A DNA stretch of 64,000 bases, from sequence record PQ287642.1; one strand, written 5' to 3'. How positions within the stretch are numbered: the first letter of the stretch is position 1; each line of letters starts with the position of its first letter. Positions 1 to 64,000 of this stretch are shown here, one piece after another. The position numbers and the translations under genes are program-made. The notes below the pieces were generated by a model. The model searched no databases, was not told the origin of the DNA, and saw nothing but the letters and a program-made list of their open reading frames with translations.

Positions 1-1272
1 CGCTATGCTAAAGTGCGTCCTCTACCGGAATATCGTACCTTTATGCTTCGCCCGGTTGATGCTGCTACCATCATCGAGATGGTATCCATCAATAACCCAC
101 ACCTGGATCAAGAGCAAGTTACTGAATGGGCTCTTAAGATTCCGGCACAACGGGTAGAAAACGTTTGGAGTGAACTATTTGGTACTGCACGTGGTTTGAC
201 TGTTTCTAACCTGAGCTTTATCAATCCTAATGCTTTCCCGTTTAATCTTGATGAACTGACTCTAGCTTATTTCATCTGTGGTCATTACATCGAGAACCCA
301 CAAGAAGTACCTGGTGAATCCGTAACATCGGAAGAATGGGAACAAACGGTTCGTCTACTCCACGAGATGCTTGGTTTCTACATCATCCGTGCGTATGAGA
401 ATCGTCTTGAAATGCGAGAGTCTAATACTCTTGTACTTCGTTATGAAGCTCATCGCCCAGTTGAAAACCGTCGTGTACTTGTTACTCTTAACGGTGACGT
501 TGCTGAGAGCTGGCTCGTTAAAGGTGGTTCTGTTGAAGCTCTGCTTGGTGCAGCTATTGATGGCGGTAATGTCGTACATGCACAGGGCATTGACGCACGT
601 GCTGATCATTACATCAAACGCTGGACCGCTACATATCCGCTAATCAAACAAGCAGCACTCGACTACGCTGAGAGCCGTCGTCGGCAGGACGTTATTGATA
701 CCTTCCTCGCACACTGTGGTGAAGGTCCTTTACGTGAAATGAATATCGGTAACGTACGTGAACTACTGGCTACCGCCATGCGTTTCGTTCGGCGCGAAGA
801 TCTTGATAATCCATACTGCGTATTCAGTAATCTTATCTGCCGTACTTACTACACCGAACCGATGTATAAGCTGTATCTCGATACTATCGATGAATATGGC
901 CAAAACTTCCCCGGTGCAGAACTACGTGAATTGAATACTCAAGCTCTGATTTCGCTGATTGCTATTTTCCAAGCACAGCAGATCAAAGTAGAAACATTCA
1001 ATCCTGATGTTGATCCGAATGCAACTCTTCCTGAACCAGAAGAAGTGCCAGAGGAAATCACTGAACCAACTAGTGAAGAAGTTGCCGATGCTGTCGGCGA
1101 TGCAGTAGAAGGTGAAGGTCCCCTGGCTGAAACTCCGGAAGTAGAAGACGAAGAAGATCCTTACGCTGATGAAACTCCTACTGAATCTGAGACTGAAGAA
1201 GTCGAAGAAGAGCAGGAAGAAGCCAGTGAAGAAGAAACTGAGTCTGAAACTGAAGAAGAAGAACAAGCATAA
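1..1272 (+). CDS. phiKZ gp177-like head protein with long acidic C-terminal tail; 5' end truncated by window
   Basis: The frame is open from base 1 (cgc tat gct aaa gtg), so the gene starts upstream of the window. The last ~85 aa are E/D/P-rich. It lies directly before the gp176-like and protease genes, as in phiKZ/SPN3US synteny (recalled). Confidence 0.65.
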   Translation, partial: RYAKVRPLPEYRTFMLRPVDAATIIEMVSINNPHLDQEQVTEWALKIPAQRVENVWSELFGTARGLTVSNLSFINPNAFPFNLDELTLAYFICGHYIENPQEVPGESVTSEEWEQTVRLLHEMLGFYIIRAYENRLEMRESNTLVLRYEAHRPVENRRVLVTLNGDVAESWLVKGGSVEALLGAAIDGGNVVHAQGIDARADHYIKRWTATYPLIKQAALDYAESRRRQDVIDTFLAHCGEGPLREMNIGNVRELLATAMRFVRREDLDNPYCVFSNLICRTYYTEPMYKLYLDTIDEYGQNFPGAELRELNTQALISLIAIFQAQQIKVETFNPDVDPNATLPEPEEVPEEITEPTSEEVADAVGDAVEGEGPLAETPEVEDEEDPYADETPTESETEEVEEEQEEASEEETESETEEEEQA

Positions 1273-1280
1273 TTGATAAC

Positions 1281-1306
1281 CTCCGGTATCCTTCGGGGTA
1301 CCGGAG
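1281..1306 (+). terminator. GC-rich hairpin with C(UUCG)G tetraloop, likely terminator or stabilising hairpin
   Basis: CTCCGGTATCC-TTCG-GGGTACCGGAG begins 9 nt after the stop at 1272. T-rich sequence follows at 1316-1327. Confidence 0.6.
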
Positions 1307-1341
1307 TGTGTCAACTTTCCTTTTTCTAAGAAGAGACTTAT

Positions 1342-2064
1342 ATGAACGTTAGGCAATTAACACGTGATGCTGCACGCGTAAATGCAAATCTGATTGAATT
1401 GGAAGATGGTGGTATTGCTACAAACCTTCCCTGTAAGATTCAAATTCCAGAACGTTTTGCTGCTAAGAACTTGGCTGTATTAGGTAGTGAAGTATTCATA
1501 TTTGGATTCTTTCCTATCATCATGAATGAAGAGTTTTACGCGGTTAATAATACAATCGCGATGATGCGCATTCTTCCAAACTCTACTGAGCGTGTTGTTG
1601 TAGAGAGTGAACCTTATTACGAATTTAGTTTCGAGAAAGGTGATAAAGTTTTCTATTCGACACATCTTGTGGTCAACGACACACTAACATATTACATGTA
1701 CGACGAGTTCGTATCCAAAGGGAACATCCCTTGGTATATGAACTATTATGACATGGCGAAAATGTTCGAAACTGCAAAAGAACATGCAGATACATTTATT
1801 GGTGGTCGTTCGATTATCGAGCTTATCATTTCAACCATCGCTCGTGATCCGGATGATATGACAAGACTATACCGCCACATTCTGTCGCGGCATGATGATG
1901 TTAAAAATAAACCTCCAGTAACCGTACCTTTCCGATCGGTTATTTGGAACACCTCAGATACCACCTCAAAACTTAATGGTGCTTACTTCAGCGACGCTAT
2001 CAACTCTGCACTAGTGAACCCTAGTGAGAAAGTAGAAGTGATTGAAGAGCTATTGAGGACATAA
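1342..2064 (+). CDS. phiKZ gp176-like virion protein (candidate accessory subunit of virion RNAP)
   Basis: 240-aa ORF with RBS (AAGAGA), immediately upstream of the prohead protease. The equivalent gene (SPN3US gp244) has been proposed as a vRNAP-associated subunit. Assignment is by synteny. Confidence 0.6.
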   Translation: MNVRQLTRDAARVNANLIELEDGGIATNLPCKIQIPERFAAKNLAVLGSEVFIFGFFPIIMNEEFYAVNNTIAMMRILPNSTERVVVESEPYYEFSFEKGDKVFYSTHLVVNDTLTYYMYDEFVSKGNIPWYMNYYDMAKMFETAKEHADTFIGGRSIIELIISTIARDPDDMTRLYRHILSRHDDVKNKPPVTVPFRSVIWNTSDTTSKLNGAYFSDAINSALVNPSEKVEVIEELLRT

Positions 2065-2079
2065 CACGGAGTTGCAGAA

Positions 2080-2913
2080 ATGCATCCTTTGGCACAATCT
2101 TCTTTTGGTGTCCAAAATTCTCCGCAGAATCAGGTACGTATTGGCTGCACTATGTTAGCTGGTACGGACAAAAAAGGAATTCTTGCGCCGAATGCGGACG
2201 GTTATTATACTGTAGTTCTGGGTGCCTATGGTACACATAACTCTGCTGGTATGTTCTATGACGAAGCCAGTGGCGTTGCGATGTTTGATCCGAACTCTTC
2301 CCTGATGCGTCGCCTTAAGAAAGGTGTTCTCTTCATGGAGTTCAAACACCCTGAACCGTTTACAGACCTGATGATTGATGGTCGTGTTGTTCGTCAACCG
2401 ATGGATGATCGTCAATACCTGCAACGTATTCGTATGATCGACGATAACCGGGTTTGTGCACATATCCGTGCATTGACTATTGTTCCCGGTAAGAATGAAA
2501 ATGGTAAGACTGTTAAAATGGTCGTCGGTGAGGTTAAACCTTACGGTCCGTTTGGTCACATTTTTAAAGAGTCTTTGGATAACCCAAGTATCAATACCTA
2601 TTGTTCCGTTCGTTCTATCACACAGGACGACGTAATGCGTGGTATTAAGTATACACGGGAAATCTCCACCTGGGACTTCGTCGGTGAGGGTGGTATCTAT
2701 ATTGCTAACAAATATACCTCCCCTGCTTTGGAAAGTTTCTCCGATACCGAAGTTATCATCACACCTGCTACCCTTTGGAAGATGCAGGATGAAGCACAGA
2801 AGCGTGCTAATATCGGTATGGAATCTGATCCTAATCTAGACGTTACTGATCTAATTCAACAACTAGGTTGGTCGCGTAAGAAGCCGATTCGTGTACCTGC
2901 TTACATGCGATAA
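2080..2913 (+). CDS. Prohead (morphogenetic) serine protease, phiKZ gp175 / T4 gp21-like
   Basis: Motifs GVLFMEFKHP (catalytic His), IDDNRVCAHI, VKPYGP, CSVRS (nucleophile Ser) and STWDFV. PALES near the C-terminus fits an S/A/G-x-E self-cleavage site. Confidence 0.88.
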   Translation: MHPLAQSSFGVQNSPQNQVRIGCTMLAGTDKKGILAPNADGYYTVVLGAYGTHNSAGMFYDEASGVAMFDPNSSLMRRLKKGVLFMEFKHPEPFTDLMIDGRVVRQPMDDRQYLQRIRMIDDNRVCAHIRALTIVPGKNENGKTVKMVVGEVKPYGPFGHIFKESLDNPSINTYCSVRSITQDDVMRGIKYTREISTWDFVGEGGIYIANKYTSPALESFSDTEVIITPATLWKMQDEAQKRANIGMESDPNLDVTDLIQQLGWSRKKPIRVPAYMR

Positions 2914-2928
2914 AAAAAAAAAATGGAA

Positions 2929-2962
2929 CATAAAGCCCTCTCCCGAAGGAGAGGGCGATATG
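2929..2962. terminator. CATA-stem-loop-TATG element (bidirectional terminator candidate) between convergent genes
   Basis: CATA-AA-GCCCTCTCC-CGAA-GGAGAGGGC-GA-TATG, with a UUCG loop on the minus strand. The A12 run at 2912-2923 gives a U-tract on the minus strand. Confidence 0.75.
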
Positions 2963-2965
2963 CCT

Positions 2966-3277
2966 TTATGCTACGAAGCCATAAGCTTCTTCATTAACAG
3001 GTGGCCAACGGACTAACTGTGGTTTACCATTGATCTGTTCTTCTGTTACATCTTGACCGTCCAGGTAGACTGATCTCCCGAACACACCTTGGGTTATAAG
3101 TTCACGAGCTTTATTTAAAGCAAGTTTATACTTATCTACCGAATTATATGCGATAGTATTACTCACATCATCCAGTGCTAAACCTTCAGGTGTAAGGTAA
3201 TATTCCCGCCCTTCATCTACCGAGAAGATTCTTACTAATCTTCGGAAGTTCTCGTTAATGAAAGGCCATTTTTTCAT
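2966..3277 (-). CDS. Hypothetical early protein
   Basis: 103-aa ORF downstream of a TATATTAC early promoter and closed by the 2929 hairpin. No motif recognised. Confidence 0.7.
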   Translation of the reverse strand: MKKWPFINENFRRLVRIFSVDEGREYYLTPEGLALDDVSNTIAYNSVDKYKLALNKARELITQGVFGRSVYLDGQDVTEEQINGKPQLVRWPPVNEEAYGFVA

Positions 3278-3373
3278 AGGTTTCTATCCCATGTGAAGAA
3301 AGTCTGAGTTTAACCGAATCAGACGTATCGCAAACTGGGTGAGATGTTCGAGCATCTCACCCAATTCACGTTT

Positions 3374-3381
3374 GTAATATA
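3374..3381 (-). promoter_or_regulatory. phiKZ-type early (virion RNAP) promoter TATATTAC
   Basis: GTAATATA on + reads TATATTAC on -, the published phiKZ early consensus. AT-rich upstream, ~95 nt before ATG 3277. Confidence 0.75.
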
Positions 3382-3408
3382 GTTCTCAATTAAGTTAGAT
3401 TAAGACGG

Positions 3409-3441
3409 CATATTACCCTCCCTTTTGGGGAGGGCTTTATG
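3409..3441 (-). terminator. CATA-stem-loop-TATG element ending the 3445-4569 gene
   Basis: CATA-TTA-CCCTCCC-TTTTG-GGGAGGG-CTT-TATG immediately after the stop at 3445. Confidence 0.7.
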
Positions 3442-3444
3442 TCG

Positions 3445-4569
3445 CTATTGAATAGCAGCATCAGGATAGAACGACTTGATCAGCTCTATTGGGTTTTCCA
3501 TCTTGTAGAACGGAGCTGTCAACATTGCTTCACGATGAGTTTCACTACTAAGAATCAATGTGGTCGCATCTTCAGAAGCGTGACTTAGGAAGTAAAGATT
3601 CCACACGGGTTGACCCTGGCGCCGAGTAGTGAACCAATCTGGTTTGAGTTGATTAAGGATGCGTACTAAAGTAGCCATTTGGTCGGCGTAGTTAGGACGT
3701 TCCTGTGCACCAGTTGGATCTGGGATCTCAGGTCCAGTTGGATTATTCGGGTCAGGAATCATTTTAGGGAAAGGACCACCAGGTACACATTCTTCAGGGA
3801 ACACGTAATTCTGTAGTAACTGCGCAGGAAAATTTGGGTTCTCAGCAATAAGTGCTGAAACACCGCCATGCAGCATTAACCTTTCGATTGTGGCAAGATC
3901 AGTACTAGGGCTAATACTAGCAGAAGCTCGCTTAACAACAGAGAATCTGAAATCATCATCATAGTCGTATTCATACTTGTTATCCGTCCACTTGGCTCCA
4001 AAGGTTTCATCAACTAGATCGGGTATACCCCAAGCTGTAACCTCTTCGATAATCCCTTTCATCAGTGCTGCTTCAGCACCAAGATCGAATACACGGAGCA
4101 ATGAGTTATTAGTCAGATCACCCATGAACCCAATAATACTATTAACTCCGCTAAAGTTCCCATCTTTAAAATAATAATCCTTTTGGTTGAGAACCATTTT
4201 AACGCCATCGATCATATCCGTTGCTTTACGAACATAACCTGTACCGGTATCTTCTCCGGTTAACTCTTCCATAATCGATCGTTCAACGTCCGTAGCTAGA
4301 CTTACAATGGAACTACGTGACCCTTTTAGGGCATCCGCAATTCGTGTTCTAGCCATGTTGAGATCAATACCGTTGTTAAGGATCTTGTTACCGATACCTT
4401 TAACAACACCAAGTGATTTTTGAATGAGTTCGTCTGCACCTACACCAAATGCTGTTACCTTAGAGGCTAGCTGATTTTTTAATTCAGCGCTTTGTTCTGT
4501 ATAGGCATCAACCTCTTTGACAGCCGCATCTGGTAAACCAGTAAATGAAGGGATCGCTAATTGTACCAT
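3445..4569 (-). CDS. phiKZ gp174-like virion structural protein
   Basis: 374-aa ORF with a Pro-rich insertion (PDPNNPTGPEIPDPTG). Position relative to the protease matches gp174. A TATG late-promoter-like site lies at 4597-4600. Confidence 0.55.
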   Translation of the reverse strand: MVQLAIPSFTGLPDAAVKEVDAYTEQSAELKNQLASKVTAFGVGADELIQKSLGVVKGIGNKILNNGIDLNMARTRIADALKGSRSSIVSLATDVERSIMEELTGEDTGTGYVRKATDMIDGVKMVLNQKDYYFKDGNFSGVNSIIGFMGDLTNNSLLRVFDLGAEAALMKGIIEEVTAWGIPDLVDETFGAKWTDNKYEYDYDDDFRFSVVKRASASISPSTDLATIERLMLHGGVSALIAENPNFPAQLLQNYVFPEECVPGGPFPKMIPDPNNPTGPEIPDPTGAQERPNYADQMATLVRILNQLKPDWFTTRRQGQPVWNLYFLSHASEDATTLILSSETHREAMLTAPFYKMENPIELIKSFYPDAAIQ

Positions 4570-4615
4570 TGAATTTCACCAAAAAAAAATAAGAGTCATA
4601 CAATGATTGCCATTA

Positions 4616-4638
4616 GGCTCTCCCCGAAGGGAGAACCC
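4616..4638 (-). terminator. UUCG hairpin terminator candidate
   Basis: GGCTCTCCC-CGAA-GGGAGAACC, 13 nt after the stop at 4651. An A9 run at 4581-4589 provides a displaced U-tract. Confidence 0.5.
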
Positions 4639-4650
4639 AAGGCAGTCACT

Positions 4651-5028
4651 TTACATACTTGAAGCAACACGTTTAACGATATTAACCCATTCTTCTTCAG
4701 CTGGGGTAATACCGTGAGCACGCCACACAATCTGTGTGTTTTTATTAAGTTTAAGTTTTAGGAGGGGGTACTTGGCAATGCACACACGAAGAGTTTCCTC
4801 CATCTTTTCGTACAGATCTGGAACGAACTTGTATCTACTTTCCACCCCAGCTTCTTCAAGGTTGATACCATCTAGATATTTGGGGTGAACCTTTCCTGTA
4901 ATAAGATACAAACGGAAACCGTTCCAGCTGTAAAAAGCTGTTCCGGTAACCGTATGTTTCAACACGGATGAATGGAACTGAAGGACATCAGGGCAAAGGG
5001 GAGAGCTCAGGTCAATACAGTTATCCAT
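4651..5028 (-). CDS. Hypothetical protein
   Basis: Start revised to ATG 5028, preceded by GGAG. Coupled to the stop of the upstream gene at 5033. Confidence 0.65.
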   Translation of the reverse strand: MDNCIDLSSPLCPDVLQFHSSVLKHTVTGTAFYSWNGFRLYLITGKVHPKYLDGINLEEAGVESRYKFVPDLYEKMEETLRVCIAKYPLLKLKLNKNTQIVWRAHGITPAEEEWVNIVKRVASSM

Positions 5029-5032
5029 TCTC

Positions 5033-5788
5033 TTACTCCACAACTACAGGGTCAGTTATAGTGATCTTGTGAACAGAGTCCGGAAGTGATTCACGGACAA
5101 CTGGATCATCGGACCAACGGAGGGTCAGAATATATTCTTCCTTAACTGCGCGTAGCAAATGGATGCCACGACGGAAGTTATTCAAAGATACCCTCGGATC
5201 AAGCAGAGCACGTCGTAACGTGTTTACATTTTGGTTCACTTCTTTCTGAGTCAATCCAACTACATTAACGGGATTCTTCGTGTAATCATCAAAAAGCTTC
5301 TCCCACCAGAGTTTAATATCTGGTTTATCTTTCCCTTCCATTGCAACAACGTGCCTGAAAAGATGCGCCATCAATGTACCTGCGGGTTTAGCATTCTCGA
5401 ATATCTTACAATCCTGCCAAGGGAAACTGTTGGTCGTCAGAACATCTTCCCGTTCTTCGGGATCCATCGTGATGACATACGAACTAACACGATCGTCACG
5501 CCATGTCAGTTTAATCTCCAGTGTTGCGTGGACTGGGTTCAGGAAGTCAATTGCTTTTCTGAAAGCGGACCACTGCATCGTGTCTGACTTAAGAGCTTTA
5601 TTCAGGTTACCCTTGTCTTGATTATTTTTATTCCAAGGTTTCTCAAAGAAAGCTTCTTGCCGCCGGTTCCATGTACGTTGGTTAATCTTACGCCACAATA
5701 GAACTTCACGAAACAGATAACACGGGATATCGGATGCTCGCAACGTTCCCTTAAGGGGATCGGAAAGAAGGTCTTGTACAGAATCCAT
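5033..5788 (-). CDS. Two-domain protein with internal duplication; ChmC-like nucleic-acid-binding family candidate
   Basis: Two copies of the pattern LFR..V/L...W...F/Y...N..L..AL.......F.K/RxI..L......L.L.W. The first copy (GNLNKALKSDTMQWSAFRKAIDFL) resembles the recalled ChmC signature. Confidence 0.55.
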   Translation of the reverse strand: MDSVQDLLSDPLKGTLRASDIPCYLFREVLLWRKINQRTWNRRQEAFFEKPWNKNNQDKGNLNKALKSDTMQWSAFRKAIDFLNPVHATLEIKLTWRDDRVSSYVITMDPEEREDVLTTNSFPWQDCKIFENAKPAGTLMAHLFRHVVAMEGKDKPDIKLWWEKLFDDYTKNPVNVVGLTQKEVNQNVNTLRRALLDPRVSLNNFRRGIHLLRAVKEEYILTLRWSDDPVVRESLPDSVHKITITDPVVVE

Positions 5789-5841
5789 TTTTCATTTACA
5801 CCTACGGTGATTAAAGAGAAGGTTTCGTTTCGCAACTCTAT

Positions 5842-6384
5842 TTATTTCATAGTTTCTTCCTTCATGGTATCAACAAGCGTTTGGGTAAGTACAAGGATAT
5901 CATGATACACTCTTCCTAAAACTCTTCTATAGAAGCTCGCGGTTTGTGTTTCAAGAATCATTGCATGTTTATCAAGATACGTCTTAAGCTTTTCTAAAGA
6001 GTCGACTATATCTACAGAATAACCTCTTGCATCAGCAAAGTATTCATCTAAGTTAACTCTACTGAATTGAGTGAATTCATTCTTACTAATTTGTTCTAAA
6101 GCTGCTTGATCGCCGGTGGATACCATTGTGTTAATGACATTCATCTGTTCAATCAGATAAGTTACGTTAGTATGTCGCAGCTCCATGTTTACTGCCATCA
6201 TGTCTCTAGGTGAAATTTCACCGAAGTCTTTGACATCGATTCTATTCCATAATTCTGCAAGCATGATGGGATAATTATCACGACGCACGCCCTCGTCTTC
6301 AAACTGATCAAGCAGTGCTGAATACAGTTGTTTTTTGGATACTGGCTGGAACACCCGTAACCAGCGGCGTAGCGTATTAATCAT
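5842..6384 (-). CDS. Conserved hypothetical helical protein (gp171-like)
   Basis: 180-aa ORF with RBS AGGGAG, divergent from 6460. Assignment is by synteny only. Confidence 0.6.
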   Translation of the reverse strand: MINTLRRWLRVFQPVSKKQLYSALLDQFEDEGVRRDNYPIMLAELWNRIDVKDFGEISPRDMMAVNMELRHTNVTYLIEQMNVINTMVSTGDQAALEQISKNEFTQFSRVNLDEYFADARGYSVDIVDSLEKLKTYLDKHAMILETQTASFYRRVLGRVYHDILVLTQTLVDTMKEETMK

Positions 6385-6459
6385 ATAGAAAACTCCCTAA
6401 TCCGCATTTTATGGCATATTGTTATTCCGTTGAGTATTTCTCAACAGTGAGGTAGTAAA

Positions 6460-6972
6460 ATGGAAACTCCGATCCCGGAATTTATTCCGACAGAACCAGA
6501 GGTTTTGTACTCTGAGCTTTCTTATGAAGACCAGCTAAAACTTACACAAAACGTTAAGCATCGGATTCTTCATGGTGTAATGACCTCCCGTGTGGATGGT
6601 ACTATTCCAACCGACAAAGAATCTATTGATTCGATGTTGAAAGTTATGGACTCGATGGATCGCACGACTATCCAGAATCGTCGTACACAGATTGAAGCAG
6701 AAGGTAATAAGTCTGCACGTGATCTGGTTGAATCGATGGCAGAGTTCATTAGGCAAGCTAAGAACAAGAACCCGTTCGTTGCCGTACCTGGTGAAGATAA
6801 CCGCGGTTCAGAACCAGATATCGATAATGAAGATCTTGGTGAGTTTGAACACGCCGCCGGTGAAGGTGAAATTGGTGTCATTAACGAGACATCTGAAGAG
6901 TTCAACGAACGCATGCGCGCGGTTGCTGAAAAGAAAGCACGTGAGGAAGAAGCCGCACTTGGTCTCTCTTAA
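6460..6972 (+). CDS. Conserved hypothetical protein (gp170-like) with acidic C-terminal half
   Basis: 170-aa ORF with RBS GAGGT, ended by the 6976 hairpin. Confidence 0.65.
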   Translation: METPIPEFIPTEPEVLYSELSYEDQLKLTQNVKHRILHGVMTSRVDGTIPTDKESIDSMLKVMDSMDRTTIQNRRTQIEAEGNKSARDLVESMAEFIRQAKNKNPFVAVPGEDNRGSEPDIDNEDLGEFEHAAGEGEIGVINETSEEFNERMRAVAEKKAREEEAALGLS

Positions 6973-6975
6973 CGA

Positions 6976-7010
6976 CATATTGCCCAGCCTATGGAAGGCT
7001 GGGCTCTATG
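6976..7010. terminator. CATA-stem-loop-TATG element between convergent genes
   Basis: CATA-TT-GCCCAGCC-TATGGAA-GGCTGGGC-TC-TATG between the stops at 6972 (+) and 7016 (-). Confidence 0.75.
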
Positions 7011-7015
7011 CTGTC

Positions 7016-7651
7016 TTAATCAACAATAACGTCTTCAAATGTACCATATTCATCGATATGGATTTCGACGGTCGGTGGTTCAAATTCTTGCATTGTCTTA
7101 CGGACGGTTTCTTCTGTGGTTTTGACCAGATCGTCTTGTAACTTTTTTGCAAAGAGTACACTACCTGCAACGAGTGCAATTCCAGCAATAGAGCCTTTAT
7201 TCTGATATGCTAGTTCAACCAACGGATTTATACTTTCTTTAAACTGTTCAAAGAAACCTTTCTTACGGGGTTTCTCTTTATTGTAATCTTTCAGCTTAAA
7301 GGTATCGAATACCATTGGCATGTCAGGGACTTGTTCATATTTCTGGAGAATTGCTCCAATATCAACAATACCTTGTGCAAACCAACCAAATACAAATCGA
7401 TTAGTTTTTACTTTCAGAACGATGTTATCGCCTGCTTTATAGTTATCACGGATCCAATCAATGATAGCATCATCAACTAGATCATCTTGTCCTTTAACTT
7501 CTAACAATACATCGAGGTCTACTAGAGTACCATCGATGATAGTATCGTTTACACTATCAACTTCTTCATGAAGACGAAGTACGGTGTTGATTAATTCGGA
7601 TTCGGTTAAACCGGTTGTTTTTACAGTCCAGTAGAAAGGGATGTTGCTCAT
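7016..7651 (-). CDS. Hypothetical accessory protein with one C-proximal hydrophobic segment
   Basis: 211-aa ORF with acidic N-terminal half and the hydrophobic stretch SIAGIALVAGSVLFA. Confidence 0.7.
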   Translation of the reverse strand: MSNIPFYWTVKTTGLTESELINTVLRLHEEVDSVNDTIIDGTLVDLDVLLEVKGQDDLVDDAIIDWIRDNYKAGDNIVLKVKTNRFVFGWFAQGIVDIGAILQKYEQVPDMPMVFDTFKLKDYNKEKPRKKGFFEQFKESINPLVELAYQNKGSIAGIALVAGSVLFAKKLQDDLVKTTEETVRKTMQEFEPPTVEIHIDEYGTFEDVIVD

Positions 7652-7778
7652 GAGTATTTACCTAGGTCTATTTAAAAGAACTGTAGGATAAAAGAATATA
7701 AAGAGTCCCCTCCTTATTCTTAGTCCTACATATCCTTACCTATCAGGTAAATATTCCCATGAACAAACATCACTCAAA

Positions 7779-8219
7779 CTACTTATTCCACATCCGATAG
7801 ATGTGGCAACTTGTTACAGTAAACATTGTTCCCATGAACAATGCTGCCATCAATTCACTAGCACTCTCCTCTTCTACTTTCTTTTCATTTTGTTTCAAGT
7901 AATCATAATACTCCTTTTGTTCTTCTTTTACTTCAGTAGTATCATCTAACTCAATGCCAGCAAGTATACGCCATTCGTGATCGAGTACCTTAAATTCAGA
8001 AAGGATTGTTTCAGTGAGTTGCTCTTTAACCCACTCCCCATTACGTCCTCTATGAAGACACCAATACTCGCCTTTCTCTTTACAGATATGTCTTTCAGTA
8101 CCACGGTAATAGAAACGGAAATGTTCAATCTGTTCTCTTACCGAATCTATGTACAACAGATCCGTTAAATGATCGACAGCGAAGTGGCTCCTAAGGACCT
8201 CTATGCTGCGGTAAGTCAT
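7779..8219 (-). CDS. Hypothetical accessory protein, C-terminal hydrophobic anchor
   Basis: 146-aa ORF whose start overlaps the upstream stop (ATGA). LMAALFMGTMFTVTSC near the C-terminus. Confidence 0.7.
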   Translation of the reverse strand: MTYRSIEVLRSHFAVDHLTDLLYIDSVREQIEHFRFYYRGTERHICKEKGEYWCLHRGRNGEWVKEQLTETILSEFKVLDHEWRILAGIELDDTTEVKEEQKEYYDYLKQNEKKVEEESASELMAALFMGTMFTVTSCHIYRMWNK

Positions 8220-8359
8220 TCTACGTTGATTGGAGTTGCATCTGCCTCATCGACAGTAGTTTCATCATTCTGATTAGTCGCGAATAGATCTCCTCCGAAT
8301 ACAATGGTAGCACCAATGAATACGCCGATGCTAATAGCGGTCAAAGTTTTCCAGTTCAT
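8216..8359 (-). CDS. Small 47-aa membrane/secreted early protein (not in the ORF track)
   Basis: Translated by hand: MNWKTLTAISIGVFIGATIVFGGDLFATNQNDETTVDEADATPINVE*. RBS AAGAGG, TGA overlaps the next ATG, and it is the first gene after the early promoter at 8409. Confidence 0.75.
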   Translation of the reverse strand: MNWKTLTAISIGVFIGATIVFGGDLFATNQNDETTVDEADATPINVE

Positions 8360-8408
8360 GTTAGTCGCCTCTTTAAACGAACGGTATCCTTAGATACGGC
8401 TCAATTAG

Positions 8409-8416
8409 GTAATATA
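8409..8416 (-). promoter_or_regulatory. phiKZ-type early promoter TATATTAC
   Basis: GTAATATA on +, with an AT-rich upstream tract (AAAATTTTTTTC on -), 50 nt before ATG 8359. Confidence 0.78.
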
Positions 8417-8438
8417 GATCTGAAAAAAATTTTATTGA

Positions 8439-8471
8439 CATAATGCCCTCTCCCGAAGGAGAGGGCATATG
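8439..8471 (-). terminator. CATA-stem-loop-TATG element
   Basis: CATA-AT-GCCCTCTCC-CGAA-GGAGAGGGC-A-TATG. The 22-nt core is identical to those at 2935 and 57646. Confidence 0.75.
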
Positions 8472-8483
8472 CCTATTTACAAC

Positions 8484-8876
8484 TTACTTGAAGATACCAG
8501 CTTTGTAACCTTCGACGACCGCCTTCGCTTCCGATACTGACAGTTCGGGGATATTGCGACGAAGCGCCACCACCGCTTTGATGGTGTGTTCGGTATCGGC
8601 AACCTCACGCCAGTCGCCCTTACCGTTGGCCAGCTCTACGTCTTGGACGTACAGAGCAGCCTTGAGAAGAGCCATGTTACGTTCAATCGTCTTCATGTCC
8701 ATCTCCACGAGCTGTTGCAGGTGAGACAGAGACATATCGGACGCTTCACGAACATCATCCATGAACGAACGGTTGTCGGCGTTGTTCAGGATATCGCGAG
8801 TGAGGGTAGCCAGATTACCAGCCGTCGCGGTCAGGTTAACGAGGTGGCCAGCGTATTTCTGAGCAAGAGTAGTCAT
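8484..8876 (-). CDS. Early protein with C-terminal ribosomal bL12 (L7/L12) CTD-like motif
   Basis: The C-terminus TIKAVVALRRNIPELSVSEAKAVVEG resembles the bL12 CTD pattern KIxxIKxVRxxTGLGLKEAKxLVE. RBS AAGGAA. Confidence 0.6.
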   Translation of the reverse strand: MTTLAQKYAGHLVNLTATAGNLATLTRDILNNADNRSFMDDVREASDMSLSHLQQLVEMDMKTIERNMALLKAALYVQDVELANGKGDWREVADTEHTIKAVVALRRNIPELSVSEAKAVVEGYKAGIFK

Positions 8877-8912
8877 TGTATATTCCTTTCGTTGGGGTTG
8901 AATTTATGTTGA

Positions 8913-9608
8913 TTAGAAAAGTGCCGTACCTTTCCACTCGTTATCCCGCGGGGGAGTACCGAAGTGTTGAGTGTACAGATCGATGAAAACAATACGGTAG
9001 ACGTCACCGTATTCACCAGTGCGAAGCAAGCGTTCAATGAAAGAGGAGCGCCACATGGCGTCTATGACGTTTTGGGTCTCAGAGACCTGACGATGCAGCT
9101 CTTTCACTATCGTGCGATATACAGCCTTTTTGGCGGCTTCCTCGGCCTCTTTACGACGACGTTCCTCTGAGACAGCAAAGGCTTCACCGTAAGTAGCTTT
9201 ACCGAAAAGAATATCGCATGCTTCGGAAGCCGACATGGAATTGAATAGGCCCGATACAGCTGCCCATACGCCAGTCGGTGGAGTGGACTTCAGGATCTTA
9301 TTATAAGCATCCAGAGGAATTACGAACTCACGGAATTTTTCATCCGTAAGGTCCATCATTTTCCAGGTCTCTTCATTGGTATCACGTTCATGATATTTCC
9401 AACCAGTGGAGTTGGAAGCCGATCGAACCAGGTTCATCGGAACCCTACGGTGGAACATAGGTACGTGCGCGATATCGATAAGAGACTGGTTTGAACCTTC
9501 AGAAGAAATCATATCCAGCGAATTCTTGACGCCATAAACCTGGCAAAGGAAATCGATGGAGTACGTTACACCAATTGCTACGTCACGCGAGAGATCTTTG
9601 TTAAACAT
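8913..9608 (-). CDS. Hypothetical accessory protein
   Basis: Start revised to ATG 9608 (RBS AAGGA), overlapping the stop of the upstream gene. No motif recognised. Confidence 0.65.
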   Translation of the reverse strand: MFNKDLSRDVAIGVTYSIDFLCQVYGVKNSLDMISSEGSNQSLIDIAHVPMFHRRVPMNLVRSASNSTGWKYHERDTNEETWKMMDLTDEKFREFVIPLDAYNKILKSTPPTGVWAAVSGLFNSMSASEACDILFGKATYGEAFAVSEERRRKEAEEAAKKAVYRTIVKELHRQVSETQNVIDAMWRSSFIERLLRTGEYGDVYRIVFIDLYTQHFGTPPRDNEWKGTALF

Positions 9609-9957
9609 GAAATGTATCCTTAAAAAGATGTTTGTTAGCAAGTACAATGTAATTGCATTCTGTATGCAGTGCGATAGTACGATCTATTGTGTGGAGAAGG
9701 TCTCCAACTTCGTCGTCAGTCAGCGTACATGTCCATTGAGTCAATTGGATGTACCCGCCAACATCCTCTTTATAATGACCGTAAACAGTAGCATCTGGTC
9801 GGCCATTACGCATTACAAAGATGAAAGCGTCACCACTGATATCAAGATCATAGTAATGCCCATGCTCTGATCTCAGTGTAACAAACATCCGAGCGGGACA
9901 CCCTTTAATAAGGCGTATACGCTTAGCTAACCGATTGATACTGTCTACGTTAAACAT
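9601..9957 (-). CDS. Hypothetical accessory protein
   Basis: 118-aa ORF with RBS AAGGA, in a tightly packed early operon. Confidence 0.65.
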   Translation of the reverse strand: MFNVDSINRLAKRIRLIKGCPARMFVTLRSEHGHYYDLDISGDAFIFVMRNGRPDATVYGHYKEDVGGYIQLTQWTCTLTDDEVGDLLHTIDRTIALHTECNYIVLANKHLFKDTFHV

Positions 9958-9972
9958 GACTAGTCCTTGACG

Positions 9973-10284
9973 TTAAACGTCAGCGAGAAGCTCTTCGTAG
10001 CACTTACCTACATTCATGTCATGATAATCTTGTTCAGTGAGATCCTGACCAGAATCATATTTCATGAACGCGTGCAAGTATGCAGTTGAAACGGAGCGAG
10101 TGTTAAAGAACTTGGCATATACCAAGAACTTATCGAGGTCTTCTTTAGGATCGATACTACTTACTGCAAAATAAGAAAGGTCTCGTCCTGGAAGAGTCTG
10201 CTCGAAGCGATAGATTGCTATCGATTTGTTTTTGTCACCATCACGGTAACCACACTCAAGGAGTACATTGGTTTGAATATTCAT
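9973..10284 (-). CDS. Hypothetical early protein
   Basis: 103-aa ORF with RBS AAGGAA, first gene after the early promoter at 10322. Confidence 0.7.
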   Translation of the reverse strand: MNIQTNVLLECGYRDGDKNKSIAIYRFEQTLPGRDLSYFAVSSIDPKEDLDKFLVYAKFFNTRSVSTAYLHAFMKYDSGQDLTEQDYHDMNVGKCYEELLADV

Positions 10285-10321
10285 GGTAATTTCCTTTTAC
10301 ATAGGTAGTTTTATCACATTT

Positions 10322-10329
10322 GTAATATA
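10322..10329 (-). promoter_or_regulatory. phiKZ-type early promoter TATATTAC
   Basis: GTAATATA on +, AT-rich upstream (CATTTAAAGCATTTTAAA on -), 38 nt before ATG 10284. Confidence 0.78.
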
Positions 10330-10358
10330 GGGTTTAAAATGCTTTAAATGTAAGACAA

Positions 10359-10389
10359 CATAAAGCCTCCCAGAAGGGAGGCGTTTATA
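10359..10389 (-). terminator. CATA-stem-loop element (variant right arm TATA)
   Basis: CATA-AA-GCCTCCC-AGAA-GGGAGGC-GTT-TATA, directly after the stop at 10390. Confidence 0.65.
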
Positions 10390-10734
10390 TTAACACGATG
10401 CTCTTAGGACGTACGATGAACTACCAACTATAGCCTTCAACAGGGAGCGCCAGAGTTGTCCATTTAAACCTTCTAGGAGCTCCACCTTAACACCTTCTTC
10501 CCATTCTACTACAAGGACACGTGTTTCATTGATCGCCACCGTAAAGAGCGTTTTAGACCTAATATGAGGTACTTCTATACGTAGATCCCCCAACAACAAT
10601 CTCGCTTGCTCTTTAAACACATATTCAAACCGACTAGTGATGGCTGAAAGATCATGTCGGTAATGTGGTATAAGTAGGTAATAGAAGTTATCGAAGATAA
10701 TCTCCAGCAACTCTACTCTCTCTTTTTCGGTCAT
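10390..10734 (-). CDS. Hypothetical protein downstream of sbcC
   Basis: 114-aa ORF with RBS GGAG, 30 nt after the sbcC stop. Confidence 0.6.
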   Translation of the reverse strand: MTEKERVELLEIIFDNFYYLLIPHYRHDLSAITSRFEYVFKEQARLLLGDLRIEVPHIRSKTLFTVAINETRVLVVEWEEGVKVELLEGLNGQLWRSLLKAIVGSSSYVLRASC

Positions 10735-10764
10735 TTGATAGACTCCAAACAGATTACCTTGTAC

Positions 10765-13257
10765 TCACTTGATAACTACGTTCTTGTTATAAGCTTCAGG
10801 TACGGTGATATTAGTTGGGTTAATAACAACTACTTCTGCATTATTGAAAGCACCATGAGTAGACTGGAAGTGGCTGATAAAGAACACTTGTTTAAATTGA
10901 CCGTTCTCGATAAGACGAGAGATAAACGGGATTAAGTTTGCGCGGTGTTGTTCATCAAACGTACGACCAAATTCATCAAGATACAATGGCATGTCTTCAA
11001 GACCGAGGAACTTCAGAATAGCCATCTTGAATGCAAAGTTAACGATTTCCAATTGACTATCGGAACCATACGAAATGTCAGGTGCCATTACTTGACCACC
11101 TGCTACTTTGAGAGGGAAGTTGTAGTCTAACTCCTCCTTTTCAACTTTAGAAGGTAGTACTTCCATTGGGTATGTCCACACCTCGTCAATGAATGCATTG
11201 ACAATGTAAGTAACACCCTGCAAGAAGCCAAGCATATATCGACCCAACAATCCGCCGTTTGGAGATAACGACTTAATTAGAATACCAAGATCGCTATGTA
11301 CTTCAGTAGCATTTGTTACTTCGTTTTCAAGCGTACGTATGGTCGTTTCACGTTGTTCCATCTGTGTGAGCTGTCGCGTTGTTTCAGCGAGTTTTACCTG
11401 GATGGTTCCTATCTCTTCGGTATAGGCTCTATCAAGCAAATACTCCGAATGACGCTCTACTTTATCTTTCCACATTTCATAACGGTCCAGGACATCATGG
11501 ATACGTTTATTGTTACGTAGAATAGATTGTTCACCAGACCGTAGATCTTGCATGTACTGATTGATATCTGAAGCTTTAACATACATGATGTTAATTTCAG
11601 TTTCCAATTCTTCGGCGCGGCGTTTCATATAACCGATTGCATCTTGGTCTATCTCAGCGATAACTTTAAGACGTTTCTCGATATTAGTAGCAAGCTCTAG
11701 TTCAGTACGGGATTTGACATAACTCCGCATGGCTGTATGCCATTGCAAAGCATCAGTCTTATGCAATGCAGGAGTCCGATACATTGTCATGTTAGTTGCA
11801 CAGTAATCCCACAGTTCATTAAACTCTGGGTAGTCTTTCGTCAAAGACATGTACTGGAAAACATAACTTGAATAGTCCTGGAATTTCTCAAGATATTCTT
11901 CGTTCTCTTTTTGTTCTGCTTCGATACGATCGATAGCTTCGTGGAGTTTAACTTTAGAAGCTTCAAGCATATTCGTTTCAGATGGATCTACACCAGGTTT
12001 AAATTCATGGGTACAAGATGGACATACCACAGATTCACAACCTTTCAAACGCGACAACCTGGAATTAGCCTGCTCGATTTTATCTGAGACTTGTGCGTAA
12101 ATATTCCTAAGTTCTTTCTGACGGTTCTGTCGTTTGGTTGCTTCTTCCCGATTCATCCAACCGTCACCGTTATCAGGGAAACTAGTTAACAGATCAAACC
12201 ATCGGTCGAACATTCCATCCAACTTACAAATAGGATCAGCACCGGCTGTATTAAACTTAATAATTGGAAATTGACCAGTATAAGTTTTCATCGAGTTAAT
12301 ACACGATTCAACATTCGCCAGATTCGCAGCATGTTGTTGTTTCAATGCATTAACATCATCTTCCGATATTTCAATCGCCGATGGAGAGTTAGTACGAAGC
12401 TTTTCTAGTTCTTCTGCAAGACGATTAATCACTGCATTGATCGAAGAGTATTGCTCCGATACCCGATTGAATTCTGCCTGGAATTCTCCATGGTTAGCTA
12501 CACGAATAGCGGCCGGTAACATTGGATAATCACGTAGGCAAGCGCGTGCATCATTCAGAATAGATTCGAGTTCGTTTTCAGCTTGTTGCACATTCTGGAA
12601 AGCAGGTCGAACATCATTTTGCTTTTCTTGGAAGAGTTTATTCAATCGCTTAGTAAGACGAGAGGTCTCTTCACGCATCAGTGTCATTTCACTATCACTA
12701 AAGATATCATGATTTTCAGTGACTAGGCGTTTTGTGATTAGATCGATGACACCTTTCTGACTGCGATGTTCCTGTTTAATGTCTCTGTATACATCTAACG
12801 CATAAGTCAAATCAACAGTTGACATCCGCGTAAGAATCTCGCGGCGCTTTGCTGTAGACATAGCGGTAAATTTAACTCGACCAGTTGCAATCTCATGGAT
12901 TTCACGCGTAAGTCCAAACTCTTGTAGACAGAGTTCTTCTTGGATTTTATATGTACCGCCGCTATTCAACTCTTCATTATCCCGTTTGAAAGAGTGACGA
13001 CCAGTACCATGACCATATACCGAATGAAGTACATAAAGGCTTCCATTATGGTAGCAATGGAATTCTTTAAAACCATCTTTATCAAAGTTTGTATGTCGAG
13101 ATGGCAATGGAGTTAGTTCATCCATAACTGACGATTTACCCGAACCATTAGAACCGAGTATAATCATCATGTTCTTAGTGGGAGTCCATTCGAAGAATTG
13201 GATATTTGCCGTCATAAGTCGTTTGAATTTTTTCAAACGCAGTAGAGTGATTTGCAT
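10765..13257 (-). CDS. sbcC: SbcC/Rad50-like SMC ATPase (phiKZ gp165-like)
   Basis: Walker A GSNGSGKSS, long coiled coils, central zinc hook CPSC, signature-like ISYGSDSQ, Walker B LYLDEFG and H-loop FISH. Confidence 0.92.
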   Translation of the reverse strand: MQITLLRLKKFKRLMTANIQFFEWTPTKNMMIILGSNGSGKSSVMDELTPLPSRHTNFDKDGFKEFHCYHNGSLYVLHSVYGHGTGRHSFKRDNEELNSGGTYKIQEELCLQEFGLTREIHEIATGRVKFTAMSTAKRREILTRMSTVDLTYALDVYRDIKQEHRSQKGVIDLITKRLVTENHDIFSDSEMTLMREETSRLTKRLNKLFQEKQNDVRPAFQNVQQAENELESILNDARACLRDYPMLPAAIRVANHGEFQAEFNRVSEQYSSINAVINRLAEELEKLRTNSPSAIEISEDDVNALKQQHAANLANVESCINSMKTYTGQFPIIKFNTAGADPICKLDGMFDRWFDLLTSFPDNGDGWMNREEATKRQNRQKELRNIYAQVSDKIEQANSRLSRLKGCESVVCPSCTHEFKPGVDPSETNMLEASKVKLHEAIDRIEAEQKENEEYLEKFQDYSSYVFQYMSLTKDYPEFNELWDYCATNMTMYRTPALHKTDALQWHTAMRSYVKSRTELELATNIEKRLKVIAEIDQDAIGYMKRRAEELETEINIMYVKASDINQYMQDLRSGEQSILRNNKRIHDVLDRYEMWKDKVERHSEYLLDRAYTEEIGTIQVKLAETTRQLTQMEQRETTIRTLENEVTNATEVHSDLGILIKSLSPNGGLLGRYMLGFLQGVTYIVNAFIDEVWTYPMEVLPSKVEKEELDYNFPLKVAGGQVMAPDISYGSDSQLEIVNFAFKMAILKFLGLEDMPLYLDEFGRTFDEQHRANLIPFISRLIENGQFKQVFFISHFQSTHGAFNNAEVVVINPTNITVPEAYNKNVVIK

Positions 13258-13305
13258 TGGTAAGCCCTTAAAATCGTACGTTACCCTATAGAACTAAGGT
13301 TACCA

Positions 13306-13314
13306 GTAATTATT
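13306..13314 (-). promoter_or_regulatory. Middle-promoter-like motif AATAATTAC upstream of sbcC
   Basis: Approximate match to the phiKZ middle consensus AAanntTAC, ~50 nt before ATG 13257. Confidence 0.4.
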
Positions 13315-13325
13315 CAGAGGAACAT

Positions 13326-14135
13326 ATGGAAGCTTCAATTTTCAAATTAGTAAGTATTGGTAGAGTAGCTGCAAACAAAGAACGTTCTTCAAGACATGTG
13401 GACGTTTTACCTGTAGAGCTCGCCACTGGTACTGATGGTGAAGTAACGTTTGATCCATTGCAGGAAACACTACAAGGTTTCGATGCCGAGGGTAATCAGT
13501 ATAATGTTAAAGCTACTACAACTAGAACGACTAACTGTGAATGGCTACCGAACGAAGACAACCGTGTTACTCCACCAGATGTACGTCGTAACGAGATCGT
13601 AGAGATTTGGCGAATGGGAGACACCGATCAGTACTATTGGCGGTGTATGGGTCTTCGTAACAATCTTCGTACATTAGAATCCGTTGTATTTGCATGGAAT
13701 GCTTCGCCCAAACCTGGTGGTGGTGGTATCGATTTTAGCACGTGTTATTTCATGGCTATATCAGCACATGACAAACACTGGACAATCGGTACATCTAAAG
13801 CAAATGGAGAACCTTTCGCATACACATTCCAAATCAATACTGATTATGGCGCAGTCTATATTAAAGACGATGTTGGTCAGCTTATAGAACTTGATTCAAC
13901 TGAACGACGTGTACAATTAATAAACTCGGACAACTCTTTTGTTAAGGTAGAACGGCAATGGATCGAAATGTCTGCGGATGATCATATCAAAATGACCGTG
14001 GGCGGAACAACTCTTGAGCTGCGACCAGATTCGATTAACAGTAATACGTCTAATACTACACTAACGAGTAGTGGGACACATACAACTGTGGCGGGTCACA
14101 TTATCGAACAAACTGGAAGATGGGATATTGTCTAA
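13326..14135 (+). CDS. Central tail spike / baseplate hub-spike (phiKZ gp164-like; gp5/VgrG OB-fold plus beta-helix)
   Basis: N-terminal OB-fold-like region ([26 protein letters not shown]) and a C-terminal beta-strand repeat rich in S/T. Translationally coupled (TAATG) to a PAAR gene. Confidence 0.75.
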
Positions 14136-14401
14136 TGCCTGGTATAGCTGTTTGTAATATAGATTCTGCTGGTGGAACAATAAGACCAAGTGGTAATTCA
14201 ACCGGCTTCTATAAAGGTAATCCAATTGCTGTATTAGGTGATCCCGTAGATGGTCATGGGCGATCCCCACATAACAGCGCAAACATGGTACAAGCTTCAA
14301 CGAAAGCTTTTATTAAAGGCGTGCCAATTGTTCTGCAAGGAATGTCCGCTAGCTGTGGTCATACTGCAACCGGTAGACCCGATGCGACTAGTAGCGGTTG
14401 A
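14135..14401 (+). CDS. PAAR-repeat spike-tip protein
   Basis: Start revised to ATG 14135. [22 protein letters not shown] and SCGH give the PAAR pattern with His/His/Cys metal ligands. Confidence 0.88.
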
Positions 14402-14404
14402 CAA

Positions 14405-14438
14405 CATAAAGCCCCTACCGAATGGTAGGGGCGATATG
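14405..14438. terminator. CATA-stem-loop-TATG element between convergent genes
   Basis: CATA-AA-GCCCCTACC-GAAT-GGTAGGGGC-GA-TATG between the stops at 14401 (+) and 14442 (-). Confidence 0.75.
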
Positions 14439-14441
14439 CCG

Positions 14442-15626
14442 TTATACGCCTTCAGCTTCGTAATGCTTGATGCAATGACTAATGAAAGTCAAATACACAT
14501 TAAGCGATACAGCCAGCCAGTGAGTATAGAAACCCATTGGTTCAGCTAACTTCTTCGAAATCTCGCCGATAATAGAGAGAACAGAATTATAGGATTTACC
14601 TGCCTCTTCACCCGCTTCAGCGATCTGTCGAATAGCGTCGTCTACAACTACTTTGACCGTGGAGAAGTCCCGCTGACCCGTTTCAGCTTTCTCTGCTAGA
14701 GAAAGGATGCTGGAGATCAACTGAGTGATCTCACTAAGAGTACGGACAGAAGGTACATCAATCTCACGTTCAGAACGGTCAGCTACATTTAGCTGTAGCT
14801 CAGCGAACTGCATTGTAAACGAACGTCTTACAACATCCTCGTTAGCGACTTTACTATTATTCAACATCTGACTGATAACGTCAGGTGGTGTATAGATGAA
14901 CGCTACGTTGCCAGGTAGGACAACCGAACGATGGACACCTTTTTCCGCAGTAGTCAGTTCTCTCTGTTGGAGAGGGGCATGACCAGGCGGAGGGGTAAAA
15001 TCACGTTGGAGGATATTTGCAAATGCTTCTACAACCTCACCAGCTACTTCATTAGAGCTAGCATCCTTAGATTTATCCAAGATATTCAGGAACTGTCGAG
15101 AACTGTTCCGTGCAATCTTTGCAACCGATTTAGGATAATGGTTGAGAATGTAGTTGGTTAGATCTTTGATGTCGTTCAAGTGGTTAAGGTCTAACCCCAC
15201 GAAGTTACCATCAATAGATAGACGTTGTACACCAGCTACAGACATTTTCTGGTAAGTAGTTGCCGAGCCTAGTTTACCTAAGCGTCGACTAATGCTTTCT
15301 TGTGTGCGACGAACACGACGAATGCTACCGGTGAATTTGACGTAGAAAGAGTTAAGCAATTCCCAGATGTAGCGGACAATATCGCGGGTGGCTTTCGCCG
15401 CCGCGATAATGCCTTCTTTGATTGCTCTCAGAGTAATTTTAGAACCTTCTTTGATATCAAAGTCAGGGTCAATACTCTCAAGGGCTACCGAGATAACATC
15501 AGCAGTAGCCCCTGTTACAACGTCACGTCCAGCTAGCAGATCGCGGTAGCGCTCTAGAGAAGAACCAAGACGCTGAATCTTACTCAGGTCTTCAGATACT
15601 TCATTCCATTGTGCCAGATAGGACAT
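14442..15626 (-). CDS. Internal head / inner-body paralogue (phiKZ gp163-like)
   Basis: Start revised to ATG 15626 (RBS AGGGTG). VALES is a maturation-type site. It shares the motif (F/W)xxFTxxxxRxxxxxxxxxxxxGxL..KMSVAGVQRLSIDGNFVG with 15637-17397. Confidence 0.7.
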   Translation of the reverse strand: MSYLAQWNEVSEDLSKIQRLGSSLERYRDLLAGRDVVTGATADVISVALESIDPDFDIKEGSKITLRAIKEGIIAAAKATRDIVRYIWELLNSFYVKFTGSIRRVRRTQESISRRLGKLGSATTYQKMSVAGVQRLSIDGNFVGLDLNHLNDIKDLTNYILNHYPKSVAKIARNSSRQFLNILDKSKDASSNEVAGEVVEAFANILQRDFTPPPGHAPLQQRELTTAEKGVHRSVVLPGNVAFIYTPPDVISQMLNNSKVANEDVVRRSFTMQFAELQLNVADRSEREIDVPSVRTLSEITQLISSILSLAEKAETGQRDFSTVKVVVDDAIRQIAEAGEEAGKSYNSVLSIIGEISKKLAEPMGFYTHWLAVSLNVYLTFISHCIKHYEAEGV

Positions 15627-15636
15627 GCTTTCACCC

Positions 15637-17397
15637 TTAGGCTTTCTCGCCTTCGATAACATCACCATGTTCAGCTTTCAGCATGGCTTCAATAACAGCG
15701 ATTTCAGCTTTAACCAGGTTCAGGCAATAACCTGTAAACAGATGGTTAGCATTAGCAGTTTGACGAGCCAGAGTAATGGCAAGCAGACTGGAAATAGCCG
15801 AGTTCTCATCACCGGTCATCAGTGCACCAAACAGGAAGCTAGATCCTTTCTGGTTAATCCGTTGGGCGAGTTCATTCAGCTTGCTACGACCTTCAACAGC
15901 TGCTTCAACTTTATTGATCAGTTGCTCGGTAGCGCGAATAACAGAAACTGCTTCACCAGCAGACATCGTTTTGATGGTATCGGCACCACCATAGCTATCG
16001 CCACCCGGAATAACCGAGAAGTTGATATTAATAGCGTTGTTGAAGTTGAAAGTCTTATCGGCTGCGTAATCGGTGTTCACACCAACGAACATTGCACGGT
16101 TACCCGGAAGAACTTCGGACATATGAACCGAGGTGCTATTCAACATACCACTCGGAACTTTATCTTTCTCGTTGGAATTAACGTTCTTGAATCCACGGAA
16201 GGAGTTAGACAGAATGTCATCGATCGCATCGAGCATTTCAGGAGCGAGACCGCTTTGAACGCCGAAGTAGTAAGTAGATTTATCATCAAACTTCTTCAGA
16301 ATTTCAGCAAGTTTGCTCGGCCAGTTGATGAGAACGATATCAGCGGTATTCTCAACACGCTTAATAGCTTCAGGACTATCGCCAACGAATTCTTTACCAA
16401 TGGACAGACGTTGCAGACCACCAATCTTAATCTGCTTACCACCATCAAGAGTACCTACTTTACTACGGAGAGTACGCAGACGTTCTTTCAGTTTGGTAGC
16501 ATCTTGAGTAAAGGAGCGCCAGAAGTCCATCAATGCGTTGAAGATACGCATCAGAACATTACGGGCTGCTTCCAGCAAAGACTTCATCTTAGCAGTGAGT
16601 TTGCTTTCAGTAGCATCGCGAGCAGAAGTATGCTTATCGCTGTCGTCAAGTTCTTCAACGGATACCACGGTATCAGAGAAGAAATCAGGATCAATCATTT
16701 CCAGACCGACACGCATCGACTCAGCCAGCTCGTTAGTAACTTCATAGCCGTTTTCACGCATGCCACGCAGGATACCAAGATAACGCTCAACGGAAGCTTT
16801 GGCGTTTTCAATGTCGCCCATATCCGAAGCAATCTCGTTTACAACGGCACCTTTGGCATCAGTAGCGGATGTAAGGCCATCGGCAGTAAGAGCTTCAACA
16901 GCTTCATCGATGTCCTGCACCATGTCGTCAGCTTCGCCAACGGATTCAGTTTCACCAGATTCGATGGTATCGAGACCATCAGTGTGTTCTTCTACAGAAG
17001 TAGTGGTAGCGACGTTATCATCGTCAGCCGATACTTCGTCATGTGCAGAACCAACATCACCAAGACCAGTTTGGTCAACGGCGGTTACGTGATTCTCAAC
17101 GGTGTCCGAAGTATGAACATTGGTCACATCTACAGTTTCGGCAGTACCATCGCCACCACCTTCAGTGGGACCTGGTTCACTAGTCTGTGTGTTAGTGACC
17201 GAAGCATCAACATTATCAGCATCAGGCTTTTCGCCCTCATCACTCTTCAGTTGAGGTTCGAGATCTTTCTTGCCTTCCAGATCCACGTTCTGATCGGAGG
17301 CTTCAGTGACAGTACCAGCAGCTTTGTTCTCTACTTCTTCAGTAATGGATTCGTTAGAGATGCTACGGCACAGATCGAAAAGGTTAGCGCGGGCCAT
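15637..17397 (-). CDS. Internal head / inner-body protein with acidic propeptide (phiKZ gp162-like)
   Basis: The N-terminal ~250 aa are very D/E/T-rich with many S/A/G-x-E sites, ending at VSVEE. The mature part has KQIKIGGLQRLSIGKEFVG, shared with the paralogue at 14442. Confidence 0.72.
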   Translation of the reverse strand: MARANLFDLCRSISNESITEEVENKAAGTVTEASDQNVDLEGKKDLEPQLKSDEGEKPDADNVDASVTNTQTSEPGPTEGGGDGTAETVDVTNVHTSDTVENHVTAVDQTGLGDVGSAHDEVSADDDNVATTTSVEEHTDGLDTIESGETESVGEADDMVQDIDEAVEALTADGLTSATDAKGAVVNEIASDMGDIENAKASVERYLGILRGMRENGYEVTNELAESMRVGLEMIDPDFFSDTVVSVEELDDSDKHTSARDATESKLTAKMKSLLEAARNVLMRIFNALMDFWRSFTQDATKLKERLRTLRSKVGTLDGGKQIKIGGLQRLSIGKEFVGDSPEAIKRVENTADIVLINWPSKLAEILKKFDDKSTYYFGVQSGLAPEMLDAIDDILSNSFRGFKNVNSNEKDKVPSGMLNSTSVHMSEVLPGNRAMFVGVNTDYAADKTFNFNNAININFSVIPGGDSYGGADTIKTMSAGEAVSVIRATEQLINKVEAAVEGRSKLNELAQRINQKGSSFLFGALMTGDENSAISSLLAITLARQTANANHLFTGYCLNLVKAEIAVIEAMLKAEHGDVIEGEKA

Positions 17398-17450
17398 TTA
17401 TATACTCCACAATTGCGGGGGATTTCGTGAGTTTAAACTACATAAGGTTG

Positions 17451-18080
17451 TTAAGGCAGCAGGTTGTTATCCTTGATGATTTTCTCAAGAATAAGGTTCT
17501 GTTGCTTTAAAATAGAGTTGGCATTTTCCAGTTCAAGTAGACGAGCATAATCTGTCGTACGATTCTTGATCTTACCTTGTCGTGCTGCCTCACGTGTTTC
17601 GTGGACGGCTGGTGTTACAGCATCTGACAACGGCATAATGCCAAAGTGGACTTCTGGATTAACACCGATAGTATCACTAACTGCATTCGCAGCAGCATTA
17701 GCGGCTGTATCTAGAATTACGTCATCTGGCAATGCACCAAGCGACAGAGTCATGATGACTTGGTTGTATGGCTTAGAGCTAAGATCAGGATAAGATTTGA
17801 TGTAGCTCGATGGTACATAAACAGGTGGGAATTTAGGTGACAGCAACGTTACGATTACATGACCTTGCTGTCGATCTGTTGCGACGCGTGCCTCGTCGAT
17901 TTTCCAAGGCTTGTAATAAAGGTCATAAACTGAACGACCATTATTTTCTACATCCTCGAAGTAGCGGATAGCACCGCATTCGTAAAGTTCAGCTGCTTCC
18001 AATACTTTATCAAACGGAGGTAGAAGAACATATAGTCCCTTTGTACCAATTGGAGGGACCATTAAATTGTTAGTGGCCAT
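17451..18080 (-). CDS. Conserved virion-associated protein (gp161-like)
   Basis: 209-aa ORF (PPIGTKG..., C-terminal coiled coil). TATG site at 18085-18088. Assignment is by synteny. Confidence 0.55.
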   Translation of the reverse strand: MATNNLMVPPIGTKGLYVLLPPFDKVLEAAELYECGAIRYFEDVENNGRSVYDLYYKPWKIDEARVATDRQQGHVIVTLLSPKFPPVYVPSSYIKSYPDLSSKPYNQVIMTLSLGALPDDVILDTAANAAANAVSDTIGVNPEVHFGIMPLSDAVTPAVHETREAARQGKIKNRTTDYARLLELENANSILKQQNLILEKIIKDNNLLP

Positions 18081-18130
18081 GTATCATACTCACTATTGAA
18101 TTGTCATGTAATTGGTAATGAAAGTAAAGA

Positions 18131-18152
18131 GTGGCTCGGTTAACCGAGCCAC
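18131..18152 (-). terminator. Perfect 22-bp palindrome/hairpin terminator
   Basis: GTGGCTCGG-TTAA-CCGAGCCAC, followed on - by TCTTTACTTTC, 5 nt after the stop at 18157. Confidence 0.7.
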
Positions 18153-18156
18153 ATTC

Positions 18157-18612
18157 TTAGTATTGACGCTCTATCAGTTCTGATAATTGCCAGTAATATT
18201 TGTTAGTCCACTTATCAATAAACAATGTCACTCTGATGGCTTCACCTGATTCAAAATAATAGGTGCCATCTGGAGTGAGACTTGGATAATTAGAACCTAG
18301 ACGATGATAATCACCATTACTGTCTTCGTAGAGTACACAACCTCCACTTATGATACCTGTCGGAAAGACGATATCACATGCAGTACCAGAAACATAATCG
18401 CTATTGTATTTTAAAACAATACCGATGTCATATTCCCTACCTTCATCTGAGGGATTACCAAGTATAAGAATAGTATCGACGTATTTAGAAACATCGATCT
18501 TGTTAACGGCCATTGTGTAGCCGTCATAACTAAACTGCTCAGGGTAATCAGTGATCAGAAGCTGGTTTGGTGATTCAACAAAGTTCCAGCAATTAATTGG
18601 ATTAATGTCCAT
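18157..18612 (-). CDS. Small beta-rich protein, possible fibre-tip/receptor-binding accessory
   Basis: Start revised to ATG 18612 (RBS AGGTG). Beta-strand-rich with aromatic C-terminus KYYW, like the fibre end domains in this window. Confidence 0.55.
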   Translation of the reverse strand: MDINPINCWNFVESPNQLLITDYPEQFSYDGYTMAVNKIDVSKYVDTILILGNPSDEGREYDIGIVLKYNSDYVSGTACDIVFPTGIISGGCVLYEDSNGDYHRLGSNYPSLTPDGTYYFESGEAIRVTLFIDKWTNKYYWQLSELIERQY

Positions 18613-18619
18613 ATAACAC

Positions 18620-19042
18620 CTACATGTTGTTGAATTCGTAATGTGGTCCACGCATGATCCATCGAATAATCGGTGTATCTTCATCAATCCAGACTACACG
18701 TAGAATCTCAACTCCGTTACCAGGTTGGATAACTAGTTGAATACCATTCCGTTTACCAAGCCATCTCTCTGGGACGTTGAATATGATCGAACGTTCGCTA
18801 TGGTTGAAAACTTTAAATCGGACACGCTGGTCAGCAGGCATATCTGGAGTATCCAGGTAGAAGATAAACGCGTCATTATAATTTCCATTAGCTTTATCTT
18901 TACCATCGAAAGTACCACCGGTTAAAATCAGTGTACTACTCAAAATATCCTTTCTATTGCTTACAGTCTCTCCACCTGCGCCGGCACCAGAAAGATCCAT
19001 GGTGATGATCTCTGGCCAACTAACACACATCGTAGCCATCAT
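18620..19042 (-). CDS. Small beta-rich protein in the LamG cassette
   Basis: 140-aa ORF with RBS AAGGAGG. FKVFNHSERSIIFN resembles WIIINNSGHEITFD in 19049-20623. Confidence 0.55.
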   Translation of the reverse strand: MMATMCVSWPEIITMDLSGAGAGGETVSNRKDILSSTLILTGGTFDGKDKANGNYNDAFIFYLDTPDMPADQRVRFKVFNHSERSIIFNVPERWLGKRNGIQLVIQPGNGVEILRVVWIDEDTPIIRWIMRGPHYEFNNM

Positions 19043-19048
19043 TCCTCC

Positions 19049-20623
19049 TTAAACAAGAGTTTCATAAGTACGACCTTGACCATTGTTGTATAGCCACGCG
19101 ATCTCTTCTTTCTCTAGCGGTCGCCAACATAATCCAACTTCATCTACAGCACCATCAAACTTGGAATCACTAAAGATTTCTCCGAACTGTAGACCATCAT
19201 AAGAACCACTACTTGGTAATGGAATTTCTTTACGTATCGGATTACCATTGTCAACATAGATCTCAAGGAATCGATCTTTTACTTGAAGAACGATGAATTG
19301 CCATTCTCCTTTACCCATGTGTTGACCGCCAGTAGATACAGTAGTCTCTGTGTTAGCAGCATTGCGAGAGAATCCTCTCCAGCCGTTGGAACCTCTGTAC
19401 GATAAGCCGTACTTACAGCCATAGTACTCGCCAAACTTACCAAGAGTCAATACATATTCCTGACTTACGGTTGGGTTATTTACTTTAAACCAACCAAACA
19501 TTGCCGTACCGCTATTATAGCTACCGAAGTTACCTTCAGCACCGGAAGCTTTTATACCACTTAGTGCTTGACCAACTTTACCAGGTATCGTACTTTCAGA
19601 GTTAAATCCGAAGTTATGACCGCCGTGTGAGTCTGTAGCAATCCCTTCCATGGCATACCAACTAATCAAGTCATCCATGATAGAACTACCTACAGTTTTA
19701 CCTTGAACAATATCCCCAGAAATTGCCCAAATCCATTGATTGGTATTATTATCCCAACCGATGGCAGTACCACGAATAGTCCCACCCTGTTTAACTGCGA
19801 TTACATTCCACGCAGGCAAGAGGAATTTATTATGACTAAGTCCCTCTGGATCAAATGTGATCTCATGTCCGGAGTTATTGATAATAATCCATTCATGTCC
19901 AGGTACAAGTGTAGCTGGATCATTTTCATGGTAGGTAGGCCAGTTCAGTGTAGGTACCTTCTCACCCTCAGGAATTGGTTCGAGTACATAAACACGGTTA
20001 CCATTCTGTTGTACACTAAGAGATACATAGTAACCTGGGTTACCAAATGTACCAGTAATGTAATTAGAGATCGAACCTTCGAAGATATGTTCATAGAACC
20101 CATCTGTAGGTTCAGGCTCTGGACCAGGACCATCTCCACCTGAATGTAACCAAAGAACTAGTTCGCCGGTAAAATACAGTGAGTTGTAAATAGACTTTAA
20201 TAACCAGTTAGGTCCGACTTGTCCACCGGTATAATCGATAGAAGTATCGTTAACCCAAATATCTGATTTTGTTAAATTTAAAGTCGATTTACGAGCCACT
20301 TCACCAAGGACTTCAGTAGAGTTCTCCATCTGTTGGAGTTCTTCAACTTCAGAAGCCGTCCAGTATGGATTTTCAATAAAATCGTTTAGGTTAAAACGAT
20401 CGTAATAAAAATCGTAAATAGTGTCATAAGAAGTTCCCTTCTGAATAAACACTACTGTCTGGTTGGGTCTTTCTTTAGTTGCTGCTGGTTGTACTCTAAT
20501 AACCCGAGAGTTTGCTTGGGTCAGACCTAGGCTGGAATATTTAGCGTTAATCGCTTTATAAAGTCCAACTAATGGACTAGCACCGATAGGGTTATCGGCA
20601 AGTGAAATAGAAATTTGACGCAT
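19049..20623 (-). CDS. Virion protein: N-terminal attachment domain plus C-terminal laminin-G/concanavalin-like domain
   Basis: C-terminal LamG-like pattern LISWYAMEG..ATDS.G.H, GKVGQAL, WQFIV, YVDNG, FDGAVDEVG...RPL..EEI..LYN. N-terminal FYYDRFNL motif and a GPGPEPEP linker. Confidence 0.7.
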   Translation of the reverse strand: MRQISISLADNPIGASPLVGLYKAINAKYSSLGLTQANSRVIRVQPAATKERPNQTVVFIQKGTSYDTIYDFYYDRFNLNDFIENPYWTASEVEELQQMENSTEVLGEVARKSTLNLTKSDIWVNDTSIDYTGGQVGPNWLLKSIYNSLYFTGELVLWLHSGGDGPGPEPEPTDGFYEHIFEGSISNYITGTFGNPGYYVSLSVQQNGNRVYVLEPIPEGEKVPTLNWPTYHENDPATLVPGHEWIIINNSGHEITFDPEGLSHNKFLLPAWNVIAVKQGGTIRGTAIGWDNNTNQWIWAISGDIVQGKTVGSSIMDDLISWYAMEGIATDSHGGHNFGFNSESTIPGKVGQALSGIKASGAEGNFGSYNSGTAMFGWFKVNNPTVSQEYVLTLGKFGEYYGCKYGLSYRGSNGWRGFSRNAANTETTVSTGGQHMGKGEWQFIVLQVKDRFLEIYVDNGNPIRKEIPLPSSGSYDGLQFGEIFSDSKFDGAVDEVGLCWRPLEKEEIAWLYNNGQGRTYETLV

Positions 20624-20641
20624 GTGTATCCCCTAATAAAA

Positions 20642-20667
20642 GGAGAGGGTTTCCCCTCTCCCTTATG
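20642..20667 (-). terminator. Stem-loop with TATG arm
   Basis: GGAGAGGG-TTTC-CCCTCTCC-CT-TATG, just after the stop at 20671. GAAA tetraloop on the minus strand. Confidence 0.6.
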
Positions 20668-20670
20668 TTT

Positions 20671-21978
20671 TTAGGATAATTCTTCTACGCTAGCTTTAGC
20701 TACAACCATGTAGTTAACGTTCTTAAAGTATGCGCTTGCATAAATCACGTTATCACGAATCATGCGAGACACCCCTTGTGGAACAGAGCTATAGCGAGTC
20801 ATCCCTTCGGCTGCTTTCAGTAGCTTCGAGAACAACATCATCCATTCAATTGTTTCAGGCGACGATTTATTGATATCCCCAGTATCGTTAGTTACTAACT
20901 GATAATCTTTAAATTTCTGCGAGAACTGTGTAATACCATTCCTGTTTTGAGGGTTACCCAATACGGAGAAGGCAATGGATTTGTATGTGTTCGAAGACAG
21001 CTCGAATTTATTGTCTACGTAGGTTTGAGTATAACCTGGCCCACGTGCAGTTCGACGAATCAAAGGAAGTCGTTTACGATGGTCTACAGTAGGACTGTAG
21101 GTACCAACTCGATAATCGGCTTGTTCGATAGAATACTGGTTCCAGAATGGAGTAAAGATGAACTCAGTTGTCATGAACAGGTCTGGAAGAATAACTTCCC
21201 AATCTGTCCGTGGATGTGAAGAGTCAGCCAGTAGTTCTTCTACAATCTTGTCTTTGATGAGGTCAGGGTTGTTGCCAGCCTCGCCATAGACGATTGCAAT
21301 CCAATAGGCGGGGAAACGCATAGAATCATCACGGGGATTATGGTATTCAAACATGAATGCCCGTTGATGTGTATATGGATATTGTGCCCGCTTAGCCTGA
21401 ACTTCTTCGATCTTCTCAACGAGATCATAATCGTCCAGTAGCTGCTTAACAATAAGCGGATCTTTAAAGAAATCGTCATACGGAATTATCGGATGTACGA
21501 TCTCGATGATGTATTCATCGTACTGAGCTGCAAAGGATTCATCTGCAAGCCAGATATTCATCTGGTTAGCTTCAGAACCAACTAATACGAATTCAACCCA
21601 TTCTGGCATCCAAATGCTACCGTTAGAAATCATTTGACCACTACGGAAACTTTGGATAACCCCATTAAACTCTGCCATCACCAGTTGACGAAGTACGTTA
21701 GGATCGGAACCGATCGTACCAGAAATCGACTGTTGATAAATATATTCACCTAGCTTAAGAACTTGATCTTTGTTGTTACCAGCAACATCAACAACGTTTC
21801 CATCCTTTACGCTATGAAAAGAAATAAAAACAACGTTTGGTGCGGACGTACCGGTGTGGAAAGTCTTGTCCTTTGCATAGGTTGCGCTGTTCGACGAAAG
21901 TTCGCCGAGCTTCGCTACAGTTTCAGGTGCATTCGAAATGAGTGCAGGGAAGCTGTAAAAGCCTTTCAAATTGTACAT
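20671..21978 (-). CDS. Virion structural protein (phiKZ gp157-like)
   Basis: 435-aa ORF starting MYNLKGF. Synteny upstream of the divergent RNase H operon. Confidence 0.6.
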   Translation of the reverse strand: MYNLKGFYSFPALISNAPETVAKLGELSSNSATYAKDKTFHTGTSAPNVVFISFHSVKDGNVVDVAGNNKDQVLKLGEYIYQQSISGTIGSDPNVLRQLVMAEFNGVIQSFRSGQMISNGSIWMPEWVEFVLVGSEANQMNIWLADESFAAQYDEYIIEIVHPIIPYDDFFKDPLIVKQLLDDYDLVEKIEEVQAKRAQYPYTHQRAFMFEYHNPRDDSMRFPAYWIAIVYGEAGNNPDLIKDKIVEELLADSSHPRTDWEVILPDLFMTTEFIFTPFWNQYSIEQADYRVGTYSPTVDHRKRLPLIRRTARGPGYTQTYVDNKFELSSNTYKSIAFSVLGNPQNRNGITQFSQKFKDYQLVTNDTGDINKSSPETIEWMMLFSKLLKAAEGMTRYSSVPQGVSRMIRDNVIYASAYFKNVNYMVVAKASVEELS

Positions 21979-22167
21979 GTGCTATCCTCATGAGCGAGAG
22001 ATCGATGGTCTTCCATCTATAAAATCAGTCACTCCGCTTGTGCTTATTTAAAACGTCGGGTATACTAATGCTTTTAAACGGTTAGTATATTGTCTTTAAT
22101 GTCTATTGATCTCAGCCATCCACGGCTTTTATGGGTAGGCGCAATGTCTAACTGAACAGAGGAAATC

Positions 22168-22455
22168 ATGCTCAGTTTAACTGCAAAAGCCTTGCTCCTG
22201 TTGTGGCCCTTCCTGAAACGGGCGATCTTCGGTGATCGTACTGTCCGTGAAGTGATGCTGGAAAACAAGCACGTTACGTTTATGTTTGCGATGGTACTGG
22301 TCTTGGCCATGTCGCTCATGTTAACTATCGGCGAGTTGAATGATGTTAAGTCAGAGAACTGGAAGTTGAAACAACGTCCGGAATGTGTATGCGATGTAGA
22401 CTCTGTCGAATCGCTTCAAGCCAGGCGAAAGCTTCTGGGTGAAATTCTGAAATAA
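22168..22455 (+). CDS. Small inner-membrane protein (i-spanin-like or holin-like)
   Basis: TM segment VTFMFAMVLVLAMSLMLTIG, followed by a short helical domain with CVC. RBS AGAGGA. Confidence 0.6.
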   Translation: MLSLTAKALLLLWPFLKRAIFGDRTVREVMLENKHVTFMFAMVLVLAMSLMLTIGELNDVKSENWKLKQRPECVCDVDSVESLQARRKLLGEILK

Positions 22456-22481
22456 CCTTTAATGGGCTGTAGGTGAACCAC

Positions 22482-22892
22482 ATGTCTAAAAAATATTTAC
22501 TAGTACTTTGTTTGACTCTTTCTGGTTGCGTTATTTATGCACCGAGGTACACCACACAGACTGTGGTTCAGCAAGAGACAACTTCCAGCTGGGAATTTAG
22601 CCAGCCGCAAATTAAAACAATAACGGAAGTGAAAGAACGAGTTATACAAACACCTGTCACAGAACAAAAGCGTCCGTTAGCAAGCTGTGAACCGTTTGTA
22701 CTCCCACGCGCTGCTTTACTCCCCGAGAAACCGAACGAAGAAGAATTAGCGAGTGCGCAGTCTTCAGAAGAAATCGATCGGAAACTCTCGGAGTATGTAG
22801 CCGAACTTCGTGCGTACAATGTTGCCGAACGATCCAAGATAGAGCAAGCCCACCAAAAGTGGTTGGATCACTGTCAAAGAAAACTCGACTGA
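22482..22892 (+). CDS. Lipoprotein (o-spanin-like)
   Basis: Start revised to ATG 22482 (RBS AGGTG). Signal MSKKYLLVLCLTLSG-C with lipobox LSGC, Pro-rich middle (CEPFVLP..LLPEKP) and helical C-terminus with Cys. Confidence 0.7.
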   Translation: MSKKYLLVLCLTLSGCVIYAPRYTTQTVVQQETTSSWEFSQPQIKTITEVKERVIQTPVTEQKRPLASCEPFVLPRAALLPEKPNEEELASAQSSEEIDRKLSEYVAELRAYNVAERSKIEQAHQKWLDHCQRKLD

Positions 22893-22934
22893 TTTATACT
22901 TTAGTTAAGAGTCTGTTGACAGAGGTAAAAAACA

Positions 22935-24380
22935 ATGTGCGACGGTATAGTGCTATACACAGATGGATCATTCCGTCAAGGTCTAGCTGGTTGGGGAGTC
23001 CATGGTTACACTTACACCAATACACCGATGAAGTCTAAAGCTGCTACAAAACAGCAGCCAACTGCATCGGGTTATCAGGATGTCGGTGCCGAGGATACTT
23101 GTACGGTTATTGAATATATCGACTCCTTCGGTAAGGTAGTCGATAATCCGACGAACAACACCGCTGAGCTTAGTGCGGCGATTAACGGCTTTAAGATTGC
23201 AGATGCCTCTAAGGCTACTAAACTAACCATGCTTATGGATAGTGAGTATGTCAGAAAAGGTCTCGAATCTTATCTCCCAAAATGGATAAAAAACAATTGG
23301 GTTAAGGTAGATGGTAATCCTGTAGCCAACAAAGATCTATGGATTGCTCTGAACCAGCAAAAGATGGATTGGCTTAAGAACGACCGCAAACTGGAACTCA
23401 AATGGGTTAAAGGCCATTCGGGAGATATAGGCAACGAGAAGGCTGACGTCAATGCGCTACGCGGAGGCGGTGCTTCGGTTACACCTAAAACAGTTAAGGT
23501 TGAAGGCGATGCCATCAACAAGCTGAAAAAAGTTCAGATGAATCCACTGATCCTGGAGTCCCGTCTGCTCTTTGGAATTAATAGTGGGAAACCCTCGGAT
23601 GGGACCTACTACATGTACAACCTCGGAAGTATGCATAATGCGGGCCATCGTCCTAGGGATACTGCCAAAGATAAATTGGCCAAAGCAGATTTGCTACTTG
23701 GGAGAAGGATTTCCGAAGCAACCTTTGGAGTCTATAAATCTCGGGAACCTGACGAGTATTTAGAGAATCTAATTGAGCTACATACGAAAGCATTTGGGAC
23801 TGACCTCCCAGAACTCGGTATTCTCAATCTGGGTAATGCTTGTGGAGCAAAGCAACGCCAGCAAATCGAATCACTTGGGCTTGATGCTCTTGTACGTTTT
23901 GATGACATCTTTGTTCTTGCAACTCCAGATATGGGTCTCATTAGTAGGACTCTCAACCCACCACGTATGGCTAACGATGCGGTAAGCATGTTTAACGTGC
24001 TGGAACGTCGTTTGGCGGAATACACGGCGGGAACGATAGGAGAGTCGGTTTATAAAATCGACATTACCGATCACCTGTATGAAACTGTACAGAGCGGTAA
24101 GAAGACGGTAACCCAACTTAAGAAGTCTATCACTCAAAATACACCATATCTCGATATTCCTATCGATTATAAAGGACAGAAGGTATCACTCCGATTGGCA
24201 TTGACAATCGATATTCCTTCTCGTAACCAACTCGCTCGAATCAGCTGCGAGGGTGTTAAAGTGGAAGTACTGATTGTAGCTACGGGTCCGTTAGCCTATT
24301 CATACTCGACTGTGTTTGTAACTGATGATGGTTCTGCCATCTATGAAGCACCGTACACACAGTTCATTTTGAAAAAATAG
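22935..24380 (+). CDS. rnhA: Ribonuclease HI with long C-terminal extension (phiKZ gp155-like)
   Basis: LYTDGS, GWGVHG, TNNTAEL, MDSEYV, W..NNW, ANKDLW and WVKGHSGDIGNEKAD give the full RNase HI catalytic set, plus ~300 extra C-terminal residues. Confidence 0.92.
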   Translation: MCDGIVLYTDGSFRQGLAGWGVHGYTYTNTPMKSKAATKQQPTASGYQDVGAEDTCTVIEYIDSFGKVVDNPTNNTAELSAAINGFKIADASKATKLTMLMDSEYVRKGLESYLPKWIKNNWVKVDGNPVANKDLWIALNQQKMDWLKNDRKLELKWVKGHSGDIGNEKADVNALRGGGASVTPKTVKVEGDAINKLKKVQMNPLILESRLLFGINSGKPSDGTYYMYNLGSMHNAGHRPRDTAKDKLAKADLLLGRRISEATFGVYKSREPDEYLENLIELHTKAFGTDLPELGILNLGNACGAKQRQQIESLGLDALVRFDDIFVLATPDMGLISRTLNPPRMANDAVSMFNVLERRLAEYTAGTIGESVYKIDITDHLYETVQSGKKTVTQLKKSITQNTPYLDIPIDYKGQKVSLRLALTIDIPSRNQLARISCEGVKVEVLIVATGPLAYSYSTVFVTDDGSAIYEAPYTQFILKK

Positions 24381-24390
24381 TGGGTAACTC

Positions 24391-24801
24391 ATGAGCCTTA
24401 TTAGCAGATTCTTGAGGCTGGATGAAAATCCATTCAGGACATTCTGGGTTTTCATCTGGAATCACCTGGATAATGGCTTCAAACGGATGTGCGTAATGGC
24501 GTCATTGCATGCCGCACTGGTGCAGTGTCGCGATCACGAATGCGAGCGGATATCTTCGCTTAATTCAGTGATGCGTCTCGTGAGGGATGAAAGCGCCTTA
24601 CGCTTACCAACGTTATTTGGACCTTACGTTTGGAAAGGTATCCTCCCTATCGAGAAGGTTGATCTTGAATCTGACAAGTACTTCGAAAGGATCGCTCGAA
24701 AGACTCCCTGCTGGCTTCTATATACAGACAAGGAAACTTTCGTTAAAGAACTTAAGCAATTAGTACACCATTGCATGAAGGAACGTCAGGCGACAGCTTA
24801 A
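24391..24801 (+). CDS. Hypothetical protein in the RNase H operon
   Basis: 136-aa ORF with RBS GGGT, closed by the 24805 hairpin. Confidence 0.65.
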   Translation: MSLISRFLRLDENPFRTFWVFIWNHLDNGFKRMCVMASLHAALVQCRDHECERISSLNSVMRLVRDESALRLPTLFGPYVWKGILPIEKVDLESDKYFERIARKTPCWLLYTDKETFVKELKQLVHHCMKERQATA

Positions 24802-24804
24802 CGG

Positions 24805-24836
24805 CATAAAGCCCCACCATTAGGTGGGGCAATATG
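24805..24836. terminator. CATA-stem-loop-TATG element between convergent genes
   Basis: CATA-AA-GCCCCACC-ATTA-GGTGGGGC-AA-TATG between the stops at 24801 (+) and 24842 (-). Confidence 0.75.
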
Positions 24837-24841
24837 TTGTC

Positions 24842-25810
24842 TTACAGAGAACGAAGATGTTTCTCTGTTTCAGCTAAGACATTATTGGTTTCAATAATTC
24901 GTGTCATTTGAATGGAGAACCACTCTACCCACTTAGCTACTTGGGTTAGTTCCTCGGACATCATCTTAGCGAACTCGCTGGATGTTTTGATATCGCCTTC
25001 TTTACCGATCCGTTCCATCAAAGCAGTTACAGTTTGACTTAATGCTTCTACTGCACTCTTAACGGTAGAGGTTTCACCACCTTTAAGAATGGTATTAATC
25101 TCGAACATATGTTGTTCAGATTCATAGAAGTCATTCATCGAACTGTAAATCTTACCAAATGCAACAGTTGACTGGCGGTTATTAGCAAAGAACTGAGCGT
25201 CTTCTTTAATAAGCTGGTCAATCGATTTATCAATATCGATACCGTATTGGAAGTCTCGACGTTCTGCACGATCTTCAGGAGTAGTCAGATAATGACCAAA
25301 GCGAGATGTCGCGGGTCGAATAACCTTCTCTACTACTTGCGCCATTACCTGTGCACGCGATACCAGACCAGCGGTATATGGAAGCATTTCGCCTTTAAAG
25401 CCAGCTGGTTGCGGAACAATCTCTTTCTCAACTTCGAAATAATCCAGAGTAGCCACAAAGCCTTTCATGGATAGAGGATTAAGAGGTAGAAGCGGATCAT
25501 AGTTCCACGTAGTCAGATAACGGAAACCGTCTTTAATATGAACTCCCATATTGGATACTTTACGGGCAAACCAATTAGAAACATTACCAATGAAACCAGC
25601 TTCAGTGGAAATTGTACCCAGAGCATCGAATAGTTTGTCTGTAGGAGTTTGATCTACAGGAAGAACTTCTGTTTCAGGGGTTTGCTCTGCTGCTTGAGGA
25701 TCACCCTCAGTGAAGAACTTATTCTGAGAACTATCAAAGATAACGTCATCAGTCTGGACGTTTTCATTGGAGACCTTCTCAGTGTATTTATTAAGAACAT
25801 TTTTAATCAT
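24842..25810 (-). CDS. Head protein with acidic propeptide (phiKZ gp153-like)
   Basis: Start revised to ATG 25810 (RBS AGGA). The acidic N-terminus ends in ISTE|AG, an S-x-E maturation site. Divergent from recA. Confidence 0.62.
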   Translation of the reverse strand: MIKNVLNKYTEKVSNENVQTDDVIFDSSQNKFFTEGDPQAAEQTPETEVLPVDQTPTDKLFDALGTISTEAGFIGNVSNWFARKVSNMGVHIKDGFRYLTTWNYDPLLPLNPLSMKGFVATLDYFEVEKEIVPQPAGFKGEMLPYTAGLVSRAQVMAQVVEKVIRPATSRFGHYLTTPEDRAERRDFQYGIDIDKSIDQLIKEDAQFFANNRQSTVAFGKIYSSMNDFYESEQHMFEINTILKGGETSTVKSAVEALSQTVTALMERIGKEGDIKTSSEFAKMMSEELTQVAKWVEWFSIQMTRIIETNNVLAETEKHLRSL

Positions 25811-25850
25811 GGTTGTTTTCCTATGGCACAAGAGTTGCGAATTCTCTAAA

Positions 25851-25861
25851 CATAAAATTAC
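25851..25861. promoter_or_regulatory. Overlapping divergent late (TATG, -) and middle (AAAATTAC, +) promoter motifs
   Basis: In CATAAAATTAC, CATA (25851-25854) reads TATG toward the structural gene and AAAATTAC (25854-25861) faces recA. Confidence 0.5.
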
Positions 25862-25908
25862 TCTCAATATCAATAAAGTGATTGGCTAATCACTAAAAGG
25901 TAATATCA

Positions 25909-27348
25909 ATGTTCGCTAAACACTTCCAACGTCCGGCCTTCCGCCCGGCGGTTAATATCGGCTGCCTGATGGATGTATCCACTGGTAAATATGAACAAGG
26001 TAAACATGGCGAGATGATCTGTAACGGTGGTCTCGGTCCGATGACCGGTATCGCATCTCGACCTAACAACTTTAAAACTGCACTCGCTGTGTATATGCTA
26101 GCGATGGTTCGTCGAGCTATGCCGGGTTCCCATGGCATGATCTATGATACCGAGGGTACCTTGAACCCGGTTGCACGTTTCAGTAGTCTTGCAGCTCAAT
26201 TCAGTGATCTGCAAAAGATCGATTGGGAACATGACGAACAATTCATGTTCACTGACCTTTCTCGATATACCGGCGATGAGTTCTTTAAACTCTTCCGTAC
26301 AGCACTTGGTGAGAAAGAGAAAGCAGAAAAAGAATATCAGCGCACTACTCCGTTCCTTGATGTTGAAGGTAACAACAAGAAATGCATGTACCCGACAACT
26401 GGCCTGATCGATAGTTTCTCGAAGTTTATCGTTACTGCCGTATCGGATATGTACGAGAAGAATGCTATCGGTGCATCTGGTAACAACACCGATGCCATGA
26501 CTAATGGTAAGGCTAAGAACCAGCTGTTCAACCAATTGCCTCAGGTATGTGCTAAGACCGGTACTTATATCGTACTGACTGCGCACACTGGTGACATCAT
26601 CCAAATGGAGATGTACCCGACTGATAAACGTAATCTTTCCCACATGAAGAAGGATACGGTTCTTAAAGGCGTTAGTTCTGGCTTCTATTCGCTGCCTAAC
26701 AACGTATTCTCTATCGAGTCTAACAAACCTCTTGTTAACAAAGAGAAGATGCCTCTGTATCCGATCGATAACTCGACCGCAATGGAAGGGGATACCGATC
26801 TTAAGATTCTGGAGGTAATGAACCTTCGTGGTAAAGGTGGTATTACTGGTCTTCCTTTCCATATCGTAGTTTCTCAGACTGAAGGTGTACTTCCTTCGCT
26901 CACTGAGTTCCATTACTGCAAAGAAAATGGTTGGGGTATTGGTGGCAACCTTCTGAACTACTACATTGAACTTTGCCCAGATATCAAGCTTAGTCGTACC
27001 ACTGTACGTAAGAAGCTTATGGAAAACGAATCCCTTCGTCGGGCTGTTGAAATTCAATCTGAGATGCTTCAGTTGATCCAGTTCCAGCGTTGGACAGCTG
27101 AAGATGTATGTGATCCAAAGACACTGTACGAAGATCTGAAAGCGATGGGTTATGATTGGGATATGATCCTGAATACGACTCGTGGCTATTGGATGTGTGA
27201 AGAAGACGAAGCTCTCACCGATAAGAAATTCCTTTCGACCTACGATCTTCTTCGTATGCGTACCGGTGACTATAAACCTTACTGGATGACTGATGATGAA
27301 CGTGCTAAGATTATTCCGTTGGATCTGGCCAAAGCGAAAGCTGCCTAA
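25909..27348 (+). CDS. recA: RecA/UvsX-like recombinase (phiKZ gp152-like)
   Basis: Atypical Walker A GIASRPNNFKT, YDTEG, Walker B LIDSFS, LTAH, and a RecA-like C-terminal sheet (NLRGKGG). Confidence 0.82.
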   Translation: MFAKHFQRPAFRPAVNIGCLMDVSTGKYEQGKHGEMICNGGLGPMTGIASRPNNFKTALAVYMLAMVRRAMPGSHGMIYDTEGTLNPVARFSSLAAQFSDLQKIDWEHDEQFMFTDLSRYTGDEFFKLFRTALGEKEKAEKEYQRTTPFLDVEGNNKKCMYPTTGLIDSFSKFIVTAVSDMYEKNAIGASGNNTDAMTNGKAKNQLFNQLPQVCAKTGTYIVLTAHTGDIIQMEMYPTDKRNLSHMKKDTVLKGVSSGFYSLPNNVFSIESNKPLVNKEKMPLYPIDNSTAMEGDTDLKILEVMNLRGKGGITGLPFHIVVSQTEGVLPSLTEFHYCKENGWGIGGNLLNYYIELCPDIKLSRTTVRKKLMENESLRRAVEIQSEMLQLIQFQRWTAEDVCDPKTLYEDLKAMGYDWDMILNTTRGYWMCEEDEALTDKKFLSTYDLLRMRTGDYKPYWMTDDERAKIIPLDLAKAKAA

Positions 27349-27685
27349 AGAAGGAGTTGTGATCGTTGAACCTATCCCTGCCGAGCGCGGGGATTTGGGT
27401 AAATGCGAACAGATCTCTTTGGCACGCGAAGCCGTTGAAATGGGCAGTAAAAAATATAGATCCACTTTATCTGACCCAGCAAAAGAATGGTACGAGCGCT
27501 ATAGAGCAAACGAATCAAAACAGGTTCAACCTTTAAGGATCCCAGAAGGCCGTGGTTACGCTTCTGGTAGAGGAGCCGAGGATATGGACCTTTCCAACAC
27601 AATCTTCGCTGTAGGAGCTGCTGTGGCCCTTTCTAGCGATACTACCGATAGTGGTTCAAGTAGCGATAGCAGTTGTTGTGATTAA
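27293..27685 (+). CDS. Hypothetical protein with Ser/Asp low-complexity C-terminus
   Basis: 130-aa ORF overlapping the end of recA and ending SSDTTDSGSSSDSSCCD. Start uncertain (ATG 27293/27296 or GTG 27359). Confidence 0.55.
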   Translation: MMNVLRLFRWIWPKRKLPKEGVVIVEPIPAERGDLGKCEQISLAREAVEMGSKKYRSTLSDPAKEWYERYRANESKQVQPLRIPEGRGYASGRGAEDMDLSNTIFAVGAAVALSSDTTDSGSSSDSSCCD

Positions 27686-27688
27686 TAT

Positions 27689-27717
27689 CATAGACGGGAG
27701 CATTAGCTCCCTCTATG
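27689..27717 (+). terminator. CATA-stem-loop-TATG element
   Basis: CATAGA-C-GGGAGC-ATTA-GCTCCC-TCTATG, right after the stop at 27685. Confidence 0.65.
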
Positions 27718-27733
27718 TCAAGTAGGTATTCCA

Positions 27734-28081
27734 ATGAACGTCTATACTTATCAAATCGCTAAATGGCGAAAGGTTAGACAGAAACATATCTTTCCTTTGG
27801 ATACAACTATAAAAAGTGGTGAGGAATTACTTGCCCCTACCTGGAATATGGTAATGGGACATAAAGCCGGCGCCATTACAGATGAGCAATATGAGGATGC
27901 GTATATGGACATCCTCTCTGAACGATACGCTGCATTCCCAGATTACTTCGAATGGCTGACTGAGTTGGACAAGGTTGCACTAGGATGTTACTGTCCAGCT
28001 GGTAAGTTTTGCCATCGACACATTCTCGTTAAATTTTTAAAAGAAATAACTGAGGTAAACTACCTAGGCGAAATAGAGTAG
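27734..28081 (+). CDS. DUF488-family protein
   Basis: LAPTW, the acidic helix EQYEDAYMDIL and the C-terminal VALGCYCPAGKFCHRHIL (CHR motif) are typical of DUF488. Confidence 0.75.
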   Translation: MNVYTYQIAKWRKVRQKHIFPLDTTIKSGEELLAPTWNMVMGHKAGAITDEQYEDAYMDILSERYAAFPDYFEWLTELDKVALGCYCPAGKFCHRHILVKFLKEITEVNYLGEIE

Positions 28082-28103
28082 TTACCCGATCAGGAAACAA
28101 ATT

Positions 28104-28424
28104 ATGTCTAATACCATCGATTATCGCGCTGTTATTTTTCAGCGTACCCGTGCTCTTGATGTAGAGGTTGCTGAAGATCTGTATAGACGCATGCCCGAAA
28201 TCAAGGATCTTGCAACTCTTAATCAATTCTTCCATCTGTTGTTGGCTCAATACAAAATCAACACCCTGGAATTACGTTGTACCCTAAATGAAGTGAATGA
28301 TTTTGAAGCATGGTGGCGTAACTTCGCTGCTAATTTCATTCCGCTGTTCCGTAAAAAGCGGTTACCTCCATGTACAGACGCTGCTGCACAGCCAATGTAT
28401 CACTGCGAGTCTAAATCAATCTGA
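28104..28424 (+). CDS. Hypothetical protein
   Basis: 106-aa ORF with RBS AGGAA. Confidence 0.65.
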   Translation: MSNTIDYRAVIFQRTRALDVEVAEDLYRRMPEIKDLATLNQFFHLLLAQYKINTLELRCTLNEVNDFEAWWRNFAANFIPLFRKKRLPPCTDAAAQPMYHCESKSI

Positions 28425-28459
28425 GTAATCGTATGCTCATTTGATTTGTAGAGGTAACT

Positions 28460-29134
28460 ATGAAACCCGATCGTAAAGTCCTTGAAAAAGAAATTCTATA
28501 CTTCATCGACATGTTCCGACCAGGAAGCGAGAACGTTAAAATCTATCAAGAACTTTTTGACCGTTATTCTGACGAAGAGTTTTTTGAATGGATGGAACGT
28601 CTAGAGGCAGGTGAAGTGCTGGCTCTCTACGCTCCTAACTTAGAAGAACCAACTCTAAGTATCGCTCAGAATTATAAAGTAGCTGATGCTCTTGGTTTTG
28701 AACTATTCCAACACCTTATCTTAACTGATCCGGGCACTGGTCAAGTTTATAAGACTCAGAATAAACACCTAGTTGGTATGGTTCCGCTTCGTCGGCAGGT
28801 TCAGATGCTAGCTAAGAAAGCTTCTATCCCAGGTTCTAATACTGTTGTTGACGAGCGTTCTGGACAGGCAACTGGCGATAGTAAAGGTGCACGTCTATCT
28901 GCCCCTGAGATTCAGGTTAACGCCTCTAAAGGTCTTAACAACATGGTTCTCGAACTGATTAAGTTTCGTGGTGGTGATGAAAAGGCATATAACGCTATGA
29001 ATCGATCCATCATTGAAACAGGTGAAGCTTCTCTCGATTCCATTATGGCCGAGACGCCTTCTCAAGTTAAATCTAACAAAACCATGTCCGTCTATTTGAA
29101 GGCCATGCATTTACAGAATAACCTAGTGGGGTAA
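28460..29134 (+). CDS. rpoB: Virion RNA polymerase beta subunit, C-terminal fragment (phiKZ gp149-like)
   Basis: HLILTDPGTG, GMVPLRRQVQML.KK, VDERSGQATGDSKGARLSAPEIQV (the GGQRFGEME region of RpoB) and ELIKFRGGD. TATG at 28432-28435. Confidence 0.85.
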   Translation: MKPDRKVLEKEILYFIDMFRPGSENVKIYQELFDRYSDEEFFEWMERLEAGEVLALYAPNLEEPTLSIAQNYKVADALGFELFQHLILTDPGTGQVYKTQNKHLVGMVPLRRQVQMLAKKASIPGSNTVVDERSGQATGDSKGARLSAPEIQVNASKGLNNMVLELIKFRGGDEKAYNAMNRSIIETGEASLDSIMAETPSQVKSNKTMSVYLKAMHLQNNLVG

Positions 29135-29136
29135 TC

Positions 29137-29613
29137 ATGGCTATTAAGAATGCGGAAGAAGGTATTAGCGAAGTATTGCAGAATGCATTAGGTGTTGCAA
29201 TTAGTGAATTGGTATCTGTTGATGATGATCTCGTTATTGCTCAAATTCTAGAGCATATTAACGAACTTAGAAACAATATGATGATTTCTAGTTTTAATGA
29301 TAGAGTTATCATTAATCAGATTTGGTCAGGTATCCGTTCTAAGCAGGATGTATTGGGTGCTCTTCTGTCTACCACCACTACATTCACTTTAGAAATTGAA
29401 AACATTGATGTAGCAATTGAGTATCTCACTAGACGCTTGGTTCCATTCACACCTGATTCGGCAATGGTCGATAGGGAGTTACTGGGTAAAGCAGCTAATG
29501 TAGATGAACTCTATGGTACGCTACAGCAAAATCACTGGTTGTTCTTCCTTGTATATGCGTCTACGCAACTTCGCCATGTAAATAACATTATTGCACAGGC
29601 GAAAATGAAATGA
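29137..29613 (+). CDS. Conserved hypothetical helical protein (gp148-like)
   Basis: 158-aa ORF coupled to the upstream and downstream genes (ATGA overlap at 29610). Confidence 0.6.
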   Translation: MAIKNAEEGISEVLQNALGVAISELVSVDDDLVIAQILEHINELRNNMMISSFNDRVIINQIWSGIRSKQDVLGALLSTTTTFTLEIENIDVAIEYLTRRLVPFTPDSAMVDRELLGKAANVDELYGTLQQNHWLFFLVYASTQLRHVNNIIAQAKMK

Positions 29614-30371
29614 TCAAACGTATTCTGATACCTCTTGATGTATTACTTGACACCCGTCTTGGAGTCATGTCTACAATTAACAAGGAGGCAGCAGAACGGT
29701 TGGTTTCCACTAAGGAATATTGGCTTCGTGAAAATGATGACTGGACCACTCTAACAGGTGGTCTTGTTACAACGGAGCAATTCAAAGAAGCGTATGCTAA
29801 TAGAGGCGGAGATAATTCTGCTGATACTATCAACGCTTCTATCCTAACAGGTATCAGTCCGTTCTTGATGCGAATTCTCGCGGAAGATCATGTAAACAGA
29901 ATGGATAACATGGGTAATCCTGAAGACGAGATTGGTCTTACGATCAACATCTGGCCTTACACGTTACCTGGTGAAGTTATCGATGATCTTGAAAATATCA
30001 TCCAAGAAATATACGGCGAAGAAATGCCCGTGGAAGTAGTTAGTCATCCATTAGAAGAGCTCACACCTAAATTCTTGGATGCTCTCTATGCGATGTATAT
30101 CACTTACGATTTCCATGAATGGATGCACACTCATTATCTTGCTTTGTCTAAAGTTCAAATGCCATGCTTCAATTTTATTGGACCTAAACTCTTCGAACGT
30201 GACGTTAGTAAACTCACTATCGAGGAGAAGAAGTTTGAACTATTTAAGTTCAGGGTCGAGCGGCTGATTCACATGGACTTTGAATTTATAGATGCTAAAT
30301 ATTTCTCCATGATTCGTCCTGGAGATAACGGTATCGAAGTTGATAAAGACGACATAAAAGCCCAGGGTTAA
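29610..30371 (+). CDS. Conserved protein (gp147-like), possibly a degenerate HAD-fold
   Basis: N-terminal RILIPLDVLLDTRLG resembles HAD motif I. INIWPY motif. The stop codon sits in the loop of the 30353 hairpin. Confidence 0.55.
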   Translation: MIKRILIPLDVLLDTRLGVMSTINKEAAERLVSTKEYWLRENDDWTTLTGGLVTTEQFKEAYANRGGDNSADTINASILTGISPFLMRILAEDHVNRMDNMGNPEDEIGLTINIWPYTLPGEVIDDLENIIQEIYGEEMPVEVVSHPLEELTPKFLDALYAMYITYDFHEWMHTHYLALSKVQMPCFNFIGPKLFERDVSKLTIEEKKFELFKFRVERLIHMDFEFIDAKYFSMIRPGDNGIEVDKDDIKAQG

Positions 30372-30385
30372 CCCTGGGCTTTATG
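30353..30385. terminator. CATA-stem-loop-TATG element between convergent genes
   Basis: CATA-AAA-GCCCAGGG-TTAA-CCCTGGGC-TT-TATG. Confidence 0.75.
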
Positions 30386-30394
30386 CCGCTATTA

Positions 30395-33300
30395 TTAGTA
30401 GCCAGCACCTTTAGCGCCGAGCCATTCACTACCATCCCACAGAAGGGTGATGACAGTCTTGGTTGCAGCAGCTTCAGGAGCCGTGTTATCATTCCATTTG
30501 AAGTTACCGCTGAAGGTCGGAATGACCGTACCAGTTAGAACCAGTACAGCTGTAATCATTCGGCCAGACGGACCATCACCTAGAGTGATAGTACGAGCAG
30601 CAGTAGATGGAACAGTATAGCACTGTTGGTTAGCCGGAGTGATGGTGAAGTTACCAGCAGGAGCAGCACCAGATAGCAGGGAGTAGGTATCAAATTCTTT
30701 CTTGATCTCTACCCACGCCGATGTACCAGCAGCAGTTGTCTGACGACCCCAAACTTTAGTAGCATCGATACCTGGTTCCGGAATGGTTACCAGTTCTTTC
30801 CACTCGCCGTTAGAACGAGTGTAGTTCTTGGCATCCGGAGCATCCGATGCGATAATTGCAGCCGGTACCTCTACCCAGCTGGACACGCCAGCAACAGTAG
30901 TTTTACGAGCGTACAGTTTATCATCATTGGTAGTTTCAGGTACTACCGCAGCCCAAGCACCATCCTTACGAGCGTAAGACTTACCATCGCTAGCCGCGTC
31001 TTTAAAGACATCGGTTTCGACCCAGCTAGCCTTACCCTTCAGAACGTAATGCTTATCAACATCGTTGGCAATGACAATAGGTGCACCTTGTTTCCACTCA
31101 CCGTCCTTACGAACCATTGCAAGAGCAATGTTGGGAGTAGGAACGTCTGGTACAGCATCTACTTCAAGCGGAGCCCATTCGGTGGTGCCATCAGCTTTAC
31201 CCTTACGGATATACTGTTCACCTTCTTCAGGGGTTTCCACTTCATCGACCAGTAGAGGTGCCCAGCCAAGTTGATAGCGAACCATCTTCTTGTTCTGATC
31301 GGCAGTTTCTACTTCGGCTACAGGAACATCCAGAAGTTGGATGAATTCTTTCCAGCCAGTTGCGTCACGATACCAAACTTTACCAGACTTATCAAGGCAC
31401 CAGTCATCTTGAGTACCAATAGTGTTATTCGGGATATCGACACCGTTCGGTAGAATTACCCAACGAGAACCTTTATCACCTTTTGCACCTTGAATACCGC
31501 GAGGACCTACGATACCTTGGTCACCCTTATCGCCTTTCTCGCCTTTGGCGCCAACGGTGAAGCTACCCAGGTTCAGATACTTCTCAGTATCATCAGCACC
31601 ATCGACAGCCCAAACAAACAGTTCTTTACTGTTTTCAGGACCAACCGAATATGCATCACCAATAGCACTAGTCGGATGAGCAGCTGTAAGAGCAGCTTCA
31701 GATGGATAGTCGCCAACAATTTTGATACCTTGGCCGATTTCACCGCGAGGACCTACTTCACCCTGCGGACCATCGTTACCTTGCGGACCCTGGATATTGA
31801 ACGGACCATCGTAGGTATTCGTAGAACGGTTAGCTACGTAGATTACCTTAATGGTGTCATCACCCTGGATAACGGTAACAATGTACGCCTCGCCATCAGC
31901 GGGATCAGTTTCACCGGCTACCAGTTCAGGTAGAGCTTCAACAGAACCTACTTCACCAACGATGCGCATCGAGGCGCCACGATCACCCTGTTCACCTTTC
32001 TGGCCAATGGGACCAACTGATACGAACTGAGTACCACTAATGTTTACATAAACATCGCCGCCTTTAACAACAACGGCTTTACCTTTGTTGTCGGCAGTGG
32101 CCGGAGGAACTTCACCTACAGTGTCAACAACAGCGATGATTTCAAAGTTTTCACCCTGATCACCTTTGTCGCCTTTATCACCAGTGTCACCCTTGGCGCC
32201 AGTATCACCCTTATCGCCTTTGTCCCCTTTATCGCCTTTGGCGCCAGTATGAGTACCAAGGTCAACCCATGCTCCATCAATGAACATGTAGAGGTGGCGG
32301 TTATCGGCAGCTACCCAAGCTTCCTGTTCTTGCGGATCAGGTACGGCTTGAATGGCAGTAAGGTCAGGAAGAACACCAGAGACAACTAGGTTCTTACCAC
32401 CGTCACCGGTGTCACCCTTATCGCCTTTTGCACCGGTATCCCCTTTGTCACCTTTATCTCCTTTGTCGCCCTTCTCACCTTTGAATTGACCTAGGTTAAT
32501 CAGGTCGCCTTCAGAGGTAACAGGAGTAGTAGCTACGTAGAAGAGGGTGTTAACATCGCGAACAGCGTAAGCTTTCTTGATGACAAGAGTAGCACCTGCG
32601 GCCAGAAGATCTGCCATGGTCGGATACGTACCGAGGATTTCCAGGTTTTCACCAGGAGCACCGTCTTGACCATCGATACCATCTTGGCCAGGATCGCCTT
32701 TATCACCCTTATCGCCTTTGTCCCCTTTCGGGCCTTCGCCACCGATGATACCGTCTTGACCAGGCTCACCTTTCGGGCCCTGCCAAGTACCGAGATCCAT
32801 CCAGCGGTTTTCATCGACGGAGAAGACGAATAGATGACGTACATCGTCAACCATAACCGAATATGCTTCTTCAGGCTTGGCATCGCCAGCCAGAGGCAGA
32901 TCATCTTCGGAAGCTAAGTCAGCTTTAATAGTGAACGGAGTAGCGTCCTTACCAGGTGCACCAGTGTCACCTTTCAGACCACGGTCGCCTTTATCACCTT
33001 TGGCACCAGTATCACCTTTAGGACCCTCAGGACCCATCGGAACGATCTGGATGTATGCATAGTTGTCAGGGAAGATATCTTCTTCACCAGCTACAAGCAT
33101 GAAAGTGTAAAGAGCATTTTTCCAACCGTAGGTATCGCCTTTGGCAGCCAAGGGCGGAAGTTCTTGGTTATCAGGCCATTGACCACGAATAACAAGACCA
33201 GTACCTTCCGGACCACGCATGTCACCGGAGTCGATCCACTGGCCAGCATCCGGCGAACCGGTTTCTGGAGCAGACCATACTTTCAGTACAGTAGCGGTGG

Positions 33301-33718
33301 AAGAACGAACGAACCAAGCATCACCAAATTCCCAACTATCGATGGGAGCAATGTTGGTTTCGAAATCGTCAAGAGTTACGGTACCTTTGATATTGGTAAC
33401 GGGACCCGGTTCACCAGGATTACCTTGCAGACCAGTATCACCTTTAGCGCCGTCTTCGCCTTTCAGCGATTCGAGCCACTCGGCTTCAGTACCAATAAAG
33501 CCAGCATCGAGTGCCAGCTGATAAGCGGATTTACCATCCGCGCCATCCTCACCTTTCATTCCCTCGATTTCGGTCGGGTCTTTGAAAGTTGTAGCCAGGC
33601 CAGCCCCGGTCGAAACCGGGATCTTGCCTGCAACTACCTCAAGAGGATTGTCTTCGGTGGAGATACGTTTTGGTAACTCACCGTTAACGAAAACTTCAAA
33701 TGCGGATTCACCAGCCAT
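30395..33718 (-). CDS. Collagen-like modular fibre protein (phiKZ gp146-like)
   Basis: Gly-X-Y runs (GDKGDKGDTGAK) alternate with eight ~55-aa globular modules. DGKxYARKDGxW repeats follow, then a C-terminal beta domain ending LLWDGSEW. Confidence 0.85.
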   Translation of the reverse strand: MAGESAFEVFVNGELPKRISTEDNPLEVVAGKIPVSTGAGLATTFKDPTEIEGMKGEDGADGKSAYQLALDAGFIGTEAEWLESLKGEDGAKGDTGLQGNPGEPGPVTNIKGTVTLDDFETNIAPIDSWEFGDAWFVRSSTATVLKVWSAPETGSPDAGQWIDSGDMRGPEGTGLVIRGQWPDNQELPPLAAKGDTYGWKNALYTFMLVAGEEDIFPDNYAYIQIVPMGPEGPKGDTGAKGDKGDRGLKGDTGAPGKDATPFTIKADLASEDDLPLAGDAKPEEAYSVMVDDVRHLFVFSVDENRWMDLGTWQGPKGEPGQDGIIGGEGPKGDKGDKGDKGDPGQDGIDGQDGAPGENLEILGTYPTMADLLAAGATLVIKKAYAVRDVNTLFYVATTPVTSEGDLINLGQFKGEKGDKGDKGDKGDTGAKGDKGDTGDGGKNLVVSGVLPDLTAIQAVPDPQEQEAWVAADNRHLYMFIDGAWVDLGTHTGAKGDKGDKGDKGDTGAKGDTGDKGDKGDQGENFEIIAVVDTVGEVPPATADNKGKAVVVKGGDVYVNISGTQFVSVGPIGQKGEQGDRGASMRIVGEVGSVEALPELVAGETDPADGEAYIVTVIQGDDTIKVIYVANRSTNTYDGPFNIQGPQGNDGPQGEVGPRGEIGQGIKIVGDYPSEAALTAAHPTSAIGDAYSVGPENSKELFVWAVDGADDTEKYLNLGSFTVGAKGEKGDKGDQGIVGPRGIQGAKGDKGSRWVILPNGVDIPNNTIGTQDDWCLDKSGKVWYRDATGWKEFIQLLDVPVAEVETADQNKKMVRYQLGWAPLLVDEVETPEEGEQYIRKGKADGTTEWAPLEVDAVPDVPTPNIALAMVRKDGEWKQGAPIVIANDVDKHYVLKGKASWVETDVFKDAASDGKSYARKDGAWAAVVPETTNDDKLYARKTTVAGVSSWVEVPAAIIASDAPDAKNYTRSNGEWKELVTIPEPGIDATKVWGRQTTAAGTSAWVEIKKEFDTYSLLSGAAPAGNFTITPANQQCYTVPSTAARTITLGDGPSGRMITAVLVLTGTVIPTFSGNFKWNDNTAPEAAATKTVITLLWDGSEWLGAKGAGY
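31470..33440 (-). repeat. Gly-X-Y collagen-type repeats (9-nt period) interspersed with globular modules
   Basis: Recurrent CCTTTATCG/CCTTTGTC/CCCTTATCG units on +, encoding GDK/GAK/GPK. Confidence 0.85.
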
Positions 33719-36186
33719 TATACAACTTCCTCAAGTTCGACGCGCATCAGACCGGATGTGTTAGATACAGCGTTAGCTGCGTCGCAGTTATACCAACTAT
33801 TGCTATTCTTGATGGTGTAAGTATTTACAGCATCAGCATCGTCAGCTTTATAGGTGAAGTTAAGAGAACCGCTAGCACCCTTAGACAGGTTAGTGCAGCG
33901 AAGTTTACCAGTCATAACTACATCTGTACCAATAGCACCTTCACGATTCGGGAAAGCAGCGATAGACATGGTACGAAGAACGAAGCCACCAAGGGTATAC
34001 TCGCCACCAGCTTTAAGGGTATTGACTGTAACGCCAGCCAGACCTTTGGCTACAACATCGGTAAAGTTGAAGATACCTTTAGCATCATCATCATGAACGA
34101 GCAGTGTGCGTGTCCATACTTTCTTAGCTGCATCACCCACCCAACCAGCAGAATCCCAGTTACCGCCAGGAGCAGTCATCACAGGGGCTTCAGCCAGCGA
34201 TTGAGTCGAAGTGATAGTGATGGTGTGACGCTGTACAACAGTACCTGCATTACCACCGGAGCGCAGACGAGTGGCAGGAGTGGTAACAGTCAGTTCAGGG
34301 GCACCGTTAGCAATCTTAACGATTGTCGATGCAGTAGACGAACTACCGTTAGCAGCACGTTGTGCAGTGATTGTCAGGTTATTAGTCAGGTCGTTGTAAT
34401 TACCAGTCAGGTAAGAAACAGTTTTGTTTGCTTCAATCTGAGTCGGGTTAGTTACAGTCAGCTGACCATTAGCCGAGGTGTAAGTAGCGCTAGTAGCGTT
34501 AGTTACAGTGTTAGCAACGGTTGCATCTTCACCAGCTTTAATGGCAGTTTGACCAGCCGGATAAGTTACAGCACCGAATGTAATCGTCGGTTTCAGGTTG
34601 TTCAGCTTGACAACGTTGACTTTCTCAGTAGTACCAGCTACGTCGGACTTATACCACGCGGAGAAACTACCGGAGGCTTTCTTAACGCGGATACTGAACG
34701 GTTGGTTAGTAGCAGTGTTACCACGGTCAGCAATAACCAGACCAGTCAGACTGTGAGTCTTACCAGCTGTCAGTGTACCATTGCGTGCTACGAATGCACC
34801 TTCATCACGAATCTCATAACCTACCACATCTTGGTCAGTGGTGAAAGTGATCGACATTGTGTCGCCTGCTTTCAGCTCGGTTTGAGAACCAGGATATTCA
34901 CCTGTAAATGTAGCCGCAATTACAACCGGCGCGGTATCCATGATTACATCAGTAGATGCCTTAGCACCATCTTCGTGAATAGCTTCGACCTTAATGGGAT
35001 CACTACCAACCGGCTCAGGCAGATTAATAGTTACTTCACCGGTCCACATCGGGGCATTTGCACCAGCGACGAGAGATACATCTACGCCGTTAACTTTAAC
35101 GACAGGACGATAGTTAGTATGACCGGTAATAGCAGCCACTTTAACTTTAACGTCACGAGTAGACGAAGAACATTGCACCAGAGAGAAACTATCCGCGGAC
35201 TTAACCTTCTCACCGACGTTATCAGCGGCATTAACCGGAGTGATATCAGTGATGAATACGCCACCATTTACACCTTTCGGTTCGGCAAGCGACAGGTTAA
35301 ATTCTTCTTCAGTACCAACGTATCCACCATCAACAGCGGATTCGTATGCGGACTTACCATTAGCGCCTTCTAGGCTTTCCAGCCATTGTTCTTCAGTACC
35401 AACGAAACCATTATCACGAGCGATCTGATAAGCAGACTTACCATCAGCTCCGTGTAGGCTTTCGAGATATTCTTCTTCAGTACCAACGAAACCGGCTGCT
35501 ACGGCTAGCTCGTAAGCAGATTTGCCGTCAGCGCCATCGATACCGTCATCACCTTTAGTACCGTCGATACCGTGGAGAGATTCCAGGTACTCAGCTTCGG
35601 TTCCAGTGAAACCAGCTTCGACAGCTAGATCGTAAGCGGACTTACCTTGATCACCCTGGTCGCCTTTGTCACCCTTATCACCTTTCTCGCCGGCATCGCC
35701 TTTGTCACCTTTTAGGGACTGGATGAACTCGGCCTCGGTACCGGTAAAACCAGTATCAAGAGCGGATTGATAGGCAGACTTACCGACGAGAGTTGCAAGG
35801 AATTCTTGTTCAGTGCCAGTGAAGCCGTTATCTACGGCAACTTCATAGATGGATTTACCTACAGCGCCATCTGCGCCGTCTTCACCTTTAAGAGAGGCGA
35901 GGAATTCGTCTTCAGTACCTACGAAGCCCTGTTGAAGAGCCAGCTGATAAATACCTTGACCTTTTAGACTTTCGAGCCACTCAGTTTCAGTGCCTACGAA
36001 ACCATTCTTTACCGCAACTTCATAAGCCGATAGGCCTTCATTGTTACGGATTTTAGAAACCATGAGACGGAAGTTCTTATAAGAACCATCTGCCTCAAGA
36101 CGGATAACTTCTACAAACTCTTCACCTGTGATGGTGTTAAGAGGCTGCATTCCGGAGATCATACCCGGACTGGATTTAATGGCCAT
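33718..36186 (-). CDS. Fibre/virion protein with GKSAY repeats and Ig-like domains (phiKZ gp145-like)
   Basis: Start revised to ATG 36186 (RBS AAAGGA). Eight GxSAY(E/Q)xAxxxGFxGTExExLxSLxG repeats, short collagen linkers, then T/V/A-rich Ig-like beta domains. TAATG coupling to the next gene. Confidence 0.8.
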   Translation of the reverse strand: MAIKSSPGMISGMQPLNTITGEEFVEVIRLEADGSYKNFRLMVSKIRNNEGLSAYEVAVKNGFVGTETEWLESLKGQGIYQLALQQGFVGTEDEFLASLKGEDGADGAVGKSIYEVAVDNGFTGTEQEFLATLVGKSAYQSALDTGFTGTEAEFIQSLKGDKGDAGEKGDKGDKGDQGDQGKSAYDLAVEAGFTGTEAEYLESLHGIDGTKGDDGIDGADGKSAYELAVAAGFVGTEEEYLESLHGADGKSAYQIARDNGFVGTEEQWLESLEGANGKSAYESAVDGGYVGTEEEFNLSLAEPKGVNGGVFITDITPVNAADNVGEKVKSADSFSLVQCSSSTRDVKVKVAAITGHTNYRPVVKVNGVDVSLVAGANAPMWTGEVTINLPEPVGSDPIKVEAIHEDGAKASTDVIMDTAPVVIAATFTGEYPGSQTELKAGDTMSITFTTDQDVVGYEIRDEGAFVARNGTLTAGKTHSLTGLVIADRGNTATNQPFSIRVKKASGSFSAWYKSDVAGTTEKVNVVKLNNLKPTITFGAVTYPAGQTAIKAGEDATVANTVTNATSATYTSANGQLTVTNPTQIEANKTVSYLTGNYNDLTNNLTITAQRAANGSSSTASTIVKIANGAPELTVTTPATRLRSGGNAGTVVQRHTITITSTQSLAEAPVMTAPGGNWDSAGWVGDAAKKVWTRTLLVHDDDAKGIFNFTDVVAKGLAGVTVNTLKAGGEYTLGGFVLRTMSIAAFPNREGAIGTDVVMTGKLRCTNLSKGASGSLNFTYKADDADAVNTYTIKNSNSWYNCDAANAVSNTSGLMRVELEEVV
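35290..36040 (-). repeat. Eight tandem ~21-26-aa GKSAY...GTEEEWLESLKG repeats
   Basis: Visible in the translation, and in DNA as recurring TTCAGTACC/AAGCAGA(C/T)TT units. Confidence 0.85.
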
Positions 36187-36279
36187 TACGTATTCCTTTG
36201 TTGGAGAGAGTCTTCGCAACTACTCGTGCACGTCTTAAAAGGAAAATAAGACTCATAGAGTAGTGTATTATTTTAGCAA

Positions 36280-36311
36280 CATATAGGAGTCCCAAAGGGG
36301 ACTCCAGTATG
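36280..36311 (-). terminator. CATA-stem-loop-TATG element
   Basis: CATA-TA-GGAGTCCC-AAAG-GGGACTCC-AG-TATG between 36354 and 36186. Confidence 0.7.
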
Positions 36312-36353
36312 CCTTTTCAGGAGAGCATCTATCTGGAGTTGCGACTATTTTAT

Positions 36354-37373
36354 TTACGCCACAACGGCTGGATCGAGTTTCCAAGAACCATTTTCGTCTT
36401 TGGTAAAACCAATGGCGTCCAGAAGTGCATGAATACCTTTAGCAGTAGCAAAGCCTGTATCATCCTCACCAGCAATGACAGCAGCTTCATCAACCTTAGT
36501 CGGAATATCCAGTTCAGGAAGCTGTTCTATTTTCAGTTTACCGTCCTCATCGAGATCTGCTTTCTTAGCAAGAGCATCAACCAGTCCAGTAACTTTATCG
36601 ATAGCAATACCTGCATCGATGATGACTTGTACTTCAGCGGCAGTTAGACCACCGATCTGAGCACCACCGACAGTAACGCCATCGTGAACATAAAGCTTCT
36701 TATTCTCAAGATCTACAAAGAACGTTCCTTCTTTGCCTGTCCAAGCTGCCGCTTCTAGAGCAGAGCCGCGACGATGTTGTAGAAGCAGTTCACTGACTTC
36801 TGTGGCACGCCCTTCATCGAACGATACTTCTTTACCATCTTCAGAAACAACTACACCGATTTGTTGTAGAGTGGACATAACCGCACTCGGTGCATCTTTG
36901 ATGTAAAGCTTTCGATCAAGTTCTTTCTTCTGCTGACGAGAAATAGGTTTATCAGCATCTGCTGTATTATCGACCTTATCTAAGTTTGCAAACGAAAGGT
37001 CAATTACTTTCCACTCTGGAAGACCTAGTTCATTTACAGTGAGTACCATACCAGCGTTTTCTGGAAGGATCTCAAATAGAGGATTGGTTGCAGAAACCCA
37101 TTGTTCTTCAGTGCCTTCATAACCCTGATCAACTGCGATTTGATACGCAGATTTTCCAACGAGTGTTTCTAACCATTCTTCTTCAGTACCGACAAAACCA
37201 GCTTTGACAGCGCCATCAAAAGCAGAAGCGCCTACACGTAATTTATCTGCGAGTACACGATAGTTCTTATAAGAACCTTCTGTATCGCGAGCAACAACCT
37301 CTACGAATTCCTGTCCGGTTAGACCAGACAGAAAATCGAGTTCAGAAACCTTTTTCTTTTCTTCAGCCATCAT
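36354..37373 (-). CDS. Fibre/decoration protein, N-terminal paralogue of 33718-36186, with an Mtd-N-like motif
   Basis: TGQEFVEV...GSYKNYR and two GKSAY repeats are shared with the adjacent gene. It also has DKVDNTADADKPIS and QHRRGS...WTGKEG..FVD.ENKKLYVHDGVTVGG. Confidence 0.7.
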   Translation of the reverse strand: MMAEEKKKVSELDFLSGLTGQEFVEVVARDTEGSYKNYRVLADKLRVGASAFDGAVKAGFVGTEEEWLETLVGKSAYQIAVDQGYEGTEEQWVSATNPLFEILPENAGMVLTVNELGLPEWKVIDLSFANLDKVDNTADADKPISRQQKKELDRKLYIKDAPSAVMSTLQQIGVVVSEDGKEVSFDEGRATEVSELLLQHRRGSALEAAAWTGKEGTFFVDLENKKLYVHDGVTVGGAQIGGLTAAEVQVIIDAGIAIDKVTGLVDALAKKADLDEDGKLKIEQLPELDIPTKVDEAAVIAGEDDTGFATAKGIHALLDAIGFTKDENGSWKLDPAVVA

Positions 37374-37504
37374 AGATGTCCTTCAGGATTGGCTGCGTTG
37401 CACATATTCTTTTAACCTGATAATACCACCTTCAAACCTGGGGAAGTATCAGGTTAACAAAATCCTTTTCTAAGTGTTACCACCGTTAAAAGAACAGGTG
37501 GACG

Positions 37505-38284
37505 CTATGCCCGATGTTTCGAAACTTTATCTTCGAACAGCTTGTAGATCTCTGCAAGGGTACGTGGTACACCTTTATTGCTAAAGATCGACGGGTTTGC
37601 TTTAGCAGGTTTCGGGAATAGAACTTCACCGAGAGTTTTCTGATCTGCGGATAGGAATTTCTTAGCGCCGCCAGCACCAAGGAAATGTGCCAAATACAAG
37701 TCTGTATCACTCGGTTCGCGATTGATTACTGGACGTAATACAGCTGCATTTCCTTTAAGGAATTCTGCACCCATTAATGCATTTGCACGTGGGTCTTTAC
37801 GGAGTGCCCTAGTGGGATCTTTAGGTAGCCCGTATTTGGAACCATGTGCTTTGATCATGTCATCCCATGTAGCATCAAGGAACTGGAACCAACCAGTAGC
37901 CGAAGATGTGGATGCTTTGACAGTGTAATCAAAAGCAGACTCAATGGAAGCGAATGTAGCGAGTAACCGAGGATCGGTACCAGTCATTGCTCCAACCGCA
38001 TTCAGAGTGGGCATTGCAGCCGACCGAGATTTATTGGCTGTTGGGAAAGGGATAGCTTCCCATTTAGCAGGAACAGTAGCGGATTTGGCTAGTTCAGCTA
38101 GAGTAGCAGGTCCAACTTTTCCGTCAACCACCAAAGCTTTAGAAGCTTGGAAATCACGAACAGCTTTCTCTGTATCTCCACCGAAGATTCCGTCAGCGCT
38201 AACTGCGTATCCTGCGACTCGAAGTTTCATTTGTAGATCTTCCACAGCAGAGCCGCGGTCGCCACGTTTGAGTACAGTACCCAT
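37505..38284 (-). CDS. Endolysin: N-terminal peptidoglycan-binding domain plus lytic transglycosylase (phiKZ gp144-like)
   Basis: LKRGDRG..V..LQ..L...GY....DGIFG..T..AV..FQ....L..DG.VG (PG_binding_1). Catalytic FASIESAF, SSATGWFQFL and DLYLAHFLG closely match recalled gp144. Confidence 0.95.
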   Translation of the reverse strand: MGTVLKRGDRGSAVEDLQMKLRVAGYAVSADGIFGGDTEKAVRDFQASKALVVDGKVGPATLAELAKSATVPAKWEAIPFPTANKSRSAAMPTLNAVGAMTGTDPRLLATFASIESAFDYTVKASTSSATGWFQFLDATWDDMIKAHGSKYGLPKDPTRALRKDPRANALMGAEFLKGNAAVLRPVINREPSDTDLYLAHFLGAGGAKKFLSADQKTLGEVLFPKPAKANPSIFSNKGVPRTLAEIYKLFEDKVSKHRA

Positions 38285-38301
38285 TTGTCTGTCTCCAGTA
38301 A

Positions 38302-38835
38302 TTAATGTTCCAGCTCACGAATCAAGCCGTCTTCCATTAGACGATAACCACCATCCTCAAGTAGACGTGCATATTGGTTACCTTCAACCATTTCGATCGT
38401 AACGATAGTCGAACCGAAGTAGGCGTAACTACCAGTCATTGCAACGAGTTCATATTCGAATACGTCGTCTTTGGTATTAATGACAGTGGTAGAGAAGGAT
38501 AGATCGTCCGGACCGAATGTCATCTTACGGGAACGGTTGATCTCTTCTGCGATGGCCGCAGGTGTAGCTACACCAGATAGTTTAATAGACGGATTAGGTC
38601 CAAGACAATCAGGGTGAGACAATTCCAGACGACGATAAACGAACCAGTCTTTTAGACTAGCTTTGTTATCGATCATCTCGATATAAGTACGCCCCGGAAC
38701 ACCAGAAGTAGGACTGAAGAACATATCTTCGAAGTTTACAAACTCGTCCTGAATATTCTTGTGTTTAGACGTTTCCCGAATCAAACGGCAAAGTGCCGCA
38801 CGAGACGGGAGGTTATAAGGAAAACGATCGCTCAT
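38302..38835 (-). CDS. Virion structural protein (gp143-like), YxRL-motif family
   Basis: GRTYIEM...WFVYRRLELS and SYAYFGS resemble the N-terminal domain of 19049, 56310 and 57198. Confidence 0.6.
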   Translation of the reverse strand: MSDRFPYNLPSRAALCRLIRETSKHKNIQDEFVNFEDMFFSPTSGVPGRTYIEMIDNKASLKDWFVYRRLELSHPDCLGPNPSIKLSGVATPAAIAEEINRSRKMTFGPDDLSFSTTVINTKDDVFEYELVAMTGSYAYFGSTIVTIEMVEGNQYARLLEDGGYRLMEDGLIRELEH

Positions 38836-38892
38836 TGTTAAACCCTCAATTGTGGTTTACAAAATTTACTTAACCCACATAGCATTATAAAA

Positions 38893-38914
38893 GCCCCTCC
38901 ACTTAAGGAGGGGC
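38893..38914 (-). terminator. GC hairpin after the holin-like gene
   Basis: GCCCCTCC-ACTTAA-GGAGGGGC, followed on - by TTTTAT. Confidence 0.65.
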
Positions 38915-38925
38915 TAATATTATTG

Positions 38926-39330
38926 TTACTGAGTAGAAATTACCATCTTAATGATTTCAATAAGACCCATACCTAAAGTTTTAAAGATATCGGCTACTTC
39001 TGAAGTCATTGGACCATCAGTGTTAATAACACTCATCACTACACCAGTGGACAGTATAGCTAACAAGGCACTTGCAGTTAAAATAGAACTGCGGTAAGTA
39101 TCACTAGCTCTAACACCAGTGTATTCTTTTTCGAGAAGCTTCGACTGCTTTTCAAGATCAGAAAGAGAATAGATCTCAGTTAATACTTCATCGGCAGTTG
39201 TATTCCCATTAACACGTGCACTACCATCTGCATGTAACATACCGTTCAAGTATGCTACGATTTGACGACAGTTAGGAGCTTTCGACAAAGGCTTATCGCC
39301 AAGGTCACTTAATATTTTTTCCAGAGTCAT
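38926..39330 (-). CDS. Putative holin-like membrane protein
   Basis: Start revised to ATG 39330 (RBS GGAGAG). Soluble N-terminal region, then two hydrophobic helices (ILTASALLAILSTGVVMSVI; IFKTLGMGLIEIIKMVIS). Lies between the spanins and the endolysin. Confidence 0.5.
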   Translation of the reverse strand: MTLEKILSDLGDKPLSKAPNCRQIVAYLNGMLHADGSARVNGNTTADEVLTEIYSLSDLEKQSKLLEKEYTGVRASDTYRSSILTASALLAILSTGVVMSVINTDGPMTSEVADIFKTLGMGLIEIIKMVISTQ

Positions 39331-39655
39331 AGCTTCTCTCCATCTCTGACTGTTTTTTATCCCAGTCACGGAGCTTCTCGATTTGCAAATTACACGAACC
39401 GAGATAGTCAGTCTGTAATAACCAGTGATCTGTCATCAATAGGAAACGAGCTTCCCATGGATCAGTGATCCCAGCTACTTTATACCGACTAGGTGCATTG
39501 ATGAGATCGTCAGCTGACGGTGGAGGAGCTACATAGCAAAGTTGAGTAAAGCTACTTGGTACCGCACTGCGGGTCCAGCCGCTTGGCTTTGCAGTAGTGC
39601 TCGTACATCCTATTAGCAAGGGTGATAAGAGCAACATCGTCAGTAACACTACCAT
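39305..39655 (-). CDS. o-spanin lipoprotein overlapping the i-spanin 3' end
   Basis: Start revised to ATG 39655 (or 39637). Signal MVVLLTMLLLSPLLIG-C, Pro patch LCYVAPPP, and C-terminal LGSCNLQIEKLRDW typical of Rz1-like o-spanins. Confidence 0.78.
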   Translation of the reverse strand: MVVLLTMLLLSPLLIGCTSTTAKPSGWTRSAVPSSFTQLCYVAPPPSADDLINAPSRYKVAGITDPWEARFLLMTDHWLLQTDYLGSCNLQIEKLRDWDKKQSEMERSYDSGKNIK

Positions 39656-40046
39656 TATCTTTAATGGCGGCGGTGGGATTCTTCCGAATAGATTCATCCC
39701 GAATTTTTTCCACAGGGATATTTTCTGTAGTAGGCCACTTGACCCCAGAATTCCCGGATAAGTTAATGTACTCATCAATCACTCCTGCTCGTGATTGTTC
39801 CAGCTCTCTCAGCTCATCGACTTTTTGAGTGGTATACTGAGTAACGGTTTCATCAGTGATGGCAGCTGACTTACCCTGCATTTCGACTTTGACTTCTAGT
39901 TGACCATTTTTCTCAACTAAACTGCCATTGTGTACAAGCTGATCAGTATACTGGTTATAGAAGAACAACAGTCCAAGCCCACCGGTAATAACTATACCGA
40001 TAAACACCCAATTAAACCACTTGATGTTTTTTAACCAGTTGAACAT
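39552..40046 (-). CDS. i-spanin
   Basis: N-terminal TM (WVFIGIVITGGLGLLFFY), coiled-coil periplasmic domain, C-terminal Cys. Its 3' end overlaps the out-of-frame lipoprotein gene. Confidence 0.75.
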   Translation of the reverse strand: MFNWLKNIKWFNWVFIGIVITGGLGLLFFYNQYTDQLVHNGSLVEKNGQLEVKVEMQGKSAAITDETVTQYTTQKVDELRELEQSRAGVIDEYINLSGNSGVKWPTTENIPVEKIRDESIRKNPTAAIKDNGSVTDDVALITLANRMYEHYCKAKRLDPQCGTK

Positions 40047-40058
40047 ACTACCTCACAT

Positions 40059-40625
40059 CTAGAACAACTGTGTAAGGAAATAGTAACCGATTGCTACTGC
40101 ATCGATGGAGTGTTCATCTAGTTGACTATGATCAACATCACCCCAAACAACGTCGGTTCTACTTACCAATGCACGACGTACGTCTTCTTTATCGGTACCT
40201 TTAATTTTCTTCATACCAACATTGGTTTTAACCGTTGTGGGGTCTACCATGTAAAGCGGTATAAATGGGTCATATTCAAAGAGAGCACTTCGTATAACGG
40301 CAACACATTCAACTAACGCAGCAAAGCTTGTAGCGAATCTACCGAAATAGTTAGATTCAACAATAACTGCATGTGGTCTATGTGTCCTTAAGAAGTCTAG
40401 TATCAAATCTCGCATGATCATTAATCGGACTACCCGACTACCATGCAATTCCCCGAACATTGAATAGTCCGGATGAGTATCTCTAAGAACAGAGGTATAG
40501 GCGGTTTTCACCGCCACACCTTCATTCTTAAAGCCATGTTCCAGCAGCGCTTGGCCCAAGTTAGACGAACCTGGGTCGAACGAAGCAACACGGAATGGTT
40601 CATCGCTTTCAGGCATCTGCAACAT
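40059..40625 (-). CDS. ruvC: RuvC-like Holliday junction resolvase
   Basis: VASFDPGSSNLG, VIVES, PTTVKTNVG, TDKEDVRRAL and DEHSIDAVAIG reproduce the RuvC acidic tetrad. Confidence 0.88.
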   Translation of the reverse strand: MLQMPESDEPFRVASFDPGSSNLGQALLEHGFKNEGVAVKTAYTSVLRDTHPDYSMFGELHGSRVVRLMIMRDLILDFLRTHRPHAVIVESNYFGRFATSFAALVECVAVIRSALFEYDPFIPLYMVDPTTVKTNVGMKKIKGTDKEDVRRALVSRTDVVWGDVDHSQLDEHSIDAVAIGYYFLTQLF

Positions 40626-40635
40626 AACCAAGTCC

Positions 40636-41532
40636 TTATACGAACTTAGCTACGTTTACTGCCTTGTCGCCAAGAGTAGGCTCAACGCCACCAATATCGA
40701 AGGTCAGATTAAGACCATTCGAGTTATAACCGATTGGATGGTTAGTAGCGATATGCACGTTAACTTGACAAGCGATTACTTCGAGATATTGGAACGATCC
40801 ACCGGTACCAGCTGGTGCGTCAACCTTACGGTCAACACCAGAGCAAAGACCAATCTCGGAAATAATCGGAGAGCGGGTCGAGGCAGTACGGATTCGATGC
40901 GCATTGGTGATCTCGATAATATCTTCAGCAGACAAACTTACCTTAACAATTGCACTAGCCGAGATATTAACGTTAGAACCGATAACTGTACCGTTGTTCG
41001 AAATAGCTGGCGGTACTGGGTTAAGATCATCAACAGTTGGTGTGTACGGTTTCGGTGTTGGAATACCATTAATTACTTCGATTTCCAGAAGCTGTGGTTG
41101 TACACCTGTAACGTTAATGCGCATTCCATAATAGGCAACGTAGTTTTTACCATTATGTTTTTCCGGAACACGTAAGCAGAACCGATCCCGTTGTGCGGCT
41201 GGAAGATCATCGGTTACTTCACGCAGTGCAAACGGAATATGGTTATAAAGTGCAGCATGGTTAGAACGGTGAATACGGTTTTCTACTTCATCGGAGCCAT
41301 CAGCGGCTTTGATTGTGTAGTGACCCATGTTACCAATTACCATATAACGCACGTTCGGAATTTCACCCGCTGCTGGAGTTACGCCATTTTGTACACCGAA
41401 CTTCTCATTCAGAGTTGTATGTGCAATCACACGGAACGGAGATAGACCGAGATATTTTGTAGTTTGCAGATAAGATGCATAGCACGTACGTACTACGTTG
41501 ATAATCTGCTGATCGATAGGGTTACTAGCCAT
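40636..41532 (-). CDS. Conserved virion/baseplate protein (phiKZ gp139-like)
   Basis: [33 protein letters not shown] and FDIGGVEP. Conserved position upstream of ruvC. Confidence 0.68.
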
Positions 41533-41589
41533 TCTTTTAATCCTTGACTTAGAAAGTTCATTGTACCATTGTGTAAGAATTTTTGGCTT

Positions 41590-41612
41590 GCCTCCCGTTA
41601 GGGAGGTTTATG
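41590..41612 (-). terminator. Stem-loop with TATG arm ending the tail-fibre/oxygenase operon
   Basis: GCCTCCC-GTTA-GGGAGGT-T-TATG, 3 nt after the stop at 41616. Confidence 0.62.
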
Positions 41613-41615
41613 CCG

Positions 41616-42104
41616 TTAGGTGTACTGTTGGAAGTCACCACGTATCATTACACATGCCCACAACTGACCATGGTCGGATTTAGGAATCGCGTGAACTGTA
41701 CTAAGGTTAAAGGCGATCTGTTCACCTTTACGAAGTTCGATCAAACGTCCATTAAGTTGAATGGCTTGTCTATCTTTTAATGCAGTTGCAACGATGGTAC
41801 CTGCACCAGTTTTATTGACCCACGTTGTCATCTGATCGAGGAAACCACGACCAGCTGGAATATCTAGGAACCAACCTTGAACAGCTTTATTTTGGATATC
41901 TTCACTAAAACCAACCTTGAAGATATCTCGTTGTTTAGATGTCCAATCAAACCACTTAGAATAGTTGTAAATACTCAGTGCTTTGGTTTTGTTCTTACCG
42001 ATACGGCAACGAGAGCCATACGAGTCTTTGTATTTAACCTTACGAGAGAGGTCTACTAAAGTAGTTACTTCCTCTTCGGTAAGGGGGTCGTAATGTTTAT
42101 ACAT
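41616..42104 (-). CDS. Degenerate 2OG-Fe(II)/cupin (DSBH) fold protein
   Basis: GFLDQM occupies the HxD position without His. GEQIAFNLSTVHAI keeps the distal His strand. Same size and pattern as the adjacent oxygenase. Confidence 0.5.
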   Translation of the reverse strand: MYKHYDPLTEEEVTTLVDLSRKVKYKDSYGSRCRIGKNKTKALSIYNYSKWFDWTSKQRDIFKVGFSEDIQNKAVQGWFLDIPAGRGFLDQMTTWVNKTGAGTIVATALKDRQAIQLNGRLIELRKGEQIAFNLSTVHAIPKSDHGQLWACVMIRGDFQQYT

Positions 42105-42111
42105 ATCTGTC

Positions 42112-42669
42112 CTACTCGTAGAGATAGATGAGAACGAAGCGTAGGTGTTTTACGGGTGGTACAGAATGCGGTGGTGTTTTAGCTGGAAAGATTACTGCTC
42201 TTCCAGGAACATCTGGGATGAACTCACCATTTAGGTCGAGTCCATCTCCATTATCACACAATGCAATCACCATATTAAATCGATACATTGCAATGTCGAT
42301 ATGCTCCGGCATACCAAAACCAACCTCGTACATATTGACACATGCTTCTTTGGGTTTTATCCCATTGATAGTTGGTGCAATTTCAAACAGATAATCGCTA
42401 AGTTCTTTTGGCATCTGACCATTACCAAGGAACCAGTAGTTTGCTTCCACTGTACCCTTGGTAGGGATACTATTTATCTTCTTGCGATTGTACCATCTTG
42501 CACGAGGTAGCGCTTTTAAGTACTCCACCAGTCTTTCACTAACTGGTTGCGAAAACACGACCGCCTTCGATGTTTCTTGGGCCAATGAGTTCATGGAGAC
42601 CGCCTTCGAAGGTAGCAGCTCGATCTTCGGCTTCTTGCTCATTGGTAATGTATTCGTAGTTGGGATCAT
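42112..42669 (-). CDS. 2OG-Fe(II)-dependent dioxygenase (AlkB/prolyl-hydroxylase-like); true start probably internal
   Basis: CVNMY, HxD (PEHID), G..VIFP, distal His (PPHSV) and Arg (LRFVL) form the full metal/2OG-binding set. The first 130 nt overlap the upstream gene. Confidence 0.8.
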   Translation of the reverse strand: MIPTTNTLPMSKKPKIELLPSKAVSMNSLAQETSKAVVFSQPVSERLVEYLKALPRARWYNRKKINSIPTKGTVEANYWFLGNGQMPKELSDYLFEIAPTINGIKPKEACVNMYEVGFGMPEHIDIAMYRFNMVIALCDNGDGLDLNGEFIPDVPGRAVIFPAKTPPHSVPPVKHLRFVLIYLYE

Positions 42670-43135
42670 TCTGATAGAACTCTTTGTGATTTCGACTAGT
42701 ATCTTTACAGAGTTTGATATAGTCTAGCATCTCACTAAGTTCAGTAAGTTCAAGACCGGTCTTCTCTGCAAGAGCCACGATTGCACGCCCAAGCACGTTT
42801 ACTTGTTCTACGACAGGATAACGTTGAGTGATCTTGTAAGCCATCTGGTTGTCCAGCTGTGCTTCATAGATCAGACGAGGACCTTCGTTCTCTCCAAGAA
42901 TAGAGTAGTTCTTTTCCCAGGTTCCATCGTCATTGATGGTGAGGTCACCGACAACTCGGTCACCATTAAACAGATCCATGTTGTCTTCAACATAGATCAC
43001 GTTTGGGTTATCTGGATCGCATTGATCGATAGTCATCGAAGTAGCAACGATGAACTTACCATTCAGACGGTTAAAACAAAGGACAACAGGTTTACGACCC
43101 TTTTCAGGTTCTGGTACATTATGAAAATCGAACAT
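42539..43135 (-). CDS. Putative tail-fibre assembly/chaperone-like protein
   Basis: 198-aa ORF directly after the fibre genes, with helical YKITQRYPVVEQVN...EMLDYI. Function inferred from position. Confidence 0.45.
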   Translation of the reverse strand: MFDFHNVPEPEKGRKPVVLCFNRLNGKFIVATSMTIDQCDPDNPNVIYVEDNMDLFNGDRVVGDLTINDDGTWEKNYSILGENEGPRLIYEAQLDNQMAYKITQRYPVVEQVNVLGRAIVALAEKTGLELTELSEMLDYIKLCKDTSRNHKEFYQNDPNYEYITNEQEAEDRAATFEGGLHELIGPRNIEGGRVFATS

Positions 43136-43147
43136 GTGTAATTTCCT

Positions 43148-44512
43148 TTAGACGATTCGAGTGAGACTACTACCGTTACGGCGCATTACAACCATTGTTG
43201 GCATTTTGCGACCATTGTTGAAGTCCAGCAAGTATTGAGCAAATCCATAACCACCATCAGCAATCTGCGAGATATTTGCCTGGAGAGCACTGATTGCAGC
43301 TTGAGCGCTAGCATAACGTCCACCAGCATAATAGTGCCCACGTGCATTAGCATTATAAGTCGCAAATAGATCACGGAAGTGAACGATTTGTCCATTACCC
43401 ATAATGCAGTAGTCAGACGGGATATTTGGACGACCTTGAGGATCAGTTCCAGTAGGAGGCCATGGAGTTGGGAAAGTCGTAACGAATTGCTTTAATTCAA
43501 AGCGAGTGATATTCCAAACGTTACTAGCATCTAGGTCAACTCGTGCAGGGAAATACAATTGTTCCCAACCAACCCCAGCCAACCGTTTAGATGTAAATGC
43601 GCGTTGTGTACGGTGAAGCCGTTGTGCATAAATAGCATCGATTTCAGCTTTACTGTACAAGTTCATGATCGCCAGTGTTAACCCATGAGGGTTATTTTGA
43701 TTACGAATGTGATCTGTAATCTTTGGAATCAAAATGGATTGGATCAGATTGAAAATACCACCAATCGGCATATACACATTGGTTAGGCTAGTATCTGTTG
43801 TCTGAGCTTTTGTAGCCATTGGCCAGTTGTTAATTTGCCCAAGCTTAATCTTTACCTTATCCGAAGAGTGCGGATTATTTTCATCGGTTATGTGAGCGTT
43901 CACACGGTTGATATAATTCTGCACGTCGTCTTTCGCAAGCTGAACGTAATATTTGTAATAATCCGTACCAGCCGCTAGAATTGCAGTTCGACCCACTGCC
44001 CATGCATCACCTAAACGGTTAATATTGACAACCGTGGATTCAAGACCATACAACTGCCAATATTTGTGCATGTGTTCTGATGGAGTATATGCAGTTGGTT
44101 TACCGATGATTTCTTCCCAAGTAAACTTAAGATTAGTCTCATCTATCTTCTCCATTAGTGCTTTAAGTTCTTTTACAGAAACACTAAAGAATCCACCTAC
44201 TGCATGATATTCCGCACGAACGACTGGTGTGACGGAGGCGTTGATGATAACAACGAGACCCATCACATTTTGACCAGTCATTTCAGAAAGCTTTTCGTAG
44301 TGATACGTTAGAACATAGTCTTTACCACGCACAAGAGCTTTACCAGTAGAGTCCCTCAGTACAAAGCCATTCGTATAGAAACCGCCATGGGTACAAACGA
44401 ATACGCGATGCTTCTTACCAGGAACTTGAATTAGAGTGTGTTCCTCACCTTTAATCCAGTTATCTGGATCTTCACCGGTAAGGTCAAGCTCAAGAAAAGT
44501 AATATCGTTCAT
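43148..44512 (-). CDS. Tail fibre/baseplate protein, gp131-135 family (gp135-like)
   Basis: Family N-terminus LDLTGEDPDNWIKGEEH, KPTAYTPSEHMH..WQLYG, and HITDENNPH / HIRNQNNPH repeats. Confidence 0.8.
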   Translation of the reverse strand: MNDITFLELDLTGEDPDNWIKGEEHTLIQVPGKKHRVFVCTHGGFYTNGFVLRDSTGKALVRGKDYVLTYHYEKLSEMTGQNVMGLVVIINASVTPVVRAEYHAVGGFFSVSVKELKALMEKIDETNLKFTWEEIIGKPTAYTPSEHMHKYWQLYGLESTVVNINRLGDAWAVGRTAILAAGTDYYKYYVQLAKDDVQNYINRVNAHITDENNPHSSDKVKIKLGQINNWPMATKAQTTDTSLTNVYMPIGGIFNLIQSILIPKITDHIRNQNNPHGLTLAIMNLYSKAEIDAIYAQRLHRTQRAFTSKRLAGVGWEQLYFPARVDLDASNVWNITRFELKQFVTTFPTPWPPTGTDPQGRPNIPSDYCIMGNGQIVHFRDLFATYNANARGHYYAGGRYASAQAAISALQANISQIADGGYGFAQYLLDFNNGRKMPTMVVMRRNGSSLTRIV

Positions 44513-45919
44513 TTATACCTTCCAGGAATTTAACGATGTATTAAATACAGCGAAACCAACGGAGTTAATATACGTTGTGATTGCACCGTTACCAGTACCG
44601 ATACCCCAGCCACCAAGATAACGGAAGATGGCCGTTGTACCAGCAGGGTGGTTCCTACCTAGCACGTTGTTCAACTGAGCTTCAGCGTTTGCACCGTTAG
44701 GATCAAATGACCCTGCCGCATAAATAACGCTCTTTGGTTTATCGATCCATGCTGTTTGGATATCGATCCAATGAAGCCAGCTTGCTGCATCAGCAGAAGC
44801 AGGAACAAGGAACGCGTAGTTGTTAGCAGGTGGAATAGCCCCACTTGCAAAAGTTTGCGGTGGCAGCAAACCAGTCTTCAGCTGTCCAAGGATTTCATCC
44901 TGACGAGTGAACTCGTAAAGCTCTTGGAAAGTCATGCCATTGCTAGTCGTATTGTTGTTGGCATCTTTAACGCCACCAATACGTTCGGTACTGTTAACGG
45001 TTTCACCACGGTTGTAATAGTTCCCAGCAACTTGCTGATGTTCTTGAACGGTATACGTACCAAGTTTAGCAGCTGTCTCTTTGTGTGGGTTATTACGGTC
45101 ATCAACGTGCGCCTGTAGAATCGGTAAGAAGTTCTTGTCGATACTTTGCTTAGCTCGTAATGGCGTAGCGTAACGATCCAGAATATCCCCGTTAGCTGCT
45201 TCAGCTTGATCTTTCGTAGCAATAGCAGCATTCTTCACTTTATCCAGCTGAACTTTAGCGGCAGTGAGTTTGTGCGGGTTATTACGATCGTTAATGTGGG
45301 TAGTAAGACGTTGCTCAATGGAAGTAAGTTCATCTCCAACTAAAGCAAGCTCGGCTTTATATTGGTCAAACAAAGCATCCATGTCTTTCTTTACGAACTT
45401 TTCACCGGCGGCAGTAATTCGCTTAAGTAGTAATACTTGAGGCGTAAACCCGTAAAGTTCCCACAACGCATGTAGGTGACCGTTGGGTTTGTAATCATCC
45501 GGTTTACCAGTAATATTGTTCCAATGAATCTTCCGAGTATTGTTGATCAACCCGAGTGCTTGGTTAGCGATTGCTTTACCAAGATTACAGTAAACACCAC
45601 CGACCATCTGGGCATCAACCCTGATCTCATGGTGAACCCGTGGGTTCTTAATGACAATAACTGCAAAAGCTGGAATGCCAGTCTTCTTAGTAATCTCTGG
45701 ATGCATCTGAGTGCATTGGAAATCGTCCTTCTCTTTTAACACATAGCCACGACCATCGATCATGTGCAGATTGTTATTGTAGAAGTAACCTTTATCCAGA
45801 ACAATCACCCGATATGGCAGACCAGCTTGATCTGCCAAGTTGTGGTATTCTCCACGCGTGCGGTTATTGAAACAAGTGCCCGTCCCATCGTAGGGAAGAG
45901 CGTGAAGTAATGGGTTCAT
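44513..45919 (-). CDS. Tail fibre/baseplate protein, gp131-135 family (gp134-like)
   Basis: YDGTG..FNN...EYH, KPDDYKPNGHLH.LWELYG, and HINDRNNPH / HVDDRNNPH repeats. Confidence 0.8.
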   Translation of the reverse strand: MNPLLHALPYDGTGTCFNNRTRGEYHNLADQAGLPYRVIVLDKGYFYNNNLHMIDGRGYVLKEKDDFQCTQMHPEITKKTGIPAFAVIVIKNPRVHHEIRVDAQMVGGVYCNLGKAIANQALGLINNTRKIHWNNITGKPDDYKPNGHLHALWELYGFTPQVLLLKRITAAGEKFVKKDMDALFDQYKAELALVGDELTSIEQRLTTHINDRNNPHKLTAAKVQLDKVKNAAIATKDQAEAANGDILDRYATPLRAKQSIDKNFLPILQAHVDDRNNPHKETAAKLGTYTVQEHQQVAGNYYNRGETVNSTERIGGVKDANNNTTSNGMTFQELYEFTRQDEILGQLKTGLLPPQTFASGAIPPANNYAFLVPASADAASWLHWIDIQTAWIDKPKSVIYAAGSFDPNGANAEAQLNNVLGRNHPAGTTAIFRYLGGWGIGTGNGAITTYINSVGFAVFNTSLNSWKV

Positions 45920-45929
45920 GTTGATTCCT

Positions 45930-47297
45930 TTAGATTGGTACCCAACCTTGACCTGGGATATTCATAGAAGCGTAAAGAATGTCATATACACCGTTCCATG
46001 CACCGTTACCAGAACCCCATGCCTTAGTCTCGCGAATGTAATAGAAAACAATACTATTCAAACGCATGTTAGAGAACGGCGGTGTTGTAGCAACCATTGC
46101 GTTGGCTTGCGCCTGAGTGATATTGACACTGAAAGATGCGAATGCAACATCTCCACTGCCACCTTGAGGAAGAAGAGATAGCAGGGCATCAATGTTAGTC
46201 CAGTTCCGATTGTTATCGAGAACAGCACGATTATTCAGAACACCACGACCTAATCGACCAAGAGGAAGCTTGCCTTGATCATAGTTAGTAAAAGCGTTTG
46301 CAGGAATGTCTTTACGATACAACTGTAGAATTTTGTTATACGTCATATCCTGGTTTAACCAAAATCCGAGGTTAGAGTTTTCAACAACTTCATTTCTCAG
46401 ATACTTGGTATTAGCCAGAGTATTTACTTCTTGCTTGCTATTGGTATTCAACTGTGCATTAGTGACGCCATGAACGTTGCCACGTGCATCGATGTGGGCC
46501 TGTAGTGGATCTCCACCGATCTTATTTACTTCCGCAGCCGAAAGCTGTGGGGTAAGATAGAGTTCGTTCGATATACCTGCTGTAACCTCTGCAAGACTCG
46601 CTACGCGGTAGTTTTCTACAAGACCTAAACCTACATGTTCTTTTGTGTCGACGTGTGGGTTTTCTTTATCTTGAATGTGTAGATCGAGGCGATTATTGAA
46701 ACGTTGTAAGAAACGATCATATTCAGCTTTTACATCAACACGGAACTCTGCTTCTGTATTACCAAGTTGGCCAGTGATTGCCCGAGAGATATTCTCAATC
46801 TCGTTGTTAAACGGCTGATATGTATCCAAGCGCCAGCGTAGGGCAGCTAACTCGCCAGGACCATAAATCGGCTCAGTGCCGTTATAATCAAGCCATTTAG
46901 GAATATAGTCAGAAGGCTTAGTTTTCCAGAAGTTTACATAATCGTCGATGACTGTGAAACTAAATGCAACATCGCCGCCTACCATCTGCGCCGACATGTA
47001 AATCTTACCGGTACGAGTACGATCCAAGAAAACAATACCACTGGCAATATCAAGGCCATAGAACTCGCTGGCTTGCTTATGGTAATACGTGACGATATAA
47101 TCTTTATCACGAATTAAAGGAACGTAACGAGAGTCATATACACGGAGGCTATTAACATAGAAACCACCGTGATACATGGTTACCATTTTAAAAGGGAACC
47201 CCGAGATAGGGGTAAGAGTTGCTTCTTCGCTACCTACCAGGTTATTCGGATCACGTCCGGTCTTATCTAACGGTAGTTGTACGATTACATCGGACAT
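45930..47297 (-). CDS. Tail fibre/baseplate protein, gp131-135 family
   Basis: LDKTGRDPNNLVGSEE, and HIQDKENPH / HIDARGNVH repeats with VGLGLVENY. Confidence 0.8.
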   Translation of the reverse strand: MSDVIVQLPLDKTGRDPNNLVGSEEATLTPISGFPFKMVTMYHGGFYVNSLRVYDSRYVPLIRDKDYIVTYYHKQASEFYGLDIASGIVFLDRTRTGKIYMSAQMVGGDVAFSFTVIDDYVNFWKTKPSDYIPKWLDYNGTEPIYGPGELAALRWRLDTYQPFNNEIENISRAITGQLGNTEAEFRVDVKAEYDRFLQRFNNRLDLHIQDKENPHVDTKEHVGLGLVENYRVASLAEVTAGISNELYLTPQLSAAEVNKIGGDPLQAHIDARGNVHGVTNAQLNTNSKQEVNTLANTKYLRNEVVENSNLGFWLNQDMTYNKILQLYRKDIPANAFTNYDQGKLPLGRLGRGVLNNRAVLDNNRNWTNIDALLSLLPQGGSGDVAFASFSVNITQAQANAMVATTPPFSNMRLNSIVFYYIRETKAWGSGNGAWNGVYDILYASMNIPGQGWVPI

Positions 47298-47315
47298 TTA
47301 AATTCTCCAAATTGA

Positions 47316-47356
47316 ACAAAAGACGGAACCACCGTGCTTTTACACACAGTGATTCC
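47316..47356 (-). terminator. Long G.U-containing stem followed by a U-tract inside the tail operon
   Basis: On -: GGAATCACTGTG-TGTAAAAG-CACGGTGGTTCC-GTCTTTTGT. The pairing works via G.U only on the minus strand. Confidence 0.5.
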
Positions 47357-47374
47357 ATCCGTTGCCAGGGTAGG

Positions 47375-47698
47375 TTACAAACGATCGTAAGCGTCGTTAA
47401 ACACTTTCTCTATCGCTTTGAAGATATTCTCCTCAGCGTAGTTGTCTACCCGTTTAGGTGTCATGAACGAAGAGTTATTCGTTCCACCTTTAGCTTGTGC
47501 TTGCTGTGCCGGTAGCCAGTCAGGGACATTACCCAAACCAATATCTCTAGGCTCAAGTCCATGAACGTTACCTTTTTCAAGGATGTGTGCGTTCATACGA
47601 TCCCGAGCACTACGGAGTAGGTTGAGAATGATGTTATTAAACTGACCGATATTGCCTTTCAGCTTATCGAGTTCGACACGAAATACTGTCATAGCCAT
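47375..47698 (-). CDS. Short gp131-family paralogue (single HxxxxGNVH module; gp132-like)
   Basis: HILEKGNVHGLEPRDIGLGNVPDW and FMTPKRV match the repeat unit in 47710-49992. Confidence 0.75.
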   Translation of the reverse strand: MAMTVFRVELDKLKGNIGQFNNIILNLLRSARDRMNAHILEKGNVHGLEPRDIGLGNVPDWLPAQQAQAKGGTNNSSFMTPKRVDNYAEENIFKAIEKVFNDAYDRL

Positions 47699-47709
47699 CT
47701 TAAGTCTCC

Positions 47710-49992
47710 TTAGGGTGCGACAATAGTCGTCCCATCATTCCAGATGAGAGCATTGGTCGGAGAATCACCCCAGAATTCGGTATAACCAAGATTGTTTACT
47801 GTAACAGTGAAACCTTTACCAGCAGCCGCACTATAGAAAGGTGCTGACCCGTAAGGAATTTCTAACTGTCCATTCTCGTTGGAACCGAACATAGCGATGT
47901 CTGTATCCATATTCTCAAGGCTAGATGGATCACGTCGAATCTGAACGGCGTGGTGTCCATAGTTACCAGAGATAGAACTCACATCGGTTAGGGTGTTTGC
48001 TTTGACCAAACGATTATCTTTCGCTGACCAAACATCGAGAGTAGAAGTGACTTCAGTCAATTTAAATGTAGGCGTATATGTAATCTCATACACACGGATT
48101 CGACTAGCATTTCCATTAGTGGTATTACCACCTTGGAATACTAGATACTTGGAACCAATCCGGATATCGGAGATTTCCCAGCCGCCAGTCAATTGAGCAG
48201 CGATTACAGGCGTAGCAGCAGAAACCCAATCACTAGCACCTATTGCTGTATAAGTCGGGTCACCAGACGGTGGGGACTTTTCAACAATTGCCATTTGACG
48301 AGAATCCGCTTCTTCGGTTGCTACCCACATTTCGGTTACATTGTCAGACTCGGCGTACAGTTGAGTTACTGTACCTCCGGCGATCTTCATGATCTTACCT
48401 TCATCTGCACCGTCACTTGGTTTTAGTTGAACATATAGAGCAGTTTTAGAGCCCCACATAGCAACCATCGCATTTGCCTGGTTGAAGCCAGCACCAGCAG
48501 CCCAACCAGCAGGAATTGCTAGTTTAGCAGAACCGGCTGAACGGATACCATCGCCCTGTGACCAAGTACCGGACTGGAAGTCACGTATGGCTGGAACTAG
48601 ATGATAATCTGCATCCTGTAGGCTTAACCAAGACCAAGCTGCACCACGGATTGGAGTGATCGGATATGCATCGGCACCCGCTGGTTCAGAGCGATAAACT
48701 GTATCACCCGAACCATTGAATAACGCATATGCTGCTGCACCGGCGAGAACACCTTGAATCTTACTCAGACGTTCTTTATCTTGCTCGTCTGGAGGAGTCG
48801 GGTCATTGAAACTGATATCTGCCGAAGAAGCAATACCTTCTCCGATCTTCTCAGTCACTTCTGCCATGATGCCATTAATATCGCTGTTGAGCGGGAACTT
48901 AGCTTCCCATTCCTCAGGAGTTTCCCCACCAAAGGTAGTCGCATCACCACCACTTCCACCAGCCGCAATCTTCTGATCAATTTCCTGTTTGGTATATGTA
49001 CCAATTAAACCAGGGGTGATATTGTGCGGGTTGGTATCAGTAAGGTGTTTATTGAAATCAATAATTAATTGATCCAGACGTGGGTCACCTTGAACTGCTT
49101 GGATAAGCAAAGACACCGTATACGGAGTCATCAAGGTACTATTGTTAGTCGGGTCAACTGCCTGTTGTGGTGTTGCAGCCGGATAGTTAGGAACGTTACC
49201 TAAACCAATGTCACGTGGTACCATTCCATGAACGTTACCCGTGGCGGCAATGTGTGCATTAAGAGGCTTGAGTGCGTTTTCTTGGATGGACAACAGTACA
49301 CCACGAGGGTTCGTAAACAGGTCGTTACGATTACCATCTTTGTGCTGTTGGTCTGTTGCCATAGAGAAGTTGGGCACATTACCAAGCTGGATTTGCACCT
49401 TGTTAACACGGTGCGGGTTATCATAGTCTCTTAAGTGCGACTCGGTTGTACCGGAAGCGGTAGCCTCCATGATATCACCAAGACGTTGAAGAGAAGCATT
49501 AATCTCTTCAGAACCCACAAGACTATCGATCGGTTGATCATGATCGAGTGGCGGGAACGAGGCAGGGAGTACATCAATATTACCCCATGCACGAATCAGC
49601 GGGTTGTACTGTCGACGAGACAGTTCCGCCAGAATGGCTTGGTCGCTAAAGCCCCACTGCCCACCGATGGTCCGATAATCAAGACGAGCTTGACCGGCGA
49701 TAGAGCGTTTCATGAAGCGGATAGAACCAGCGATCGGTCGACCAATAGAATCCATTGCTTCGATGAAACGGTGACCGATCATGTAGTCGACGCCTTCTAC
49801 AAACAGAGCACCGGTCTGGTTGTTCCGTACTTTTAGAGAGTCGACAAAGAAAGGAGCCGCTTTCGGAATAATGAAATAATAATCGGTAGGGCCGGGTACT
49901 TGCAGGGTTTGGATTTCCCCTGTGATGAGGTTAGCTGGGTTAGTGCCATGCAAATCCTCGTCATATAGACCGGTTGTACTAACGGTGGACAT
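47710..49992 (-). CDS. Tail tip/baseplate protein (phiKZ gp131-like) with C-terminal beta-propeller
   Basis: DLHGTNPANLITGE N-terminus and three HxxDxxNPH-type repeats. The C-terminal beta-rich region ends in an RCC1-like unit (FGSNENGQL...AAAGKGFTVTVNNLG...FWG). Confidence 0.82.
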   Translation of the reverse strand: MSTVSTTGLYDEDLHGTNPANLITGEIQTLQVPGPTDYYFIIPKAAPFFVDSLKVRNNQTGALFVEGVDYMIGHRFIEAMDSIGRPIAGSIRFMKRSIAGQARLDYRTIGGQWGFSDQAILAELSRRQYNPLIRAWGNIDVLPASFPPLDHDQPIDSLVGSEEINASLQRLGDIMEATASGTTESHLRDYDNPHRVNKVQIQLGNVPNFSMATDQQHKDGNRNDLFTNPRGVLLSIQENALKPLNAHIAATGNVHGMVPRDIGLGNVPNYPAATPQQAVDPTNNSTLMTPYTVSLLIQAVQGDPRLDQLIIDFNKHLTDTNPHNITPGLIGTYTKQEIDQKIAAGGSGGDATTFGGETPEEWEAKFPLNSDINGIMAEVTEKIGEGIASSADISFNDPTPPDEQDKERLSKIQGVLAGAAAYALFNGSGDTVYRSEPAGADAYPITPIRGAAWSWLSLQDADYHLVPAIRDFQSGTWSQGDGIRSAGSAKLAIPAGWAAGAGFNQANAMVAMWGSKTALYVQLKPSDGADEGKIMKIAGGTVTQLYAESDNVTEMWVATEEADSRQMAIVEKSPPSGDPTYTAIGASDWVSAATPVIAAQLTGGWEISDIRIGSKYLVFQGGNTTNGNASRIRVYEITYTPTFKLTEVTSTLDVWSAKDNRLVKANTLTDVSSISGNYGHHAVQIRRDPSSLENMDTDIAMFGSNENGQLEIPYGSAPFYSAAAGKGFTVTVNNLGYTEFWGDSPTNALIWNDGTTIVAP

Positions 49993-50080
49993 CGCGCCCT
50001 CCTTTAAAGCGCTAGCGCGCGGTTGTTAGCGTAATGATGTGAAATTCACATAAGATTGTCCGATCTTTTCTAACGGAGAC

Positions 50081-51367
50081 ATGACAATGTACGTGCTTGT
50101 ACGTTCTAGGTATCGCCCTAGTCGCCGAGGTGGTCGGTGGCAGGAAGCGGACTTTACAAATGAGCTAGTAACTACACTAGCTGCGAAGTATGGGGATATC
50201 TATCTCTACATCCAATATCCTGGCCAAGGTGAGTCTGTAACAAGAGCACTGCACTGGGTTAATGTTACTAATTGGCTAAACGATGTTGGTCCAACAGTTA
50301 CTGTTCAAGAGTGGCTAACCTCTTTAGGTAATAAAGCTCTACCTTTTGATGCAGAACTACCTAACGAAAAAATTCGTTTGGTAAAGTATGCTCAAGCATG
50401 GCACTGTGGTTATAACTTTACCCCAGTTGCTCGTGGAGGCCATCCTTTAGATCAAGGGAGTGATTTCCATAAGGAAGATCTCCTTATGACTCATCCAAAA
50501 CATCAGCCTTCAAAGATCAGAGATTATTCCATGATCTCTGTTAATGGTTATTTCCATTTATGTGACTATACCAGTGCTGGTGTAAGGATTATCGATGGAA
50601 ATACGACGTTACGTAAATGTAACGATAATCAGATTGGTGTTTACAGTTTCGAAACTATTGGTAAGCTTACTTTTGTTCCTATTGTTGACAGTATGATTAG
50701 CGGACTTAATCCCACTGCTCCTTTGTGGGATGGTACTTATCTAACCATGCCTGAGAATGTTGACATCGAGAATAAAACTGTATTGCTTGTTACTGGCGGT
50801 TATCTAAACGTTCTATCTAGTGTTTATAATCGTGTAGGCGAAAGAACATGGAGAGTTCAGTTTGGTAACATGATGTTTTTAGATCGTTATCTAGAGTCAT
50901 ACCACGCAATGGATCTCTCTTCTCTCGGATTAACATTCGATAAAGAGAACCCGACTCTATTCAATGTAGATGAACTCAAAAACAATGATGTTATCCGAAA
51001 GTATTTAACTCTTAGTCAGAGTTTCTTTGTAATCGTTGATTCCCAATCATTCTTCCAGGAATACGAAGCTGTAGAATATCTCAATCTACCTGGACGTTAC
51101 TTCGATAACAAATACGATAGATCGCCTCTCGTTGGTGCGTATGGTAGAATGCTAGATTATCACACAATCAAAGAACCTCACCATGAAGGTATAATCCCTC
51201 AACATGAAAATATGTATGTCTACTGCGCTGTATTAAACCGTAGGAATTCCTATGATGCTAATACGCGAGCATGGCCTGAGCAAGAGATCGTTGATGGTGG
51301 ACGTTATCCAGCTCATCCGTTTAGAGACGAGACAGCATATTATCGAATTTTAGGGGTTGAAGGTTAA
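50081..51367 (+). CDS. Virion structural protein (phiKZ gp130-like)
   Basis: 428-aa ORF (SVNGYFH, LSQSFFVIVD, LVGAYGR..DY) between the gp131-like gene and the portal. Confidence 0.68.
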   Translation: MTMYVLVRSRYRPSRRGGRWQEADFTNELVTTLAAKYGDIYLYIQYPGQGESVTRALHWVNVTNWLNDVGPTVTVQEWLTSLGNKALPFDAELPNEKIRLVKYAQAWHCGYNFTPVARGGHPLDQGSDFHKEDLLMTHPKHQPSKIRDYSMISVNGYFHLCDYTSAGVRIIDGNTTLRKCNDNQIGVYSFETIGKLTFVPIVDSMISGLNPTAPLWDGTYLTMPENVDIENKTVLLVTGGYLNVLSSVYNRVGERTWRVQFGNMMFLDRYLESYHAMDLSSLGLTFDKENPTLFNVDELKNNDVIRKYLTLSQSFFVIVDSQSFFQEYEAVEYLNLPGRYFDNKYDRSPLVGAYGRMLDYHTIKEPHHEGIIPQHENMYVYCAVLNRRNSYDANTRAWPEQEIVDGGRYPAHPFRDETAYYRILGVEG

Positions 51368-51372
51368 GGCAA

Positions 51373-51403
51373 CATATTGCCCGGCTCAAGGCCGGGCTTT
51401 ATG
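51373..51403. terminator. CATA-stem-loop-TATG element between convergent genes
   Basis: CATA-TT-GCCCGGC-TCAAG-GCCGGGC-TT-TATG between the stops at 51367 (+) and 51407 (-). Confidence 0.75.
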
Positions 51404-51406
51404 TCG

Positions 51407-54103
51407 TTAACGGAAGTCAGATGTATCTTCTTCGTCTTCCAGTTCATCCTGTTCAGCGGCCGATATTGGATCTTCAAGACCCTCAACTTGCGGCTCATCT
51501 TCGGGATTAGTTTCATCGGTATTTTCACTGGACGATTCATCCATGTCAGTGATATCACTATCACCAGCTGGAGTATCACCTGTACCACCATCAACACCAA
51601 GGTCCGTATCAGAACCATCTAAATCAGAGAAGGAGTCATCTCCAGACTCGTCATTATTGTCATTGTTCCAACTGTCACCACCACCTACATCATCAGCTCC
51701 ATCGATAGTAGATTTATACTTAGCCTCAAGACGCTTCTTAGCTTCTTGTTGATGCTTAGCATAGCTAAGGATAGCAGAGCCAACAGTTTCCTGTTGTACG
51801 TTCAGCCAATCCAGCAAGCTGAATGCAGGTTTATCACCATCCATTTCTGTAAGAACATTAAGTTCTGGAAGGATGTTGTGTGTTGCCATAAACTGACGTT
51901 TAAATACAGCTTTCAACTGAACCATTATCTGGTCAGACAGACCAGGTATGGAAGTAAACTCATCAGGGAAGAGTTCGCTGGTGATGTAGTTTTCCAAGCC
52001 CATAGTCAGAAGTCGATCATAGGCATCCATCGATTCTGCTTGACGTTCATGTTGAGTATTATCGGGTGCCGGTAGAGAAACCTCAATGGCAGTGATAAAC
52101 TCATCAACTACTTCTTCAACTGTCAACTGTTTAAGTTCAGGCGATGTCAACATGTCAACGTTGTCTTGAATGATTTTGTACATTTGATTACGCAGGATAG
52201 AACTGTGCGTTACAAATACACGAATGAATTTAGACAAGTGTTGACAGAACGCTTTCTGTTTCTCTTTAACACGTCGAGACATTACAAGGTCATTCTGTAC
52301 CACAGAAGTAGCGAAGTCTGGAGAAGACATCGGGTCTACTTTCTCAGGTGGTACACCCATACCTGAGATGTGCATACGGCGAAGGCGATCTTGTAGATCA
52401 GGATTCCCAGCATTAACGTTGGTATTGTAATCGTCGTATTGCACCTTTGTCTCTGCGTAGTCAGCACCATTGGTGTTGATTTCAAAGTCAAAGCCAGAAC
52501 GAATCAGATGGTCCATCGCTTGCGTAGGGTCAGGAGCAGCCAGAGGGAAACTACGGTGCGCCGATTCCATGATATTCGATTGGATATTACTGATTGTTTG
52601 TTCCGGATCTGTATCGTCGGGATCAAGAGTAATACTTACACGCTTACGACCAACAGCATTACGCATACCCCCAATAGCTTCTGCCATAAGAAGAGTAGAA
52701 CGCATGGTTGCGATAATCTTCGAGCGAGACAGAAGAGTTTCACCAATGCCATTTTCGTTATAGTCGAATGCAATATAAACTAAAAGCTCTGCCGGGATGA
52801 ATACCAGTTGAGTATGTTTAGCTTTCCAAGAACGATACAACATGATCCTCTGAATTTCTTCAGTTAGACCGATCTCAATTTCCTGATCATACATGCCGTT
52901 ACGAAGACGGTTGTTAAGATCATTCACAATAATCGCATTGTATGTTTGCTGGATTTCATCCACTTCGAAATCTTGTTTAGAAGTATTAGCACCCATCGCT
53001 TCCCGAGTAAGGCGTAGAACTTCAGAACTGTTGTCGTTATTCTTACCACCTTTCCAACCTGATTGAAGCTCACCATAAAAATCTCGGGTTGAGTCTTTGG
53101 AGAGCGGGTAACCATGTTGGTCGACCAACAAGAAATAGCCGATGTGTTCATGTGGGCGCCCCTGTACGAATACGGGTACAATGGATTCCATTGGAAGAGG
53201 GAGAGTCAATGGATGTCCAACCGAAGGCCGATTCATATACTTAGGAGCTGTGATTACCTGAGTATGTTCAGTGCCACCTAGTCTATTCTGATAAAGCTGT
53301 TCGATTTCAGCGTTACCGAATTTATGAACAGCGTTTTCCATCGAGATCTGATTACCGCGAAGCTTACGCGCAATATTCATTTCGCGTACACGTTGTGACA
53401 TCGATGGAACTTTGAGAATGTTAAAGTTATCCGTTACAGTGAGGAGCTTATCTCCACGAATACGGTTAGCTGTAGCATTATCATGATATCCCTCAAGAGA
53501 GATATTGTTCTTATCTGGGTGACCAAGGAAACCCAAGTTTTCATTAGTTGTATTCTGGACACGATCTCTAATAGAGGAGAAAGTTTCCATAGATACCTGG
53601 CGACGCCCATTAATAAGGTTATCTAGAACGTTTTCAGGGAGAACAGCTAAGATGGAAGCACCCTTACGGAACAAGCAATCCCGAAGGATCAGGTCCAGAC
53701 GCTCGTCAATCTTATAGTCTCGTTTAAAGTACGTTTCAACTGGCTCAAGCAAAAGCTTTGCAATCTCGCTATCAAAGATAGCTGGATCAATAGCGAATGT
53801 GAGGTCCGTATCCGAAAGTGCTTTAGGATCGATGATACTACCGACGTATACTGTTTCTACCAACTCTAGGTCTGGTAGCAACTGCATAATAGAGTCGGAG
53901 TCAACGATCTCTTGCGAAGTATCACGCGAAACCTTATCTAATGTGAAACGGTTTACGTTCACACGAGGCTTTGCTGCTTCGCTGCCAATTGCGTTCGGGT
54001 CCTTACGCAACAGGTTGAGGAGGGCGTTAGTCGGAGTTGCTTTCGATCCTAAACGGAGCGTCTGCAACTTTGGGTACGCTACCTCATTCGTTTGTCGAGC
54101 CAT
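51407..54103 (-). CDS. Portal protein (phiKZ gp129-like)
   Basis: Start revised to ATG 54103 (RBS GAGGAG). ~900 aa with propeptide sites VSME/ISLE/ISME, HPL...LPMESIVPV, GYFLLVD..GYP and LVYIAFDY..NGIG, and an acidic tail. Confidence 0.8.
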   Translation of the reverse strand: MARQTNEVAYPKLQTLRLGSKATPTNALLNLLRKDPNAIGSEAAKPRVNVNRFTLDKVSRDTSQEIVDSDSIMQLLPDLELVETVYVGSIIDPKALSDTDLTFAIDPAIFDSEIAKLLLEPVETYFKRDYKIDERLDLILRDCLFRKGASILAVLPENVLDNLINGRRQVSMETFSSIRDRVQNTTNENLGFLGHPDKNNISLEGYHDNATANRIRGDKLLTVTDNFNILKVPSMSQRVREMNIARKLRGNQISMENAVHKFGNAEIEQLYQNRLGGTEHTQVITAPKYMNRPSVGHPLTLPLPMESIVPVFVQGRPHEHIGYFLLVDQHGYPLSKDSTRDFYGELQSGWKGGKNNDNSSEVLRLTREAMGANTSKQDFEVDEIQQTYNAIIVNDLNNRLRNGMYDQEIEIGLTEEIQRIMLYRSWKAKHTQLVFIPAELLVYIAFDYNENGIGETLLSRSKIIATMRSTLLMAEAIGGMRNAVGRKRVSITLDPDDTDPEQTISNIQSNIMESAHRSFPLAAPDPTQAMDHLIRSGFDFEINTNGADYAETKVQYDDYNTNVNAGNPDLQDRLRRMHISGMGVPPEKVDPMSSPDFATSVVQNDLVMSRRVKEKQKAFCQHLSKFIRVFVTHSSILRNQMYKIIQDNVDMLTSPELKQLTVEEVVDEFITAIEVSLPAPDNTQHERQAESMDAYDRLLTMGLENYITSELFPDEFTSIPGLSDQIMVQLKAVFKRQFMATHNILPELNVLTEMDGDKPAFSLLDWLNVQQETVGSAILSYAKHQQEAKKRLEAKYKSTIDGADDVGGGDSWNNDNNDESGDDSFSDLDGSDTDLGVDGGTGDTPAGDSDITDMDESSSENTDETNPEDEPQVEGLEDPISAAEQDELEDEEDTSDFR

Positions 54104-54138
54104 TTGAAGCTCCTCGTTTAACAAGTGAGTAAATTACC

Positions 54139-56307
54139 ATGAGTAGCATGTATTTTGGAGTTTACCGTGACGATGTCATGAGACTTGCAAGATCTGTAGT
54201 AATCAAGTTTTCTGAAATAGCTAATCAGATTAATGAACGCCTAAAAGAGGTCGGACATGAAGCTGATCCAGCAAGACCGGAGACTTGGAAATATTATCAG
54301 AACCTTGCTGGTGAGTATCATGAAACAGATGTCATGATGACAGTTCGTTCCGCGGATACTCTTGAAATCATCGATTTCACAAAAGAAAATCTGGCGCTTC
54401 ACCGCGCTACTGCGCGAGAGTATATTCCGGGTAGCGTTTTATACAATAGCCTTGTAAGACAGTTCCCAGAACAAGCAGGTTTGATTACTGGAATCTTATA
54501 TCCAATTGACATCCAAACGGCAATAGATTCAAATGATGGGGATATTTTGTACTTTGATCCGAAGTATGTAGAAGATAATGAATACTCTTTCTTCCATCAA
54601 CTTCAGTCGTGGGTTAATGTATTTATTACTCGCTGGTATAACCCGCAGTTTAATTTAACTGACGATCTATACCTTGCAAACTTCCTTGGTCATTTATATA
54701 CCCGTTTACCTATTGCTATTATGCTTATTCGTCTACGGAATGCAAAGACTAACGAAGCGCATAGTTATCACGTTACGGAATACCTCGCATCTCACCAAGG
54801 GTTGGATGAGTTTATTCCCTATCTTTCTCTTGAGCAACGTTTATGGTTATATCGTAACATTGCGTTTCTGGAACGCAATGCGGGTAAGAAGGAAATTTGG
54901 CAACGTCTTGTTAAGAATATTCTTACACCTCGTGGCATTCCGTTGATCAGTTTTACTATTGAACAAAACAGTTCTAAAATGCCTGAGCAGCATCGACCAA
55001 CCGTCGATATGATAAAACACGACGTTAACTTCCCTGTCGTACAAGAAGGCCAAGAAACGACATCTGTGGCAGATGTTCTTGAAAGGGAAGATGACCTTGC
55101 AAGAGAGAACCCTCTTGTTCGTTTCGATGCTGAGCAAGATATCACCGATAAGATGAGTTCCGATCAATACAGTTGGCTTAGAACTAAAGTTCTTGACTCT
55201 GAGGTGATTGACCGGTCTAATAGTTCTGTACGTTCATTAATGAGCGTATTGCTGAACGAATGGTTACATTTGGCCTCAAGTGATAAATATAGGGCTTATG
55301 TTCAAATACCTAATCCTAAGACTGGCGAATTCATGACCATGACGGTTAAAGATGCCTTCATTGTGATGATGTATACCTATGCCAAGGCTCGTGATATTCC
55401 AACCGATAACATCCCTAGTCTTGTAGCATATGAAGTACTAAGAGATAAGTTACCTACCTTTGGTGAACTTCGACCAGCTGTTGATAAACGTATTATCCCT
55501 GACCGTCTAATTACTGCTGTGCAAGACATGGTTACTCCAATGGGTAACTATATCTCCACTGAGCAGTTCTATCTGGACTGTGTCCGTTTACACAAAGAAT
55601 ATCTCCTGCAATGGGAAATGTATTCTTTCCAGGAGCATCCTGCTGGTCGTGCTTATTGTGAGCAACTTGTAAAGTTCCATTACATGCATCGGATGTGTAA
55701 ACTGGCTCCACCAAATACCAAGTTTGAAGATTATTTCCGTAGAGCATCTTTCGATATCCTCAATCTAAATAAGACTGAGGCAGAACAGATGTGTATGGAT
55801 TGCATCAATATTGCAACTGGCTCCAACTTGGTTCGTGTTATTACACTAGGTGAAGTGCAGCGTGAATTGCTACGGTTGATGGGTCGTCTATCCAGTTATC
55901 CTCTTCAATATCTTCGTAACGTTAGCTTTACCGATTTCCATATTCTTGGTATGGTAATGCCACGTGTGGGGGATATTACAGTAGATGCCGCTGGTAACTA
56001 TATCTGCAACGTCGCTGTTCAAAATGTCAAAGCATATAGAACGTCGGCAGGGCATACGTATCGTGTTGTTGATGATTCTACTTCTCCATTCGTCGACTAC
56101 GTTTATAGTCAACAGGATATGTTCTGGATTAATCCATTTGTAGAAGTGAGAGACCTTAGTTACGCTGACGCCCATTATTACATTCCAGTAAATGGTGTTA
56201 ACGTAAGTAATGTTGTTATCGAAACTAATAATTCGCCGAATACAACTGGCGACTTGGATCAATATCAGAATTCCACTGACCCTAACTGGCCGAAACTTAA
56301 GGAGTAA
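54139..56307 (+). CDS. Baseplate wedge-like structural protein (phiKZ gp128-like)
   Basis: PETWKYYQNLAGEYH, YLASH.GL...I.YL..EQRLWLYRNI..LERNAGK and KTKVLDSEV. Divergent from the portal. Confidence 0.72.
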   Translation: MSSMYFGVYRDDVMRLARSVVIKFSEIANQINERLKEVGHEADPARPETWKYYQNLAGEYHETDVMMTVRSADTLEIIDFTKENLALHRATAREYIPGSVLYNSLVRQFPEQAGLITGILYPIDIQTAIDSNDGDILYFDPKYVEDNEYSFFHQLQSWVNVFITRWYNPQFNLTDDLYLANFLGHLYTRLPIAIMLIRLRNAKTNEAHSYHVTEYLASHQGLDEFIPYLSLEQRLWLYRNIAFLERNAGKKEIWQRLVKNILTPRGIPLISFTIEQNSSKMPEQHRPTVDMIKHDVNFPVVQEGQETTSVADVLEREDDLARENPLVRFDAEQDITDKMSSDQYSWLRTKVLDSEVIDRSNSSVRSLMSVLLNEWLHLASSDKYRAYVQIPNPKTGEFMTMTVKDAFIVMMYTYAKARDIPTDNIPSLVAYEVLRDKLPTFGELRPAVDKRIIPDRLITAVQDMVTPMGNYISTEQFYLDCVRLHKEYLLQWEMYSFQEHPAGRAYCEQLVKFHYMHRMCKLAPPNTKFEDYFRRASFDILNLNKTEAEQMCMDCINIATGSNLVRVITLGEVQRELLRLMGRLSSYPLQYLRNVSFTDFHILGMVMPRVGDITVDAAGNYICNVAVQNVKAYRTSAGHTYRVVDDSTSPFVDYVYSQQDMFWINPFVEVRDLSYADAHYYIPVNGVNVSNVVIETNNSPNTTGDLDQYQNSTDPNWPKLKE

Positions 56308-56309
56308 TC

Positions 56310-57188
56310 ATGTACATTACGAGAGACTATTTACAGTCTACTCCTTGGACATCTATAATCGACATGATCAACGATGCTTGTTTTACCCAATTGTTTCCGG
56401 GTAGTACTAAGCTTGAACAGTTCGAATCACTGGGTGGTACCAAGACTCGTATTGTTATAAGTGTAAATCGCAGTAAGGCTTCCGGTAACTTACTACCGGA
56501 AGTCGGACTCGATACTTATACGTACGATCGATTAGATTTGACGACATTTTTTAGACAAACCCAAGTGCTTGATTTATCGAATGTGGATACTCCATATTCC
56601 AGTTTAAAGGTTGTCGAAAAATTATCCGAGTTAAATAACATTGTTTTTGATGTAGATGATTTCGAACATACCGAGTATAATGTATTCAACCAAGAATTCA
56701 TTCTCCATGCGAATAAAAAGTCTCTTCGTTTTGTAGGTTTTCTTCGGGTTCGTTTGATTAATACGCTACGAAAGGAATTATCTACTTTCAGTAAAGTTGA
56801 ATTCCCTGACGTAGGTAAACCTGACAATGTTAAAGCTAATGATCTTTCACTGATCAATGGTACTTATTACATCACTGGATATGACTTTAGTGAACATAGA
56901 GAGTATCTTCGTCATCTAACAAAGGCTGGTACCCATCCAGATCCTAAGAAGATGGCCGCTATTCTCGCTGAGGTGACGAATAAACCTTGGACAGCATCAA
57001 AGACACCAGCTTCTCACAACATCGCTTATACTGAAGAAATAGGGGTTCTAAAGTACAGGATCATTTATAATGGCATTGTACTACCTCGATTTAGTGGGCG
57101 TACTGATATACAAAATGTACTTGTTATCGAGTTACATAAAACTTTATGTCAGGATGTCGTTGGCGAAATTAGAATTCATTATAACTAA
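56310..57188 (+). CDS. Virion structural protein (gp127-like), YxRL-motif family
   Basis: TKTRIVI...TYTYDRLDL and RFVG. Coupled to the upstream gene. Confidence 0.65.
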   Translation: MYITRDYLQSTPWTSIIDMINDACFTQLFPGSTKLEQFESLGGTKTRIVISVNRSKASGNLLPEVGLDTYTYDRLDLTTFFRQTQVLDLSNVDTPYSSLKVVEKLSELNNIVFDVDDFEHTEYNVFNQEFILHANKKSLRFVGFLRVRLINTLRKELSTFSKVEFPDVGKPDNVKANDLSLINGTYYITGYDFSEHREYLRHLTKAGTHPDPKKMAAILAEVTNKPWTASKTPASHNIAYTEEIGVLKYRIIYNGIVLPRFSGRTDIQNVLVIELHKTLCQDVVGEIRIHYN

Positions 57189-57197
57189 GGAGTAGAG

Positions 57198-57626
57198 ATG
57201 CACGTTAAAAACATGAAATCTAAACTACTCCAACAGTTTAGTATTCAGAACAAGTTGGATCCAGCTATTCGTCCTGAGGATGTTATTTGGACTGGTATTG
57301 AAATATGGTTGCAGAACGGTAATAACTCAAGAGCTACTATTCAGGCTGTTGGGACGAGCAAGTATTTTAAAGGACAGAAACAAATATTCTTTAATCGATA
57401 TCGAATTGAAGAAGCTCTCAATGGGGTTGTTATTCCAGGGAAGAGAATTGATTATTCAACTATCCATGATGTTATTAAAGTACTCCGTGATAAAGTGACT
57501 GTACCCGTCGATACTGATGAATTCCTAGATGGTCCTCTAACTGGTAATACGGTTATTTTAAAACCCACTACTCGTTCTCTAGCCTACATTCCAACTTCAC
57601 AAGTTGAATTAAGTTTCGAGAAATAA
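57198..57626 (+). CDS. Virion structural protein (gp126-like), YxRL-motif family
   Basis: NSRATIQA..YFKGQKQIFFNRYRI and SLAY. RBS AAGGAG. Confidence 0.65.
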   Translation: MHVKNMKSKLLQQFSIQNKLDPAIRPEDVIWTGIEIWLQNGNNSRATIQAVGTSKYFKGQKQIFFNRYRIEEALNGVVIPGKRIDYSTIHDVIKVLRDKVTVPVDTDEFLDGPLTGNTVILKPTTRSLAYIPTSQVELSFEK

Positions 57627-57639
57627 AAAAAAAATAAAG

Positions 57640-57673
57640 CATATCGCCCTCTCCCGAAGGAGAGGGCTTTATG
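57640..57673. terminator. CATA-stem-loop-TATG element between convergent genes
   Basis: CATA-TC-GCCCTCTCC-CGAA-GGAGAGGGC-TT-TATG, with an A10 run at 57625-57634. Confidence 0.75.
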
Positions 57674-57680
57674 TTGTTAC

Positions 57681-57953
57681 TCATCGCCGTTCAATCGACC
57701 ATACTCTATCGATCTCTTTCATCTCGATCATTCGTAGAGTAGCCCCAAATACAACGACAATACACAACAGCATTGTAATTGAAGTAAGGGACACCTTAAT
57801 GAAATCACGTTTGCCAATCTTTTCAAATGGCACGTAGATGAGATACCTAAACCGATGATTTAGATAAAGAGCAAAGAAAGCAGCGAGAACAGCTATCAGG
57901 AACCACATGTGAAATTCCTGAGTCCACGTCAATACATAACCGAAGACAGACAT
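57681..57953 (-). CDS. Small two-TM membrane protein
   Basis: WFLIAVLAAFFALYL and ITMLLCIVVVFGATL hydrophobic helices. Abuts the upstream stop. Confidence 0.65.
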   Translation of the reverse strand: MSVFGYVLTWTQEFHMWFLIAVLAAFFALYLNHRFRYLIYVPFEKIGKRDFIKVSLTSITMLLCIVVVFGATLRMIEMKEIDRVWSIERR

Positions 57954-58658
57954 TTACACCAGCGCCACGAAAGTGCCATCTTTAAAGCCAACTTTACGTT
58001 TAGCTTCATCGTACCATACATCAACACCCATGCGAGCCAGGCCTTCTACGACATATTTATCATAGTTACCTTTACCACGCATGATGGACTTCAGTTGACG
58101 AGTCAGGATGGTGTGGTTAGTGGAAAGGAACATACCTGGTACGTCAAGGTCTTTAACACGGAGATTACGCGGTAGCAGCGACTCCATGGAAATGTTCAGA
58201 AGTTCCATGCGACGGAGATCTTCACGCAGAGCCCGAACATTATAAACCATGGCCAGTCTGATGTCACCACCTTTACGGAGATGTTCCTCGGTCAGATGTG
58301 GCAGAGTTGCGGTTGGATCAACAATCACTGCTCTTTCACCAAAACTTTTCACGACTGGATCGAGGTAAGGGTTATGTACAACATATTCCCCATTAACCCA
58401 ACGATACAAATCCAAAGTAGAAGTTACTTTGTAAGTTGCCTCAGGATCACCCCGCAAAGGAAGATCATCGACAGTAAGGACATCAATAGACATACTCTCT
58501 CCTTTGCCTTTAGGGAGTTCAGTTGGACTATAACTGCTAGCGTCCATTATGGTTTCAAAGAAATCCACATCATGTTCTACATCACGAATTGCCTTACCGA
58601 ACACTTCACGATGAGACGGAATGAACATGGATTTTACAGCGTTGAAAACCTGATTCAT
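57954..58658 (-). CDS. Hypothetical protein (probably early)
   Basis: 234-aa ORF with RBS AAAGGA, downstream of a TATATCAC early-promoter variant. Confidence 0.65.
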   Translation of the reverse strand: MNQVFNAVKSMFIPSHREVFGKAIRDVEHDVDFFETIMDASSYSPTELPKGKGESMSIDVLTVDDLPLRGDPEATYKVTSTLDLYRWVNGEYVVHNPYLDPVVKSFGERAVIVDPTATLPHLTEEHLRKGGDIRLAMVYNVRALREDLRRMELLNISMESLLPRNLRVKDLDVPGMFLSTNHTILTRQLKSIMRGKGNYDKYVVEGLARMGVDVWYDEAKRKVGFKDGTFVALV

Positions 58659-58688
58659 TTTGCAATTTCCTTTTGATAGAGTGTATTT

Positions 58689-58707
58689 ATATCACCTCTG
58701 TGATATA
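58689..58707 (-). promoter_or_regulatory. Early-promoter variant TATATCAC embedded in a 7-bp inverted repeat
   Basis: ATATCAC-CTCT-GTGATAT(A). GTGATATA reads TATATCAC on -, one mismatch from TATATTAC. Confidence 0.45.
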
Positions 58708-58711
58708 GGCG

Positions 58712-59251
58712 TTATTTATCTTTAAATACAGGATTATCGAAATCATCTTCATAGAGGATATCGATACCTACAATATCAACCACCTGCTCATTGTCATTCA
58801 GTTGATATCTAAACCCAACTGTAAGAGGAAGCAGATTATAAAGGGCATTCAGATCACGGGCCAAGGGACCTGCTGCGGTAATATCCAAAATCAATACAAG
58901 TGGTGTATTGATGGTGTTACTATATTGAATGGACCAACTATCAATAGTAGCACATACACGATTTGCATCTACTACTAGAGAACGAAGAATAATATTCTCA
59001 AGTGAAGATACTTTTACTTGGGGATGACCTAATTCGATTCCTGTCAACAGGAGTTCATTCTTCTTAACAAAAGAAGAATTCTCCCACAGGTGAAGTTGAC
59101 TCAAACCAAATGCATTTTCAACGATTGCTTCTACTCGTTCTTCACCGAGTACGGCAAGATCCCGGCGAATACCAGCGACCATACGTTGGCGCATTTCATC
59201 GAAGGAAACGGTTACCCGATATTTGGCATTCGGTAGTTTTTCGAATTTCAT
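58712..59251 (-). CDS. Degenerate prohead-protease paralogue (His kept, nucleophile Ser->Gly)
   Basis: GIELGHP, VDANRVCATI, AAGPL, VGFRY and VDIVGIDIL align in order with EFKHP, IDDNRVCAHI, PYGPF, CSVRS and EISTWDFV of 2080-2913. Confidence 0.7.
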   Translation of the reverse strand: MKFEKLPNAKYRVTVSFDEMRQRMVAGIRRDLAVLGEERVEAIVENAFGLSQLHLWENSSFVKKNELLLTGIELGHPQVKVSSLENIILRSLVVDANRVCATIDSWSIQYSNTINTPLVLILDITAAGPLARDLNALYNLLPLTVGFRYQLNDNEQVVDIVGIDILYEDDFDNPVFKDK

Positions 59252-59270
59252 TACTCTGCTCCTAGAGGGA

Positions 59271-59294
59271 CATATAGCCCCTCTAATGAGGGGC
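59271..59294 (-). terminator. Stem-loop with CATA arm
   Basis: CATA-TA-GCCCCTC-TAAT-GAGGGGC between the two protease paralogues. Confidence 0.6.
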
Positions 59295-59300
59295 TAGTTA

Positions 59301-59711
59301 TCAATCTGACAATATGTCGAATGTGATAATTTCTTTCAATACACCAACCGCATTCTTGAGACCGCGTACGCCAAGTCGCATTGGAATATCGTTCTTGATC
59401 ATCGCATGCATCCGATCATGATTGGGTCCGAATGGACGGATGTATACGTTGAAGCCAATGAGTTTAGCTTTCTCATGTACAGGGTCGATACCGAGTACTA
59501 AAGCTGCACCATTATTGCAGTTGATGGATGTTGCTCGTTTGTAGTCTGTTTCAATGTTACCTGTCATCTTAGGATGACCAAACTCACAAGCGATCACGCC
59601 GGAACGAATATCATTACTAAACTTACTGACTTCATAATTCACATGCATGTATTTTGGAAGTCGATCTAAAGCAATGAATTCTACGCCTACTCCATTTTCA
59701 AATGATAACAT
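59301..59711 (-). CDS. Second degenerate prohead-protease paralogue (His kept, Ser->Gly)
   Basis: SGVIACEFGHP, IRPFGP, LGVRG and KEIITFDIL align with KGVLFMEFKHP, VKPYGP, CSVRS and REISTWDFV of 2080-2913. Confidence 0.72.
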   Translation of the reverse strand: MLSFENGVGVEFIALDRLPKYMHVNYEVSKFSNDIRSGVIACEFGHPKMTGNIETDYKRATSINCNNGAALVLGIDPVHEKAKLIGFNVYIRPFGPNHDRMHAMIKNDIPMRLGVRGLKNAVGVLKEIITFDILSD

Positions 59712-59730
59712 CTCATTTTCCTATGAAAAG

Positions 59731-59755
59731 GTCCCTCCGAAGAGGGACACTTATG
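59731..59755 (-). terminator. UUCG stem-loop with TATG arm ending the nvRNAP operon
   Basis: GTCCCTC-CGAA-GAGGGAC-ACT-TATG, directly after the stop at 59757. Confidence 0.62.
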
Positions 59756-59756
59756 T

Positions 59757-61820
59757 TTACTTCAGGCGCTTCAACAGAACCGCTTTCTCGGTCAGACGTC
59801 CACGAATAACTTCCATGTAAACGCCATCAACGGTGATCAACCGCATACGGACATTAGCAAGGCCAGATGCCGTAGCACGAGTGATCATACCTTTCAGCAC
59901 TTCACGAACAGTCGGGTGAGTTCCCTCAGAAACAAGGACGGCTTTCTCGGTCAGAACGTTCAGAGTGGCCATCTGTTCAAGAGTCCAACCTACCTGGAAG
60001 TTAACGTACTGATCGGCAACACCACGGATATCATCAACCTCAGCCATCGTTACCGAACGAGCGATAATTTGAGCTGCGCACGCTTTGATGATTTGCAGTA
60101 CTTGCACACCTTTCTTGTTACTGATGTAATCCAGCAGATCACCGATGTCATGTGCGAAATCACTGGTGGTGATATTTTGGATCGACAGGCTATCTGCCAT
60201 GAAGTCATTGATGGAATCGGTCAGACGATCATTCAGGAAACGGAAATAACGGATGCTCAGTTGACCGCGATTTACCATTTCTTTCAGTTCGGTAGCAATC
60301 CCGATCAGATCGGTATAGTTACGCAGATTACTCAGCTGTTCGAAGGTTTCATCGCTAACATCCATGTGATAGATGCTCATCGATTTATATTCGTGTGCAG
60401 GCAGAGTGATCGACTGCGATTCTTCGTCGTCACCAATGTTCAGGAGTTCCCGAACAGCAGCACGTGCTTCAGATTCGTTTTCGAGATCGTTAGCACCCAT
60501 GAACATCTTATTATCAAGAATGATCGGACGCATTGCCGCCGCTTCACCGAGTTCATTATCCTTGACGAGGCTTTCTACTTCTTCAATACCCATTGCATCT
60601 CCACCGATAGTAGAGATGGGAGTGGTGGAAGCATATACCACACCGTTAGGACGATATTCACGACGACGCAGGTCATCATTCAGTTCGTGTTTCAGGTATT
60701 CCATTTGCGGGTTCCATTCAATGAATTTCTCTTTTACTACACCATCGGGGAACTTGACGAAGAAACGGCAATAGTGTTCCGGATCAACCAGAGGACTGTA
60801 CGGATCTTCATCACCAACGGTCCGTTCCCAATCAACCAGTTGTGCCGGTTTAATCAGAATTCCCCCAGGGTTATGAATCTCATCGTAAGGACGAGCGATG
60901 TTTACACGGAAACCAGTAGGTTGGTAATACATCGGATCGATCATCACCTGAGATACGTCGATCGGAACAGGGAGATCAGTATCTTCCACAACGGGTGTAT
61001 TTTGCACTTGCGGTTGTTGACTGTACATCGGTTGTTGCTCCTGTTGATGGGAGTAGCCACCGTAAATATCAGTACTGATCTCTTCCTTCGGCATCAGGGG
61101 AGCAGATGCAGCCGGAGTATCATCGTAATACGAACTGGTGGTGCTCGATACCGTGTTTGGCGATGCGCCATAAGTACCAGCGGGTTGAGAGAAAGTAGCT
61201 TGGGTGGTTGTTGCGAACTGTCCCATGTTACCTGGGTTAATGGGAGGCAAATTACCTGCCATCTGGATACCTTGCGGTTGACCCATCATTCCCATTTGCT
61301 GTTGTTGGGGACGATAGTTACCAGATTTGTACGCTTGAATCTCTTGGAGGATCTGCTGATACATGGCTTGAGCAGTTTGCAGACCTTGGAACATATGTTG
61401 CGGAACTGCACCCATTTGCACGAGAGCAGGATACGATGCAACGCATTGACCAAGGAACGCTTCATACATACGCTGTGCAGCTTTCGGCGGTGCATCCGTC
61501 TGACTGTAGTTCTTGCAGACACACAGGAACTCAACGAAATCCACCAGGTGCTGACACCATTGTTGGAAGATCTGGTTTTGGAACCAGTTCGACGACAGCA
61601 GGTTGTACGCGAAAATATGAAGGTTGCTTTTTCCAACCGACGATTGCGCAAGCCCACGGAACAGACCAATAGCCATGAGCACCAGCTGTTGGTTATTCAT
61701 CAGGTTCTGGCTGAGTTGGAGTTGAGGTACCCGGTCATTGCCATGAGGCAGATTACCATTAAAGGTACTCTGATCGACTTGTTGGCAGGATACCGGGAGT
61801 TGAGCTTGTTGGTTGTACAT
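59757..61820 (-). CDS. Large conserved protein co-transcribed with the nvRNAP subunit; Gln-rich low-complexity segment
   Basis: 687-aa ORF with RBS AGGAAA, 23 nt after the nvRNAP gene. Residues ~167-275 are Q/G/S/T/Y/M-rich. Confidence 0.75.
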   Translation of the reverse strand: MYNQQAQLPVSCQQVDQSTFNGNLPHGNDRVPQLQLSQNLMNNQQLVLMAIGLFRGLAQSSVGKSNLHIFAYNLLSSNWFQNQIFQQWCQHLVDFVEFLCVCKNYSQTDAPPKAAQRMYEAFLGQCVASYPALVQMGAVPQHMFQGLQTAQAMYQQILQEIQAYKSGNYRPQQQQMGMMGQPQGIQMAGNLPPINPGNMGQFATTTQATFSQPAGTYGASPNTVSSTTSSYYDDTPAASAPLMPKEEISTDIYGGYSHQQEQQPMYSQQPQVQNTPVVEDTDLPVPIDVSQVMIDPMYYQPTGFRVNIARPYDEIHNPGGILIKPAQLVDWERTVGDEDPYSPLVDPEHYCRFFVKFPDGVVKEKFIEWNPQMEYLKHELNDDLRRREYRPNGVVYASTTPISTIGGDAMGIEEVESLVKDNELGEAAAMRPIILDNKMFMGANDLENESEARAAVRELLNIGDDEESQSITLPAHEYKSMSIYHMDVSDETFEQLSNLRNYTDLIGIATELKEMVNRGQLSIRYFRFLNDRLTDSINDFMADSLSIQNITTSDFAHDIGDLLDYISNKKGVQVLQIIKACAAQIIARSVTMAEVDDIRGVADQYVNFQVGWTLEQMATLNVLTEKAVLVSEGTHPTVREVLKGMITRATASGLANVRMRLITVDGVYMEVIRGRLTEKAVLLKRLK

Positions 61821-61843
61821 CTGACTTTTCCTATTTGAGAAGT

Positions 61844-63469
61844 TTAAGAGACAAAACGTTGTTGAGCTTTGTCAATAAGTTCACGATCTTCTTCACGTCG
61901 TTCAACCAATCCGTCGTATCTAACTCCGACGAAGAGGTTTAGTCGGCCACGACCATCCGGGTTGTTTTTCGGTTGGTTTTTGTATTGGCCCACCTCCGCG
62001 ATCGAAGCGTGGATTAAACGAGAGCTATCACCGATTAGTGATTTGTTGTGTGCTTTAGAAGTCTTCGCGCGATCCTGCGGTACAAGGATCGAGGTTACTT
62101 TAATAACCTTGCTATCACCAGGAGACGACAGTGTGTCGAGCTCACCGTGTTCACTGGTAAGTTTCTTAATGCACGTATTGAGTTTGAATGAACGTTTCAG
62201 GGCATCGTTGATTTCCTGTCCAGTCCACTCTTTATCTTTACGACCTTGGAACGTATACGCAAACATGGAGACAGCATAGTTAAACTCTGCCATCACATAC
62301 CTAAGAATACTCAGGCGTTTGTCGTACATACTAGTTTCATCAATGTCAGTGGCATACAGATGGTGTGCCATATCTGTCATGATCGCATATAGCAGTTCCC
62401 AGATGGTATTGACTTTCACTCCAACTGAACGAAGTTCTTCAATAGTCATCTCATCCAGAGAGTTGTTGAAGCTATCCAGGTGAGATTCAATGTTCTCAGC
62501 AATTTTACCTTGGTGCTCGAAGTCACCAAAGATCATCAGACCGAGAATGATTCGCCATAGCTGTTTATTATCCATGTAGCTCGGCTCGTAAAACCGGCTT
62601 GGGAATGCATCTACGACGTACCAGAACCCTGCAACGAGTCGACGGACAAAGTCTGTCTCCTTGTCTTTGGGTAGAACCAGAACCATATCTCCAGTTGGAT
62701 GACGACGTTTCAGAACCGCAGATTCATAAACGTTCCATTGATCACGCGGATACTGGGACTCAGGAAAGTCTTTCAGATATCCAATTTGAATATCTACTCC
62801 AGCCCAACGCTTGAACGTTTCAACGACACCAAACTCACAGAAGAAGTAATGTGCAAGACACGACTCGATGTGCTGCCGGTTATCCAGATCACGTTTAGTG
62901 CGCTTAGACATTTCGTTGTGAATCTGAGACCAGATCACATACATCACTTCACGCTGACCATTACACATGTAGTGGTGGTCAACTTGCTTAAACGTCAGTT
63001 TGGCACGCCGGAATGGAATGAAGATACTGCCATTCAATACCGAGAAGCCAACATCAGTCAACACCGGAGAGATCGAATAGGTTGCACCATTGAGCGTACA
63101 GATACCACCATCACGAACATATGGCAATAGTACCCTTCGTGGGAACATCATTTCGCCTTTATAGCTAGTGATCAGCTCGATCATGTACGTATTACTCTCG
63201 GCGATATTTGCTACACGCTTAGAGCCATACTCACGGGTTATCTCTTCGAAATGAACTTCGGGTTTACACAGACGGTTTCCATGATACTTGAAGTCAGCAG
63301 GGAATAGCGCCGAGTTGATTTCAAACAACTTATCAACATATGCACGAGTTGCGTTCATGCCTGTTTCTGGGTTGATCTCCATCATGTGCTTTACTGCAAG
63401 CCCATTGGCTAAATCTTTATTTAGCTTGGGTATGACACCATCAATCCTACTGATTACGTACGGGTCCAT
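61844..63469 (-). CDS. rpoB: Non-virion RNA polymerase beta subunit, N-terminal part (phiKZ gp123-like)
   Basis: Strong match to recalled gp123: SPVLTDVGFSVL..SIFIPFRR.KLTFKQ.DHHYMCNGQR..MYVIWSQIHNEM and HASIAEVGQYKNQPKNNPDGRGRLN. Confidence 0.93.
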   Translation of the reverse strand: MDPYVISRIDGVIPKLNKDLANGLAVKHMMEINPETGMNATRAYVDKLFEINSALFPADFKYHGNRLCKPEVHFEEITREYGSKRVANIAESNTYMIELITSYKGEMMFPRRVLLPYVRDGGICTLNGATYSISPVLTDVGFSVLNGSIFIPFRRAKLTFKQVDHHYMCNGQREVMYVIWSQIHNEMSKRTKRDLDNRQHIESCLAHYFFCEFGVVETFKRWAGVDIQIGYLKDFPESQYPRDQWNVYESAVLKRRHPTGDMVLVLPKDKETDFVRRLVAGFWYVVDAFPSRFYEPSYMDNKQLWRIILGLMIFGDFEHQGKIAENIESHLDSFNNSLDEMTIEELRSVGVKVNTIWELLYAIMTDMAHHLYATDIDETSMYDKRLSILRYVMAEFNYAVSMFAYTFQGRKDKEWTGQEINDALKRSFKLNTCIKKLTSEHGELDTLSSPGDSKVIKVTSILVPQDRAKTSKAHNKSLIGDSSRLIHASIAEVGQYKNQPKNNPDGRGRLNLFVGVRYDGLVERREEDRELIDKAQQRFVS

Positions 63470-63477
63470 CACCCCTC

Positions 63478-64000
63478 CTATCGCTTTCGGAATATCTTTT
63501 CGAGCAATGCATCTGCCTTGGCTACTTCAGCTAAGAAGTCCACGACAGTTCCAACTGATATATCCCTAAACAGGATGATATCTCTCACAGCCAAAGGTTC
63601 GAGTTCTTCGTCGTATAGATGTCGATGGAACATATCAAAACAATCCATACGTCTCTGAGCATCTTCCTTTGACATTCCTTTTGTACTTTCCTTTACAGCT
63701 TCTCTCCATTCACGTAAACTGGAATAGATGCCATACTTCTTAAAGTCTCCAGGTTTGATAACAATCGCTTTCGCATTATCCCGTCGTGCTGCAAATGTCA
63801 CATTACCCCTTAGGTTAATATGAATACCAACAGGCATATCTGGCATGAAGACAGGCTTTACCTCAAGTAGATCGCTGCCGAATGGCATAAATACACTTTC
63901 GGTTATACGCTCATCGTCTACGAAATAAGCAACAGTTGTAGTAGTAGTCCAGATGATATCTTCCTGACGGTAGAGTTCATCGTTCTTCGAGAAGAAACAA
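63478..64000 (-). CDS. C-terminal part of a gene truncated by the window end
   Basis: The frame of the 63478-63888 ORF stays open to the window end (CFFSKNDELYRQEDIIWTTTTTVAYF...), so 63888 is not the true start. Confidence 0.7.
   Translation of the reverse strand, partial: CFFSKNDELYRQEDIIWTTTTTVAYFVDDERITESVFMPFGSDLLEVKPVFMPDMPVGIHINLRGNVTFAARRDNAKAIVIKPGDFKKYGIYSSLREWREAVKESTKGMSKEDAQRRMDCFDMFHRHLYDEELEPLAVRDIILFRDISVGTVVDFLAEVAKADALLEKIFRKR

What the first reader, a model, noticed from the sequence alone, without database searches (positions are those of the whole stretch)
41616..43135. Active plus degenerate 2OG-Fe(II) oxygenase at the end of the tail-fibre operon: a possible virion-fibre hydroxylation system
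Seen: 42112-42669 has the full dioxygenase set (NxY, HxD, distal His, Arg). Its neighbour 41616-42104 looks like the same fold with the HxD His lost. Both follow the five gp131-family tail genes and a chaperone-like ORF on one strand, closed by a hairpin at 41590. The same genome encodes collagen-like fibres whose Gly-X-Y runs are mostly Gly-Asp-Lys, with Lys in the Y position. Established: 2OG oxygenases hydroxylate Y-position Pro/Lys in collagen, and giant eukaryotic viruses encode such enzymes (PBCV-1 prolyl 4-hydroxylase, mimivirus lysyl hydroxylase). Inference: this may be an enzyme plus inactive partner that post-translationally modifies tail fibres, affecting stability, receptor range or glycosylation. 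An AlkB-type nucleic-acid repair role is the main alternative.
Basis: partly seen in the sequence, partly recalled or inferred. Interest (0 to 1): 0.75.

Follow-up and report, generated by a model that had tools for sequence, protein, structure and literature searches.

The report
Phage tail-fibre oxygenase maturation cassette
Behind the tail-fibre genes of this giant Pseudomonas phage sits a three-gene set (a helical protein, a working iron/2-oxoglutarate oxygenase and its catalytically dead twin); the same set follows fibre genes in several unrelated kinds of phage, so it most likely helps to mature the fibre tip, possibly by hydroxylating it, which has not been described for a phage fibre in the papers I could search.

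Summary
The window is a phiKZ-like Pseudomonas jumbo phage (100% identical to HHBS36_1). ORF2 (true start 42594, 160 aa; PHIKZ137 homologue) is a 2OG/Fe(II) oxygenase. NxY, HxD, the distal His and the Arg stay invariant down to 25% identity. ORF1 (PHIKZ138 homologue) is its paralogue (hhalign 98%, confident AF2 double-stranded beta-helix). It has lost NxY, HxD and the Arg. ORF3 (PHIKZ136 homologue) belongs to the same unit.

New here: the triplet keeps this order in all 31 loci with upstream context, and in four of seven distant metagenomic loci. These include phiKZ-like, T4-like, Mu-like and P2-like baseplate regions. It usually sits directly behind a tail-fibre gene ending in one shared ~65-aa C-terminal domain ("FibC"). 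In the window, gp133-like and gp134-like carry it.

Phage QdP_Psa3 has the cassette but no gp146-type collagen-like gene. An AlkB-type role is unlikely from context, though the N-terminal motif is AlkB-like. Published phiKZ TnSeq shows insertions tolerated in gp137 but none in gp136 or gp138.

Best reading: a fibre-tip maturation module, with two non-catalytic factors plus an accessory hydroxylase. Catalysis and substrate are untested.

The parts
41616..42104 (-). ORF1, 162 aa, PHIKZ138 homologue: a catalytically dead double-stranded beta-helix paralogue of ORF2 (pseudo-oxygenase)
   Evidence: phrog_14616 E 1e-68. AF2 pLDDT 90.7. Foldseek PHD2/P4H E 2.5e-6. hhalign to the oxygenase family 98.2%. 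NxY, HxD and Arg absent.
42112..42594 (-). ORF2, 160 aa, PHIKZ137 homologue: 2OG/Fe(II) oxygenase with a complete active-site set (N87xY89, H98xD100, H143, R152). The mechanical ORF runs up to 42669.
   Evidence: Pfam PF13640 E 1.5e-4, below its threshold. AF2 pLDDT 91.4. Foldseek results. Invariant residues. Start and ribosome-binding site.
42539..43135 (-). ORF3, 198 aa, PHIKZ136 homologue: first gene of the cassette. It has a conserved FN(K/R)xxG motif near the N-terminus and a C-terminal EGGLHExxGPR motif. Its fold is unknown; it is a putative fibre assembly factor.
   Evidence: phrog_13209 E 4e-62. Homologues precede the oxygenase in QdP_Psa3 (E 3e-12) and Milchi (E 3e-19) and in distant loci (HMM E 1e-30 to 1e-34). 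Alignment A4.
43148..44512 (-). gp135-like fibre-base protein, directly upstream of the cassette. Its C-terminus was not detected as FibC.
   Evidence: phiKZ cryo-EM atlas, PMC13250141.
44513..45919 (-). gp134-like fibre protein. The FibC tip domain is encoded at 44516-44740.
   Evidence: FibC HMM E 7e-16. jackhmmer. Alignment A5.
45930..47297 (-). gp133-like fibre protein. The FibC tip domain is encoded at 45933-46157.
   Evidence: FibC HMM E 3e-15. jackhmmer. Alignment A5.
47375..47698 (-). gp132-like small paralogue of the gp131 family
   Evidence: BLASTP to gp131-like E 4e-17. Annotation.
47710..49992 (-). gp131-like tail fibre/tip protein, first gene of the paralogous run
   Evidence: BLASTP. 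Annotation.
41591..41606 (-). Short G+C-rich hairpin 10 nt after the ORF1 stop codon. No T-run follows it.
   Evidence: Conserved in phiKZ only.

Best explanation
ORF3, ORF2 and ORF1 (homologues of phiKZ gp136, gp137 and gp138) form one conserved accessory cassette for tail fibres that end in a particular ~65-residue C-terminal tip domain. I call this domain FibC here. Its motif is a hydrophobic strand ending in F or Y, then G-x-G-N-G, then a terminal W.

The cassette proteins are not reported as virion parts. They most likely act in the cell during fibre assembly.

Proposed mechanism. The gp136-like protein and the dead double-stranded beta-helix protein (ORF1) bind the fibre C-terminus as non-catalytic assembly factors. 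ORF1 would use the former active-site cleft as a peptide-binding groove. ORF2 is the active paralogue. It would use Fe(II), 2-oxoglutarate and O2 to hydroxylate a side chain of the same client protein, tuning tip stability or receptor binding.

Shown here:
- the fold and the intact catalytic residues of ORF2;
- the loss of those residues in ORF1;
- the paralogy of ORF1 and ORF2;
- conserved gene order and fibre adjacency in most sampled lineages;
- the shared FibC domain.

Inferred: physical complex formation, the fibre as substrate, hydroxylation as the chemistry, and the residue modified.
For: Active enzyme:
- NxY, HxD, H and R are invariant from 99% down to 25% identity.
- The AF2 model is confident, and Foldseek matches hydroxylase folds.

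Dead twin:
- hhalign gives 98.2% probability.
- The ORF2 model superposes on the PhiPA3 gp138 homologue at TM 0.74.

Cassette and fibre linkage:
- The order gp136-gp137-gp138 is found in all 31 loci that include the upstream region.
- Both DSBH genes occur, adjacent, in the same 72 of 50,697 phage records.
- The same arrangement follows a fibre gene in QdP_Psa3 (115 kb), T4-like Milchi, and IMG/VR contigs L027 and L029.
- It also does so in Mu-like (L038), T4-like (L041) and P2-like (L044) baseplate regions, and in L040.

Shared tip domain:
- jackhmmer from the QdP_Psa3 fibre C-terminus finds gp133-like and gp134-like C-termini and the fibres upstream of the cassette in the other lineages.
- The FibC HMM hits only cassette-linked fibres among 1070 ORFs, which include the whole QdP_Psa3 genome.
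- L038, L040 and L041 are linked to each other.
- The upstream proteins match tail-fibre PHROGs through other regions of their sequence.

Genes are coupled: the 56-nt ORF3/ORF2 overlap recurs in phiKZ and QdP_Psa3.

Not structural: gp136-138 are not flagged as structural in the phiKZ record and do not appear in the text of the cryo-EM atlas (PMC13250141). They are listed in SEC-MS source data from infected cells (PMC10449902).

Genetics in phiKZ (PMC12676376 Table S2): gp131-136, gp138 and gp139 have 0 insertions, while gp137 has 577 reads at 2 sites. This fits essential non-catalytic factors plus a dispensable enzyme.

One 947-bp contig (L043) has the gp136-like gene directly followed by the pseudo-oxygenase gene, with no oxygenase between them.
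Against: - No biochemical data exist. Neither the substrate nor any +16 Da modification is known.
- The gene directly upstream in the window (gp135-like) has no detectable FibC domain.
- The link between the two FibC groups rests on one weak HMM hit (L038, E 1e-3 to 1e-2). The L044 fibre was not detected at all.
- The nearly invariant Asn-Gly of FibC could be a purely structural beta-turn.
- The enzyme tolerates insertions in phiKZ, so any modification is not required for plaque formation on PAO1. The zero counts for gp136 and gp138 could also reflect polar effects or small gene size.
- ORF2 scores below Pfam thresholds. Its N-terminal motif is most similar to AlkB homologues (ALKBH8, E 1.6e-5).
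- One short contig (L046) has the order pseudo-oxygenase then oxygenase, with no gp136-like gene seen.
Confidence: 0.5

Rival explanations
1. Collagen hydroxylase. ORF2 hydroxylates Y-position Lys or Pro in the Gly-X-Y runs of the collagen-like fibre at 30395-33718 (gp146 homologue), as the PBCV-1 and mimivirus enzymes do for collagen-like substrates.
For: - The collagen-like protein is real and rich in Gly-Asp-Lys.
- phiKZ gp146 is also collagen-like.
- The ORF2 fold matches PBCV-1 vCPH and human LH3 among many other structures.
Against: - The cassette is separated from the collagen-like gene by about ten genes.
- QdP_Psa3 carries the cassette, but its complete genome has no multi-run collagen-like ORF. 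The only long Gly-X-Y run lies antisense to an annotated gene.
- Fibres next to the cassette in L003, L004, L027 and L029 have no Gly-X-Y runs of five or more triplets.
- The first 50 kb of Milchi has none either.
- The Foldseek matches do not discriminate between hydroxylase subfamilies.
Confidence: 0.1
2. AlkB-type nucleic-acid repair or modification enzyme. Its position behind the fibre genes would be incidental.
For: - The profile of the family hits ALKBH8 at E 1.6e-5, and ALKBH5, ALKBH2 and AlkB weakly, through the NxY...HxD half.
- 5 of 31 homologues touch Pfam PF13532.
- AlkB structures appear in the Foldseek list.
- Databases label the family 'DNA endonuclease'.
Against: - Position in the baseplate/fibre module is conserved in most sampled lineages, never among replication genes.
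- It is almost always paired with a dead paralogue and a gp136-like protein.
- 24 of 31 homologues prefer PF13640, the P4H type.
- The His-to-Arg spacing is 9, and the protein ends ...RFVLIYLYE with a single Arg. The AlkB RxNxTxR motif, as I recall it, is absent.
- At 160 aa there is little room for a nucleotide-recognition lid.
- No nuclease motif or family match supports the database label.
Confidence: 0.07
3. A fibre assembly cassette in which the oxygenase acts on something other than the fibre. Candidates are the conserved C-terminal EGGLHExxGPR tail of the gp136-like protein, a host envelope component, or a small molecule. Alternatively it is mainly a structural chaperone subunit whose catalysis is marginal.
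For: - gp136 homologues keep a striking C-terminal motif, with G178 and E182 invariant across four lineages.
- gp137 is dispensable in phiKZ TnSeq while gp136 and gp138 have no insertions.
- Contig L043 lacks an oxygenase between the gp136-like and pseudo-oxygenase genes.
Against: - Strict invariance of every catalytic residue across 7 lineages argues for selected catalysis.
- Nothing in the sequence points to a specific non-fibre substrate.
- Co-transfer with the FibC domain is the only consistent context signal.
Confidence: 0.2

Closest known systems
Prolyl-4-hydroxylase / PHD / PKHD-type 2OG oxygenases (Pfam PF13640; e.g. Pseudomonas putida PPHD 4j25/4iw3, PBCV-1 vCPH 5c5t, 3dkq, 6n1f)
   Same: - Double-stranded beta-helix fold, HxD...H triad, and an Arg nine residues after the distal His.
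- Best Pfam family for 24 of 31 homologues.
- Foldseek E 1e-6 to 1e-5, TM 0.60-0.67.
- Full-length profile hit to 6n1f, E 0.016.
   Different: - Scores stay below the Pfam gathering threshold (23 versus 27 bits).
- Only 160 aa, with no substrate-binding extension.
- An NxY motif of AlkB flavour.
- Always encoded beside a dead paralogue and behind a phage fibre gene.
- Substrate unknown.
AlkB family dioxygenases (PF13532; ALKBH8 3thp, AlkB)
   Same: The N-terminal half motif I-N-x-Y-x-x-G-x-x-h-P-x-H-x-D aligns with ALKBH8 at E 1.6e-5.
   Different: The C-terminal half is not AlkB-like: one Arg only, at spacing 9. There is no lid region. The genomic context is fibre assembly, not DNA metabolism.
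Tpa1 / Ofd1 / OGFOD1: an active DSBH followed by an inactive DSBH (from my own knowledge of the literature; not tested here)
   Same: An active 2OG oxygenase is permanently paired with a degenerate copy of the same fold that lacks the metal ligands and is thought to serve in partner binding.
   Different: There the two folds are fused in one chain and act on ribosomal protein uS12. Here they are separate adjacent genes in phages, together with a third, helical protein.
Collagen P3H1-CRTAP-cyclophilin B complex, and collagen P4H alpha2-beta2 with PDI (from my own knowledge)
   Same: This is a working analogy. A hydroxylase plus a non-catalytic relative plus a chaperone act as one complex that both modifies and helps fold a trimeric fibrous client.
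   Different: No sequence relationship beyond the oxygenase superfamily. The client here is not collagen-like. Complex formation is not shown.
Phage tail-fibre assembly factors encoded just downstream of fibre genes (T4 gp38/gp57A; lambda and Mu Tfa, Pfam Caudo_TAP)
   Same: Position immediately after the gene for the fibre tip, absence from reported virion parts, and co-transfer with the tip domain.
   Different: No Caudo_TAP or any other Pfam family matches ORF3 at a credible level (the Pfam scans of ORF3 and its homologues found nothing meaningful). Two of the three proteins have an oxygenase fold, and one keeps a complete active site.

Membership tests
2OG/Fe(II) oxygenase superfamily (for ORF2) | Double-stranded beta-helix fold | tested here: met
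   AF2 pLDDT 91.4. Foldseek probability 1.0 to many 2OG oxygenases, E down to 7e-7.
2OG/Fe(II) oxygenase superfamily (for ORF2) | HxD/E...H iron-binding triad, plus a basic residue that binds the 2OG C5 carboxylate | tested here: met
   H98, D100, H143 and R152 are invariant in A1 and A6.
2OG/Fe(II) oxygenase superfamily (for ORF2) | Score above the curated Pfam threshold for a 2OG-FeII_Oxy family | tested here: not met
   PF13640 scores 22.7-23.1 bits against a cut-off of 27. PF13532 scores 12 bits against 31. This is a divergent member recognised by structure and motifs.
2OG/Fe(II) oxygenase superfamily (for ORF2) | Fe(II)- and 2OG-dependent turnover | not testable with these tools
   Needs an enzyme assay.
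2OG/Fe(II) oxygenase superfamily (for ORF1) | Double-stranded beta-helix fold and homology to an oxygenase family | tested here: met
   AF2 pLDDT 90.7. Foldseek PHD2/P4H E 2.5e-6. hhalign 98.2% to the ORF2 family.
2OG/Fe(II) oxygenase superfamily (for ORF1) | HxD/E...H triad and 2OG-binding Arg | tested here: not met
   In the hhalign register, HxD falls on M92-T93-T94 and the Arg on Gln147. In no register is a His present. Only His138 is kept, and it is not invariant in the wider family. ORF1 is therefore filed as a pseudo-enzyme.
AlkB family | C-terminal RxNxTxR-type motif with two Arg, and a nucleotide-recognition lid (features as I recall them) | tested here: not met
   The sequence ends H143-x8-R152-FVLIYLYE with one Arg. 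The whole protein is 160 aa.
AlkB family | N-terminal NxY...HxD block similar to AlkB homologues | tested here: met
   ALKBH8 at E 1.6e-5 over profile positions 66-113.
Collagen prolyl/lysyl hydroxylases | Co-occurrence with a collagen-like (Gly-X-Y) substrate | tested here: not met
   Present in this phage and in phiKZ. Absent from the complete QdP_Psa3 genome and from the cassette-adjacent fibres of the other lineages scanned.
Collagen prolyl/lysyl hydroxylases | Hydroxylation of Y-position Pro or Lys | not testable with these tools
   Needs mass spectrometry or an assay.
Tail-fibre assembly chaperones (Caudo_TAP / Tfa, gp38, gp57A), for ORF3 | Sequence membership in a known chaperone family | tested here: not met
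   No Pfam, NCBIfam or PDB-sequence match. The PHROG family has unknown function.
Tail-fibre assembly chaperones (Caudo_TAP / Tfa, gp38, gp57A), for ORF3 | Encoded directly downstream of the fibre-tip gene, and not a virion component | tested here: met
   Gene order in most sampled lineages. Not flagged as structural in the phiKZ record and not mentioned in the text of the cryo-EM atlas.

The most novel reading that the evidence does not exclude
The cassette would be the first dedicated post-translational hydroxylation system for a bacteriophage receptor-binding fibre.

A pseudo-oxygenase and a helical partner would hold the FibC tip. An O2-, Fe- and 2OG-dependent paralogue would hydroxylate it.

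Virion adsorption properties would then depend on the oxygen, iron and metabolic state of the infected Pseudomonas cell.

The whole four-gene module (tip domain plus three helper genes) would move horizontally between unrelated myoviruses as a host-range unit.
Probability: 0.3. Interest if true: 0.8.

Novelty: new variant of a known kind. Interest (0 to 1): 0.65.

Why it matters
Tail-fibre tips decide which bacteria a phage can infect. Their accessory genes are needed whenever fibres are swapped or engineered.

This work defines a mobile four-part module that I did not find described in the papers searched. It consists of the FibC tip, a gp136-like protein, an oxygenase and a dead oxygenase. 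It is present in the model phage phiKZ and its relatives, which are used in therapy research, and in several other myovirus types.

It gives a testable function to three 'hypothetical' genes. Databases currently mislabel one of them 'DNA endonuclease'.

If hydroxylation is confirmed, it would add a new class of virion modification in phages. It would also be a clear case of an enzyme/pseudo-enzyme pair acting in virus assembly.

The experiment is directly feasible. phiKZ insertion mutants in gp137 were recovered in the published pooled TnSeq library.

Tried and rejected
- **Pairwise and narrow-profile comparison of ORF1 and ORF2.** BLASTP and a narrow profile comparison (probability 1.3%) showed nothing. 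Homology appeared only with broader alignments.
- **Sequence searches against PDB.** Single-sequence and narrow-profile searches gave only weak or spurious hits, such as a Sel1 repeat protein and Rab6.
- **ORF3 and FibC.** No Pfam, NCBIfam or PDB match was found for either.
- **Literature.** Searches for gp136-138 by name found no main-text mention. Searches for phage oxygenase/tail-fibre links found nothing relevant. Supplements with transcription start and stop sites for phiKZ and 201phi2-1 are not held. Expression timing therefore could not be checked.
- **Possible promoter between the gp138 and gp139 homologues.** A conserved CTTACA-type motif there is not enriched in the window (9 matches found, 8.7 expected), so I dropped it.
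- **Searching for FibC alone.** tblastn with a single FibC sequence, and a word-based search with the Milchi fibre, found only near-identical relatives. Whether FibC fibres exist without the cassette is still open.
- **Milchi.** The rest of the genome (50-175 kb) was not scanned for collagen-like genes.
Full report
**What the window is**

Bases 41000-44000 are 100% identical to Pseudomonas phage HHBS36_1. They are 99.6-99.8% identical to phiHQ, BRkr, PA1C, PS119XW and phiLBG22, all ~300-kb phiKZ-like jumbo phages. In those records, and in phiKZ itself, the three genes of the finding correspond to PHIKZ138 (ORF1, 41616-42104), PHIKZ137 (ORF2) and PHIKZ136 (ORF3, 42539-43135). They follow homologues of gp131-135 on the minus strand.

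**Checking the observation: ORF2**

- The mechanical ORF is 42112-42669. The homologues are nearly all about 160 aa.
- The ATG at 42594 has a GAAGG ribosome-binding site, and two annotations use it. ORF2 is therefore 42112-42594 and overlaps ORF3 by 56 nt.
- Pfam finds only a sub-threshold match to 2OG-FeII_Oxy_3 (E 1.5e-4, 23 bits against a cut-off of 27).
- N87-x-Y89, H98-x-D100, H143 and R152 are invariant in 31 close homologues. They stay invariant in a 21-sequence alignment of seven lineages, down to 25% identity.
- The AlphaFold2 model is confident (pLDDT 91.4). It matches PolD, 3dkq, P. putida prolyl hydroxylase, PHD enzymes, PBCV-1 vCPH, LH3, AspH, ALKBH6 and AlkB at E 7e-7 to 1e-4.
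- ORF2 is thus a small but complete 2OG/Fe(II) oxygenase.
- The database name 'DNA endonuclease' (phrog_2297) has no support in any result here.

**Checking the observation: ORF1**

- ORF1 has no detectable pairwise similarity to ORF2. Narrow profiles also fail.
- Its model (pLDDT 90.7) is a double-stranded beta-helix that matches PHD2, P4H and 3dkq (E 2.5e-6).
- The ORF2 model superposes on the PhiPA3 homologue of ORF1 at TM 0.74.
- Broad profiles align at 98.2% probability, E 6e-14, over 151 columns.
- In that alignment the distal His is kept (H143 aligns with H138). The Arg is Gln147. The NxY and HxD positions carry non-liganding, unconserved residues.
- A wider family alignment never shows an HxD.
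- ORF1 is therefore an ancient, catalytically dead paralogue.
- Its family is small: 93 representatives at E <= 1e-3 among 1.84 billion.

- The five upstream genes are true paralogues.
- The hairpin at 41591-41606 is real (dG -14.9, z -3.96). It lacks a T-run and is conserved in phiKZ only. The strand continues with more genes, so an operon end is not shown.
- The collagen-like fibre at 30395-33718 is real. It has 79 Gly-X-Y triplets, GDK 15 times, and Lys in the Y position in 30 of 79.

**What the surroundings show**

Cultured phages:
- Both double-stranded beta-helix (DSBH) genes occur in exactly the same 72 of 50,697 phage records. All are Pseudomonas phages, and the two genes are adjacent in each.
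- A very distant family member retrieves the same 72 records.
- These include phages that are not phiKZ-like: QdP_Psa3 (115 kb), and Milchi and Astolliot (174 kb, T4-like layout).
- In QdP_Psa3 and Milchi a homologue of ORF3 (BLASTP E 3e-12 and 3e-19) again precedes the oxygenase and pseudo-oxygenase. The triplet again follows a tail-fibre gene.

Fetched loci:
- All 31 loci that include the upstream region have the order gp136-gp137-gp138 behind a fibre-like gene.

Distant metagenomic relatives of ORF1:
- The same arrangement sits in a Mu-like baseplate region (L038), between T4-type gp7 and gp8 genes (L041/L042), in a P2-like region (L044), and in L040. The oxygenase motifs are intact in each.
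- Exceptions are short contigs. L043 has the gp136-like gene directly followed by the pseudo-oxygenase gene. L046 has the order pseudo-oxygenase then oxygenase.

**The shared fibre tip**

- The fibre genes in front of the cassette differ in their N-terminal and central parts, which match various tail-fibre PHROGs. They end in a common ~65-residue domain that I call FibC.
- jackhmmer from the last 80 residues of the QdP_Psa3 fibre collects the C-termini of gp133-like and gp134-like proteins of the phiKZ-like loci. It also collects the upstream fibres of Milchi, L027 and L029: 56 hits in 31 loci.
- An HMM of these hits only the cassette-linked fibres among 1070 ORFs. That set includes the window, the complete QdP_Psa3 genome and part of Milchi.
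- L038 is a weak hit. It links to L040 and L041 by its own search.
- The alignment shows a nearly invariant Asn in a G-x-G-N-G loop and an invariant terminal Trp.
- No Pfam or PDB relative was found.
- The window's gp135-like C-terminus and the L044 fibre were not detected.

**Experimental data from papers**

- The phiKZ cryo-EM atlas places gp131 (three copies), gp133, gp134 and gp135 in the fibre base. Its text does not mention gp136-138 (PMC13250141).
- SEC-MS source data list all three proteins in infected cells (PMC10449902).
- In phiKZ TnSeq (PMC12676376 Table S2), gp131-136, gp138, gp139 and gp140 have no insertions. gp137 has 577 reads at 2 sites. In the untrimmed table gp137 has 604 reads at 8 sites.
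- This count is similar to other small genes that tolerate insertions in the same table, for example PHIKZ040.

**Interpretation**

- The cassette is a fibre-tip accessory module.
- The two non-catalytic proteins look like the core of it. The intact enzyme is an accessory that is under strong selection across lineages yet dispensable on PAO1 in the laboratory.
- The most economical mechanism is hydroxylation of the fibre client while it is held by the dead paralogue and the gp136-like protein.
- Complex formation, the substrate, the residue modified and the chemistry are all inferred.

**Rivals**

- *Collagen-like gp146 as substrate.* This is weakened because QdP_Psa3 has the cassette without such a gene, and the neighbouring fibres in four other lineages lack Gly-X-Y runs.
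- *AlkB-type role.* The NxY...HxD half is most similar to ALKBH8 (E 1.6e-5). However, the C-terminal half, the Pfam preference (24 versus 5 of 31 homologues) and above all the context argue against it.
- *A non-fibre substrate.* One candidate is the conserved EGGLHExxGPR tail of gp136. This remains possible.

**Novelty**

- The proteins belong to a known superfamily, and viral protein hydroxylases are known from giant eukaryotic viruses.
- An enzyme/pseudo-enzyme/helical-protein cassette tied to a phage fibre-tip domain was not found in the searched literature.
- I rate it a new variant of a known kind, with interest 0.65.

Noticed in passing
window 30395-33718 (-) and 33721-36219 (-): The collagen-like gp146 homologue also has a weak, sub-threshold Fibritin_C match near residue 903-926. 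The neighbouring gp145 homologue carries two short Gly-X-Y runs (8 and 6 triplets), yet it is annotated 'tail sheath' in HHBS36_1. That label is probably wrong. A paper on 201phi2-1 reports a spontaneous in-frame deletion in the homologous repeat protein gp230.
   Followed up: partly
window 42112-42594 (-) and homologues in 72 phage records: The PHIKZ137 family is widely annotated 'DNA endonuclease' through phrog_2297 and phrog_274. Every result here says 2OG/Fe(II) oxygenase. Only phage Churi labels it so.
   Followed up: yes
window 47321-47360 (-) and 38892-38915 (both strands): There is a long terminator-like hairpin (17 pairs) between the gp132-like and gp133-like genes. A perfect bidirectional terminator-like hairpin lies after the gene that ends at 38926. 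Either could define transcription units within the tail-gene run.
   Followed up: no
window 41545-41585 (-); L005 10010-10030; L010, L012, L026 intergenic regions: A CTTACA-containing motif (AATCTTACAATG-like) is conserved between the gp138 and gp139 homologues of several phiKZ-like phages. It is not enriched elsewhere in the window.
   Followed up: partly
window 40636-41532 (-): The next gene is a DUF7208 protein (Pfam E 5e-112), the PHIKZ139 homologue. It has no insertions in phiKZ TnSeq and is called a virion protein in the PA1C record. It is not part of the cassette in other lineages.
   Followed up: partly
L035 19247-19612 (+), QdP_Psa3: A run of 12 Gly-X-Y triplets lies in the frame antisense to annotated CDS0110. 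It is most likely a by-product of a repeat in the sense gene rather than a collagen-like gene.
   Followed up: no
L043 (947-bp contig) and L046 (3.3-kb contig): These are variants of the cassette. In one, the gp136-like gene is directly followed by the pseudo-oxygenase gene with no oxygenase between them. In the other, the order is pseudo-oxygenase then oxygenase, with no gp136-like gene seen.
   Followed up: partly
window 42539-42594; L005 9001-9050; L003 7995-8029: The 3' end of the gp136-like gene, which encodes the conserved EGGLHExxGPR tail, overlaps the start of the oxygenase gene by 35-56 nt in three lineages. This suggests translational coupling.
   Followed up: partly

What the first reader, a model, noticed from the sequence alone, without database searches (positions are those of the whole stretch)
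58712..59711. Tandem pair of pseudo-proteases: prohead-protease paralogues with the nucleophile Ser replaced by Gly
Both ORFs align motif by motif with the real prohead protease at 2080-2913. His motif: EFKHP vs EFGHP vs ELGHP. DDNRVCAHI vs DANRVCATI. PYGP vs PFGP vs AAGP. Nucleophile strand: CSVRS vs LGVRG vs VGFRY. Terminal strand: STWDFV vs ITFDIL vs VGIDIL. Both keep the His but carry Gly where the presumed catalytic Ser sits, and both lack the C-terminal extension with the self-cleavage site. They lie 56 kb from the protease, behind the nvRNAP operon, and are separated by their own hairpin. Inference: the fold has been repurposed, for example as a substrate-binding regulator that delays S/A/G-x-E head maturation, a scaffold for ejected proteins, or a decoy for host defences that sense or cleave phage proteases. 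I know of no described function for such a pair.
Basis: partly seen in the sequence, partly recalled or inferred. Interest (0 to 1): 0.8.

Follow-up and report, generated by a model that had tools for sequence, protein, structure and literature searches.

The report
Two inactive copies of head protease
Two small neighbouring genes of a giant Pseudomonas phage encode well-folded, selectively maintained copies of the capsid-maturation protease that have lost the cutting residue; such copies were first noticed in 2017, their job is still unknown, and they behave like fast-changing accessory binding proteins rather than core assembly parts.

Summary
The window is Pseudomonas phage HHBS36_1, a PhiPA3-like, nucleus-forming jumbo phage. 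ORF-A (59301-59711, 136 aa) and ORF-B (58712-59251, 179 aa) align motif by motif with the S80 prohead protease at 2080-2913. Both keep His and Asp and carry Gly at the nucleophile Ser. Both lack the C-terminal propeptide. AlphaFold models (pLDDT 90.5 and 88.7) match predicted prohead proteases.

They are not decaying: dN/dS is 0.05-0.09.

The idea is not new. Ali et al. 2017 described this paralogue class, naming PhiPA3 gp143, the orthologue of ORF-A. PHROG 7478 already labels such proteins.

New here:
- Among 108 short relatives only 5 keep the full triad, while the Glu, Pro, Arg and Asp of the active-site frame are nearly invariant.
- phiKZ has none.
- The pair sits in a 2.2-kb recombinant patch between otherwise identical phages.
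- It diverges far faster than its neighbours, while the real protease stays 100% identical.
- In other phages the dead domain is fused to nucleotide-metabolism enzymes.

Best reading: non-catalytic binding proteins, probably competing with the protease outside the capsid. The mechanism is untested. Interest is moderate.

The parts
59301..59711 (-). ORF-A, 136 aa. A-type pseudo-protease and orthologue of PhiPA3 gp143. Motif residues E43, H46, P47, G114 (Ser site), R116, D132.
58712..59251 (-). ORF-B, 179 aa. B-type pseudo-protease and orthologue of PhiPA3 gp142. Same core as A plus a two-helix insert (residues ~17-47). Motif residues E73, H76, P77, G146 (Ser site), R148, D164.
59275..59296 (-). 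GC-rich hairpin between ORF-A and ORF-B: 9-bp stem, 4-nt loop, -17.4 kcal/mol, with no T-run after it.
59728..59752 (-). Terminator-like hairpin between the gp124-like gene and ORF-A (-14.5 kcal/mol, followed by CTTTTC).
58688..58707 (-). AT-rich hairpin after ORF-B (-7.8 kcal/mol).
2080..2913 (+). The real prohead protease (Pfam Peptidase_S80, 4.8e-97). Triad H90, S176, D199. 59% identical to phiKZ gp175.
59757..61820 (-). Upstream neighbour, 687 aa. Orthologue of phiKZ gp124 (3e-135), function unknown.
57954..58658 (-). Downstream neighbour, 234 aa. Orthologue of phiKZ gp125 (3.9e-14), function unknown.
61844..63469 (-). Non-virion RNA polymerase subunit (phiKZ gp123-like), at the head of the gene string.
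57900..60150 (.). Recombinant patch. Identity to phage PS119XW falls from 99-100% to 71-90%, lowest over ORF-B and ORF-A.

Best explanation
Shown: ORF-A and ORF-B are pseudoenzymes. They are compact, non-catalytic derivatives of the S80/T4-gp21-type prohead-protease fold. They keep the frame of the active-site region (Glu-x-x-x-Pro, Gly-Pro, the Arg two residues after the nucleophile position, and the triad Asp). They have lost the nucleophile Ser and both terminal regions of the enzyme, including the C-terminal propeptide that Ali et al. infer carries the protease into the prohead. They are kept by purifying selection, are accessory to the phage family, and are exchanged as a cassette.

Inferred: they stay in the cytoplasm and act by binding rather than cutting. 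The most likely mechanism is competition with the real protease outside the capsid. This could work by occupying ...x-Glu cleavage segments or by joining mixed oligomers with the enzyme. Either way, phage proteins, or host proteins that report protease activity, would not be cleaved at the wrong time or place.

The identity layer is about 0.85 likely. The binding-competitor mechanism is about 0.4 likely.
For: Homology and fold.

Loss of catalysis with a preserved frame:
- 48 of 53 long relatives have His-Ser-Asp.
- Only 5 of 108 short relatives do, and 60 of the 108 have neither His nor Ser.
- In the short class Glu is 108/108, Pro 107/108, Arg 104/108 and Asp 102 of 102 aligned.
- T4 gp21 shares the same E-x-x-H-P, G-P, S-x-R and D motifs.

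Selection: dN/dS is 0.05-0.07 for A and 0.07-0.09 for B.

Probably not packaged: they have no C-terminal extension, and 201phi2-1 gp205, gp206 and gp210 are not flagged as virion proteins although their neighbours are.

Accessory and exchangeable:
- phiKZ has none.
- A 2.2-kb divergent patch sits in otherwise identical genomes.
- A and B are 27-51% and 29-36% identical where the adjacent polymerase subunit is 89-95%.
- The gene order is inverted in PhiPA3.

Precedent that phages restrain their own prohead protease: the T4 gene inh is annotated as an inhibitor of the protease.

The promoter nearest the orthologous polymerase-subunit gene of 201phi2-1 is of the late type (PMC11512511). It was not shown to drive the pseudo-protease genes.
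Against: - No binding partner was identified, and no multimer prediction could be run.
- The real protease is 100% identical in HHBS36_1 and PS119XW, yet their A and B alleles differ by 16% and 23%. A tightly co-adapted partner of the protease is therefore unlikely.
- phiKZ matures its heads with a 59%-identical protease and no such protein.
- In other phages the dead domain is fused to a DHH phosphoesterase, a dNMP-kinase-like domain and a polymerase-like fragment. That fits a general interaction or oligomerisation module better than a protease competitor.
- Foldseek against the PDB gave nothing significant; the best E-value was 0.17.
- The invariant Arg and Asp may simply be structural.
Confidence: 0.4

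Rival explanations
1. They are a general oligomerisation or protein-docking module that no longer has anything to do with proteolysis. The protease fold is reused as a scaffold that assembles or localises other proteins. It occurs standalone here and fused to enzymes elsewhere.
For: Real internal ORFs in long contigs fuse the dead domain to the C-terminus of other proteins:
- a DHH phosphoesterase (P0068, 462 aa, seen in two independent assemblies; P0099);
- a dNMP-kinase/thymidylate-synthase-like domain (P0127);
- an RNA-polymerase-like fragment (P0142).

Several copies lie beside polymerase-subunit or nucleotide-metabolism genes. There is no co-variation with the real protease.
Against: - The residues that frame the catalytic site (Glu, Pro, Arg at Ser+2, Asp) are almost invariant across about 100 very divergent short members. 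That is more than a mere scaffold needs.
- His46 is fixed throughout the A clade.
- No oligomer could be modelled here.
Confidence: 0.25
2. They are still active enzymes that use another nucleophile (a nearby Cys or Thr, or water activated by the retained His-Asp pair).
For: - Both keep His and Asp.
- The A clade keeps His46 in all five cluster representatives, and the A-type protein of contig L032 also reads E-Y-T-H-P.
- Cys42, four residues before the His, is shared by the A-type proteins read directly.
- ORF-B has Thr144 two residues before Gly146.
- One B-type relative (P0033, 156 aa) has a complete His-Ser-Asp triad.
Against: - Across the short family His and Ser vary freely and independently: 60 of 108 members have neither.
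- Thr144 is not conserved in PhiPA3 gp142.
- No model coordinates were available to place a substitute nucleophile.
Confidence: 0.07
3. They are decaying remnants of a displaced or duplicated protease gene with no present function, the 'protease remnant' suggestion of Ali et al. 2017.
For: They are truncated at both ends relative to the enzyme and lack the nucleophile. They are absent from phiKZ. Ali et al. raised this reading.
Against: - dN/dS is 0.05-0.09, as low as in neighbouring genes.
- The reading frames are intact in 10 phage records and 2 metagenomic contigs. ORF-A is 136 aa in every one; B-type proteins are 179 aa in eight phage records and one contig, 169 aa in PhiPA3 and 156 aa in L032.
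- The fold predictions are confident.
- The family has more than 100 clusters at 50% identity.
Confidence: 0.03
4. They are structural parts of the prohead core or scaffold that are packaged with the protease.
For: BFVD matches include entries named 'prohead core scaffold protein'. The SPAsTU homologue is labelled 'virion structural protein'. The genes lie downstream of the major capsid protein gene.
Against: - 201phi2-1 gp206 and gp210 are not flagged as detected in virions, while their neighbours are.
- There is no C-terminal targeting region.
- phiKZ lacks them.
- T4 scaffold protein gp68 shows no sequence relation.
- The extreme divergence next to conserved structural genes is atypical for core parts.
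Confidence: 0.05

Closest known systems
Diverged prohead-protease paralogues of giant phages: SPN3US gp117, 201phi2-1 gp206, PhiPA3 gp143 (Ali et al. 2017, Front Microbiol 8:2251). They are captured as PHROG 7478.
   Same: - ORF-A is the syntenic orthologue of PhiPA3 gp143 (43% identity, same 136 aa).
- Both ORFs hit PHROG 7478.
- They are short, lack the protease C-terminus and are not the assigned protease.
   Different: - The B-type protein (PhiPA3 gp142) was not reported there.
- SPN3US gp117 was said to keep Ser and Asp but not His, whereas A and B keep His and Asp but not Ser.
- That paper proposed a gene remnant. Here purifying selection, family-wide loss of catalytic residues, fusions and cassette exchange are shown.
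phiKZ gp175 / MEROPS S80 prohead protease (Pfam PF20034), and T4 gp21 (S77)
   Same: - Same fold by structure prediction.
- Shared E-x-x-H-P, G-P, x-x-R and D motifs.
   Different: - No nucleophile Ser.
- About half the length.
- No N-terminal ~45-70 residues and no C-terminal propeptide.
- Score below the Pfam cut-off.
- Probably not packaged.
Pseudo-protease regulators of active paralogues, such as cFLIP for caspase-8 (from general knowledge)
   Same: A catalytically dead paralogue encoded alongside an active protease. Regulation by mixed oligomers or substrate competition is conceivable.
   Different: No interaction with the active enzyme has been shown. There is no co-variation with it. 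The resemblance is an analogy only.
T4 Inh, annotated as a minor head protein and inhibitor of the prohead protease
   Same: It is a phage-encoded restraint on the phage's own prohead protease, which is the role proposed here.
   Different: It showed no significant match to the family profiles. Inh is a head protein, whereas A and B are probably not.

Membership tests
Peptidase S80 (Pfam PF20034, phiKZ gp175 type) | Sequence score above the curated Pfam gathering cut-off (23.4 bits) | tested here: not met
   ORF-A scores 20.8 bits and ORF-B 16.1 bits. The real protease at 2080-2913 scores 324 bits.
Peptidase S80 (Pfam PF20034, phiKZ gp175 type) | Catalytic triad His-Ser-Asp (SPN3US gp245 H77/S153/D178; window protease H90/S176/D199) | tested here: not met
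   The Ser position is Gly114 in A and Gly146 in B. His and Asp are present.
Peptidase S80 (Pfam PF20034, phiKZ gp175 type) | Prohead-protease (herpesvirus/T4 gp21-like) fold | tested here: met
   AF2 pLDDT is 90.5 and 88.7. Foldseek against BFVD hits S80, S77 and U9 prohead proteases at E 1e-5 to 1e-6 with TM (query) 0.55-0.69. The PDB search was negative.
Peptidase S80 (Pfam PF20034, phiKZ gp175 type) | C-terminal propeptide removed by self-cleavage and needed for incorporation into the prohead | tested here: not met
   Both proteins end 4-15 residues after the Asp strand. The real proteases continue for about 70 more residues.
Short prohead-protease paralogues (PHROG 7478; Ali et al. 2017) | Profile match to PHROG 7478 | tested here: met
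   ORF-B 1.7e-10, ORF-A 1.2e-4.
Short prohead-protease paralogues (PHROG 7478; Ali et al. 2017) | Orthology and synteny with a published member (PhiPA3 gp143) | tested here: met
   ORF-A and gp143 are 43% identical (2e-24) and both 136 aa. Both lie between the gp124 and gp125 orthologues. ORF-B and gp142 are 30% identical (9e-12).
Pseudoenzyme (pseudo-protease) | Homologous to an active enzyme, missing essential catalytic residue(s), yet maintained by purifying selection | tested here: met
   Homology. Ser replaced by Gly. dN/dS 0.05-0.09. Family-wide, only 5 of 108 short members keep the triad.
Pseudoenzyme (pseudo-protease) | Demonstrated absence of catalytic activity | not testable with these tools
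   This needs purified protein and a substrate assay.
Prohead core / virion component | Detected in proheads or virions | not testable with these tools
   Only indirect evidence: the 201phi2-1 relatives gp206 and gp210 lack the 'identified as virion protein by mass spectrometry' note that their neighbours carry.

The most novel reading that the evidence does not exclude
The dead protease copies are counter-defence decoys. They keep the substrate cleft of the prohead protease. With it they could bind the protease-sensitive activation loops of host sensors, such as the CBASS CD-NTases that fire when a prohead protease cuts them (Hobbs & Kranzusch 2026). Alternatively they could cap the free protease in the cytoplasm. 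Either way, late protease activity would no longer trip abortive-infection immunity. This would explain why they are accessory, hypervariable, swapped as a cassette and uncoupled from the sequence of the real protease.
Probability: 0.1. Interest if true: 0.85.

Novelty: new member of a known kind. Interest (0 to 1): 0.5.

Why it matters
Prohead proteases are essential in these phages; phiKZ gp175 is essential by TnSeq. They have just been shown to be the signal that many CBASS systems sense. A widespread, selectively maintained family of dead copies of that enzyme is therefore a natural place to look for two things. One is a phage's own brake on untimely proteolysis. The other is a shield against protease-sensing immunity. 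With more than 100 sequence clusters, often two copies per genome and sometimes fusion to other enzymes, the family is large enough to study.

It also has a practical side. Annotation pipelines label these genes 'head maturation protease', which is wrong for function.

If they turn out to be only interaction modules, the case remains a clean example of enzyme-to-binder conversion in viruses.

Tried and rejected
- **Sequence search of the PDB.** With the protease, A and B there were no meaningful hits. Foldseek of the A model against the PDB gave a best E-value of 0.17, only weak Hcp/tube-like noise, and no T4 gp21 entry among the 50 matches listed.
- **IMG/VR scans for close relatives.** Nothing found. 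The word-indexed protein search with ORF-A alone gave only 2 hits.
- **T4 gp68 as a precedent.** T4 gp68 is a 141-aa scaffold core protein encoded next to gp21. I tested whether it is an analogous short paralogue. It has no sequence relation to the family profiles or to S77, so I dropped the lead. Structure was not tested.
- **Segmental duplication.** I asked whether 'RNA polymerase subunit + protease' was duplicated as a block, mirroring the virion polymerase/gp175 neighbourhood. There is no detectable paralogy between gp124/gp125-like proteins and gp173-gp179, so the idea is unsupported.
- **Shared neighbours with SPN3US-like phages.** None found. The HslU-like ATPase beside the SPAsTU copies has no counterpart here.
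- **PADLOC defence models.** No hit for A, B or their neighbours.
- **Charge complementarity of A and B as a hint of a heterodimer.** Not informative: pI 7.8 and 4.9.
- **Maximum-likelihood tree of the family.** True proteases cluster together, and A- and B-types fall in separate deep lineages. Branch supports were not examined and the alignment is short, so I use this only qualitatively.
Full report
**What the window is.** Window bases 57000-62000, the part searched, are 100% identical to Pseudomonas phage HHBS36_1 (PQ287642.1, 302 kb; window base 1 corresponds to record base 124001). This is a PhiPA3-related, nucleus-forming jumbo phage of P. aeruginosa. On the minus strand the gene order is:
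- major head protein;
- two hypothetical genes;
- the non-virion RNA polymerase subunit (phiKZ gp123-like, 61844-63469);
- a 687-aa orthologue of phiKZ gp124 (59757-61820);
- ORF-A (59301-59711, 136 aa);
- ORF-B (58712-59251, 179 aa);
- a 234-aa orthologue of phiKZ gp125 (57954-58658).

The real prohead protease is at 2080-2913. It scores 4.8e-97 against Pfam Peptidase_S80 and is 59% identical to phiKZ gp175.

| Protein | Glu | His | Pro | Ser site | Arg (Ser+2) | Asp |
|---|---|---|---|---|---|---|
| Window protease | – | H90 | – | S176 | R178 | D199 |
| ORF-A | E43 | H46 | P47 | G114 | R116 | D132 |
| ORF-B | E73 | H76 | P77 | G146 | R148 | D164 |

The window protease positions come, matching H77/S153/D178 published for SPN3US gp245.

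Single-sequence statistics are weak. Pairwise BLASTP gives E-values of 0.005-0.03, and Pfam S80 scores are below the gathering cut-off. Profile statistics are strong. PHROG 7478 scores 1.7e-10 and 1.2e-4. A profile of short proteins alone finds the window's protease at 2.3e-23 and phiKZ gp175 at 1.8e-22 in whole-genome six-frame scans.

AlphaFold2 gives confident models: A has pLDDT 90.5 and B 88.7, both with pTM 0.83. They share the order of strands and helices. B has an extra two-helix insert near its N-terminus.

Foldseek against BFVD matches two groups of proteins at E 1e-5 to 1e-9:
- The same short proteins in Phabio, 201phi2-1, Psa21, RAY, Yersinia fHe-Yen9-04 and Klebsiella Miami and Eowyn.
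- Proteins annotated as prohead proteases: an S80 member of Aeromonas phage D6, 'prohead core protein serine protease' and 'Peptidase U9, T4 prohead protease'.

The PDB search found nothing significant.

Both proteins stop just after the Asp strand and so lack the ~70-residue C-terminal propeptide. They also lack the first ~45-70 residues of the enzyme.

The hairpin between them (59275-59296, -17.4 kcal/mol, z = -4.55) and those flanking the pair are real.

**They are not decaying genes.** Against the orthologues in phages HPP-Temi and PS119XW, dN/dS is 0.05-0.07 for A and 0.07-0.09 for B. That is within the range of the neighbouring genes, 0.00-0.11. Both frames are intact in all ten phage records that carry them and in two metagenomic contigs with the same five-gene arrangement.

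**Family survey.** A profile search of 1.84 billion representative proteins found 283 clusters at E <= 1e-3. I aligned the 150 best of these, together with the proteins found by the earlier searches (166 in all), to a joint profile.

| Class | His-Ser-Asp triad | Other counts |
|---|---|---|
| Long (235-300 aa), n = 53 | 48 of 53 | – |
| Short (<= 205 aa), n = 108 | 5 of 108 (three of the five cluster with true proteases and look like fragments) | His 26/108; Ser 27/108 (Gly 37, Ala 17, Lys 11); neither His nor Ser 60/108 |

In the short class the frame residues are almost invariant: Glu 108/108, Pro 107/108, Arg (Ser+2) 104/108, and Asp 102 of 102 aligned. T4 gp21 carries the same E-x-x-H-P, G-P, S-x-R and D motifs.

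This is the signature of a pseudoenzyme family that keeps the architecture around the former active site. 'His-Gly-Asp', as in A and B, is the commonest combination (13 clusters). The A clade has it in all five representatives. The B clade varies: His/Gly here, Thr/Asp in PhiPA3 gp142, Ser/Ser in P0036, and a complete His/Ser/Asp in P0033.

**Distribution.**
- The whole HHBS36_1 genome has only three members: the protease, A and B.
- phiKZ has only gp175. The phiKZ-like phage SL2 has nothing between its gp124 and gp125 orthologues.
- Phabio has gp193 at the same locus, plus a second tandem pair, gp341-gp342, beside PRPP synthetase and NAMPT genes.
- 201phi2-1 has gp206 and gp210.
- SPN3US-like SPAsTU has two copies two genes apart.

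The family is thus accessory and variable in copy number.

**Behaviour of the locus.** Relative to phiKZ, the pair is inserted exactly between the gp124 and gp125 orthologues. PhiPA3 carries the two genes in the opposite order, B-type gp142 and then A-type gp143. Reciprocal best matches are unambiguous.

HHBS36_1 and PS119XW are 99-100% identical across 54000-57900 and 60150-63900. They are only 71-90% identical across 57900-60150, with the minimum over ORF-B and ORF-A. In that patch dS is 0.8-1.6, against <= 0.08 in the flanks. This is a recombinational replacement of the cassette. The real protease is 100% identical between the same two phages.

The pair also diverges far faster than its neighbours in more distant relatives:

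| Contig | Polymerase subunit | gp124-like | gp125-like | A | B |
|---|---|---|---|---|---|
| L032 | 89% | 61% | 50% | 27% | 36% |
| L033 | 95% | 73% | 56% | 51% | 29% |

**Fusions.** Several relatives carry the dead domain at the C-terminus of another protein:
- P0068 (462 aa) has a DHH phosphoesterase in front of it. It is an internal gene of a 110-kb contig next to dUTPase and SNF2 helicase genes, and it was found in two assemblies.
- P0099 has the same architecture.
- P0127 has a dNMP-kinase/thymidylate-synthase-like N-terminus and lies just upstream of an RNA polymerase subunit gene.
- P0142 has an RNA-polymerase-like fragment and lies downstream of chimallin and a polymerase subunit gene.

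All of these fused domains lack His, Ser or both.

**What was already known.** Ali et al. 2017 (PMC5694885) found by PSI-BLAST, SAM and HHpred that SPN3US gp117 is a very diverged match to the prohead protease. They named 201phi2-1 gp206 and PhiPA3 gp143 as further examples and noted two copies in some Erwinia phages. They called a protease paralogue in a phage genome unprecedented and suggested a possible gene remnant.

I found no later functional work. A broad jumbo-phage comparative study does not mention such copies. PHROG 7478 encodes the class, so pipelines annotate ORF-B, and both genes in HPP-Temi, as 'head maturation protease'.

The finding is therefore a new member, plus a second unreported B-type partner, of a described but uncharacterised class.

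**How it most likely works.** What is shown:
- the protease fold;
- no nucleophile Ser;
- no propeptide;
- purifying selection;
- accessory, exchangeable and fast-diverging behaviour.

What is inferred is that these are cytoplasmic proteins that bind rather than cut. I favour competition with the real protease outside the capsid, by occupying cleavage segments or by joining mixed oligomers. Three points support this:
- The frame of the active-site region is what selection preserves.
- Phages are known to restrain this enzyme; the T4 gene inh is annotated as a protease inhibitor.
- The promoter nearest the orthologous polymerase-subunit gene of 201phi2-1 is of the late type. It has not been shown to drive the pseudo-protease genes.

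Three points weigh against a dedicated partner of the protease:
- phiKZ has no copy.
- The pair does not co-vary with the enzyme.
- The fusions to unrelated enzymes keep a plain docking or oligomerisation role well alive.

The most novel reading left open is an immune decoy. T4 gp21-type proteases have been shown to activate CBASS by cutting a CD-NTase activation loop. CBASS does act on phiKZ-like phages. A hypervariable accessory cassette is what counter-defence genes usually look like. Nothing here tests that idea.

**Verdict.** Novelty is a new member of a known kind. Interest is moderate (0.5), raised by the family-wide pseudoenzyme signature, the cassette behaviour and the new link between prohead proteases and immunity.

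Noticed in passing
window 57623-57679 (hairpin 57646-57667): This intergenic stretch holds a strong two-way terminator-like hairpin. It is 94.8% identical to an intergenic stretch of PhiPA3 (185919-185976) that lies between gp204 and gp205, the real protease gene. That is a different locus in a phage whose coding DNA no longer matches at the DNA level.
   Followed up: no
window 57900-60150: A sharp recombinant patch. Identity to phage PS119XW is 99-100% on both sides and 71-90% inside. The patch covers the gp125-like gene, ORF-B, ORF-A and the 3' end of the gp124-like gene. The PS119XW alleles resemble those of HPP-Temi.
   Followed up: yes
L003 4936-7042 (PhiPA3 genes 140 and 141): The gp124 orthologue is 687-721 aa in related phages. 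In the PhiPA3 record the same 2.1 kb is annotated as a 261-aa gene 140 plus an overlapping opposite-strand gene 141. This is probably a frameshift or a mis-annotation in that record.
   Followed up: no
L021 6001-7389; L024 1155-2090; L025 3699-4490: Metagenomic jumbo-phage genes fuse the dead protease domain to a DHH phosphoesterase, a dNMP-kinase-like domain or an RNA-polymerase-like fragment. Two of them lie next to RNA polymerase subunit genes.
   Followed up: partly
L032 4916-5386 (protein P0033): A 156-aa B-type relative sits in the same five-gene arrangement and still has a complete His-Ser-Asp triad. Some short members may therefore be active mini-proteases, or the loss in the B lineage may be recent.
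   Followed up: partly
L009 2516-3288 (Phabio gp341-gp342): A second tandem pair of short protease-like genes in phage Phabio lies next to PRPP synthetase and nicotinamide phosphoribosyltransferase genes, far from the capsid locus.
   Followed up: partly
window 59757-61820 (gp124-like protein, residues ~170-260): This conserved protein of unknown function (PHROG 15010) has a long Gln/Met/Gly/Pro-rich low-complexity region in its N-terminal third.
   Followed up: no
window 57681-57953: A small 90-aa ORF with two hydrophobic stretches, probably a membrane protein, follows the gp125-like gene. Its counterpart in PS119XW is annotated as only 75 aa.
   Followed up: no
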